In this document: positions 1-39,461 of the stretch, piece after piece | How positions within the stretch are numbered: the first letter of the stretch is position 1 | Layout: every line of letters starts with the position of its first letter | Source: Escherichia phage PhiV-1 | DNA length: 39,461 bases | Strand: one strand, 5' to 3' | Sequence record: MT542512 | Made by a program: the position numbers and the translations under genes | Notes under the pieces: generated by a model | The model's input: only the letters and a program-made list of their open reading frames with translations | Told to the model about the DNA's origin: nothing | Databases searched by the model: none

Positions 1-180
1 CCCCCCCCTATGGCCTCCTTCAGTTCCACCCAAAGAGTGCCACCCCTATGGTAACTTATGGTTTACTTAATGTCAATCCTTATGTGTGACATTGGGATGA
101 CTTAGGGTTAACCACTAGATATGGTGCTTAGGGTGACCTTATGACCACTATATGTAGTCCTCTCTGTGTCCCTATCTGTA
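1..180. repeat. Probable terminal-repeat segment (single collapsed copy) continuing from the window end; inner boundary near 180 is inferred
   Basis: Window end (tctcatagttcatacaaagtgtttcccccccc) joined to window start (cccccccctatgg...) resembles the T7/T3 left terminus (TCTCA.AG..AAAGT.CCCCC.ATAGG); ctctctgtgtccctatctgt at 160-179 matches the inner end of the T7 terminal repeat as recalled. Confidence 0.4.
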
Positions 181-283
181 AGTGACCTTTGAGTCATCAC
201 CTTATGTTTCCTCTTTGAGTCATCACCTTATGACCTCCTTATGGCTGGCTATCCTTATGTTAACCTTCAGTCGGTGCCTTATG
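78..283. repeat. Left-end array of short CCTTATG direct repeats (counterpart of T7 CCTAAAG repeats)
   Basis: CCTTATG at 78, 137, 200, 226, 237, 253, 277; 20-bp duplicate ctttgagtcatcaccttatg at 187-206 and 213-232. Confidence 0.6.
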
Positions 284-423
284 TTTATCAGTGACCAGTA
301 GGCTACGTCACTAAGAGAATCACTATCTTACTCTGTTTAGCAGTCTCTGAGTAATGAGAGAGACAAGTAGAATTGACTGAGTGCTTATAGTGCCTTAAAG
401 GTGACTAAGAGTCAATCCCTGAT

Positions 424-446
424 TAATGCGACTCACTAATGGGATA
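424..446 (+). promoter_or_regulatory. Phage RNAP promoter (phiOL position)
   Basis: TAATGCGACTCACTAATGGGATA. Confidence 0.6.
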
Positions 447-530
447 GGTTGATTATGGTCTAATTATAATCCCTTCCTTATAGGCTAACTTAAAGACCAC
501 TTAAAGATAACTTAAAGTCTAACTAAGGGG

Positions 531-561
531 TTGACTCTAAGAAACAGCTATGGTTTAATAG
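531..561 (+). promoter_or_regulatory. sigma70-type early promoter (A1-like)
   Basis: TTGACT 531-536, about 17-nt spacer, TTTAAT/TAATAG -10 candidates 554-561; cttaaag repeats just upstream as around T7 A1. Confidence 0.45.
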
Positions 562-666
562 CTACCAGTTGAGAGACACAACGCCACCAACTACTAGACA
601 AGACCACGAGTTATCTAGTAAGGCTGAAGGGTCTCAAGTAGTCATCAACCAGACATACGAAAGTGG

Positions 667-695
667 TTGACTCAACGAAAGCAATAACGTAGTAT
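667..695 (+). promoter_or_regulatory. sigma70-type early promoter (A2-like)
   Basis: TTGACT 667-672, 17-nt spacer, TAGTAT 690-695. Confidence 0.5.
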
Positions 696-762
696 AGCAG
701 TCGTCAACAACTGGTCGCCCTCTGAAACAACATGAGGTGTCACGGTGAGAAACAAAAAGTAG

Positions 763-792
763 TTGACAAGTAGTAACGATAAGATGTAAGAT
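763..792 (+). promoter_or_regulatory. sigma70-type early promoter (A3-like)
   Basis: TTGACA 763-768, 18-nt spacer, TAAGAT 787-792; same -35/-10 hexamers as T7 A3 as recalled. Confidence 0.55.
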
Positions 793-888
793 GTACGACA
801 TAACGTTCTCGTGAAGTCCCACACTGAAAGGGACTCGGTGCTAACAAACCTGCACTTAAAGCTCTTTAACAATTTGGATAACGATAAG

Positions 889-953
889 CACTCTTGAGAT
901 GACGACAACAGCGATTAACTCAAGGTGACTCGAAAGAGAAGCCTTTATGATAA
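889..953 (+). promoter_or_regulatory. RNase III-type processing hairpin (R0.3 position)
   Basis: cttgag/ctcaag imperfect stem with G-U pairs followed by cctttatgata; resembles T7 R0.3 as recalled. Confidence 0.4.
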
Positions 954-980
954 TCACTGCAACCACATAAGGTAATCATC

Positions 981-1436
981 ATGATTCACACTAAAGAGCA
1001 AGCTAACGTTTTCTATGTACTGGTAAGCGCATTCCGTTCTAACCTGCACCACTTGGATAACATTAGCCGTCATCGTCGCTTAGTTAACAGCTTACGCAAT
1101 GCACCTCTGGAATACGGTAGCGTTGAGTCTACTGATTTAACTGGCTGTTATCATGAGGCTGGCATGGAGTCACCCTCTGAAGAGCAAACCATCCGAGTAC
1201 GCTGCACGACCAAGGCGCAAGCTATAAGTGTCGCACGGTTGGCTTGTAACGACTATGAGCAAGACTGTGTACTGGTCTATAAGTCACAGACTCACAGCGC
1301 TGCACTAATCTTTGCTGGTGGCTTGGACGGTTGGAAGACTGAGCGTATCGGGTCGTTCCAGATGGTCGCACCTGAAGTTGAACTGACAGGCAACTACACG
1401 GTCGATGAGTTCGGACGTGGCTGGAAGGTAATCTAA
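981..1436 (+). CDS. 0.3: S-adenosylmethionine lyase/hydrolase (T3-type gene 0.3 anti-restriction protein)
   Basis: 151 aa; closely matches recalled T3 SAMase (M..TKE.ANVFYVLVSAFRSNL...YGSVESTDLTGCY...VRC..KAQA..VARLACN..EQDCVLVYKSQTH); RBS aagg upstream. Confidence 0.8.
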   Translation: MIHTKEQANVFYVLVSAFRSNLHHLDNISRHRRLVNSLRNAPLEYGSVESTDLTGCYHEAGMESPSEEQTIRVRCTTKAQAISVARLACNDYEQDCVLVYKSQTHSAALIFAGGLDGWKTERIGSFQMVAPEVELTGNYTVDEFGRGWKVI

Positions 1437-1636
1437 TGGTCATGGCACTCTTTGTAATCACGATGTACGCTCTGATTGGGGCGTACTTCCTAAGAGACTT
1501 CCGCAAGGGTCTCAAGGTACACAAGGCTAACTTCTCGCACTTGAAGTATGGCTTTCTACCACGATTCACAGTCCGTGAACGTAACGGGCGCTTTAAGGCT
1601 AACAAGGTTGGTATCTTCTATGTTGCAACGCACTGA
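1436..1636 (+). CDS. Hypothetical small early membrane protein
   Basis: 66 aa, hydrophobic N-terminus (FVITMYALIGAYFL); start overlaps 0.3 stop. Confidence 0.4.
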   Translation: MVMALFVITMYALIGAYFLRDFRKGLKVHKANFSHLKYGFLPRFTVRERNGRFKANKVGIFYVATH

Positions 1637-1784
1637 TAGTTTAACTAAGAAAGTTCTGTACGCACTGGCATATGGTGCTACCAACAAGACTCTAATGCGG
1701 ACATTGCACCTGAAGCGGCTACCAGCCAGAAAGGTAGCAAAGGCACGTAAAGAAGCGCGTTTAATCCTCAATTCTCTTTCTTAA
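1620..1784 (+). CDS. Hypothetical basic early protein (start uncertain; track ORF begins 1548)
   Basis: ORF in track 1548..1784; internal ATG at 1620 gives shorter overlap with upstream gene. Confidence 0.3.
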   Translation: MLQRTDSLTKKVLYALAYGATNKTLMRTLHLKRLPARKVAKARKEARLILNSLS

Positions 1785-1804
1785 ACTCAATAGGACACAA
1801 TCTA

Positions 1805-2908
1805 ATGAACTACACCGACATTCAGGCACGTCTGGCAATCATCAAGTCACTCCCGATTAGCGAACTGGACAAGCGCCAGCCTCTTCTGGTTGCACTGGCT
1901 GCTGACATCGTGAATGGTGAGACAAGCGATGGCAACGACACAGACGGGTCGCAGGGTCTTGAGTATCAGGACTGGTGGCACACCTTGGGTGCACTCATGC
2001 GTGATGCAGGTTTCCGCATGCTGGGTAATGGTCACTTCAGTGCGGCCTACTCGCACGAAATGTTACCGGGTCGAGTCATCAAGGTTGGCTTTAAGAAAGA
2101 GGATTCAGGCGCTGCATACACTGCATTCTGTAGGATGCACCAAGGCCGTGCTGGTATCCCTAACGTCTATCACGTAGCACGTCATGCAGGTTGCTATACG
2201 GTCGTACTGGACCGCTTAAAAAGCTGTGACCGCTACGCTAACGATGTTCACGCAAAGTATGCAAGCGCTGCGCAGGAGTTCATTGAGTGCTCTGGAGGTG
2301 ATGCCGATTGGTACGCACAGTATGTTAGCAAGGAGTTCATTGAGACGTGCAAGATGATTCGTGAGTTCTTCCACGGTATTGCATCTTTCGACATGCACAG
2401 TGGGAACATTATGTTCGATGACAACGATGTCCCGTACATCACTGACCCGGTTAGTTTCTCACATGACCGTGAACGTGAGGATGGTTTCCCTCTGGACCCT
2501 GATGCGTTGATTGCCGAGGTCGAGGCGATAGCTAACGAGCGCATCATTGAACGGTGCCGCAACCGCAAGGCCAAATGTGACCCTAACGGAACCTTTCAGG
2601 TTAACCGCAAGGCCGCAATGAAACGCCGTAAGCGCAACCGCAAGTTACGTGCTAAACATGCAGCGGAAGGAATGCACCAGTTTGTCAAAGAGCGCCTTAA
2701 GCGTAAAGCTATTGACCGAAATGAACGCCGTGCTGAGATGCTCATGGGGTCTGCATGGCATTACGCATGGTTGCATAATGGTAACTCAACGTTCCGCAAG
2801 GTTGAACAAGTGAACGGCCTCAAGTGGCAACTAGGGGACCGCCTAGCAATCCAAGCGGGTCTACCTCTGAACATTGACAAGTTACTTGACGCACAACTGC
2901 AAGGCTGA
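1805..2908 (+). CDS. 0.7: Ser/Thr protein kinase / host shut-off protein
   Basis: 367 aa; strong match to recalled T7 gp0.7 (LGNGHFSAAYSH..RVIKVGFKKEDSGAAYTAFCRM..GIPNVY..HAGCYTVVLD, FDMHSGNIMF, VPYITDPVSFS). Confidence 0.9.
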   Translation: MNYTDIQARLAIIKSLPISELDKRQPLLVALAADIVNGETSDGNDTDGSQGLEYQDWWHTLGALMRDAGFRMLGNGHFSAAYSHEMLPGRVIKVGFKKEDSGAAYTAFCRMHQGRAGIPNVYHVARHAGCYTVVLDRLKSCDRYANDVHAKYASAAQEFIECSGGDADWYAQYVSKEFIETCKMIREFFHGIASFDMHSGNIMFDDNDVPYITDPVSFSHDREREDGFPLDPDALIAEVEAIANERIIERCRNRKAKCDPNGTFQVNRKAAMKRRKRNRKLRAKHAAEGMHQFVKERLKRKAIDRNERRAEMLMGSAWHYAWLHNGNSTFRKVEQVNGLKWQLGDRLAIQAGLPLNIDKLLDAQLQG

Positions 2909-2917
2909 TAAGGTGTA

Positions 2918-2955
2918 TCTTCAAGGTCGGCACTGACTGCTGGCCTTCATAGATA
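2918..2955 (+). promoter_or_regulatory. RNase III-type processing hairpin (R1 position)
   Basis: aaggtcgg...ctggcctt stem with G-U pairs then catagataaac; same family as the sites at 6297, 6817, 13473. Confidence 0.5.
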
Positions 2956-2981
2956 AACTTTCTTAACAACGTGAGGCAACA

Positions 2982-5633
2982 ATGACTAACGTAATCAACG
3001 CACCAAAGAACGACTTCTCTGACATCGCTAACGCAATCCAGCCGTACAACATTCTGGCTGACCATTACGGCGCACAGCTTGCAGCTACGCAGTTACAGCT
3101 TGAGCACGAAGCACACACCGAGGGCGAGAAGCGTTTTCTTAAGGCAATGGAACGTCAAATCAAAGCGGGTGAGTTCGGTGATAACGCAGTGGCTAAACCG
3201 CTCCTGTCATCTCTCGCACCGAAGTTCATCGAGGCGTGGAACACTTGGTTCACCGAGGTGGAAGCGAAGCGTGGCAAGCGTCCAGTAGCCTACAATCTGG
3301 TACAGAAGGTTGCACCTGAAGCGGCCGCTTTCATCACACTGAAGGTCACACTCGCTTGCTTGACGAAAGAAGAGTTCACCAACCTGCAATCGGTCGCCAC
3401 TAAGATTGGTCGCAGTATTGAGGATGAACTGCGTTTTGGTCGCATCCGTGACGAAGAAGCGAAGCACTTTAAGAACCACGTACAGGAGGCACTGAACAAG
3501 CGCGTTGGTATCGTCTACAAGAAAGCATTCATGCAAGCCGTAGAAGGCAAGATGTTAGACGCTGGTCAACTGCAAACCAAGTGGACTACATGGACACCTG
3601 AAGAATCAATTCACGTTGGTGTGCGCATGTTGGAACTGCTCATCGGGTCTACTGGTCTCGTTGAGTTACACCGACCGTTTGCTGGTAACGTTGAGAAGGA
3701 TGGCGAGTACATCCAGTTAACAGAACAATATGTAGACCTGCTATCCAAACGTGCTGGCGCACTGGCTGCAATCGCTCCGATGTATCAGCCTTGCGTGGTC
3801 CCTCCGAAGCCTTGGACTTCTCCGGTTGGTGGTGGCTATTGGGCTGCTGGTCGCAAGCCTCTCTCTCTGGTTCGCACTGGTAGCAAGAAGGGACTTGAGC
3901 GTTACAACGATGTGTATATGCCTGAAGTCTACAAGGCGGTGAACATCGCACAGAATACTCCTTGGAAGATTAACAAGAAGGTTCTGGCAGTGGTCAACGA
4001 GATTGTGAACTGGAAGCATTGCCCGGTTGAAGATGTTCCTGCTCTGGAACGTGGTGAACTGCCTGTCAAACCTGATGACATTGACACCAACGAGGCATCG
4101 CTCAAAGCGTGGAAGAAAGCGGCCTCCGCAATCTACCGCAAAGAGAAGGCACGAGTGTCTCGTCGTATGAGCATGGAGTTCATGTTAGGTCAGGCCAATA
4201 AGTTCGCACAGTTTAAAGCTATCTGGTTCCCGATGAACATGGACTGGCGCGGCCGAGTGTATGCGGTCCCAATGTTTAACCCGCAAGGCAACGACATGAC
4301 CAAAGGCTTGCTGACGCTCGCTAAAGGTAAACCAATCGGTGTCGATGGGTACTACTGGCTGAAGATTCACGGTGCTAACACTGCTGGTGTGGACAAGGTG
4401 GACTTCGCTGAACGCATCAAGTTCATTGATGACAACCACGAGAACATCATGAGCGTTGCGGCTGACCCGATTGCTAACACTTGGTGGGCTGAACAAGACT
4501 CTCCGTTCTGCTTCCTCGCGTTCTGCTTTGAGTATGCGGGAGTCCAGCATCACGGGATGAACTACAACTGCTCTTTACCGCTGGCGTTCGATGGCTCTTG
4601 CTCTGGTATTCAGCACTTCTCCGCAATGCTCCGCGATGAGGTCGGTGGTCGTGCGGTTAACCTGCTTCCAAGCAAAGAGGTACAAGACATCTACCGCATC
4701 GTTGCTGAACGTGTGAACGAGATTATGCAACAGGACGTAATCAACGGAACTGATAACGAAGTGGAAACTGTTATCAACAAGGACACTGGAGAAATCACTG
4801 AGAAGCTCAAGCTGGGTACGAAGGAACTGGCGGGTCAATGGTTGGCCTACGGTGTGACTCGCAAGGTCACTAAGCGTTCGGTCATGACGTTGGCTTACGG
4901 CTCCAAAGAGTATGGCTTCCGTGACCAAGTTCTTGAGGACACAATTCAGCCAGCTATCGACGATGGCAAGGGCTTGATGTTCACTCAACCGAACCAAGCG
5001 GCTGGCTACATGGCTAAACTGATTTGGAATGCTGTAACGGTCACAGTTGTCGCAGCGGTTGAAGCGATGAACTGGTTGAAGTCTGCTGCTAAACTTCTGG
5101 CTGCTGAAGTCAAGGACAAGAAGACCAAAGAGGTTCTCCGCAAGCGTTGCGCAGTACATTGGGTAACTCCTGATGGCTTCCCTGTGTGGCAGGAATACAA
5201 GAAGCCAGTACAGACCCGCTTGAATCTGATGTTCTTAGGCCAGATTCGTCTACAGCCTACCGTGAACACCAACAAGGATAGCGGGATTGATGCTCGTAAA
5301 CAGGAGTCAGGCATCGCACCTAACTTTGTCCACTCAATGGATGGAAGCCACCTGCGCATGACCGTGGTTCGCTCCAATGAGGTCTACGGTGTGGAATCGT
5401 TCGCACTGATTCACGACTCCTTTGGTACTATCCCTGCTGATGCTGGCAACCTGTTTAAAGCAGTGCGTGAAACGATGGTCAACACTTACGAAGAGAACGA
5501 TGTACTTGCAGACTTCTATGAGCAATTTGCTGACCAGTTGCACGAATCACAGCTTGACAAGATGCCTGAGATGCCAGCTAAAGGTTCTCTGGACCTGCAA
5601 GAAATCCTTAAGTCAGACTTTGCGTTTGCCTAA
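2982..5633 (+). CDS. 1: Single-subunit DNA-dependent RNA polymerase
   Basis: 883 aa; co-linear with T7 RNAP as recalled; motifs LAFDGSCSGIQH and HDSFGT; specificity loop R746/N748/R756/Q758 identical to T7. Confidence 0.98.
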   Translation: MTNVINAPKNDFSDIANAIQPYNILADHYGAQLAATQLQLEHEAHTEGEKRFLKAMERQIKAGEFGDNAVAKPLLSSLAPKFIEAWNTWFTEVEAKRGKRPVAYNLVQKVAPEAAAFITLKVTLACLTKEEFTNLQSVATKIGRSIEDELRFGRIRDEEAKHFKNHVQEALNKRVGIVYKKAFMQAVEGKMLDAGQLQTKWTTWTPEESIHVGVRMLELLIGSTGLVELHRPFAGNVEKDGEYIQLTEQYVDLLSKRAGALAAIAPMYQPCVVPPKPWTSPVGGGYWAAGRKPLSLVRTGSKKGLERYNDVYMPEVYKAVNIAQNTPWKINKKVLAVVNEIVNWKHCPVEDVPALERGELPVKPDDIDTNEASLKAWKKAASAIYRKEKARVSRRMSMEFMLGQANKFAQFKAIWFPMNMDWRGRVYAVPMFNPQGNDMTKGLLTLAKGKPIGVDGYYWLKIHGANTAGVDKVDFAERIKFIDDNHENIMSVAADPIANTWWAEQDSPFCFLAFCFEYAGVQHHGMNYNCSLPLAFDGSCSGIQHFSAMLRDEVGGRAVNLLPSKEVQDIYRIVAERVNEIMQQDVINGTDNEVETVINKDTGEITEKLKLGTKELAGQWLAYGVTRKVTKRSVMTLAYGSKEYGFRDQVLEDTIQPAIDDGKGLMFTQPNQAAGYMAKLIWNAVTVTVVAAVEAMNWLKSAAKLLAAEVKDKKTKEVLRKRCAVHWVTPDGFPVWQEYKKPVQTRLNLMFLGQIRLQPTVNTNKDSGIDARKQESGIAPNFVHSMDGSHLRMTVVRSNEVYGVESFALIHDSFGTIPADAGNLFKAVRETMVNTYEENDVLADFYEQFADQLHESQLDKMPEMPAKGSLDLQEILKSDFAFA

Positions 5634-5640
5634 CGGAATC

Positions 5641-5663
5641 TAATACGACTCACTAGTGGGAGA
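5641..5663 (+). promoter_or_regulatory. Phage RNAP promoter (phi1.1A position)
   Basis: TAATACGACTCACTAGTGGGAGA followed by AT-rich ctttaag x3 region. Confidence 0.7.
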
Positions 5664-5723
5664 CCCTTGGGGTTTCCCTACTTTAAGATAACTTTAAGTT
5701 TAACTTTAAGAGGAAACATAATC

Positions 5724-6281
5724 ATGTTTACTTTCATCACTTCAGTAGGCGCTCTCGTATCAACAATTCTTGCAGCAACATACTATAATCGTTCAAAGGT
5801 ATTTCTCACTAAGCTAATCAAAGAAGAGAAGAACTCTCATGCACTCAAAGAGAGACTTGAAGATGGATGGCGAGAGAAGCAGGAACTAGCTGGTCGAATC
5901 CGTACCTTAGAGTTCGAACAACAATACGACATGTCGAACCAACGAGAACTCATTGAGCGTCTACGCGCTGAGGCAGTGGAGTACCGCAAGGAACTTAAAG
6001 AGGCAAAGAGTACCATCCGTGAGTACACTCACAGTGACATCACGTCTATCAAGTTTACCGCTCACATCCCGGATGCTGGGTGGAAGCGCACTGAGTTCAA
6101 GCTGGGTATAGGGTCTTGTGGCAAAGAGGTTACATGTTTGCACTGGAAAGAACAGTCGGACCGCTATCTGCTGACACAGACGTGCACTGACGGTGAGCGC
6201 AAAGAGTTCACCTATTATAAGAAAGATGTAGCTGGTCGCATTGAGATTGCACGTAAGGTTGCAGACAATACGACTCACTAA
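5724..6281 (+). CDS. Hypothetical membrane-anchored coiled-coil protein (T3 gene 1.05 position)
   Basis: 185 aa from ATG 5724 with RBS gagga and tttaactttaag enhancer; the track ORF start at 5667 lies inside the promoter; N-terminal TM helix, central coiled coil, Cys-containing C-terminus. Confidence 0.6.
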   Translation: MFTFITSVGALVSTILAATYYNRSKVFLTKLIKEEKNSHALKERLEDGWREKQELAGRIRTLEFEQQYDMSNQRELIERLRAEAVEYRKELKEAKSTIREYTHSDITSIKFTAHIPDAGWKRTEFKLGIGSCGKEVTCLHWKEQSDRYLLTQTCTDGERKEFTYYKKDVAGRIEIARKVADNTTH

Positions 6282-6288
6282 TGGGAAA
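6266..6288 (+). promoter_or_regulatory. Phage RNAP promoter (phi1.1B position)
   Basis: CAATACGACTCACTAATGGGAAA; overlaps stop codon of upstream ORF. Confidence 0.7.
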
Positions 6289-6296
6289 CACTGAAA

Positions 6297-6340
6297 GTTA
6301 AACTCAAGGTCATCACTGCATGGTGGCCTTCATGATTAAC
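6297..6340 (+). promoter_or_regulatory. RNase III-type processing hairpin (R1.1 position)
   Basis: gttaaactcaaggtcatca / tggtggccttcatgattaac; 10-bp stem with G-U wobbles. Confidence 0.55.
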
Positions 6341-6372
6341 TGTCAACGATACTACCAAGAGGAAACAACATT

Positions 6373-6522
6373 ATGCGTACCAACTTTGAACCAACCACTA
6401 AGCGCAACAACGTAATCAACGAACACGGTGCTGAATGGCAGGAACGTAAAGACCGCATGAAGAAACGCCACAAGACACAACGTGGCAACGCTGAGAAACG
6501 TAACTGGAAGGAGGCACTCTAA
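6373..6522 (+). CDS. 1.1: Small basic protein gp1.1
   Basis: 49 aa (below track threshold); MRTNFEPTTKRNN... resembles recalled T7 gp1.1; stop overlaps 1.2 start. Confidence 0.6.
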   Translation: MRTNFEPTTKRNNVINEHGAEWQERKDRMKKRHKTQRGNAEKRNWKEAL

Positions 6523-6794
6523 TGGGTCGCTTATATAGTGGTAACTTAATGGCGTTAAAGGATGTCATCGAGAGACTTAAAGAAGACCACGATGTCAGTG
6601 TTGTAACTGAGACTTTCCGCTATGAGAACTACGCACAGCGCCGATGGGTCTCCGGTGAGACTCTCCGCATTGTTCTACGCAATGGCCTCGTACTGACATC
6701 CAAGTGTTTCGAACAGTCAGACGAAGATGTCCGGTGCAATGCACAGACTGAGTGGCTCCGCAAGGTACACGCAGACCTGAAGCACTGGAAGTAA
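6522..6794 (+). CDS. 1.2: Inhibitor of host dGTP triphosphohydrolase
   Basis: 90 aa; MGRLYSGNL... N-terminus and DEDV...W...DLKHWK C-terminus as in T7 gp1.2. Confidence 0.8.
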   Translation: MGRLYSGNLMALKDVIERLKEDHDVSVVTETFRYENYAQRRWVSGETLRIVLRNGLVLTSKCFEQSDEDVRCNAQTEWLRKVHADLKHWK

Positions 6795-6814
6795 TACGAC
6801 TCACTAATGCGAAA
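6792..6814 (+). promoter_or_regulatory. Phage RNAP promoter (phi1.3 position)
   Basis: TAATACGACTCACTAATGCGAAA (C at +2). Confidence 0.6.
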
Positions 6815-6816
6815 GA

Positions 6817-6861
6817 GTTAAACTAAAGGTCATCCATAATACGGTGGCCTTTGTGATTAAC
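6817..6861 (+). promoter_or_regulatory. RNase III-type processing hairpin (R1.3 position)
   Basis: gttaaactaaaggtcatc / ggtggcctttgtgattaac. Confidence 0.55.
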
Positions 6862-6898
6862 TTTTGACTACTTAATAACCAACAATAGGAGTTCCATC

Positions 6899-7930
6899 AT
6901 GGAAATCACATTCAAGACTAACCCTTTTAAAGCTGTATCCTACGTTGAGTCTGCCATTAAGAAAGCACTCGACAAAGCTGGCTACCTGATTGCTGACACT
7001 AAGCATGATGGTGTACGTGGTAACATCGTGGTTGACAATACGGCTGACTGCCTGTGGCTATCCCGTGTCTCCAAGACCATCCCCGCGCTTGAGCACCTCA
7101 ATGGGTTCGACCAACGCTGGGCTAATGTTCTCAAAGATGACCGCTGGATTTTCCCTGATGGCTTCATGCTGGATGGTGAACTGATGGTCAAAGGCGTAGA
7201 CTTCAACACAGGGTCTGGCCTACTGCGTACCAAGTGGCTCAAGAAGACAAACTGTGGATTTGATATTGGTGGAGTAGAGCCTCTCAAGGGGAGTAAAGTA
7301 GACTTCTGCCTAGACCCTAAGAAACTTAAGGTTGTCCTGTATGCCGCTATGCCGTATCACGATATGGTAGAAGGCAAAGAGTACGGCGTTATGTCCCTCC
7401 TGATGCAAGAGCATGTGCGTTCCCTCATTCCGGTTCTTAGTGAACACTTCCCGGAAATCACATGGGAACTCTCTGAGGCCAAAGAAGTATACGACATGGT
7501 AGAACTTCAGGAACTCTACGAGAAAGCCCGTGCCGATGGTCATGAAGGTCTGGTCGTCAAAGACCCGCTGGAAGTCTACAAGCGTGGCAAGAAGTCTGGC
7601 TGGTGGAAGATGAAGCCTGAGAATGAAGCTGATGGTATTATCGTTGGTATCAATTGGGGGACTAAAGGTCTCGCTAATGAAGGCAAAGTTATTGGCTTCG
7701 AGGTTCTCTTGGAGTCCGGTCGTGTAGTCTCTGCCAACAACATTAGTCAAGCATTGATGGATGAGTTTACCGCTGCCGTCAAACATGCTGAGTCTGTGGG
7801 TATGGGTATGCCGTACACTGGCTTCGCCTGTCAGGTAGCCTACATGGAGGAAACTCCTGATGGTTCTCTTCGTCACCCATCGTTCGTTATGTTCCGTGGT
7901 GTCGAGTCAGACCCAACGGTCAAGATGTAA
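6899..7930 (+). CDS. 1.3: ATP-dependent DNA ligase
   Basis: 343 aa; KxDG adenylation motif (TKHDGVRG); strong match to recalled T7 ligase. Confidence 0.95.
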   Translation: MEITFKTNPFKAVSYVESAIKKALDKAGYLIADTKHDGVRGNIVVDNTADCLWLSRVSKTIPALEHLNGFDQRWANVLKDDRWIFPDGFMLDGELMVKGVDFNTGSGLLRTKWLKKTNCGFDIGGVEPLKGSKVDFCLDPKKLKVVLYAAMPYHDMVEGKEYGVMSLLMQEHVRSLIPVLSEHFPEITWELSEAKEVYDMVELQELYEKARADGHEGLVVKDPLEVYKRGKKSGWWKMKPENEADGIIVGINWGTKGLANEGKVIGFEVLLESGRVVSANNISQALMDEFTAAVKHAESVGMGMPYTGFACQVAYMEETPDGSLRHPSFVMFRGVESDPTVKM

Positions 7931-7940
7931 GTAAATCAAT

Positions 7941-7975
7941 GGTCAGTCCTTAGCGGGGCTGGCCTTTTGCGTTTC
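7941..7975 (+). terminator. Intrinsic terminator for host RNAP (TE position)
   Basis: ggtcagtcc-ttagc-ggggctggcc hairpin followed by ttttgcgtttc, immediately after ligase as in T7. Confidence 0.5.
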
Positions 7976-7997
7976 TATACGACTCACTATGGAGGAA
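7975..7997 (+). promoter_or_regulatory. Phage RNAP promoter, variant (phi1.5 position)
   Basis: CTATACGACTCACTATGGAGGAA. Confidence 0.5.
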
Positions 7998-8004
7998 CAA
8001 CCTC

Positions 8005-8085
8005 ATGCTATTTCTTATTGCTGCTGTTATCTTTGCCACGTTTGCCTTCGTTATCATTGACGACAACTGCTGGCCTGATTGCTAA
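8005..8085 (+). CDS. Tiny hydrophobic ORF (26 aa)
   Basis: GGAGG RBS 8 nt upstream; MLFLIAAVIFATFAFVIIDDNCWPDC; sits between two promoters. Confidence 0.2.
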   Translation: MLFLIAAVIFATFAFVIIDDNCWPDC

Positions 8086-8105
8086 TACGACTCACCTATG
8101 GAGGA
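8083..8105 (+). promoter_or_regulatory. Phage RNAP promoter, variant (phi1.6 position)
   Basis: TAATACGACTCACCTATGGAGGA. Confidence 0.5.
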
Positions 8106-8112
8106 AACACTT

Positions 8113-8376
8113 ATGTTACGACTACACTTCAACAAATCAAATGGCATCTTCTCTGCCCGTGGCGCTGACCGTTCAACCGTTCTGGCCTCTGAGAAACACG
8201 CAGTCATCCCTAAAGTGCTTGGCTCGACCATTGAGTTAGCACCTCGTGTTCACGCTGTAATCACCACTGGCTTATATAAAGAAGCGACCACTGGCTCCCG
8301 GCCTTTCATTCCGGTTCTCGTCACCCGTTTCCCTAAAGTCCGTCTGGTAATTGCGCGTATCAAGGAGGTGTTCTAA
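8113..8376 (+). CDS. 1.6: gp1.6-like protein
   Basis: 88 aa from ATG 8113 with GGAGG RBS; MLRLHFNKSNG...RGADRSTVLASEK resembles T7 gp1.6 as recalled. Confidence 0.7.
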   Translation: MLRLHFNKSNGIFSARGADRSTVLASEKHAVIPKVLGSTIELAPRVHAVITTGLYKEATTGSRPFIPVLVTRFPKVRLVIARIKEVF

Positions 8377-8687
8377 TGGTCTGCATGGCATGTTTAGAGA
8401 ATGATGACCGCTACCCACATACATGTGAACCTGTAGCTAAACCACAAGATATAGAGGGTGTTCGAACTCCGAGCCACTATATGTTGTTTGATGACATTGA
8501 GGCTATCGAAGTGATTGCCCGGTCGATGACCCGTGAACAGTTCAAAGGGTACTGCTTAGGGAACATCCTTAAGTATCGCCTACGTGCTGGTAAGAAATCC
8601 GAACTGGCATTCTTAGAGAAGGACATGGCGAAAGCTTGGTTCTACGGTGAACTGTACGAGAAACATAAGGGTAAGTGCTATGCTTAA
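8376..8687 (+). CDS. 1.7: gp1.7-like protein, short form (C-terminal homology only)
   Basis: 103 aa; HYMLFDD.EAIEVIARSMT.EQFKGYC.GNILKYRLRAGKKSELA.LEKD resembles C-terminal part of T7 gp1.7 (196 aa) as recalled. Confidence 0.6.
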   Translation: MVCMACLENDDRYPHTCEPVAKPQDIEGVRTPSHYMLFDDIEAIEVIARSMTREQFKGYCLGNILKYRLRAGKKSELAFLEKDMAKAWFYGELYEKHKGKCYA

Positions 8688-8781
8688 TGACATCTTATCT
8701 TTCCTGTTAATTTGTGTTGGAATGGGCGCTTGCCTGTTCCTCATGTTTTGGGCTATAGAGGTGGAATATGGAAAAGCCTAG
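8680..8781 (+). CDS. Small hydrophobic ORF (33 aa)
   Basis: ATG 8680, RBS aaggg; MLNDILSFLLICVGMGACLFLMFWAIEVEYGKA. Confidence 0.25.
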   Translation: MLNDILSFLLICVGMGACLFLMFWAIEVEYGKA

Positions 8782-8862
8782 CGAATGGTGTGAGCGTATG
8801 TTTGAAAAGACAGGCAACACCGACTACCTTGAATTATATAATCACTGGAAGGAGAGAGGACA

Positions 8863-9054
8863 ATGAGCACTCTGAATAAAGGGTCACTCGTAAACGGTGA
8901 CAAGAAGTTCTTCGCAACGGTCGAAGGCCAAGGCCAATCGTTCGAAGTCCCTGTGTTCGCTGCGTCTCTTGAAGAGGCAAACGAGTTAGCTGAATGGCAG
9001 TATGTTCCGGCTGGCTTCGCAGTGACACGCATCCGTCCAGACCGAAAGGTTTAA
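8863..9054 (+). CDS. 2: Inhibitor of host RNA polymerase
   Basis: 63 aa; FEVP...[18 protein letters not shown] matches T7 gp2 as recalled. Confidence 0.85.
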
Positions 9055-9074
9055 TAGGACTCACTATTGGGAGA
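9052..9074 (+). promoter_or_regulatory. Phage RNAP promoter (phi2.5 position)
   Basis: TAATAGGACTCACTATTGGGAGA. Confidence 0.65.
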
Positions 9075-9122
9075 CACATCGTTTCCCAATTTTAACTTTC
9101 AGAAACTTTAAGGAGAAACATC

Positions 9123-9821
9123 ATGGCTTTCAACAAACGTAAAGTATTCACTTCCGCTCGTGGCGTTGCTGAACCGTATTGCTATCTGGCTAAACCGGAC
9201 TTCGGTAGCGGTGACTTCAAGAACGAACGTGGTGTCTACAAGGTGTCACTTACTGTATCCAACGACGACCCCCGCTGTCAGAAAATGATTTACGAGATTG
9301 TCGAAGCCCATGAAGCGGACTATGCTGCTCGTCTCGAAGAGTACGAAGCGAACCCGCCGAAAGTTGTCAAGGGTAAGAAACCGCTGAAGCCGTATGTTGG
9401 CGACATGCCTTTCGTGGATAACGAAGACGGAACCACTACGTTCAACTTCAAGTGCTACGGCTCGTTCACTGACAAGAAGACTGGTGAGAACAAACCAATC
9501 GACTTGGCTATCGTGGACTCCAAGGGCAAGCGCATTCGTGGTGAACGTCCAGCTATCTCTGGTGGCTCTGAACTGAAAATCAAATACACCCTGTTCCCTT
9601 ATGGCTGGTCTGCTGTGGCTGGTGCATCCGTTAAACTACAACTGGATTCTGTGATGCTGATTAAGCTGGTCGAGTTCGGTGGTGGTGATGACGATTGGGG
9701 TGATGAAGTCGAAGAAGACGGTTATGTAGCTGATGAAGCACAGACCCGCAAGCCGCAGAACGACTCTGGCTGGGACGAAGAACCAGAAGAGGACGATGAA
9801 GATGAAGACGGTGACTTCTAA
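9123..9821 (+). CDS. 2.5: Single-stranded DNA-binding protein
   Basis: 232 aa; acidic C-terminal tail ...DEDGDF; strong match to recalled T7 gp2.5. Confidence 0.95.
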   Translation: MAFNKRKVFTSARGVAEPYCYLAKPDFGSGDFKNERGVYKVSLTVSNDDPRCQKMIYEIVEAHEADYAARLEEYEANPPKVVKGKKPLKPYVGDMPFVDNEDGTTTFNFKCYGSFTDKKTGENKPIDLAIVDSKGKRIRGERPAISGGSELKIKYTLFPYGWSAVAGASVKLQLDSVMLIKLVEFGGGDDDWGDEVEEDGYVADEAQTRKPQNDSGWDEEPEEDDEDEDGDF

Positions 9822-10267
9822 TGGCTAAGGGTTATGCAGGTCGAGGCACTCGTGTGGGTGCCTTTCGCTCTGGCTTGGAGGATAAGGTAAGCAAGCAACT
9901 CGAAGGGAAGAACATTAAGTTCGACTACGAGCGCTGGCGTGTACCATATGTTGTTCCTGCAAGCAACCATACCTATTGCCCGGACTTCCTATTACCTAAT
10001 GGCATCTTTGTGGAAACAAAGGGTCTGTGGGATAGTGACGACCGCAAGAAACACTTACTGATTCGTGAACAGTATCCTGAACTTGATGTGCGCATCGTGT
10101 TCTCTTCAAGCCGCTCTAAGCTATACAAAGGGTCTCCGACCAGTTATGGTGAGTGGTGCGAGAAGCATGGCATTCTGTTTGCTGACAAATTAATTCCAGT
10201 TGATTGGCTGAAAGAGCCTTCTAAGGATGTTCCGTTCGATAAATTTAAAGAGGTGAAGAAGAAATGA
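9821..10267 (+). CDS. 3: Endonuclease I (Holliday junction resolvase)
   Basis: 148 aa; VGAFRSGLEDKVSKQLE, PDFLLPNGIFVETKGLW, KKHLLIREQ.PELD.RIVFSSSR as in T7 gp3. Confidence 0.95.
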   Translation: MAKGYAGRGTRVGAFRSGLEDKVSKQLEGKNIKFDYERWRVPYVVPASNHTYCPDFLLPNGIFVETKGLWDSDDRKKHLLIREQYPELDVRIVFSSSRSKLYKGSPTSYGEWCEKHGILFADKLIPVDWLKEPSKDVPFDKFKEVKKK

Positions 10268-10719
10268 GTAAGGTACAATTCAAACCACGCGCTGTGACAG
10301 AAGCAATCTTTGTCCACTGTAGCGCAACCAAGGCGTCCATGAATGTTGGACTGCGTGAAATCCGTCAGTGGCATAAAGAACAGGGCTGGCTTGATGTAGG
10401 CTACCACTTCATTATTCGCCGTGATGGTACAATCGAAGAAGGCCGTCCGGTCGATGTAGTTGGGTCTCACGTTAAGGACTGGAACAGTAAGTCAGTCGGT
10501 GTGTGCCTCGTTGGTGGTATCGACGATAAGGGCAGACACGAAGCTAACTTTACGCCAGCACAGATGCACTCTCTTAAAGAGAAACTGGCAGACCTGAAAG
10601 ACCTGTACCCGGATGCAGAAATCAAAGCACACCACGATGTGGCTCCTAAAGCGTGTCCAAGTTTTAACTTGAGTCGCTGGCTGAAGACTGGTGAATTAGT
10701 AACAAGTGATTGGGGTTAA
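10264..10719 (+). CDS. 3.5: Lysozyme / N-acetylmuramoyl-L-alanine amidase (also RNAP inhibitor in T7)
   Basis: 151 aa; AIFVHCSATK, REIRQWHKEQGWLDVGYHFII, AHH.VAPKACPSF as in T7 gp3.5. Confidence 0.95.
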   Translation: MSKVQFKPRAVTEAIFVHCSATKASMNVGLREIRQWHKEQGWLDVGYHFIIRRDGTIEEGRPVDVVGSHVKDWNSKSVGVCLVGGIDDKGRHEANFTPAQMHSLKEKLADLKDLYPDAEIKAHHDVAPKACPSFNLSRWLKTGELVTSDWG

Positions 10720-10723
10720 TATT

Positions 10724-10813
10724 ATGATGATTATTCATGAGATGGGAATGTACGATATGATTTACCGCTGTGTATTCGTTCTGGCATTGACCTATATCTT
10801 AACTCGTAAGTAA
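10724..10813 (+). CDS. Tiny ORF (29 aa)
   Basis: MMIIHEMGMYDMIYRCVFVLALTYILTRK; below track threshold. Confidence 0.2.
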   Translation: MMIIHEMGMYDMIYRCVFVLALTYILTRK

Positions 10814-10833
10814 TAGAACTCACTATGGGAGGA
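10811..10833 (+). promoter_or_regulatory. Phage RNAP promoter, variant (phi3.8/4c position)
   Basis: TAATAGAACTCACTATGGGAGGA. Confidence 0.5.
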
Positions 10834-10883
10834 CCGAAAGGTTTCTCCCTTTGTTCGCTAAAATTGTATAAGGAGTAACCACT

Positions 10884-12687
<1,804 letters not shown>

Positions 12688-12695
12688 TAGTAAAT

Positions 12696-12718
12696 CAATA
12701 GAACTCACTAATGGGACA
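12696..12718 (+). promoter_or_regulatory. Phage RNAP promoter (phi4.3 position)
   Basis: CAATAGAACTCACTAATGGGACA. Confidence 0.6.
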
Positions 12719-12761
12719 GACACTCTGTTCCCACTTATCAATCCACTTAAGGAGAATCACA

Positions 12762-12974
12762 ATGTTTAAATTCATCAACACTCTTGGTAAGCTGGTAGTT
12801 AAAATGTACTTCCGTGAAGCTAAACGTCTGAACGACAAGGCACGTAAGGATGCAGAACAGGCTCAACGCTTGGCGAAACAGGCGCGTCTACTATCTGAAG
12901 ATGCAAGTGCTGGCGTTACGTCTGCTGCTAAGATTGCAGCGAAAGCAACCGACCTGAACAAGTTCTTCCTGTGA
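12762..12974 (+). CDS. 4.3: gp4.3-like protein
   Basis: 70 aa from ATG 12762 (RBS aaggag); MFKFINTLGKLVVKMY..EAKRLND.ARK resembles T7 gp4.3. Confidence 0.7.
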   Translation: MFKFINTLGKLVVKMYFREAKRLNDKARKDAEQAQRLAKQARLLSEDASAGVTSAAKIAAKATDLNKFFL

Positions 12975-13153
12975 TGGTTACGATAACCCTTGTGCTCACT
13001 CTGATAACTGTGAGCGGACAAACAATAAGTCAAGTCCCTATCACGGCACCGAAGGCTGAGGCATACGAGATATGCGAACAGCAAGGGCGCTCATGGTCTA
13101 AGGACTTGATGAAGAACGGCAGGGTTTTCACTGCCAACTACAACTGTATCTAA
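12974..13153 (+). CDS. Hypothetical small protein with N-terminal signal/TM segment
   Basis: 59 aa; MVTITLVLTLITVSGQ... hydrophobic N-terminus. Confidence 0.45.
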   Translation: MVTITLVLTLITVSGQTISQVPITAPKAEAYEICEQQGRSWSKDLMKNGRVFTANYNCI

Positions 13154-13167
13154 TAGGAGTACACAAC

Positions 13168-13470
13168 ATGGCTATTAAATTCCCCGGCAACACAATCCGT
13201 CTGTCCGACACCATCGACCAGTATGCCCGTCGAGTGCACATCAACGTCCGCAACGGAAAGGTAACACTGGTCTACCGTTGGAAGGACAGTAAGTCCACCA
13301 AGGCGCACACACAGCGTGTGACTCTGGATGACACACAGGCAGGTCGTCTGCTGGCCTCCGTTGCTGTAGCCGCTACTGTGGCTGTAGGTGAAGACAATGT
13401 TCGTCAGGTTCTGCTGGGTAAAGCCGTGGAGTCTGAGGGCAACATGCTTGCTGACAAGTGTGAAGAGTAA
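13168..13470 (+). CDS. Hypothetical protein (gene 4.5 position)
   Basis: 100 aa; RBS taggag; no recognised motif. Confidence 0.55.
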   Translation: MAIKFPGNTIRLSDTIDQYARRVHINVRNGKVTLVYRWKDSKSTKAHTQRVTLDDTQAGRLLASVAVAATVAVGEDNVRQVLLGKAVESEGNMLADKCEE

Positions 13471-13472
13471 GA

Positions 13473-13517
13473 GTTAAACTAAAGGTCATCTTAACGGGTG
13501 GCCTTCGTGATTAACTT
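13473..13517 (+). promoter_or_regulatory. RNase III-type processing hairpin (R4.7 position)
   Basis: gagttaaactaaaggtcatc / gggtggccttcgtgattaac. Confidence 0.55.
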
Positions 13518-13528
13518 TTGTATGAAAT

Positions 13529-13551
13529 CTATTCAACTCACTAATGGGAGA
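13529..13551 (+). promoter_or_regulatory. Phage RNAP promoter (phi4.7 position), degenerate upstream half
   Basis: CTATTCAACTCACTAATGGGAGA. Confidence 0.5.
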
Positions 13552-13559
13552 ACAATACT

Positions 13560-13976
13560 ATGCGTAATCGTAATGTAATCGAAGCTGAAATCGCTAAACT
13601 GGAAGCTGAACTGGCAGATGTTAAAGAGTATGACTGTGCTCGTGACTCCGCTGTCCACATCCTGAAGAACTTAGGGTGGACCCGCAAGTATGGCAAGTGG
13701 GTCAAACCAGTAGCCAACTGTGGTAGCGTTGGTATGCAGACTTTCGACGCAGACAAGATGACCCACATTAAGGCTGGGGACTTCTGCACCTCCACCAGCA
13801 ACGCAGACATTTGGTATGTCCGTAAGGTCGAAGGGACAGACATTTGGTGCTCCCGTGTGACTCGCATTGATGCAATGGGTACAGTCGCTGGGATTCAGTA
13901 CTACAAGATGAACCACAAGAACCTGCGTGTGGTTGACCCTAAGAACTTCATGGGATACCGCAAATCTACATTTTAA
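13560..13976 (+). CDS. 4.7: gp4.7-like protein
   Basis: 138 aa, position and size equal T7 gp4.7. Confidence 0.65.
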   Translation: MRNRNVIEAEIAKLEAELADVKEYDCARDSAVHILKNLGWTRKYGKWVKPVANCGSVGMQTFDADKMTHIKAGDFCTSTSNADIWYVRKVEGTDIWCSRVTRIDAMGTVAGIQYYKMNHKNLRVVDPKNFMGYRKSTF

Positions 13977-13988
13977 GGAGTAAACACA

Positions 13989-16103
13989 ATGTTACTATCC
14001 GACATCGAAACAAACGGGTTGCTGCACAACGTTAGTCAATTTCACTGTGCGGTGACTTACGACTACACAACTGACCAGTACATCCGTTACCGACCTGATG
14101 ACTTTGGGGCGTACATTGATGCACTCGAAGCCGAGGTTGCTCGTGGTGGTCTCATTGTGTTCCATAACGGTCACAAGTATGACATCCCGGTAATCGAGTT
14201 GCTCGCCAAGAAACTGTTAGGCCGCGACGTTAAGTTCCCGAAAGAGAACGTACTGGATACCCTCGTGATGTCCCGCTTGATTTACTCTAACATCAAAGAC
14301 ACCGATGCTGGTCTGCTGCGTTCTGGCAAGCTGCCGGGTAAACGTTTTGGTTCCCACGCTCTGGAGGCTTGGGGTTATCGCTTAGGCGAAATGAAGGGTG
14401 AGTACAAGGACGACTTCAAGGCTTCACTGGCTGAGTCTGGTGAAGAATATGTTGATGGTATGGAATGGCTCCTGTTCAACGAAGATATGATGGAATATAA
14501 CGTTCAAGACGTTGTAGTCACCAAGGCTCTCTTCGAGAAACTTTGTAGCAACACATTCTATTTCCCTAACGAGACACCCGCTGGAAGCACAGAAGCAGAC
14601 CGTTTCTGGAATGGTAGCCTTGAGGCTGTTAAACTGGAACATGATGCTGCATGGTTGTTAGCCAAGATGGAACGTAACGGTTTCCCGATTGACATTAAGT
14701 CTCTTGAGAACCTGTACGCAGAACTCGCTGGTAGACGTGGTGAGCTACTCGTAGAGTTAACCAATACGTTTGGCTCATGGTACTCCGCTAAGGGCGGTAC
14801 TGAAGCATTCAGACACCCTCGTACCGGAAAGCCGCTCACCAAGTATCCTCGTGTTAAGTACCCGAAACAGGGTGGCATCTTTAAGAAGCCTAAGAACAAG
14901 AAGCAACGTGAGGGATTAGAGCCGTGCGAGTTGGATACCCGCGATTACGTTGAGGGTGCTCCGTATACTCCGGTTGAGCACGTTGTGTTTAACCCTGCGA
15001 GCCGAGACCACATCACCCGTGTTCTCACCAAGGCTGGTTGGGTTCCCGTTGAGTTCACCCCAAGTGGTGCACCAAAGGTAGACGACGAGGTCTTAGAGCA
15101 CGTTAAGGTAGACGACCCTGATGCACAGCGTTGCATTGAGTTGATTAAAGAATACCTTATGATTCAGAAACGTATCGGTCAGGTTGCTGAGGGTGATAAC
15201 GGCTGGCTCCGAATGATTGGAGAAGATGGTCGTATTCACGGAAGCGTTAACCCGAACGGTGCGGTAACTGGTCGTGCAACTCATAGTTTCCCTAACGTGG
15301 CACAGGTGCCTTCAATCCGTGCTGCATATGGCGAACCTTGCCGTGCTGCTTTCGGTGCCGAGCACAACATGAAAGACGGTAAGCCAGACCCTTGGATTCA
15401 AGTTGGTGTGGATGCGTCCGGCCTTGAGCTACGATGCTTAGGTCACTTCATGTATCGCTATGATGAGGGAGAGTACGTTGAGACTATCCTCACTGGTGAC
15501 ATCCATACGAAGAACCAATTGGCTGCTGGTCTGCCAACTCGTGACAACGCTAAGACGTTTATCTATGGGTTCCTCTATGGTGCTGGCGCTGCGAAGATAG
15601 GACAGATTGTTGGTGGTACTGCCGAAGACGGTAAGCGACTCATCAAGAACTTCCTTGAGCAAACTCCGGCTATCGCTGCATTACGTGAGGCCATTACAGG
15701 TACTCTCGTCAAGGACTCTAAGTGGGTTGGCGGTGAACAGAAAGTAACTTGGAAACGCCGTTGGGTTCGTGGATTGGATGGTCGTAAAGTACACGTCCGT
15801 AGTCCTCACGCTGCGTTGAACACCTTGTTGCAGTCTGCTGGTGCTCTGATTTGTAAACTGTGGATTGTCGAGACTGAACGACTGTTACTGGAAGCTGGCC
15901 TGAAGCATGGCTGGGATGGTGACTTTGCGTACATGGCATGGGTTCACGACGAAATACAGGTCGCTGCAAGGACTCAAGAGATTGCCGATAAGATTGTCGA
16001 GTTGGCACAGCAAGCAATGCGTAATGTGGGAGACCACTTTAACTTTAGATGTCAGTTAGATACCGAAGGTAAGACTGGCGCAAACTGGAAGGATTGTCAC
16101 TAA
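13989..16103 (+). CDS. 5: DNA polymerase (family A) with 3'-5' exonuclease domain
   Basis: 704 aa; DIETNGL exo motif, thioredoxin-binding loop (FGSWY..KGGTE.F.HPRTGKP..KYPR.K.PK.GGIFKKPKNK), YGFLYGAG, HDEIQV; strong match to recalled T7 gp5. Confidence 0.98.
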   Translation: MLLSDIETNGLLHNVSQFHCAVTYDYTTDQYIRYRPDDFGAYIDALEAEVARGGLIVFHNGHKYDIPVIELLAKKLLGRDVKFPKENVLDTLVMSRLIYSNIKDTDAGLLRSGKLPGKRFGSHALEAWGYRLGEMKGEYKDDFKASLAESGEEYVDGMEWLLFNEDMMEYNVQDVVVTKALFEKLCSNTFYFPNETPAGSTEADRFWNGSLEAVKLEHDAAWLLAKMERNGFPIDIKSLENLYAELAGRRGELLVELTNTFGSWYSAKGGTEAFRHPRTGKPLTKYPRVKYPKQGGIFKKPKNKKQREGLEPCELDTRDYVEGAPYTPVEHVVFNPASRDHITRVLTKAGWVPVEFTPSGAPKVDDEVLEHVKVDDPDAQRCIELIKEYLMIQKRIGQVAEGDNGWLRMIGEDGRIHGSVNPNGAVTGRATHSFPNVAQVPSIRAAYGEPCRAAFGAEHNMKDGKPDPWIQVGVDASGLELRCLGHFMYRYDEGEYVETILTGDIHTKNQLAAGLPTRDNAKTFIYGFLYGAGAAKIGQIVGGTAEDGKRLIKNFLEQTPAIAALREAITGTLVKDSKWVGGEQKVTWKRRWVRGLDGRKVHVRSPHAALNTLLQSAGALICKLWIVETERLLLEAGLKHGWDGDFAYMAWVHDEIQVAARTQEIADKIVELAQQAMRNVGDHFNFRCQLDTEGKTGANWKDCH

Positions 16104-16330
16104 TGGCTTGGTTATATAGAATACGTGAAGTTAGACTTACTACAGGAGAGACACTCTACTACCCTCAATTCCGCCACAAGTGGTTACCGTTTTGGTGCCA
16201 CTTCCGGGATTATTCAAATGAGAACAAAGTGTCATTCACTTATTACTCTGAAGCTGTCAACTTTGTTAACGAGTCGAAAGCAAATGACGAACCTGAAGTT
16301 AAACAGGTTGTCCGTAATCACTATCTTTAA
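16103..16330 (+). CDS. Hypothetical protein (gene 5.3 position)
   Basis: 75 aa from ATG 16103 overlapping gene 5 stop; the track ORF starts at an upstream TTG. Confidence 0.45.
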   Translation: MAWLYRIREVRLTTGETLYYPQFRHKWLPFWCHFRDYSNENKVSFTYYSEAVNFVNESKANDEPEVKQVVRNHYL

Positions 16331-16345
16331 TAGGAGACATACATC

Positions 16346-16630
16346 ATGGCTATTACTAAACGTTTTAAAGTATCATTTGAAGTTACCGCTGTAATCAACT
16401 CTGAGATGGAGAAAGGCTTCACCGAGGAACTGGTTCATTTGGCTAAGAAGGCTGCGGCAGGTGAGAAGATTAGTCCTCGTGACCGTGAACTTCTGGTACA
16501 AGCGCTGACTCATGGTGTCGGTGGTGCTATCTCCTTTGCCGCCAAACAGGGTATGCGAGAGTTCATCCGTACCGAGTTACCGGAAGATGGTCTGAAGGTT
16601 TCTCCAGCAACTATCCGTGAGGTGAAGTAA
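16346..16630 (+). CDS. 5.5: gp5.5-like protein (H-NS-binding protein in T7)
   Basis: 94 aa; M.ITK.FKVSF.VTA...MREFIR...SPATIREVK resembles T7 gp5.5. Confidence 0.7.
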   Translation: MAITKRFKVSFEVTAVINSEMEKGFTEELVHLAKKAAAGEKISPRDRELLVQALTHGVGGAISFAAKQGMREFIRTELPEDGLKVSPATIREVK

Positions 16631-16839
16631 TGGGTGAATATCTACGTGTACTGGCGGCTATCAAAAGCTGCCCTAAGACCTTTCAGTCGAACTATGTGCG
16701 CAACAATGCGTCACTGGTGGCTGAGGCTGCGAGTCGAGGTCATATCTCTTGCCTATCAGTCGATGGGCGTAATGCTGGCGCTTGGGAAGTAACAGGCGCT
16801 GGTGTCCGATTCCTGAAGAAGATGGGAGGTTGCGTATGA
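16630..16839 (+). CDS. 5.7: gp5.7 protein
   Basis: 69 aa; YL.VL.AIKSCPKTFQSNYVRNNASLVAEAASRGHISCLS.DGRN near-identical to recalled T7 gp5.7. Confidence 0.8.
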   Translation: MGEYLRVLAAIKSCPKTFQSNYVRNNASLVAEAASRGHISCLSVDGRNAGAWEVTGAGVRFLKKMGGCV

Positions 16840-17021
16840 GTCTGCACACAGACAACGTTACAGTGACCCGTGAGGCGTGGAACGACATGCAGTCGTACAT
16901 CCAGTCACTGGAGAAGAAAGCTGAGAAGCTGGACGCTCTGGAGGCTGGAGGTGTGGACAATAGGTCCGGCTACTGGTTCTCTCTGGAAGAGGCTGGTCTC
17001 ACAGGGGAGGACGACTTATGA
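16836..17021 (+). CDS. 5.9: gp5.9-like protein (RecBCD inhibitor in T7)
   Basis: 61 aa from ATG 16836 (RBS gggagg); ..R..WNDMQSYIQSLEKK resembles T7 gp5.9; acidic. Confidence 0.6.
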   Translation: MSLHTDNVTVTREAWNDMQSYIQSLEKKAEKLDALEAGGVDNRSGYWFSLEEAGLTGEDDL

Positions 17022-17932
17022 GTGCAATTACACTGAAGGAGTTCTACGAGTTACGCCAAGGGAAATCCGATAAGGGTGTTCTCGTAATGGATGGTGACTG
17101 GTTGGTATTCCAAGCGATGGCAGCAAGTGAAGTCGAGACAGATTGGGGTGACGATGTGTGGACCTTAGAGTGTGACCACGGGAAAGCGTGGAACATTCTG
17201 GTTGACTCTATCAAGTCCTATGCGAGCCGTAAGAAGGCTTGGCGTGATGCACCTATCGTATTGGCCTTCACTGACGCTGTGAACTGGCGTAAGGAACTGG
17301 TGGACCCAACCTATAAGGAGAACCGTAAGGCATCCCGTAAGCCTGTAGGCTACCGTGCGTTCATCGAGCGTGTCCAAGCCTGTGAGGACTGGACGTCTAT
17401 CCTTGAGGAACGACTTGAGGGTGATGACGTAATGGGAATCATCGGGTCTGGTGCTAAACATTTTGGTTTCAAGAAGGCTGTTCTTGTCTCCTGTGATAAG
17501 GATTTTAAGACCATCCCTGATTGTGACTTCTTGTGGTGCACGACTGGTAACATCTTGACTCAAGACCAAGCGACTGCTGACTACTGGCATATCTATCAGA
17601 CCATTAAAGGTGACTTGACAGATGGTTATGGTGGCATTCCGGGCTGGGGCGAGACTACCGCTGAGTGGCTGGAGAACCCATATGCCTTTGAACAGGTTGA
17701 GAAAACTTTCAAGTCTGGTGCCCGTAAGGGTCAGACAGTTCTCGAATGGAAGAAGGTTGACATGGGTGAGCGAACCTTATGGGAAGCCATTGTGACACTT
17801 GGTGCGAAAGCTGGGATGACCGAAGAGGAAATCATTAAGCAAGGCCGGATGGCTCGCATCCTTCGATTCGAAGAGTACAACTTTATCGACAAGGAGATTT
17901 ACCTATGGTCGCCGGAACAGTTGCGTTCGTAA
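17018..17932 (+). CDS. 6: 5'-3' exonuclease
   Basis: 304 aa; position, size and sequence match recalled T7 gp6. Confidence 0.95.
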   Translation: MSAITLKEFYELRQGKSDKGVLVMDGDWLVFQAMAASEVETDWGDDVWTLECDHGKAWNILVDSIKSYASRKKAWRDAPIVLAFTDAVNWRKELVDPTYKENRKASRKPVGYRAFIERVQACEDWTSILEERLEGDDVMGIIGSGAKHFGFKKAVLVSCDKDFKTIPDCDFLWCTTGNILTQDQATADYWHIYQTIKGDLTDGYGGIPGWGETTAEWLENPYAFEQVEKTFKSGARKGQTVLEWKKVDMGERTLWEAIVTLGAKAGMTEEEIIKQGRMARILRFEEYNFIDKEIYLWSPEQLRS

Positions 17933-17988
17933 TGTTCGCAATCGTAGTCCTCGCAATGGTGTGGGCTGCATTCATCGCAACACTTTGA
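17932..17988 (+). CDS. Tiny hydrophobic ORF (18 aa) at gene 6.3 position
   Basis: MFAIVVLAMVWAAFIATL; very short. Confidence 0.15.
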   Translation: MFAIVVLAMVWAAFIATL

Positions 17989-18023
17989 GTGTGTAACTCT
18001 AGGCATTCTGACCCTCGTGAAAT

Positions 18024-18046
18024 CAATACGACTCACTATGGGAGAG
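18024..18046 (+). promoter_or_regulatory. Phage RNAP promoter (phi6.5 position)
   Basis: CAATACGACTCACTATGGGAGAG. Confidence 0.65.
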
Positions 18047-18099
18047 GGGTGCCTATATGATACCTACTTTAAGTTCTAACTTTAAGGAGAACATCTATT

Positions 18100-18345
18100 A
18101 TGTTAACCCCTATCAAGAAATACATGGAGAACCCACAAGATATTCCTAGCGTTCCACGTAGTGTTATGGAGTATTTACAGGTTCAATATAATGCTGGATA
18201 TGCCTTGCAGTCTGGTTTAGTTAACCGATTGAAACAGGCTGGTTGGTCTGAAAGCTACATTGCTGGGTTCCTCGCGGGTCTCAACTATGCGTCTCAAACC
18301 TTAGACGACATGGAGGCAATCCGTAAGGAACAGGCTGAGTCCTAA
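18100..18345 (+). CDS. 6.5: gp6.5-like protein
   Basis: 81 aa; preceded by ctaactttaaggaga leader. Confidence 0.7.
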   Translation: MLTPIKKYMENPQDIPSVPRSVMEYLQVQYNAGYALQSGLVNRLKQAGWSESYIAGFLAGLNYASQTLDDMEAIRKEQAES

Positions 18346-18360
18346 TCGTATGGAGGTCTT

Positions 18361-18633
18361 ATGTGCTTTTCACCAAAGATTAAGACACCTAAAGTAAAGA
18401 CCGATACTGTCCGAGCTATTGACCCAGCGCCACTGACTGAGGAACCGAAAGGTATTCTCTTTGGAGGCGATGAGGACACAGATAGCGGAACCTCTTCTGA
18501 GGTGCCAACGGGTGGCAAGAAGTCCCTTAAGGTGAAACTGGATGACTCCGTTGAGAAGTCCAAGAAGGCTGATGATGCAGCCAAGAAGAAGTCTAAATCT
18601 GGTATCCGTACCAGTATCTTTAAGAAGAAATAA
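18361..18633 (+). CDS. 6.7: gp6.7 virion protein
   Basis: 90 aa; MCFSPKIKTPK... matches T7 gp6.7 as recalled. Confidence 0.8.
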   Translation: MCFSPKIKTPKVKTDTVRAIDPAPLTEEPKGILFGGDEDTDSGTSSEVPTGGKKSLKVKLDDSVEKSKKADDAAKKKSKSGIRTSIFKKK

Positions 18634-18647
18634 TTAGGAGGTCTATC

Positions 18648-18962
18648 ATGGGTTGGGGTAAAAAGATTCGAAAATCAGTTAAGAAGGCTGTCAAGAAAGT
18701 AACCAAGCCTATCGAGAAGGTAGTCAAGGAAACTGGCAAGGCAGTTGAGAAGGTTGGTAAGGAAGCTGGGAAAGTAGTTGGTGGTGTTGCTGGTACTGTT
18801 CAAGCTGCACCTCCTGCTGCACAGATTATTGAGCCACCGAGTAAAGACGATGTAGACTCCGATGATGATGCACAGACTGAATCCGGTAAGAAGAAAGCCC
18901 GTGCTGGCGGTAAGAAATCTCTGAGTGTCGCTCGCAGTTCTGGCGGTGGTCTGAATATCTAA
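18648..18962 (+). CDS. 7.3: gp7.3 tail-associated/host-range protein
   Basis: 104 aa; AQTESGKKKARAGGKKSLSVARSSGGG.NI C-terminus as in T7 gp7.3. Confidence 0.85.
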   Translation: MGWGKKIRKSVKKAVKKVTKPIEKVVKETGKAVEKVGKEAGKVVGGVAGTVQAAPPAAQIIEPPSKDDVDSDDDAQTESGKKKARAGGKKSLSVARSSGGGLNI

Positions 18963-18975
18963 TTAAGGAGGCACT

Positions 18976-20583
18976 ATGGCAAGCTCACAGAAACGTGAAG
19001 GCTTCGCGGAGAATGGTGCCAAGGCGGTGTATGACGCATTGAAGAACGACCGGAACTCCTACGAGACCCGTGCGGAAAACTGTGCGAAGTACACCATCCC
19101 TTCGTTGTTCCCTAAAGACTCCGACAACGCCTCTACTGACTACACCACTCCGTGGCAAGCAGTTGGCGCTCGTGGCTTGAACAACTTGGCCTCTAAGCTC
19201 ATGCTCGCTCTGTTCCCTATGCAGACTTGGATGAAGCTGACCATCTCTGAGTTCGAAGCGAAACAATTGGTTGCACAGCCAGCCGAACTAGCGAAGGTCG
19301 AAGAAGGTCTCTCAATGGTCGAGCGAATCTTGATGAACTACATCGAGTCCAACTCGTACCGTGTGACACTCTTTGAGACCCTCAAGCAGTTGGTCGTTGC
19401 AGGTAACGCTCTGCTCTACATTCCTGAACCTGAAGGTGCTTACAATCCCATGAAGCTATACCGCCTGTCTTCTTATGTTGTCCAACGAGACGCATTCGGC
19501 ACGGTGCTACAGATTGTAACCTTAGATAAGACTGCCTATGCAGCACTTCCAGAAGACGTGCGAAACGCTATGGACTCCGGTCAGGAACATAAAGGCGACG
19601 AAATGATTGATGTGTACACTCACATTTATCTTGACGAAGAATCAGGAGAATACCTCAAGTACGAAGAGATTGATGGTGTTGAAGTCGATGGTACAGATGC
19701 TTCTTATCCGGTGGACGCTTGTCCTTATATCCCGGTTCGCATGGTACGCATTGATGGAGAATCATATGGTCGTTCTTACTGTGAGGAATACTTAGGTGAC
19801 TTACGGTCCCTTGAGAACCTTCAGGAAGCTATCGTTAAGATGTCAATGATTAGTGCAAAAGTTATCGGCTTGGTTAACCCGGCTGGTATCACACAGGTTC
19901 GTCGTTTGACCAAAGCACAGACAGGTGACTTCGTGTCCGGTCGTCCAGAAGACATCTCGTTCCTTCAGCTTGAAAAGGCCGCTGACTTCTCTGTAGCGAA
20001 AGCTGTGAGTGAACAGATTGAGGGCCGACTGTCCTATGCCTTTATGCTGAACTCCGCTGTGCAACGTACTGGTGAGCGTGTGACTGCTGAAGAGATTCGA
20101 TATGTCGCATCTGAACTCGAAGATACCCTTGGTGGTGTCTATTCGATTCTCTCACAGGAACTTCAGTTGCCAATGGTTCGTGTCCTGCTGAAGCAACTTC
20201 AAGCAACCAATCAGATTCCTGAGTTACCGAAAGAGGCCGTTGAGCCTACTATCAGTACCGGGATGGAAGCATTGGGTCGTGGTCAAGACCTCGATAAGCT
20301 GGAACGTTGTATTGCTGCGTGGTCTGCGCTGGCTCCTATGCAGAATGATCCTGACATCAACATTGCGACCATTAAGTTGCGCATTGCGAACGCTATCGGC
20401 ATCGACACTTCTGGTATCCTCAAGACACCTGAAGAGAAACAACAGGAGATGGCTGAGGCTGCTCAAGGCACTGCTCTGGAGAACGCTGCTGCGTCTGCTG
20501 GTGCTGGTGCTGGTGCACTGGCTACTGCAAGTCCTGAGAACATGGAAGCTGCGGCTGCACAGGCTGGTATGGTTCCTAATTAA
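18976..20583 (+). CDS. 8: Portal (head-tail connector) protein
   Basis: 535 aa; strong match to recalled T7 gp8. Confidence 0.97.
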   Translation: MASSQKREGFAENGAKAVYDALKNDRNSYETRAENCAKYTIPSLFPKDSDNASTDYTTPWQAVGARGLNNLASKLMLALFPMQTWMKLTISEFEAKQLVAQPAELAKVEEGLSMVERILMNYIESNSYRVTLFETLKQLVVAGNALLYIPEPEGAYNPMKLYRLSSYVVQRDAFGTVLQIVTLDKTAYAALPEDVRNAMDSGQEHKGDEMIDVYTHIYLDEESGEYLKYEEIDGVEVDGTDASYPVDACPYIPVRMVRIDGESYGRSYCEEYLGDLRSLENLQEAIVKMSMISAKVIGLVNPAGITQVRRLTKAQTGDFVSGRPEDISFLQLEKAADFSVAKAVSEQIEGRLSYAFMLNSAVQRTGERVTAEEIRYVASELEDTLGGVYSILSQELQLPMVRVLLKQLQATNQIPELPKEAVEPTISTGMEALGRGQDLDKLERCIAAWSALAPMQNDPDINIATIKLRIANAIGIDTSGILKTPEEKQQEMAEAAQGTALENAAASAGAGAGALATASPENMEAAAAQAGMVPN

Positions 20584-20603
20584 TACGACTCACTAATGGG
20601 AGA
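20581..20603 (+). promoter_or_regulatory. Phage RNAP promoter (phi9), perfect local consensus
   Basis: TAATACGACTCACTAATGGGAGA; overlaps gene 8 stop; transcript 5' end can fold gggagagacactacgtcctccc. Confidence 0.75.
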
Positions 20604-20659
20604 GACACTACGTCCTCCCTTTGAGTTCAACTTTATGAAATCTAAAGGAGATAACAATT

Positions 20660-21571
20660 ATGGCTGGTGAATCTAACGCTGACGTATACGCATCTTTCGG
20701 TGTGAACTCTGCGGTTGTTGGTGGGTCTACTCATACTGAACACGAACAGGCTATGCTTGAACTCGATGTTTCTGCCCGTGATGGCGATGATGCAATCGAG
20801 CTAGTTAGCAACGATGACCCTTATGGCAATCCAGACCCATTCGGTGAAGAGGATGAGAGTCGTACTGAGATTCGCATCTCCACTGATGGTGAACCTGAAG
20901 TAACCGAAGAAGGTGAAATCGACTATGAAGGAACCGAAGATGAAGGCTCCGAAGAGTTTGAACCAGTTGGTGACGTTCCAGATGAACTGAACGAAGCCTC
21001 AAGTCAACTCGAAGAGCACGAAGCTGGTTTCGAAGAGATGGTCAATCAGGCGGCTGAACGTGGTCTGTCAGAAGAAACCATCGTGCGTATCCAACAGGAA
21101 TACGGAGAGGACGGTCTGTCTGAAGAGTCTTACGAAGAGTTAGCCAAAGCTGGTTACTCCAAGTCGTTTGTTGACTCCTACATCCGTGGTCAGGAAGCAC
21201 TGGTAGAACAGTATGTTCAGTCCGTTATGGAATACGCTGGCGGTGAAGCACAGTTCCAAGCAATCTACAATCATCTCGAAGTGTCCAACCCGGATGCTGC
21301 TGAGTCTCTGATTAGTGCCTTGGAGAACCGTGACCTCGCAACAGTTAAGGCTATCGTCAATCTCGCTGGTGCAAGCCGTGCTAAGACTTTCGGTAAGCCT
21401 GCTGCCCGTAGTATCTCTAAACGTGCCGTACCTGCTGCACCTGTACGCACCAAACAGTCTGGCTTTGAGTCACAGGCTGAGATGATTGCTGCAATGTCCG
21501 ACCCTCGCTATCGCCACGACAGTAAGTTCCGTGCGGAAGTTGAGCGCAAGATGATGTACAGTCAGTTCTAA
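20660..21571 (+). CDS. 9: Capsid assembly (scaffolding) protein
   Basis: 303 aa, acidic; matches recalled T7 gp9. Confidence 0.95.
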   Translation: MAGESNADVYASFGVNSAVVGGSTHTEHEQAMLELDVSARDGDDAIELVSNDDPYGNPDPFGEEDESRTEIRISTDGEPEVTEEGEIDYEGTEDEGSEEFEPVGDVPDELNEASSQLEEHEAGFEEMVNQAAERGLSEETIVRIQQEYGEDGLSEESYEELAKAGYSKSFVDSYIRGQEALVEQYVQSVMEYAGGEAQFQAIYNHLEVSNPDAAESLISALENRDLATVKAIVNLAGASRAKTFGKPAARSISKRAVPAAPVRTKQSGFESQAEMIAAMSDPRYRHDSKFRAEVERKMMYSQF

Positions 21572-21574
21572 AAT

Positions 21575-21597
21575 TAATACGACTCACTATTGGGAGA
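21575..21597 (+). promoter_or_regulatory. Phage RNAP promoter (phi10)
   Basis: TAATACGACTCACTATTGGGAGA; 5' hairpin gggagagacattacgttctccc. Confidence 0.75.
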
Positions 21598-21703
21598 GAC
21601 ATTACGTTCTCCCACTTTGAGTGATACACAATGAGAACCAACTCGTTTCAAGTAGTACCTCACATTTAAACTTTTCATATAAATCAACAGAAGGAGATTC
21701 AAC

Positions 21704-22747
21704 ATGGCTAACATGAATGGTGGACAGCAGATGGGTAAAGACCAAGGTAAAGGCATGAGCGCTGGTGACAAACTGGCTCTGTTCCTGAAGGTCTTCGGTG
21801 GTGAAGTTCTGACTGCATTTACCCGTACCTCCGTAACTATGAACAAACACCTTGTGCGTTCTATTCAGTCCGGTAAGTCCGCGCAGTTCCCTGTGCTGGG
21901 TCGTACCAAAGCTGCTTACCTGCAACCGGGTGAGAACCTCGATGACAAACGTAAAGACATGAAGCACACTGAGAAGGTCATCAACATTGATGGTCTGCTG
22001 ACTGCTGACGTTCTGATTTACGACATCGAAGACGCAATGAACCACTATGACGTGCGCTCCGAGTATACCGCACAGTTGGGTGAATCTCTCGCGATGGCTG
22101 CTGATGGCGCGGTTCTGGCTGAAATGGCTAAACTGTGTAACCTGCCGTCTGCGTCTGATGAGAACATCGCTGGTCTCGGTAAGGCTCATGTACTGGAAGT
22201 TGGCAAGCAGTCTGATCTTCAGGGAGACCAAGTTAAGCTGGGTCAGGCTATTATCGCACAGTTAACTCTGGCTCGTGCCAAGCTGACTAGCAACTATGTT
22301 CCGTCTGCTGACCGTGTGTTCTACACCACTCCAGACAACTACTCTGCTATTCTGGCTGCTCTGATGCCTAACGCTGCAAACTATCAGGCTCTGATTGACC
22401 CGTCTACTGGCTCTATCCGCAACGTTATGGGCTTCGAAGTTATTGAGGTTCCGCATCTGACTGCTGGTGGTGCTGGCGAAGACCGTCCAGAAGAGGGTGT
22501 AAATCCGACTGGTCAGAAACATGCGTTCCCTGAGACTTCCTCTGGTGACACCCGTGTTGCTCTGGACAACGTTGTCGGTCTGTTCAATCACCGCTCTGCC
22601 GTTGGTACTGTTAAGCTGAAAGATATGGCACTGGAACGTGCTCGTCGAGCTAACTTCCAAGCAGACCAGATTATCGCTAAGTACGCTATGGGTCACGGTG
22701 GTCTGCGCCCTGAAGCATGTGGCGCGCTGGTTTTCAACAAGGCTTAA
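21704..22747 (+). CDS. 10A: Major capsid protein 10A
   Basis: 347 aa; MA.M.GGQQMG N-terminus and RANFQADQIIAKYAMGHGGLRPEA as in T7 gp10A. Confidence 0.98.
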   Translation: MANMNGGQQMGKDQGKGMSAGDKLALFLKVFGGEVLTAFTRTSVTMNKHLVRSIQSGKSAQFPVLGRTKAAYLQPGENLDDKRKDMKHTEKVINIDGLLTADVLIYDIEDAMNHYDVRSEYTAQLGESLAMAADGAVLAEMAKLCNLPSASDENIAGLGKAHVLEVGKQSDLQGDQVKLGQAIIAQLTLARAKLTSNYVPSADRVFYTTPDNYSAILAALMPNAANYQALIDPSTGSIRNVMGFEVIEVPHLTAGGAGEDRPEEGVNPTGQKHAFPETSSGDTRVALDNVVGLFNHRSAVGTVKLKDMALERARRANFQADQIIAKYAMGHGGLRPEACGALVFNKA

Positions 22748-22881
22748 CTTCTCGCAAACTCGTGGGGGACATTGAGTCCCTTACTGAAGTTGAGCAAGAG
22801 CTAACGCCACAACAGAAAGCTGCCCGTACCCGTGCGGCAAACAAGGCTCGAAAGGAAGCTGAGTTAGCTGCTACTGAATGA
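21704..22881 (+). CDS. 10B: Minor capsid protein 10B (10A extended by -1 frameshift at 22729-22735)
   Basis: -1 frame after slippery site encodes ..QQGLTSRKLVGDIESLTEVEQELTPQQKAARTRAANKARKEAELAATE, ending just before the terminator hairpin. Confidence 0.5.
22729..22735 (+). other. Putative -1 programmed ribosomal frameshift heptamer G_GUU_UUC
   Basis: Heptamer 15 nt before the 10A stop; the -1 frame stays open for 50 codons to TGA at 22879. Confidence 0.55.
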
Positions 22882-22891
22882 TAACTATATG

Positions 22892-22933
22892 AAACCCCTT
22901 GGGTGCCTTCGCGGGTGCTTGAGGGGTTTTTTT
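22892..22933 (+). terminator. Tphi-like late terminator
   Basis: aaccccttgggtgccttcgcgggtgcttgaggggttttttt; G-U containing hairpin plus U-tract, resembles T7 Tphi. Confidence 0.7.
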
Positions 22934-22940
22934 CGTACCA

Positions 22941-22963
22941 CTAATAGACTCACTAATGGGAGG
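22941..22963 (+). promoter_or_regulatory. Phage RNAP promoter, variant (phi11 position)
   Basis: CTAATAGACTCACTAATGGGAGG. Confidence 0.5.
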
Positions 22964-22971
22964 AAATCACT

Positions 22972-23562
22972 ATGCGTTCCTATGAGACTACCCTAGAGAC
23001 TGGCGAAGAGTTGGCTGCGGTAAATGACATCTTGGCCTCTATCGGTGAACCACCTGTGTCCACTTTGGAAGGTGATGCTAACGCCGATGTTGCCAATGCT
23101 CGTCGAGTTCTCAATAAGATTAACCGACAGATTCAGTCCAAGGGTTGGACGTTCAACATTGAGGAAGACCAACAGTTGCTACCTGATGTGTTCAACGGAT
23201 TGATTCCTTATATGTCCGACTACCTGTCTGTGATGACACCGGGAGGCGCTACTGCCTATGTCAACCGGGGTGGTTACGTGTTTGACCGGACTACTGGAAC
23301 TGACGTGTTTAAAGAACCAATCACTGTGACCATTATCAAGCTGAGAGAGTTCTACGAGATGCCTGAATGTTTCCGCTTCTGGATTGTCACCAAAGCTGCC
23401 CGTCAGTTTAACAACAGGTTCTTTGGTGCTCCCGAGATTGACGCAGTGTTAGCTGAAGAAGAACAAGAAGCAAAGATGCAGTGTCACGAGTATGAACTGG
23501 ACTTTGGTAACTTCAACATGCTTGATGGTGATGCCTTCACTGGCGGTCTGCTATCTCGCTAA
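22972..23562 (+). CDS. 11: Tail tubular protein A
   Basis: 196 aa; [47 protein letters not shown] as in T7 gp11. Confidence 0.95.
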
Positions 23563-23587
23563 TGATAACAACTTAAGGAGGTCTCTA

Positions 23588-25966
23588 ATGGCTCTTATTT
23601 CACAATCCGTCAAGAACCTGAAGGGCGGTATCAGTCAACAGCCGGACATCTTAAGGTTCCCCGAACAGGGTTCCGAACAGATTAACGGCTGGTCTTCGGA
23701 GACTGAGGGTCTTCAGAAGCGTCCACCTTTTGTCTTCACTAAGACCATTGGAGACCAGAATGCCCTTGGTGCAAAACCGCTCATCCATTTAATCAACCGT
23801 GATAGCGTAGAACAGTATTACGTTGTGTTCACAGGACAGTCAGTCCGAGTGTTCGACCTCAATGGCAAAGAGTACACAGTGAAAGGTGACTTGAGCTACG
23901 TGAAGGTAGGGAACCCGCGTGATGACCTGCGAATGGTAACGGTTGCTGACTATACGTTTATCGTCAACCGCAACATGGTGGTTCGTGCCGATAAGACACC
24001 ACTCTATACTCTGAAAGAGAACGGAGACTGTTTGATTAACGTTCGTGGTGGACAGTATGGGAGAACGCTTGCATTTACAATAAACAACGTTCGAATTGAG
24101 TACAAGATTGCACAAGGAGATAAGCCTGAACATGTACAAGAGACCGATGCACAGTGGCTCGTTAAGAAACTGGCAGGTCTTGCTCGTGCTCACGGTTCCT
24201 TCAAGGACTGGAGGTTCGACGAAGGGTCTGGCTTCATCCACGTAATCGCTCCGGGTAACAGTCAGATTAACCAGCTGTCCACTGAGGATGGCTATGCTAA
24301 CCAGTTGATGAACGCGGTAATGCACACAAGCCAGTCATTCAGTAAGTTGCCAATCGAGGCTCCTAATGGGTACACTGTGAAGATTGTTGGTGACACCTCT
24401 AAGACTTCCGACATGTTCTATGTCCAGTATGACAACGTGAAGAAAGTCTGGAAGGAAGTCGCCGGATGGGGAGTTGAGAAGGGTCTCAATGGAGGCACTA
24501 TGCCACACGCATTGGTTCGTCAGTCTGATGGTTCCTTCCAGATGCAGGTGCTACCGTGGGCGCAACGAACTTGTGGTGACATGGATACTAACCCGACTCC
24601 ATCCATCGTGGACCAGAAGATTAACGATGTGTTCTTCTTCCGTAACCGCTTAGGGTTCCTCGCTGGTGAGAACATTGTGATGTCTCGTACCTCTAAGTAT
24701 TTCTCACTGTTCCCTGCGTCAGTAGCTAACCTGTCCGACGATGACCCGATTGATGTGGCTGTATCTCACAACCGTATCTCAATCCTGAAGTATGCCGTAC
24801 CGTTCTCTGAAGAGTTGCTGCTATGGTCTGACCAAGCACAGTTCGTCCTGAGCGCTTCCGGTATCCTATCACCGAAGACAGTTGAGTTGAACCTTACGAC
24901 CGAGTTCGATGTGTCCGACCGAGCGAGACCTTTTGGCGTTGGGCGTGGTGTGTACTTTGCGTCACCTCGTGCTTCCTACACGTCACTGAACCGTTACTAT
25001 GCGGTACAGGATGTTAGCTCCGTGAAGTCTGCTGAGGATATGAGTGCTCACGTTCCAAGTTACATTCCGAACGGTGTGTTCTCCATTCGCGGCTCCGGTA
25101 CTGAGAACTTTATCTCCGTGCTCTCTGCGAACGCCCCAAGTAAAATCTTCCTATATAAGTTCCTCTACTTGAATGAAGAGATTGCCCAACAGTCGTGGTC
25201 TCATTGGGAACTTGGTAGTAACGTAACGGTTCTGGCTTGTGACTCTATCGGCTCAACGATGTACCTTGTGTTGCGCAATCAGTCACACACTTGGATGTGC
25301 CGAGCACACTTTACGAAGAACTCCATTGACTTCAACGATGAACCATATCGGCTGTACATCGACAACAAGGTCAAGCATGTGATTCCTAAAGGTGCGTACA
25401 ACGATGACACCTACACGACCACTATCAAGCCTGTGGACATCTACGGTATGAAATATTGGACTGGTAGGTTCTACATCGTGGCCTCTGATGGTATGGTCTC
25501 GTGGTTCGACCCTCCGCGTGGTGGTTGGCCTAATGGTGTCCCTGTGTTGTCAATGAGTGGGAACCGTGAGGATGAGACAATCTACGTCGGCTTGGCTATC
25601 AACTTCCGTTATGTGTTCTCTAAGTTCCTCATCAAGAAGACTGCTGATGATGGCTCGACAGCTACCGAGGACATTGGGCGCTTGCAATTACGCCGAGCGT
25701 GGGTGAACTATGAGGACTCTGGTGCATTCACTGTAGAAGTGGAGAACACCTCTCGACTGTTCAGCTATGACATGGCGGGTGCTCGCTTGGGTTCCAATGC
25801 GTTACGCACTGGTGGACTTAACGTTGGTACTGGTCAGTTCCGATTCCCGGTTGCTGGCAACGCACAGTTGAACGAAGTAAGGATTATCTCTGACCACACT
25901 ACACCACTTAACGTGATTGGCTGTGGATGGGAAGGTAACTACCTACGACGCTCTTCTAGTATCTAA
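23588..25966 (+). CDS. 12: Tail tubular protein B
   Basis: 792 aa from ATG 23588 (RBS aaggagg); MALISQS.KNLKGGISQQPDILR...CGWEGNYLRRSS.I as in T7 gp12; the track ORF start at 23492 is upstream of the RBS. Confidence 0.95.
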   Translation: MALISQSVKNLKGGISQQPDILRFPEQGSEQINGWSSETEGLQKRPPFVFTKTIGDQNALGAKPLIHLINRDSVEQYYVVFTGQSVRVFDLNGKEYTVKGDLSYVKVGNPRDDLRMVTVADYTFIVNRNMVVRADKTPLYTLKENGDCLINVRGGQYGRTLAFTINNVRIEYKIAQGDKPEHVQETDAQWLVKKLAGLARAHGSFKDWRFDEGSGFIHVIAPGNSQINQLSTEDGYANQLMNAVMHTSQSFSKLPIEAPNGYTVKIVGDTSKTSDMFYVQYDNVKKVWKEVAGWGVEKGLNGGTMPHALVRQSDGSFQMQVLPWAQRTCGDMDTNPTPSIVDQKINDVFFFRNRLGFLAGENIVMSRTSKYFSLFPASVANLSDDDPIDVAVSHNRISILKYAVPFSEELLLWSDQAQFVLSASGILSPKTVELNLTTEFDVSDRARPFGVGRGVYFASPRASYTSLNRYYAVQDVSSVKSAEDMSAHVPSYIPNGVFSIRGSGTENFISVLSANAPSKIFLYKFLYLNEEIAQQSWSHWELGSNVTVLACDSIGSTMYLVLRNQSHTWMCRAHFTKNSIDFNDEPYRLYIDNKVKHVIPKGAYNDDTYTTTIKPVDIYGMKYWTGRFYIVASDGMVSWFDPPRGGWPNGVPVLSMSGNREDETIYVGLAINFRYVFSKFLIKKTADDGSTATEDIGRLQLRRAWVNYEDSGAFTVEVENTSRLFSYDMAGARLGSNALRTGGLNVGTGQFRFPVAGNAQLNEVRIISDHTTPLNVIGCGWEGNYLRRSSSI

Positions 25967-25993
25967 ATGAAACACCCCGACTCAATAAGTGAA

Positions 25994-26016
25994 CAATACG
26001 ACTCACTATTGGGAAG
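25994..26016 (+). promoter_or_regulatory. Phage RNAP promoter (phi13)
   Basis: CAATACGACTCACTATTGGGAAG. Confidence 0.7.
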
Positions 26017-26042
26017 GGGTTTATACTTAAAGGAGAAACTCT

Positions 26043-26456
26043 ATGCTAATAATCAGACCTACTAAAGAATCAGACTTTGCTAGGTTCACTCCGTCACCTG
26101 AAGACATCGCTGAGGCAAAAGCCTATGGCATTGAACCTTCATTTCCACCAGCTAACGAGTGCGTCACTATGTCACTTCATGGTATGCCCGTGGCTATCGG
26201 TGGTAATTGTGGCGACCAAGTGTGGTTCGTAACGTCCGCTCGTGTTTGGAAACTAAGTATGAAGACCCGAAGAGAGTTCCGAAAGCTCATTCTGGAGTAT
26301 CGTGATACCATGCTCAAACAGTATCCGATTATCTGGAACTACGTTTGGGTCGGCAACAAGTCCCACATTAGGTTCTTGAAGTCTATTGGTGCGGTGTTCC
26401 ATAATGAGTTTACTGGTGACAGTAATCAATTCCAACTATTCACTATAGGAGGTTAA
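26043..26456 (+). CDS. 13: Internal virion protein A
   Basis: 137 aa at gene 13 position. Confidence 0.75.
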   Translation: MLIIRPTKESDFARFTPSPEDIAEAKAYGIEPSFPPANECVTMSLHGMPVAIGGNCGDQVWFVTSARVWKLSMKTRREFRKLILEYRDTMLKQYPIIWNYVWVGNKSHIRFLKSIGAVFHNEFTGDSNQFQLFTIGG

Positions 26457-26458
26457 CT

Positions 26459-27064
26459 ATGTGCTGGATGGCTGCAATCCCAATCGCCATGCAAGGTGCG
26501 TCTATGGTAATGGGCGGTATGCAGGGTGAACAGGCAAAGGCCGCACAGATTGACCAAGGTCGTCGACAAAGCTGGCAGATGATTAAGGAGATGAACTACA
26601 ACGATGCTAACCTTAAGTTAGAATCTCGTGACCTCATCGACTCAACTGTCCAAGAGATGACCCAAGCGAATATGAACCGTGTGCGAAACATGGGGACTAT
26701 CCGTGCGGCAATTGGTGAAGGGATGCTTGAAGGTAACTCAATGGAACGTGTAGCTCGCGTTACTGAGGGTGACTTCCTTCGAGAGTCTCAAGGTCTCACC
26801 GAGAACTACCAACGTGACTACAGTGTCATCTTAGGTAAGCGTTTAGCTAACCGTGAGAATACCGTAAGTCAAATCAATGAAATCAACAAGTCCGAACCAC
26901 GTCTGAAAGGCAAGCTGGAACAAATCATTGACCCATTAGGCTTAGGCTTAACGAAGCTGGTCGATGTGGCAACTGCTGGTAGCCCTCTGACTAACAAGCT
27001 GGGTAAGAAGGCAGCTGCTAAAGTTAAGGCTTCGGATGCTAAGTCTACCGGACAAGGCAAGTAA
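26459..27064 (+). CDS. 14: Internal virion protein B
   Basis: 201 aa at gene 14 position; RBS aggagg. Confidence 0.85.
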   Translation: MCWMAAIPIAMQGASMVMGGMQGEQAKAAQIDQGRRQSWQMIKEMNYNDANLKLESRDLIDSTVQEMTQANMNRVRNMGTIRAAIGEGMLEGNSMERVARVTEGDFLRESQGLTENYQRDYSVILGKRLANRENTVSQINEINKSEPRLKGKLEQIIDPLGLGLTKLVDVATAGSPLTNKLGKKAAAKVKASDAKSTGQGK

Positions 27065-27081
27065 ACACAGGAGGTAACTGT

Positions 27082-29361
27082 ATGAGTAAGTTAGCACAAG
27101 CATTGGGTAACATGGGTGCTCCTGCTGCAAGCCGACTCCGTGGTACTGGTCGTATGGACGTTAAGGCTGCGACTGTCTATGAAGACCCTAGCTATGCCAA
27201 TAAGTCCGCACTGATTGGGACTGTAGGTAAACTTGCTGAGATGGGTGCTGATGCGTACATGAAGTATGACCAGAAGCAGAAGGACAAGGCAGATGAGCGC
27301 TCCAACGAGATTATCCGCAAGTTGACTCCTGAGCAACGACGTGAGGCCATTAAGAATGGAACACTTCTGTATCAGGACGACCCTTACGCGATGGAAGCAT
27401 TGAAGATTAAGACTGGTCGCAACGCGGCCTACTTGGTTGACGATGAGGTTGCACAGAAGGTTAAGAACGGTGAGTTCCGTACTCGTCAAGAGTTGGAAGA
27501 GTTCCGTCACAGCCGACTGCAAGAAGCCGCTAAGAACTATGCGGAACAGTTCGGTATCAATGAGTCAGATGAGTTTTATCAGAAGGGTTTCAACTCCGAC
27601 ATCACTGAACGTAACATCGCCATCTATGGTGCTCATGATAACTTCCTGAGTGACCAAGCTAAGAAGGGTGCCGTTATCAACAGCCGTGTCGAACTGAACT
27701 CTGTACTCAACGACCCTGAGACCCTTCGTTCCCCATATGCTGGTGAGTTCTTTGAGAACTACTTCAGTGCTGGATTGACGACTGGTAGTATCCCTAGTGA
27801 TGACCAAGCGTTCACAATGATTAGCCAAGGTCTGTCTGACGTGGTTAACCGTGAAGGTGGCGGTCAGTTCCTACAACAGATTGAGAACCGTAAGGTGAAA
27901 CTCCACGGAAAAGAGACAACCTTCAAGGAACTGATGGGTGCCGAACAGTGGAACAATCTGATGGTTAAGGCTCAACATAATGAGTTCCAGTTGAATGCTA
28001 AGAAGACCGAGGCGTTCCAACTTAATGTGAACTCTGCGTTGAACCAAGAGAACGTGAACACTGGCTGGGAACAGTTGCAATCCATCAAGGCTGAACTGGA
28101 CACACTGCAACCGGGCGAAGAGATGACACCTGAACGTCAGGCGTTAATCAATGCACAGACGCAGATGCAGGACAGGATGAAGCGGGAGACTGCTGAGTTA
28201 GCAAAGCAGATGGACAAGCAACAGAAGTCGATGAACAAGATGAACGTCATTGACGCACAGTTCCAGAAGCGACTCAATGGTCAGTATGTGTCTACTGCGT
28301 ATGGCGATATGCCTACCAACGAGAACACTGGTGAGTTCACCCATAGTGACATGGTTAACTATGCGAACAAGAAGTTAGCCGACATTGACGCTATGGACAT
28401 CCCTGCTGAACAGAAGGACCGAATGAAGCTGGACTACCTCAAGGCTGACTCCGAGAAGGGTGCTTTCCGTACTGCGGTGGGTGAACTGATTGGTGACGCT
28501 GAGAAGGAATGGACGTCCGCTGTGATTAATGGGAAGATGCCTGAAGATGGCGGTGTTGCCCTTAACGCTCTTCGTCGTGTCCGTAATGCTGACCCTGAGT
28601 TATTTGCTGCGCTGTATCCTGATAAAGCCGAGATGTTCCTCACTATGGACATGATGGACAACCAAGGGATTGACCCGCAGATTCTCTTAGATGCAGACAA
28701 GGCTCGACAATCTCTGACCAAGGATATGCAGTATGAGGACGACAAGGCATGGGCTGCTCTCAAGAACAACTCACAGTCTCCTGAACTGTCCCGTATGCCA
28801 GCCACCTTGGATGCTGGTGCTCGTAAGATTTATGACTCTGTGAAGTACCGTACTGGTAACGCTGACATGGCAATGCAACAGGTCGATAAGTATCTCAAAG
28901 AGAACACAACGACTCTCACTGGTGATGATGTTGATGGCGATACCATTGGTGTCTTGACGAGAAACTCTCTGCGTGTGACCGATGACCCGGACTCTTGGAA
29001 ACAAGGTAAGGACATCATCGACCAAGCCGCTAAGAAACTCGCTGAGACGAACCCTTGGGTGACTAATAAGCAACTCACTGTGTTCGAGCGTGGTGACTCT
29101 ATCTACCTGATGGACACTACCGGACAGGTTAACGTAAGGTATGACAAGCAGTTGCTCTCGAAGATGTACCAAGAGAATCAGGCCAAGTTGGATGCGGAAG
29201 CACGCGACAAGGCACTCAAAGATGCCAACAAGCGAACCCTGCATACACGAGCTATGAACCGTAAGCGTGAACGTGAAGCCAAGAAACCTAAGCGTTCTGG
29301 TAGCATGTATGATTCGGTGAGTGGTAAAGGTATTCTGGACACGCTGACTGGTAAAGACTAA
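27082..29361 (+). CDS. 15: Internal virion protein C
   Basis: 759 aa at gene 15 position; RBS aggagg. Confidence 0.9.
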   Translation: MSKLAQALGNMGAPAASRLRGTGRMDVKAATVYEDPSYANKSALIGTVGKLAEMGADAYMKYDQKQKDKADERSNEIIRKLTPEQRREAIKNGTLLYQDDPYAMEALKIKTGRNAAYLVDDEVAQKVKNGEFRTRQELEEFRHSRLQEAAKNYAEQFGINESDEFYQKGFNSDITERNIAIYGAHDNFLSDQAKKGAVINSRVELNSVLNDPETLRSPYAGEFFENYFSAGLTTGSIPSDDQAFTMISQGLSDVVNREGGGQFLQQIENRKVKLHGKETTFKELMGAEQWNNLMVKAQHNEFQLNAKKTEAFQLNVNSALNQENVNTGWEQLQSIKAELDTLQPGEEMTPERQALINAQTQMQDRMKRETAELAKQMDKQQKSMNKMNVIDAQFQKRLNGQYVSTAYGDMPTNENTGEFTHSDMVNYANKKLADIDAMDIPAEQKDRMKLDYLKADSEKGAFRTAVGELIGDAEKEWTSAVINGKMPEDGGVALNALRRVRNADPELFAALYPDKAEMFLTMDMMDNQGIDPQILLDADKARQSLTKDMQYEDDKAWAALKNNSQSPELSRMPATLDAGARKIYDSVKYRTGNADMAMQQVDKYLKENTTTLTGDDVDGDTIGVLTRNSLRVTDDPDSWKQGKDIIDQAAKKLAETNPWVTNKQLTVFERGDSIYLMDTTGQVNVRYDKQLLSKMYQENQAKLDAEARDKALKDANKRTLHTRAMNRKREREAKKPKRSGSMYDSVSGKGILDTLTGKD

Positions 29362-29384
29362 CAGACCACGATAGGAGGTTCCAA

Positions 29385-32300
29385 GTGGATAAGTATAACC
29401 AGAACGAACCGCATGAATATGATGCGTTATTTCAACAAGCTGCTGACACACATGGAGTCTCCTATGGCCTTCTTCGGAAGGTCGGTTGGGTAGAGTCCCG
29501 CTTTAAGCCTACGGCTCAATCACCAACAGGGCCGAGAGGTGTCATGCAGTTCACTAAGGCAACTGGTCAGGCTTATGGTCTCCAGAACGATGAGGACTTC
29601 GCTGACCCGGCTAAGTCCATTGATGCAGGTGCTCGTTACCTTGCAGACCTCGTTAAGAAATACAATGGGGATGAACTTAAAGCTGCCCTAGCGTACAACC
29701 AAGGTGAGGGACGTAATGGTAAACCCCAATTGGAAGCCTACGACTCTGGTAACTTTGCTGGCATCGGTGATGAGGGGCGCAACTATCTCCGCTCACTTCT
29801 GGATGTCGCTAAGTCTCCTAAGAGTGGTGACATTGAGTCATTCGGGGGTATCACCCCAAAGGGTAAAGGGATTCCGTTCGATACTGCTATGAGTGGTATC
29901 GGGAAGAAAGGAAAGGTAACTACAGAACTCCCTGAGTCTCACTCAATGTCCTTTCAAGGTAAAGAACAGTCCGCTCCCAATCAGCCGTTCGGAAAAGACT
30001 ATTGGGAAGCAAAAGGAACTACACTCGACGAAGCTAATGAGCGTTCAACCTTCTTCGGATTCGGTAATGCTACTGAAGCAGAACTCTCCAACTCAACCTT
30101 GGGTGTGGCCTTCCGTGCTGGTAAGCGTGATAATGGTTTCGATGTTGTTACTGATGTACTTCAACCGACACGGTTTAACAGCCACATTTGGTCGCCTGAA
30201 GAACTCGAAAGGATTCGCAACGAAGTGAAGAACCCTGCGTACATGAACGTAGTGCTTGGAGGTTCCTCTGAGAATCTGGATGAACTCATCAAGTTAGCCA
30301 ATGAGAACTTCGAGTTGGACTCTAAGGCCGCTGATGCTGGTATTGGTGCCAAACTGTCTGCTGGCCTTATTGGTGCTGGTGTTGACCCATTGACCTACGT
30401 TCCTATCGCTGGGACTGCGGCTAAAGGGTTCAAGCTGGTTAACAAGGCATTGATTGTAGGTGCTCAAGCTGGCGCTCTTAACGTGGCCTCTGAAGGACTC
30501 CGCACATCGGTTGCTGGCGGTGATGCTCACTATGCTGAAGCTGCCCTTGCTGGTATGCTGTTCGCTGGTGGCCTTACTGCTATCGCTGATGGTGTGGCTG
30601 CTGGTCTCCGTAAGTCCGGTGCTGAACAGATTGAGAACCCATTCGCTGCTGCACAGATGCGCTTTGAGGCTCGTGAGACTGCACGTAACACTGGTGGTTA
30701 TGACGCAAGCCGTATGCCTCCTAGTGAAGACCGAGTGTTCTCGAATCACAATGGCGTTGAGTATTCACCTCTTGAAACTGAACCGGGTGCCGTAGTGTTG
30801 CGTGATGGTTCCATTATCAGTGATACAAACTTGGCTAACCCGATGACAGCCAAAGAGTTCGCAGAAGTAGACCCTGAACGTGCTGCGTGGGGCTTGCCTA
30901 TGCGTGGACTGAGTGAAATCGGCTTGAGGACTTTGCGTTCTGAACACGCTGAAATCCGTGGTCTCGCTAAGGACTTAGTGCGTTCACCTACAGGGATGGA
31001 GTCTGGCTCACATGGTAAGTTCGGTGCTACGGCCTCTGACATCAAAGAGCGTCTGCACAGTACCAACCAGCGAACCTACAATGACCTCTATGATGCAATG
31101 AAGGAAGCAATGGCTGACCCTGAGTGGTCAGTGGGTATGTTCAAGCGTGGTGCTCAAGGTGCCCGTCAGGAAATCTATCGTCGTGCTGCTATCGCTATTG
31201 AGCGTCCAGAACTTCAAGCCAACTTAACGAAGGCTGAACGTAAGGTAATGGACATCATGAAGGAACATTTCGACCTCAAGCGTGAGATGATGGAGAACCC
31301 GGCTATGTTCGGTAACAAGGCAACTTCCATCTTCCCTAACAGTCGTCACAAAGGGACTTACGTTCCTCATGTGTACTCACGGGAAGCCAAGCAGTTGTAC
31401 GCACAGGCTCTTGGTGGCTCTGACGGTTTACAGGAAGCTATCGCTGCAAGCTGGATGACCTCTTACCGTTCACGCCCTGAAGTTAAGGCTCGTGTGGATG
31501 AGCATTTAGCGGAGACATTGGGTATCGACCCGAAGGCTGTAACCGAAGAGATGGTGATGAAACATGCCAGCGACAAGGCTTATGGTATTGCGAAGACTGA
31601 TGAGTTCAACTCTTCGAGTGTCATCGACGATAACATTGAGGGTCTCGTTGGGATTGAGAACAACTCGTTCCTTGAAGCCCGTAACCTGTTTGACTCTGAC
31701 ATGCCAGTCACTCTACCTAATGGACAGCAATTCTCTGTGAATGACCTCCGTGACTTCGATATGAAGCATGTGATGCCAGCCTATGACCGCCGTGTTGATG
31801 GTGACATTGCTATCATGGGTGGTACAGGAAAGACTACTGCTGAACTCAAGGATTCCATTATGGCTCTCGATAAGAAGTCAGAAGGGAAGGGTACGATGAA
31901 AGGTGAAGTTGAAGCACTCAAGGATACCGTTAAGATTCTCACAGGTCGCGCTCGACGCAATCAGGATACTATGGGTGACACTATGGTTCGCGCTCTGTCC
32001 GATATGTCCTTCTTTACGAAGAACGCATACATGGGCTTGCAGAACCTAACTGAAATCTCTGGTCTCTTGGCGAAGGGTAACACCCGTGCGATGCTGCATG
32101 GCATTCCTGCTCTGCGTGACCTAGCATTCCGTAACAAGCCAGTGTCAGGTAAGGAACTTAAGGAACTACACTCTATGGTGTTCGGTAAAGAGTTCGATGA
32201 CTTAATCAGACCGACACGTCAGGACATCATTCAGCGACTCCGTGAATCTACGGATACACCTGATGTTGCCGCTAAGGTTGTTGGTACGGTTAAGCACACC

Positions 32301-33332
32301 ACTCAAGAGTTTGCTGCTCGCTCTCCGTTCACTAAGTTCCTGAATGGTACATCAAACTACATTCTCGACATGGCTCGACAGGGTGTGATGGGTGATGTGG
32401 TCACTCATGCTATCACTGGCAAGGGTGCCAACAAGTGGATTAAAGGCGACATGCTGAAGTCTGCGAGTATCTCAAAGGAACAGTGGGAAGGCATTCAGAA
32501 CCTCATCCGTGAGAACGTCACTCAAGGTGCTGACGGTAAGTACACCTTCAAGGACAAACGCAAGCTGGCTAATGACCCTCGTGCTATGGACTTGTGGCGC
32601 TTAGCTGATAAGGTTGCCGATGAGACAATGCTGAGACCTCACAAGGTTTCACTTCAGGATTCCCATGCGTTTGGTGCTGCCGCTAAGTTGGTCCTTCAGT
32701 TCAAGTCTTTCGTAATCAAGTCGATGAACTCTAAGTTTATCCGCTCTGGTCACGAGGCTATGAAGAATCACCGAGCTATGGACATGGCATTAACCTATGC
32801 AATCTCTGGAGGCATCGCTGGTGCTTACTATGTTGCACAGGCACACATGAAGGCTGCTGGTCTACCTAAAGAGCAACAGAAGGATTACTTGAAGAAAGCT
32901 CTGGACCCTAAGATGATTGCGTATGCTGCTGCATCCCGTAGTTCACATTTAGGTTCCCCGTTGAGTATCGCCAACTTCGCTATGGGTGCTGCTGGTTACG
33001 ACCAAGGTCTCATGGTGCGCTCCACGATTCTACCGAAAGGAGAAGACAAGCGTGACCGGAATAAAGCAGTGACCTCTCGTGATATGGGAGAATCCATCAT
33101 GGGCGCTATTGGTGAACAGATTCCTGCTCTTGGTTTCGCTGGGGCAACTCTTGCTGCTGGTCGAAATGCTTATGGTGTCCTAACGGCTCCTAACAAAGTG
33201 ACCGAGCGTGAGATGATGACTGGCTTGATGAATGCTCATCGTGAGATGGTTCCTAACGACCCTATCACTCAACAGATGCTCATTAAGTTCTATGAGGCTA
33301 ACGGTGTTCACCTTAAGTCTGACAAGAAGTAA
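29385..33332 (+). CDS. 16: Internal virion protein D with N-terminal lytic transglycosylase domain
   Basis: 1315 aa; GTG start 7 nt after aggagg; N-terminus MDKY..N.P..YD.LFQ.AAD..GVSY.LLRKV.W.ESRF.PTA.S.TGP.G.MQFTKAT as in T7 gp16. Confidence 0.95.
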   Translation: MDKYNQNEPHEYDALFQQAADTHGVSYGLLRKVGWVESRFKPTAQSPTGPRGVMQFTKATGQAYGLQNDEDFADPAKSIDAGARYLADLVKKYNGDELKAALAYNQGEGRNGKPQLEAYDSGNFAGIGDEGRNYLRSLLDVAKSPKSGDIESFGGITPKGKGIPFDTAMSGIGKKGKVTTELPESHSMSFQGKEQSAPNQPFGKDYWEAKGTTLDEANERSTFFGFGNATEAELSNSTLGVAFRAGKRDNGFDVVTDVLQPTRFNSHIWSPEELERIRNEVKNPAYMNVVLGGSSENLDELIKLANENFELDSKAADAGIGAKLSAGLIGAGVDPLTYVPIAGTAAKGFKLVNKALIVGAQAGALNVASEGLRTSVAGGDAHYAEAALAGMLFAGGLTAIADGVAAGLRKSGAEQIENPFAAAQMRFEARETARNTGGYDASRMPPSEDRVFSNHNGVEYSPLETEPGAVVLRDGSIISDTNLANPMTAKEFAEVDPERAAWGLPMRGLSEIGLRTLRSEHAEIRGLAKDLVRSPTGMESGSHGKFGATASDIKERLHSTNQRTYNDLYDAMKEAMADPEWSVGMFKRGAQGARQEIYRRAAIAIERPELQANLTKAERKVMDIMKEHFDLKREMMENPAMFGNKATSIFPNSRHKGTYVPHVYSREAKQLYAQALGGSDGLQEAIAASWMTSYRSRPEVKARVDEHLAETLGIDPKAVTEEMVMKHASDKAYGIAKTDEFNSSSVIDDNIEGLVGIENNSFLEARNLFDSDMPVTLPNGQQFSVNDLRDFDMKHVMPAYDRRVDGDIAIMGGTGKTTAELKDSIMALDKKSEGKGTMKGEVEALKDTVKILTGRARRNQDTMGDTMVRALSDMSFFTKNAYMGLQNLTEISGLLAKGNTRAMLHGIPALRDLAFRNKPVSGKELKELHSMVFGKEFDDLIRPTRQDIIQRLRESTDTPDVAAKVVGTVKHTTQEFAARSPFTKFLNGTSNYILDMARQGVMGDVVTHAITGKGANKWIKGDMLKSASISKEQWEGIQNLIRENVTQGADGKYTFKDKRKLANDPRAMDLWRLADKVADETMLRPHKVSLQDSHAFGAAAKLVLQFKSFVIKSMNSKFIRSGHEAMKNHRAMDMALTYAISGGIAGAYYVAQAHMKAAGLPKEQQKDYLKKALDPKMIAYAAASRSSHLGSPLSIANFAMGAAGYDQGLMVRSTILPKGEDKRDRNKAVTSRDMGESIMGAIGEQIPALGFAGATLAAGRNAYGVLTAPNKVTEREMMTGLMNAHREMVPNDPITQQMLIKFYEANGVHLKSDKK

Positions 33333-33333
33333 T

Positions 33334-33356
33334 CAATACGACTCACTAATGGGAAG
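33334..33356 (+). promoter_or_regulatory. Phage RNAP promoter (phi17)
   Basis: CAATACGACTCACTAATGGGAAG; 5' hairpin gggaaggctcacacagcttccc. Confidence 0.7.
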
Positions 33357-33403
33357 GCTCACACAGCTTCCCTCTATCCAACACATTCGAAAGGAGGCTA
33401 CTG

Positions 33404-35371
33404 ATGGCTAACAAGATTCGTACTGTGATGACTTACCCACTTAATGGTGCCGTGAACTTCACGATTACCTTTGAGTATCTGGCACGTAAGTTCATCCAAG
33501 TGACACTCATTGGTAAAGACCGTAAAGAACTGGTTCTCAATCAGGACTACCGTTTTACCAGTAAGACTCAAATTACTACTACCCGTGCGTGGACTGCTGC
33601 TGATGGCTACCAGATGATTGAGATTCGTCGATTCACTTCGGCTACTGACCGTCTGGTTGACTTTGCCGATGGCTCAATCCTCCGTGCGTATGACCTGAAC
33701 ATCTCGCAGATTCAAACACTGCATGTTGCCGAAGAAGCACGAGACCTCACTGCGGATACCATTGGTGTCAACAATGATGGTCACTTAGATGCTCGTGGTC
33801 GTAAGATTGTTAACTTGGCGTATGCCACAAGTGACTATGATGCCGTTCCTTTAAAGCAGGTTAAAGAGCGTGAATCCTCTGCATGGAATGCTGTGACAAA
33901 AGCTAACGAACACGCTGACAGGGCCAATAAGGAAGCAAACCGTTCTCGTGATGAGGCCAACCGTGCCCAACGTGAAGCTGACCGCTCAACGCAACAGGCA
34001 GGTGTCTCTACACAACAAGCAGTTGAGGCCAAGAAGCAAGCTGACCGTTCTAACTCTGAGGCTAACCGAGCTAAAGGTTATGCTGATAGTATGACCGCAA
34101 GTGTCGCTGAGGCCAAGAAGCAAGCTGACCGTTCCACCTCTGAGGCCAATCGTGCCCGTGATGAGGCCAATCGTGCTGCCGGAGAAGTGACTAAAGCTGC
34201 TGCTGAGGTTGCCAAGGCTGCTGCACACGTTGAGACCGCTAAGAGTCACGCCAATCGTGCTAACACTGAGGCAGAACGCTCTAAGAGTGAAGCCGACCGT
34301 GCTAAAACCGAGGCTGACAAGCTGGGTAATATGAATGAATTAGCTGAGGCCATCGACAGGGTTGATGCTCCTGATGTTTACTTCAAGAGGAATGTTATAG
34401 CCGGACACAAATTGGAGACTTCTGGAGGCTCGCATCTTCACCCTAATGAGATTAAATTGGTTAACAATAAATCTCCAGACCAGCACTTCATTGTACAAGC
34501 GTGGGGAACTGGAGACCCTAATAATAGGTCGCAGGTGTTTGAGTTAAAGGATAACTTGGGTCCGTACGCATTCTATATCCAGCGCCAGAAGAAGACAGAC
34601 CAAACTTGGCAAATGAGTGTGAACGGTACTGTTAGCTGCGTATCCATCGAGGCTGGCAAGGGTTTCATCTCTAAGGACAGTACAGGCTCCATTCAGATGA
34701 AGACTTGGGGGGGTGGTTGGAACCAATGGACTTCTAATGCTGTTCCAGACATTCAGCACGATATTGAGGCCCAACATGATGCTGCTTATCTTCTGGAGAG
34801 GGCTACCATTTGGGGTAAGGAGCATTTATACGCAAAACAACTGTACAATAATGGCACTGGCGCAAACTTCTTTATTCGCCACTACCTACGAGGCTCTTAC
34901 TTCGACTTCCGCTCTGATGGTACTCTTATCAGTTCCACCGGATGGAATATCCCGGCAGATGGAAACCTGTACATCAAGAAATATGGACTATATATTGATG
35001 CGTGGGTTAACAAGCGCTTGGGCGAACACGCCTACAACAAGAGCGAGACAAACAACCTAGTGAATGGTCGATTGACACAAGCGCAAGCTGATGGTCGCTA
35101 CATTCGCAAGAACGCTGGTTGGGCTGAGGTCTGGAGCGGCTCTGCTGGTGGTGGTGTTTCCGTAGGTCTCTCACAGGATGTTCGTTGGAGAACCATCTGG
35201 ATTCAAACTCAAGGCAGATGGAACCCTGTTCAGATTGGTGATAATGGTGCTTACTACATCTCGTCTAATGGTGGGTGGTTGAAGTTCACCATCTCTAATA
35301 ACGGTAGGACGTTCCGTAACGATGAGGACAGGACTTCTGTTCCTACGAGAATCTTGATTCAAAACCAATAA
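33404..35371 (+). CDS. 17: Tail fibre protein
   Basis: 655 aa; N-terminal about 150 aa and C-terminal tip (AWTQVWSGSAGGGVSV..SQD.R.R.IWI...SNG..F.N..D.RSVP) match T7 gp17; central coiled-coil longer than in T7 (553 aa). Confidence 0.95.
   Translation: MANKIRTVMTYPLNGAVNFTITFEYLARKFIQVTLIGKDRKELVLNQDYRFTSKTQITTTRAWTAADGYQMIEIRRFTSATDRLVDFADGSILRAYDLNISQIQTLHVAEEARDLTADTIGVNNDGHLDARGRKIVNLAYATSDYDAVPLKQVKERESSAWNAVTKANEHADRANKEANRSRDEANRAQREADRSTQQAGVSTQQAVEAKKQADRSNSEANRAKGYADSMTASVAEAKKQADRSTSEANRARDEANRAAGEVTKAAAEVAKAAAHVETAKSHANRANTEAERSKSEADRAKTEADKLGNMNELAEAIDRVDAPDVYFKRNVIAGHKLETSGGSHLHPNEIKLVNNKSPDQHFIVQAWGTGDPNNRSQVFELKDNLGPYAFYIQRQKKTDQTWQMSVNGTVSCVSIEAGKGFISKDSTGSIQMKTWGGGWNQWTSNAVPDIQHDIEAQHDAAYLLERATIWGKEHLYAKQLYNNGTGANFFIRHYLRGSYFDFRSDGTLISSTGWNIPADGNLYIKKYGLYIDAWVNKRLGEHAYNKSETNNLVNGRLTQAQADGRYIRKNAGWAEVWSGSAGGGVSVGLSQDVRWRTIWIQTQGRWNPVQIGDNGAYYISSNGGWLKFTISNNGRTFRNDEDRTSVPTRILIQNQ
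33948..34175 (+). repeat. Internal direct repeats within tail-fibre shaft coding region
   Basis: 26-bp exact repeat gaggccaagaagcaagctgaccgttc at 34025-34050 and 34109-34134; cgtgatgaggccaa(c/t)cgtgc at 33948 and 34157. Confidence 0.65.
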
Positions 35372-35415
35372 TGGAATACAACGAGGCCACGGATGGCTGA
35401 CACTAGGAGGACATA

Positions 35416-35625
35416 ATGTTGTCATTGGATTTTAACAACGAGGTAGTGAAGGCTGCTCCGATTGTAGGGACAGGGGTTGCCGATGGTGCTTCCAGACTGT
35501 TCTTCGGCCTATCACTTAACGAGTGGTTTTATGTAGCCGCAATTGCCTACACAGTGGCTCAAATTGGTGCCAAGGTAGTCGACGTGGTTATCAAATGGAA
35601 GAAGGAGGGTAGAGATGTCGGATAA
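35416..35625 (+). CDS. 17.5: Holin (class II)
   Basis: 69 aa; MLSLDFNNE..KAAPIVGTGVAD...RLFFGLSLNEWFYVAAIAYTV.QIGAKVVD near-identical to recalled T7 gp17.5. Confidence 0.9.
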   Translation: MLSLDFNNEVVKAAPIVGTGVADGASRLFFGLSLNEWFYVAAIAYTVAQIGAKVVDVVIKWKKEGRDVG

Positions 35626-35881
35626 ATCTTTGATTCAATTCCTTGAGATGCTGGACACTGAGATGGCTCAACGTATGCTTGCTGACTTGCAGAACGATGA
35701 ACGCCGTACACCTCAACTGTACAACGCAATCGGGAAACTGTTAGAACGCCACAAGTTCCAAGTCTCCAAGTTACAGCCAGACCGTAACATCCTTGGTGGA
35801 CTGGCAGATGGACTTCAGGAGTATCAGAACCTAGTAGGTGACGATGGTCTCACTGAAGATGAGAAGTACACGCTGAACTGA
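35615..35881 (+). CDS. 18: Terminase small subunit
   Basis: 88 aa; DKSLI.FLEMLDT.MAQRMLADL...ERR.PQLYNAI.KLL.RHKFQ..KLQPD..ILGGLA as in T7 gp18. Confidence 0.9.
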   Translation: MSDKSLIQFLEMLDTEMAQRMLADLQNDERRTPQLYNAIGKLLERHKFQVSKLQPDRNILGGLADGLQEYQNLVGDDGLTEDEKYTLN

Positions 35882-35885
35882 TGGA

Positions 35886-35925
35886 ATAACTCAAGGCCAC
35901 TACATCTAGTGGTCTTTATGATATT
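35886..35925 (+). promoter_or_regulatory. RNase III-type processing hairpin (R18.5 position)
   Basis: aaggccacta-catc-tagtggtctt 10-bp stem then tatgatattt. Confidence 0.5.
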
Positions 35926-35979
35926 TCAACACAACTCACGGTGACGCTACGTGAAATCTGAAAATACGGGAGGGTAGTT

Positions 35980-36423
35980 ATGCTCAAGAATTTAAAGAGC
36001 TACGTCATAATCGCTGCGTTTGCCTTGGGGATGACCCTTGCGTACAACCACGGCTATGACAAGGCTAACACTAAATGGGAACAGGAGGTGCACAATGAGT
36101 ACGTTAAGAAAGTTAAGGCGACTGAGGATAAACAGGCTGCTATCAACGAAGTCTCACGACAATACCAAGAAGACCTTGCGGCGCTGGAAGGCAGCACTGA
36201 TAGGGTCATTAATGATTTGCGTAACGATGGTAAGCGGCTGCGTGTCAAACTATCAGCCACCTCACGAGAACTCCAAGCTAACGGTGGATGCCTCGTTGAT
36301 GGTCGAGCCGAACTTGACGAAGAGTTTAGTAAGCGTCTTATCGGAGTAACACAAAGAGGGGATGCGTGGATTAAAGCGCTCCAAAATACAATAACTGAAA
36401 TGCAATCTAAGAAGGAGAAATAA
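35980..36423 (+). CDS. 18.5: i-spanin (Rz-like)
   Basis: 147 aa; N-terminal TM (YVIIAAFALGMTLAY) plus coiled coil; matches T7 gp18.5 position. Confidence 0.9.
   Translation: MLKNLKSYVIIAAFALGMTLAYNHGYDKANTKWEQEVHNEYVKKVKATEDKQAAINEVSRQYQEDLAALEGSTDRVINDLRNDGKRLRVKLSATSRELQANGGCLVDGRAELDEEFSKRLIGVTQRGDAWIKALQNTITEMQSKKEK
36095..36349 (+). CDS. 18.7: o-spanin (Rz1-like lipoprotein) embedded in +1 frame of Rz
   Basis: 84 aa from ATG 36095 (RBS aggaggtg); lipobox-like VSGC; SLMVEPNLT as in T7 gp18.7. Confidence 0.75.
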   Translation: MSTLRKLRRLRINRLLSTKSHDNTKKTLRRWKAALIGSLMICVTMVSGCVSNYQPPHENSKLTVDASLMVEPNLTKSLVSVLSE

Positions 36424-36424
36424 T

Positions 36425-36982
36425 ATGGCTACTACAAACTCAAGAACCCGCACACTCTGGACCATCAATGGTCGCTCACCGGACAGCCGGGATATGTACG
36501 ACCGAAACAATGTTGGCCTTCGTGTTGGGCGCATCGACATCCCAGCGTCAGAAATGGTCAAGGTAGATGGCTACGACAAGGTTGAATACGTGGTGCAACT
36601 GAGTGATGGCACAACCGAGCAACATGCTACGTTTGAGACCTTGATGTCCACTTGGGGTGGCTCCGTAGAGTCTAAACCGGGTAGTGGGTTCATGACGGTA
36701 TTTCTGAATGAGCAAAGCACTGAGCGGCTCGGTATGGTTCGAATCGACGTATACAAAGAGTGGACTGGTGCTGACCCTGAGCCGGAAGGTGGTGTGGCTT
36801 CATTAGTTAGTGCAACGCTTTCTGCGTCTGATAGTGCATTTGGTACACAGTTCGTGGATAGCGAAGGGAAGAGCGCTTCCGTTATGTTCCAACCTAGTAA
36901 CATCGACGGGGCTGTATCTAAGACCGACACTATCAAGGCTCTTGAGAAGCGCATCGCTGCCTTAGAGAAATCTGCCGAGTAA
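36425..36982 (+). CDS. Hypothetical protein, unassigned; no T7/T3 counterpart recalled at this locus
   Basis: 185 aa; strong RBS gaaggagaaataatATG; acidic S/T/G-rich with C-terminal amphipathic tail TIKALEKRIAALEKSAE. Confidence 0.6.
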   Translation: MATTNSRTRTLWTINGRSPDSRDMYDRNNVGLRVGRIDIPASEMVKVDGYDKVEYVVQLSDGTTEQHATFETLMSTWGGSVESKPGSGFMTVFLNEQSTERLGMVRIDVYKEWTGADPEPEGGVASLVSATLSASDSAFGTQFVDSEGKSASVMFQPSNIDGAVSKTDTIKALEKRIAALEKSAE

Positions 36983-36997
36983 CAATAGGAGGCCATA

Positions 36998-38758
36998 ATG
37001 TCACAATCCCAAGAAGCTAAGAATGCGCTCATCATTGCGCAACTCAAGGGTGACTTCGTGGCCTTCCTGTTCGTCTTATGGAAGGCTCTGAACTTACCTA
37101 AACCAACCAAGTGTCAGATTGATATGGCACGAACACTCGCTAATGGAGACCACAAGAAGTTTATCCTTCAGGCGTTCCGTGGTATCGGCAAGTCCTTTAT
37201 CACCTGTGCGTTCGTTGTGTGGGTCTTATGGCGTGACCCTCAACTTAAGGTGCTCATTGTGTCTGCCTCTAAGGAACGTGCGGATGCTAACTCCATCTTC
37301 ATCAAGAACATCATCGACCTCTTACCGTTCCTCTCTGAGTTGAAACCTCGACCGGGACAGCGAGACTCCGTGATTAGCTTTGATGTTGGCTTGGCTAAAC
37401 CCGACCACTCACCTTCTGTGAAGTCTGTGGGTATTACTGGTCAGTTGACTGGTAGCCGTGCTGACATCATTATTGCAGATGACGTTGAGGTTCCCGGTAA
37501 TAGCTCTACGAGTTCTGCCCGTGAGAAGCTCTGGACGTTGGTAACTGAGTTTGCTGCATTGCTTAAGCCGCTGCCTACCTCTCGTGTTATCTACCTTGGC
37601 ACACCTCAAACCGAGATGACGCTCTACAAGGAACTTGAGGATAACAAAGGGTACAGCACAGTAATCTGGCCAGCACAGTATCCTCGTAATGATGCTGAGG
37701 CTCTCTACTATGGGGACCGCTTGGCTCCGATGCTTAAGGCTGAGTACGACGAGGGCTTTGAGTTACTCCGTGGTCAACCTACTGACCCTGTTCGATTCGA
37801 CATGGATGACCTCCGTGAACGTGAACTCGAATATGGCAAAGCTGGCTACACTCTTCAGTTCATGCTTAACCCGAACCTTAGTGATGCCGAGAAGTACCCA
37901 CTACGACTCCGTGACGCTATCGTGTGCGCTGTGGACCCTGAACGTGCCCCATTGTCTTACCAGTGGTTGCCGAACCGTCAGAACCGCAATGAGGAACTCC
38001 CTAACGTTGGTCTGAAGGGTGATGACATCCATGCGTTCCATACGTGCTCTTCTCGTACCGCTGAGTATCAGTCTAAGATTCTGGTCATTGACCCAAGTGG
38101 TCGTGGTAAGGATGAGACCGGGTATGCAGTCCTCTACTCACTGAACGGTTACATCTACCTGATGGAAGTCGGAGGGTTCCGTGGTGGCTACGATGATGCT
38201 ACCCTAGAGAAGCTCGCTAAGAAGGCCAAGCAGTGGAAGGTACAGACAGTCGTCCACGAGTCCAACTTCGGTGATGGTATGTTCGGTAAGATTTTCTCTC
38301 CGATTCTCCTGAAGCACCATAAGTGTGCCTTAGAGGAAATCCGTGCTAAGGGCATGAAGGAGATGCGAATCTGCGATACTATCGAGCCGTTGATGGGTGC
38401 ACACAAGCTGGTCATCCGTGATGAGGTCATCCGTGAGGACTACCAGACTGCCCGTGACCTTGATGGGAAACATGATGTCCGCTACAGTGCGTTCTATCAG
38501 ATGACACGTATGACCCGTGAGCGAGGCGCTGTGGCACACGATGACCGCATTGATGCTATCGCATTGGGTATCGAATATCTCCGCGAGGGGATGCTTGTGG
38601 ACAGCCGTGTAGGTGAAGAAGAGATGACCCTTGAGTTCCTTGAACACCACATGGAGAAACAGACCATTGGTGGCGACCAGATTCATAGCTTTGATGTTGG
38701 GGGTGTGGACATCTACTATGAGGATGAGGACGGAGGTTCTAGCTTCATTGAGTGGTAA
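36998..38758 (+). CDS. 19: Terminase large subunit
   Basis: 586 aa; Walker A-like GIGKSF; strong match to recalled T7 gp19. Confidence 0.98.
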
Positions 38759-38845
38759 TAGATAAGTATGCGGGAAAGGTGCATAGGTAAGCACTTAGTA
38801 CCGCTACGTTACCATCAAGTAACTTACTGATATACATGAAGAAAT

Positions 38846-38868
38846 TAATACGACTCACTATTGGGAAG
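38846..38868 (+). promoter_or_regulatory. Phage RNAP promoter (phiOR position)
   Basis: TAATACGACTCACTATTGGGAAG followed by cttaaag repeats. Confidence 0.7.
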
Positions 38869-39024
38869 GGCACCCTAAGACAACTTAAAGACACTTAAAG
38901 ACTGCATATGCAAAGTGCATACTTAGTGACTACTCTTAGAGACCCTTACAGTGAGGTATGATGGTAATAGTAATTACATCCCTACTATCAGTGTAACCAT
39001 CAAGTATAACAAGGAGGACGCTCT

Positions 39025-39180
39025 ATGCGCTTACTATCCGTGCTCAAGACACTGGCAACGCATCGAGCGACTTACAAATTTCTCGTTGTACTTGCTGCTT
39101 CCATTGGTCTCGCATCTAGTGCTGAACACATCGGTGAACTGGAGACTCTGCTTTGTTCTCTACTCACTTGTGTTCCTTAG
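39025..39180 (+). CDS. 19.5: gp19.5-like small protein
   Basis: 51 aa (below track threshold); aaggagg RBS 5 nt upstream; MRLLSVLKTLATHRATYKFLVVLAASIGLASSAEHIGELETLLCSLLTCVP. Confidence 0.45.
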   Translation: MRLLSVLKTLATHRATYKFLVVLAASIGLASSAEHIGELETLLCSLLTCVP

Positions 39181-39348
39181 ACTACTCATCGGCGCTTAGT
39201 GCGCTCTTAGTGATTATGGTCGATATACATCTTCCCTATAATCACTGTAAGAAGTCAACTCTAAGAGTATCCATTATGTAACCTCTATGGTCTACAGGGT
39301 CTCTTAGGGTCTATCACGTAGTCTCACCGCTATGCTCCCTGCGTAGCA

Positions 39349-39381
39349 CCTTATGATAGCCACTCTGTGGTGAACCTTATG
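39349..39381. repeat. Right-end CCTTATG repeat copies
   Basis: ccttatga at 39349 and 39375, same heptamer as left-end array. Confidence 0.45.
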
Positions 39382-39429
39382 AGACTTGATGTACCCTTTA
39401 AGAATCCTACAGAAAAATCTGAGTGGGTA

Positions 39430-39461
39430 TCTCATAGTTCATACAAAGTGTTTCCCCCCCC
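39430..39461. repeat. Probable physical left genome terminus / start of terminal repeat (TCTCATAGTTCA...)
   Basis: tctcatagttcatacaaagtgtttcccccccc resembles the conserved T7/T3 genome 5' terminus. Confidence 0.45.

Follow-up and report, generated by a model that had tools for sequence, protein, structure and literature searches.

A modular, possibly fibre-like protein is encoded in a recurrent gene slot between the spanin and large terminase genes of phage PhiV-1

In the sequence records of phages T7 and T3 the spanin genes 18.5/18.7 are followed directly by gene 19, after 21 nt in T7 and 9 nt in T3, with no ORF in the gap. At the same junction Escherichia phage PhiV-1, a BA14-like Berlinvirus, carries an additional reading frame, which raises the question of whether it is an insertion peculiar to this genome and what its product may do. 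The window analysed is the whole stretch of 39,461 nucleotides of record MT542512, in which the ORF occupies positions 36425..36982 on the plus strand. It is intact, 558 bp long, begins with ATG and ends with TAA, and its 185-aa product has exactly the sequence of QLF85797.1, which is annotated in Escherichia phage PhiV-1 as a "hypothetical protein". A sequence-only reading of the window had reported an ORF with a strong ribosome-binding site (RBS) between the spanin genes and gene 19, and had described a direct succession of these genes in T7 and T3; the ORF was present exactly as described, and the T7 and T3 records agreed.

The slot is bordered on the left by gene 18.5 (i-spanin; 35980..36423), within which gene 18.7 (o-spanin; about 36095-36349) is embedded, and on the right by gene 19 (large terminase; 36998..38758), the start of which agrees with the PhiV-1 terminase DNA given in Table S3 of a preprint; genes 18.5 and 19 are both on the plus strand. 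The Shine-Dalgarno motif AAGGAG (36412..36417, plus strand) lies within the last codons of gene 18.5, 7 nt ahead of the ATG of the ORF, and the TAA stop codon of gp18.5 (36421-36423) ends 1 nt ahead of it. Since this stop abuts the ATG, the ORF is probably translationally coupled to gene 18.5, and a tight junction or overlap with 18.5 was also seen in BA14, the Yersinia phages, JA10 and YpEc11. Gene 19 starts 15 nt 3′ of the ORF and has its own AGGAGG motif at 36987-36992. The conservation of residues 1-23 across the family favours the first ATG as the start codon. In phage ETEP21B the orthologue (fragment 2570-3058) is annotated as beginning 23 codons late, giving a protein of 162 aa with two transmembrane (TM) domains; neither the late start nor the TM domains, which stem from the truncated start, agree with the conserved N-terminal residues and the hydropathy profile.

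A consensus search over the whole window located 12 phage promoter sites corresponding to AATACGACTCACTATTGGGA with three mismatches or fewer (0 expected by chance), all on the plus strand and ranging from position 425 to 38847. These sites and the exact protein match together mark the window as the complete genome of PhiV-1. The nearest one upstream of the ORF is phi17 (33335..33354), for which the annotation of BA14 was also used, and the next is phiOR (38847-38866); no promoter directly serving the ORF was found between the two. Therefore, the ORF belongs to the late transcription unit and has no promoter of its own, in keeping with its earlier placement in the late unit downstream of phi17. 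A stable hairpin at 35893-35916 (context 35880-35935), located between genes 18 and 18.5, has a 10-bp stem and a folding energy of -17.1 kcal/mol (z = -4.95 relative to shuffled sequences). A terminator is annotated at the equivalent site in ETEP21B, and T7 has an RNase III site, R18.5, at this position; the hairpin would delimit a message comprising 18.5, 18.7, the ORF and 19. On the downstream side, the distance from the stop codon of gene 19 to phiOR is only about 90 nt (38758-38866).

The ORF is a genuine late gene, and purifying selection acts on it. Comparison with four orthologues gave dN/dS values of 0.08-0.23 overall and 0.07-0.12 for the N-terminal two thirds, and the cosine of codon usage to that of gp17 plus gp19 was 0.87 in the ORF frame as against 0.68 or less in the other five frames. 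With a GC content of 51%, the ORF has the composition of its neighbours, and it shares their codon usage. An antisense ORF of 179 codons (36571..37110, minus strand) overlaps the ORF and the beginning of gene 19. With a worse dN/dS (0.18-0.37) and codon usage than the forward frame, it was rejected as a gene; it is most likely an artefact of the codon bias of the forward gene.

The same slot was found to be occupied in many relatives of PhiV-1. A 185-aa protein with 93-96% aa identity is encoded there in 16 phage records, including duplicate RefSeq/GenBank entries (BA14, 285P, FE44, P483, S523, ETEP21B, BSP161, PZJ0206, CarlSpitteler and nasanit). Diverged versions occur in the slot of Yersinia Berlinviruses, namely Berlin, Yep-phi, Yepe2, YpP-G, vB_YpP_T3, the AKS series, PYps50T and Altay-2017. 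The slot protein of the Helsettvirus YpEc11 is 43% identical to the PhiV-1 version, and those of the Ningirsuvirus JA10 and Erwinia phage pEp_SNUABM_11 are remote (about 20% identity). The remote members are bridged by a metagenomic protein, P0026, which combines the N-terminal domain of the family with a C-terminal half that is approximately 59% identical to the slot proteins of pEp_SNUABM_11 and Pantoea phage Bubbas and 39% identical to that of JA10. The position between 18.5 and 19 was verified in PhiV-1, BA14, ETEP21B, Altay-2017, vB_YpP_T3, PYps50T, BSP161, JA10, pEp_SNUABM_11 and YpEc11. BA14 ACF15774.1, Yepe2 ACF15725.1 and Yep-phi ADQ83196.1 are known entries of the family from the same slot (PHROG 20446/27102), and these two PHROGs represent the same protein family at the same position, with entries that carry no function.

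The native GC content and codon usage, together with the occupation of the same slot in relatives, argue that the ORF is a resident occupant of a recurrent slot and not an insertion private to PhiV-1, and a recent horizontal insertion was ruled out by the native composition and the synteny across genera. The sequence-only reading had presented the gene as inserted between the spanin pair and the large terminase; with filled slots in BA14, 285P, FE44, Berlin, Yepe2, Yep-phi, YpEc11, JA10 and others, the gene is not peculiar to this genome. The reading was right in calling the product unassigned, since the slot protein is annotated everywhere as "unknown product" or "hypothetical": well-known T7-group phages do have the same gene at this locus, but no function is assigned to it there.

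Not every relative has retained the gene. Escherichia phage Carena (fragment 1013-1240) encodes an in-frame remnant of 75 aa, in which residues 1-41 are joined to residues 151-185, and this protein is also a representative of the metagenome library (P0025). In vB_ShiP-A7 and Enterobacter phage B1, both of which have virion proteomes, the spanin genes are followed directly by the terminase gene and the gene is absent. Its absence or in-frame deletion in viable relatives indicates that the gene is dispensable. Dispensability, the 75-aa remnant of Carena and the lack of the gene in some relatives would be compatible with a chance or decaying reading frame, but such a reading is barely credible in view of the low dN/dS (0.07-0.23), the intact state of the ORF in all of more than 50 records, the conservation of the N-terminal domain down to about 35% identity across genera, and the strong RBS and native codon usage. 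Judging from the conservation pattern, it is already refuted.

The 185-aa protein has a pI of 4.77, an S+T+G content of 29% and a GRAVY of -0.42, and no TM segment was detected (maximum Kyte-Doolittle value over 19 residues, 0.87), so that the earlier description of an acidic, Ser/Thr/Gly-rich product without TM segment could be upheld, as could that of an amphipathic C-terminal helix (see below). Alignments and AlphaFold2 (AF2) divide the protein into three parts: a compact beta-rich N-terminal domain, a three-strand segment predicted with low confidence, and a long terminal helix. The N-domain (aa 1-121; 36425..36787), which was also delimited by a deep profile search and has a pLDDT of about 80-90, defines the family and is always located at the extreme N-terminus. 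Its invariant residues include G16, R17, D20, S21, R22, D26, R36, D38 and P40, and it contains a conserved charged stretch, N-G-R-x-P-D-S-R-D ... G-R-I-D-I-P, and an invariant D-P-E-P-E end. The second part is a Ser/Ala-rich three-strand beta segment (aa 122-158; 36788..36898; pLDDT 58-73), which is shared by the short-type proteins P0004, P0005, P0021, P0024 and YpEc11_43 and is replaced by fibre-derived modules elsewhere. The third part, NIDGAVSKTDTIKALEKRIAALEKSAE (aa 159-185; 36899..36979), is a 27-residue amphipathic helix with a clean heptad register (a = I, d = L) of two to three heptads; its pattern, I-x-A-L-E-K-R-I-A-A-L-E-K-P-A, is kept in the short and long types as well as in the Carena remnant. 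We infer from this that the heptad helix may serve as an oligomerisation element, probably for trimerisation. Only a monomer was predicted with AF2, and the heptad pattern is compatible with a homotrimer nucleated by a C-terminal element.

Database comparisons placed the protein exclusively in families annotated as of unknown function. In the PHROG scan the full length (aa 1-185) matched phrog_20446 with an E-value of 3.3e-125 and the N-domain matched phrog_27102 (E 1e-46); a weak match of aa 134-185 was to a 'head-tail connector' family (E 0.065). The Pfam scan of the ORF gave no match at E below 1, the sequence-profile search of the PDB returned only weak matches to designed coiled coils (E about 0.6), and Foldseek against the PDB found no confident fold relative for the N-domain (E above 0.01, TM below 0.25).

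The family is tiny: a profile built from the first 124 residues and run against 1.84 billion representative proteins yielded only 19 representative matches, 15 of them with E below 1e-10. Members are 185-269 aa long and the N-domain makes up residues 1-120 in every full-length one. Immediately after the DPEPE motif, the aligned proteins diverge into interchangeable modules. The short type, that of PhiV-1, has a beta segment of about 35 aa followed by the heptad helix, and it is also seen in members with N-domains that are only 35-50% identical to that of PhiV-1. The long type of the Yersinia phages has a module of roughly 100 aa ahead of the heptad helix, the P0016 type continues after the N-domain as a long coiled coil, and several other forms of the family end in "...IKxALGI". 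In the metagenomic protein P0004 (208 aa) the C-terminal unit 'NIDGAV..TNTIKALEKR..ALE' is duplicated in tandem, and YpEc11_43 and P0008 have additional heptad blocks. The alignments thus point to a helical end that varies in length within the family, like fibre shafts. The AF2 model of the 256-aa Yersinia long variant was poor in the extra module (pLDDT 34-65), which was left out of the fold search.

The replaceable modules led to tail fibres. The middle module of the 256-aa Yersinia proteins matched the tail-fibre family phrog_6578 with E-values of 3.5e-6 to 2e-4, and by tblastn it matched an annotated tail fibre in Xanthomonas phage RTH11 (E 4e-8) as well as lateral tail fibres in rV5-like phages (E about 3e-3); a word-indexed protein search with this module alone gave no match. 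Both matches are internal to the fibre, at about aa 442-535 in the first, of 2203 aa, and at about aa 859-978 in the second, of 1479 aa. Similarly, P0016 leaves the N-domain at the linker "ADPEADPDAV..." and continues as a coiled-coil shaft of the gp17 type, with 52% identity to the tail fibre of Yersinia phage WW1 (E 7e-12) and 49% to that of Shigella phage A7 (E 3e-10). The matched residues of WW1 gp17 (~146-209) fall exactly on the end of the Phage_T7_tail anchor (1-154) and the start of the coiled-coil shaft. The P0016 segment also matched phrog_4242 (E 5.5e-9), to which PhiV-1 gp17 belongs (E 1e-244), and a direct BLASTP comparison of P0016 with PhiV-1 gp17 was insignificant (E 0.11), the homology being clear only relative to the WW1 and A7 fibres. 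Matches between coiled coils may be compositional; the homology of P0016 to the WW1 and A7 fibres was accepted because the alignment includes a non-repetitive junction motif, DA-x-L-x-TVKQW-DGA-QSY. These alignments indicate that two independent variants of the family contain genuine tail-fibre sequence and that, in P0016, the N-domain of the family occupies the place of the virion anchor of the fibre.

Among known protein classes, gp17 of the T7 type has the same layout as the ORF product, that is, an N-terminal globular domain, a linker and a coiled coil; it is encoded by a late gene of the same transcription unit, and P0016 carries a real gp17-type shaft start at the equivalent linker. The PhiV-1 protein itself has only two to three heptads where P0016 has a true gp17-shaft segment. 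The ORF product differs from gp17, however, in being three to four times shorter, without a tip domain in the PhiV-1 version, and in being encoded by a dispensable gene four genes downstream. No match to PF03906 (Phage_T7_tail) was obtained for the ORF product in Pfam at E below 1, whereas the control, PhiV-1 gp17, matched at 3e-51, and hhalign of the N-domain profile with aa 1-165 of gp17 returned a probability of 0.2%; both results rule out the N-domain as a diverged gp17 anchor. A resemblance in presumed mechanism may be drawn to T4 fibritin (wac), a small and dispensable trimeric coiled-coil accessory fibre with N-terminal virion attachment and a C-terminal trimerisation element, which assists fibre function and is not the main receptor binder. 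Fibritin is mostly coiled coil, whereas the ORF product is dominated by the beta-rich N-domain, and Pfam, PDB profile and fold searches detected no sequence or fold similarity between them. Membrane or lysis proteins such as spanins and holins were ruled out by hydropathy, there being no TM segment, signal peptide or lipobox. An HNH homing endonuclease was likewise rejected, as there was no Pfam match and the HNH gene of relatives lies after gene 19 and not in the slot; it is present in ETEP21B, Altay-2017 and apparently vB_YpP_T3, and absent in PhiV-1 and BA14.

Searches of the literature, Pfam and the PDB returned no functional or proteomic statement on the gene, no Pfam family and no solved structure. 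A whole-genome expression library of PhiV-1 has been described in a preprint (bioRxiv 10.64898/2026.04.30.721860), in which toxicity is reported for gp0.3, gp0.7, gp4 and gp10 only, and triggering of Avs2, Avs3 and Upx for gp19 only. By indirect implication, the ORF product would be neither toxic nor a trigger of these three systems. The Upx trigger of PhiV-1 is itself disputed, being gp16 or the large terminase gp19 according to the source (PMC13099982 vs bioRxiv 10.64898/2026.04.30.721860).

The gene is thus a conserved, late, low-level and dispensable one, with a soluble product made up of a conserved N-domain, a replaceable middle and a heptad helix. As to its role, the evidence suggests a virion-associated or late accessory protein, a direction favoured because variants carry tail-fibre modules. 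The reading that we prefer, with a probability of roughly 0.45, is that of an accessory protein of the phage particle that is small, modular and fibre-like, probably trimeric, and equipped with a new anchor domain. According to this reading, the C-terminal helix, or the coiled-coil modules in the variants, would bring the protein together as an oligomer, most likely a trimer like the donor fibres, since trimers are the only functional form of the borrowed modules and since the folding of fibres typically starts from a nucleating element at the C-terminus. The N-domain would play the part of the Phage_T7_tail anchor and dock on a conserved component of the virion, at a site other than that of gp17. 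On some hosts, the resulting accessory fibre or whisker may aid adsorption, the deployment of fibres or the stability of the particle, and it would be dispensable for plaque formation. In PhiV-1 it would be reduced to a short stub, in which three N-domains are followed by a short beta neck and by two to three heptads of coiled coil. The polarity could also be the opposite, with the N-domain as a functional head and not an anchor. More doubtful is a broader proposal, namely that many Studiervirinae (members of Berlinvirus, Helsettvirus and Ningirsuvirus as well as Erwinia phages, with T7 and T3 as exceptions) possess a hitherto overlooked second fibre system, a mini-fibre or whisker docking away from the gp17 socket. 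Its distal part would be swapped by recombination, both with shafts of gp17 and with fibres from phages that are unrelated, so that adsorption or host range would be tuned independently of gp17.

The fibre-like reading has to be weighed against others, the main one being a non-structural late protein. Such a protein, a cytoplasmic coiled-coil oligomer acting in anti-defence, in the modulation of packaging or lysis timing, or in host adaptation, with the fibre modules used as mere oligomerisation scaffolds, would suit a gene placed between those for lysis and packaging and coupled to that of the spanin. The patchy distribution and dispensability typical of accessory genes, the acidic and soluble nature of the protein, and the conserved charged loop GRxPDSRD...GRIDIP, which could be a site for a ligand or partner, are also consistent with it. 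We consider it somewhat unlikely, as true tail-fibre segments at the anchor-to-shaft linker in two independent variants are hard to explain for a cytoplasmic factor; moreover, no Pfam or PADLOC-type enzymatic signature was found, and the PhiV-1 gene library, though indirectly, implies neither toxicity nor triggering of Avs2, Avs3 or Upx. Dispensability is equally a feature of known decoration proteins and head fibres, and the architecture, with a beta domain at the N-terminus and a trimerising spike at the C-terminus, would fit a decoration of the capsid or neck in the style of phage L Dec or the phi29 head fibre gp8.5, with the N-domain on the capsid lattice or portal-neck and the helix pointing outward. 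The weak 'head-tail connector' match mentioned above might be taken in its favour. This arrangement, to which we assign a low probability, is really a sub-case of the fibre-like accessory protein with a different docking site.

A helper of fibre assembly, comparable to T4 gp57A, fibritin or Tfa, would pair transiently with the shaft or tip of gp17 for trimer folding or attachment and might stay on the particle. Proteins of the Tfa type (Caudo_TAP, PF02413) are about 190-200 aa long and combine a conserved domain at the N-terminus with a C-terminal part that varies, a size and layout that recur in the slot proteins (about 185-270 aa); the gp17-shaft-like segment of P0016 could pair with gp17, and a helper may be dispensable. 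This explanation is improbable nonetheless. Pfam scans found no match to PF02413 in the ORF product or in nine relatives, nor any other Pfam match, and the gene is not adjacent to that of gp17, 17.5, 18 and 18.5/18.7 lying in between. In JA10 the fibre gene is immediately followed by an annotated tail-fibre assembly gene and in pEp_SNUABM_11 by an unannotated ORF, yet both phages have the slot protein as well; vB_ShiP-A7 has a similar long gp17 and lacks the gene. The C-terminus is furthermore decoupled from the fibre tip: the gp17 proteins of PYps50T and BSP161 are 88% identical over the last 250 residues, yet PYps50T has the long and BSP161 the short type, and Altay-2017 and vB_YpP_T3 have gp17 proteins that are 98% identical, yet different ORF C-termini. 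This failure of the C-terminal type to co-vary with gp17 rules out a chaperone of the gp17 tip in particular.

The sequence of the gene can be found in dozens of public genomes; the apparent novelty lies in recognising a protein that is family-wide, slot-specific and modular and that exchanges modules with tail fibres. Few viruses are better understood than the T7-like phages, and descriptions of their particle usually include a single type of fibre, gp17. If the fibre-like reading is true, a second, exchangeable fibre-like component would be a determinant of host interaction that engineering and host-range prediction have ignored, and the N-domain would represent a new virion-docking domain. 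The slot gene is present in phages used for plague diagnostics (Yep-phi, Berlin), in therapy candidates and in a model for bacterial immunity (PhiV-1). Should the protein prove to be non-structural, it would still be the product of a conserved late gene of a model phage, of modest general interest. PhiV-1 is routinely grown and edited in several laboratories, so the question is cheap to settle.

With regard to gp17 itself, the PhiV-1 protein (33404-35371) has 655 aa and is about 100 aa longer than T7 gp17, which has 553 aa; a long repetitive coiled coil of ANR..EADRS units follows the anchor. It has no Peptidase_S74 chaperone domain, and the related WW1 fibre has one.

Follow-up and report, generated by a model that had tools for sequence, protein, structure and literature searches.

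The window analysed here, that is, the whole stretch of 39,461 nt, is the complete genome of a podophage that is T7-like and belongs to Berlinvirus, a genus of the subfamily Studiervirinae. Its large ORFs all lie on the + strand and follow the T7 order, and the Pfam matches to this T7-type, single-orientation gene set comprise the single-subunit RNA polymerase, the family A DNA polymerase, the T7 portal, the Gp10A capsid protein and the T7 tail fibre, together with an S-adenosylmethionine lyase and a T7-type terminase. A T7-type promoter (ATACGACTCACTAATGGGA) was recovered by a repeat search at 15 or more places along the window. Nucleotide similarity searches took in the first 25 kb and the ends of the window. 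Over the first 25 kb, the Berlinvirus CarlSpitteler was 93.4% identical over 97% of the length, and BA14 and Kvp1 showed 92% identity, with coverage ranging from 94 to 97% across the three phages. The ICTV genus threshold is ~70% genome-wide nucleotide similarity, and the values found, 92-93% identity over 94-97% of the first 25 kb, lie above it. No identical record was present in the phage collection (release of August 2025) when the first 25 kb and the ends of the window were searched. Since the best match in that collection, at 93.4%, falls under the usual species line of 95%, the window may represent an undescribed Berlinvirus species. The same phage is also present in the sequencing runs SRR36203964 to SRR36203967. 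Scans of the window for tRNAs and Rfam families gave no matches.

The two ends of the record fall between the last and the first gene of this genome, inside a putative terminal repeat (TR). From gene 19, across the record ends and up to gene 0.3, the features are as follows.

36998-38758, + strand: gene 19, terminase large subunit (Pfam Terminase-T7_RNaseH-like, E=8e-40).
38846-38868, + strand: phage-RNA-polymerase promoter phiOR, TAATACGACTCACTATTGGGAAG, 562 nt upstream of the TR; identical to the annotated phiOR of BA14 and a member of the promoter repeat family.
39025-39180, + strand: gene 19.5, the last gene; maps onto the gene 19.5 CDS of BA14.
39349-39381, + strand: two CCTTATG heptamers left of the TR.
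39395-39429, + strand: conserved box adjoining the left TR boundary, CCCTTTAAGAATCCTACAGAAAAATCTGAGTGGGTA; identical in BA14, close in T3 (CCCTTTAAGAATTTACCACAAAAATCTGAATGGGTA) and T7.
39430-39461, + strand: start of the TR, TCTCATAGTTCATACAAAGTGTTT and then the C-run, with the putative physical left end at 39430; identical to BA14 over TR positions 1-24, BA14 TR position 1 mapping to 39430.
39454-39461, + strand: C8, TR position 25 onward, the homopolymer viewed from its left side.
1-8, + strand: C8, the homopolymer of 39454-39461 written again (C9, C9 and C10 in sibling assemblies, C5-C7 in relatives).
1-173, + strand: rest of the TR (C-run plus 165 nt), ending ...CCTCTCTGTGTCCCT, with the putative physical right end at 173; BA14 TR position 194 maps to 173.
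78-283, + strand: seven CCTTATG heptamers, two in the TR (78 and 137) and five just right of it (200-283).
172-179, + strand: CTATCTGT, annotated in BA14 as 'concatemeric junction' (misc_feature 193-200); holds ATCTGT(A), the counterpart of the ATCTGTT box of T7 and T3.
424-447, + strand: phage promoter phiOL, TAATGCGACTCACTAATGGGATAG, a member of the promoter repeat family; the end of BA14 phiOL maps to 447.
981-1436, + strand: gene 0.3 (S-adenosylmethionine lyase), the first gene (Pfam S-AdoMet_lyase, E=8e-40); the start codon of BA14 0.3 maps to 981.

The 3′ end of the window reads ...gagtgggta tctcatagttcatacaaagtgtttcccccccc (39430-39461) and its 5′ start cccccccctatggcctcc. Written out, the last 32 nt are ...GAGTGGGTA TCTCATAGTTCATACAAAGTGTTTCCCCCCCC, that is, TCTCATAGTTCATACAAAGTGTTT followed by C8, and the record opens with CCCCCCCCTATGGCCTCC, so that the letters quoted for both ends in the initial annotation, with C8 at each, agree exactly with the sequence. 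In all 39,461 bases, the only C runs of six or more on the + strand are these two terminal C8. Homopolymers of seven or more number four in total: besides both C8, these are a single G7 (34707-34713) and a single run of seven T. Because no other homopolymers of this length exist, the placement of two C8 exactly on both record ends cannot be due to chance.

We compared the boundaries of the putative repeat with those of T7, T3 and BA14. The alignment placed the left boundary, in the window and in BA14, at ...AAAAATCTGAGTGGGTA/TCTCATAG (the slash marks the boundary), between window positions 39429 and 39430. Immediately upstream of the right-hand repeat, the unique sequence ends in ...AAAAATCTGAATGGGTA in T3 and in ...AAAAATCTGAGTGACTA in T7, and the first bases of the repeat are TCTCATAG or TCTCACAG in all four phages, T7 starting with TCTCACAG and T3 with TCTCATAG. 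At its left end, T3 starts with exactly the 12 nt that begin at 39430, TCTCATAGTTCA, and it has a C8 of its own at nearly the same offset. The last 32 nt had been proposed to represent a left terminus of the T7/T3 type, and this view is borne out by the stretch ...AAAAATCTGAGTGGGTA/TCTCATAGTTCA, identical in BA14 and conserved in T3 and T7; homology of the boundary to these three phages likewise argues for a true left terminus near 39430, as had been proposed. The right boundary, ...CTCTGTGTCCCT/ATCTGT, is common to T7, T3, BA14 and the window, where it lies between 173 and 174. Extension of the repeat past position 1 had thus been correctly predicted, but not its end point, which had been put at about 180 and lies at 173 when mapped from BA14. 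As judged by homology, the physical ends would be at 39430 and 173 with a precision of 1 nt, since Kvp1 is annotated with repeat boundaries that deviate by one base on each side from those of BA14, T7 and T3. We also observed that the junction box at 174-180 reads ATCTGTA in the window, BA14 and Kvp1 and ATCTGTT in T7 and T3; the former seems to be a variant, at the level of the genus, of this conserved right-boundary box.

The promoters phiOR and phiOL, as well as arrays of short motifs, flank the repeat. For the heptamer CCTTATG, we counted 16 copies in the window where 3.3 would be expected (~5-fold); nine of the 16, each on the + strand, are clustered in a stretch of ~400 nt that surrounds the junction. 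By analogy, this array resembles the CCTAAAG arrays that surround the repeat of T7 and may be their counterpart. Positions 1-1000 contained no intrinsic-terminator-like sites. Inside the TR, at 48-76 on the minus strand, there is a match to a leftward sigma-70-like promoter (TTGACA, a spacing of 17 nt, TACCAT; 10 of 12 positions), which is a consensus match only, reminiscent of A0, the leftward E. coli promoter that is annotated in T7 and, in T3, within the repeat.

Among the closest known systems, BA14 (NC_011040) has a 194-bp TR annotated at both ends of its record, the two copies being identical, while the window has one copy. The BA14 repeat starts with TCTCATAGTTCATACAAAGTGTTTACCCCCTATGGCCTCC; its first 24 nt equal window positions 39430-39453 and, after the C-run, it continues as the window does from position 9 onward. 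The 60 nt that precede the right-hand repeat are all but identical in both phages, the right boundary CCTCTCTGTGTCCCT/ATCTGTAA is identical, as is phiOR, and so is the order gene 19.5, TR, phiOL, host promoters, gene 0.3. BA14 differs from the window in having A plus C5 in place of at least C8, and in that its record begins at the physical left end whereas the window is permuted by 32 nt. Kvp1 shares with the window the genus and the repeat architecture, with a C6 run at the same place; its 194-bp TR is annotated in two identical copies at both record ends and, as CTCATAG...GTCCC, falls short of the BA14/T7/T3 boundaries by one base on either side. The ends of Kvp1 were determined experimentally (PMC2579914). 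Repeat lengths in the phages compared are 160 nt in T7 (measured from the record), 231 in T3 and 194 in both BA14 and Kvp1. T7 and T3 have the C-run ~25 nt from the left end (C5 and C8, respectively) and resemble the window in the box AAAAATCTGA.TG..TA that precedes the repeat, in GTGTCCCT/ATCTGTT at its right edge and in the presence of short flanking motifs; in contrast, the repeat interiors are only ~60% alignable and the flanking motif is CCTAAAG instead of CCTTATG. As far as sequence comparison can tell, all these features match a T7-type short direct terminal repeat together with the concatemer junction of Studiervirinae/Berlinvirus.

To count the copies of the repeat, we rebuilt the TR from both record ends. 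A self-BLAST of the window found it only at 39430-39461 plus 1-173, as a single copy, in agreement with the proposal that the direct repeat had been collapsed to one copy. The possibility that the window holds both copies was rejected, as neither the repeat search nor self-BLAST revealed a second copy, whole or partial. The rebuilt TR is ~90% identical to the TR of BA14 and ~87% to that of Kvp1. The last 32 nt correspond to TR positions 1-32, and the circular permutation by about 32 nt put forward in the initial annotation is therefore upheld. For a C-run of C8 to C10, we computed a TR of 197-199 nt, a non-redundant genome of 39,453-39,455 bp and a virion DNA of 39,650-39,654 bp.

We then examined whether the junction is continuous in other assemblies. 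Siblings were defined as Logan contigs that encode the terminase protein of the window residue for residue, and came from runs SRR36203964, SRR36203965 and SRR36203966. These contigs span gene 18.5/19, gene 19.5, the junction and genes 0.3, 0.7 and 1. When compared with the window joined with C9, the SRR36203964 contig (L038, 9,152 nt) was 100.000% identical and gap-free, and the SRR36203965 contig (L037, 9,671 nt) had one mismatch; in the SRR36203966 contig (L019, 4,425 nt), a C10 was the only difference from the joined window. The C-run was thus C9 in L017/L037, C9 in L018/L038 and C10 in L019, each independent single-run assembly reading through the junction with 0-1 mismatches over 4.4-9.7 kb, as expected if the sequence continues at position 1. 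In relatives, the run is also single: C5-C7 in 11 GenBank relatives and C5 or C6 in 7 metagenomic relatives, T3 having C8. The junction lies inside the record in nine of the related GenBank records inspected. When IMG/VR was scanned for exact matches to the terminus sequence, only three contigs came up, none of them a closer copy.

These results establish that the two C8 are one homopolymer seen from either side and that the junction is continuous; the suspicion that they reflect an overlap or assembly artefact, and not two separate runs, was well founded. The tract is probably ~9-10 long, not 16, and the record probably carries 6-8 surplus C's; the overlap is put at 6-8 nt, and more probably at 6-7 than at exactly 8, given a run that most likely counts 9-10 C's. 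With at least C8 and up to C10, the C tract of this phage is longer than any other seen among Berlinviruses, and this tract, which varies between sibling samples, is the only mildly unusual element of the locus. The variation from sibling to sibling may reflect sequencing or PCR noise, or real slippage. That the tract, 24 nt from the left end, is genuinely hypermutable, its length heterogeneity within and between cultures being biological and due to replication slippage in the TR, seems doubtful to us; were it true, it might have an influence on how the ends are processed or on early events at the genome end as it enters.

Taken together, the evidence makes it very probable that the window is a Berlinvirus genome whose TR of ~198 bp was collapsed to one copy, in a circle opened at the C-run inside the TR. 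T7-type phages package unit genomes from concatemers, the repeat being regenerated at each end. The virion DNA would be linear and, as in relatives, would carry an exact short direct repeat of ~198 bp. Because reads from the left and right copies, or from replicative concatemers, would be indistinguishable, the assembler would merge them and the assembly would close into a circle holding one repeat copy. If this circle were opened within the repeat, at the C homopolymer that lies 24 nt inside the true left terminus, the record would end with TR positions 1-32 and start with TR position 25 onward, leaving the C-run at both ends. The canonical layout would instead run from 39430 through a single C-run of ~9 and positions 9 to 39429 to a second copy of 39430..173. 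It has been described that assemblers cannot separate both repeat copies, so that the first base becomes arbitrary; in the assembly of T7 reported with PhageTerm the termini fall at 7740/7899, and its 'DTR short' class shows read-start peaks at both termini with ~2x coverage between them (PMC5557969). Such collapsed and permuted assemblies share with the window the single repeat copy, but have an arbitrary first base (PMC5557969), whereas the window opens on a homopolymer, part of which is duplicated at both ends.

The break at the homopolymer most likely stems from a graph fork on a variable run length. We infer this because the sibling runs differ only in tract length (C9, C9, C10) and because a 1,425-nt Logan contig of another Berlinvirus relative (L032, SRR14663214) ends inside the homologous C-run (...GTGGTTTCCCCCC). 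Reads with mixed run lengths (C8, C9, C10 and so on) would split the path of a de Bruijn or unitig graph behind the eighth C, the branches meeting again eight C's before TATGG; the resulting unbranched contig would extend from C8+TATGG to TTT+C8, as the window does. Since L032 stops inside the same C-run, the data suggest that the C homopolymer repeatedly breaks short-read graph assemblies. A further Logan contig from a fourth sibling run, L033 (SRR36203967, 1,324 nt), is 100% identical to the window and ends in ...GAGTGGGTATCT, equivalent to window position 39432. This end is only 3 nt into the TR, near the putative left boundary, where a break is not predicted by the simple graph argument; it might stem from a mixed population or from end reads joined through adapters.

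We considered other explanations for the structure of the record. If both C8 were real, they would form a single C16 tract and the circle would have been opened exactly in mid-tract. Literal joining of the window ends does give C16 and tract length does vary between relatives (C5-C10), but the three assemblies that are otherwise 99.99-100% identical show C9, C9 and C10, and the maximum is C7 in relatives and C8 in T3. Moreover, for a 39.4-kb circle to be opened exactly halfway along a 16-nt tract would be a coincidence of ~1 in 39,000, whereas a graph fork yields a symmetrical C8/C8. We regard the C16 tract as extremely improbable and reject it on the basis of the sibling assemblies. Just as little credit can be given to the idea that the virion DNA really ends at window positions 1 and 39461, with a cut in the C-run and a T7-type TR that is absent or reduced to 8 nt. 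It is true that the contig stops at both positions and that assemblies do terminate at physical ends; nevertheless, both canonical TR boundaries are intact and conserved (39430 and 173) and independent assemblies cross the C-run unbroken. We know of no 8-nt redundancy in this subfamily. Its repeats are cited as 148-428 bp, against which a redundancy of 8 nt would have to be set, and the ends of the congeneric Kvp1 were mapped to the canonical positions (PMC2579914). Real ends at 1 and 39461 were consequently rejected on read-through and on boundary conservation, the latter pointing by homology to ends elsewhere.

A collapsed repeat in a circle opened at the C-run might also have come about by a technical cause other than a graph fork, such as faulty overlap trimming, a drop in coverage or quality, or manual re-orientation. 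The record is already in the canonical T7 orientation, 32 nt from the canonical start, which makes human re-orientation conceivable. On the other hand, assembler overlaps are k-mer sized (tens of nt) and not 8 nt, and template relatives start at TCTCATAG and not at the C-run, window position 3 mapping to position 25-26 of their records; in addition, the sibling runs differ at this tract alone and L032 ends in the same tract. We therefore hold such a cause to be possible but rather unlikely. A different technical cause for the break would leave the main conclusion unchanged.

The phenomenon is already known: this is an ordinary artefact of assembly layout and involves no new biology, and the value of recognizing it is practical, limited to correction of the record. 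As it stands, the record gives a wrong genome length and hides the terminal repeat, split across the record ends, and circularising it would create a false C16 tract. The record can be fixed by starting it at 39430, dropping the 6-8 surplus C's and appending a second 39430..173, which gives a virion DNA of ~39,650 bp.

Elsewhere in the genomes compared, some metagenomic relatives (L025, L029 and L030) carry HNH endonuclease ORFs (Pfam HNH_3), inserted in the interval that separates the terminase gene from gene 19.5 or just past the junction, sites at which the window has no HNH ORF. In the window, the tail-fibre gene (33404-35371) contains the G7 run at 34707-34713, in frame in the record, which could be a hot spot for slippage or sequencing errors. 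The repeat search also found, at 33902-34302 of the same gene, five diverged copies of a 65-nt unit whose spacings are multiples of 21 nt, and these units probably correspond to a heptad-like repeated segment of the fibre shaft.
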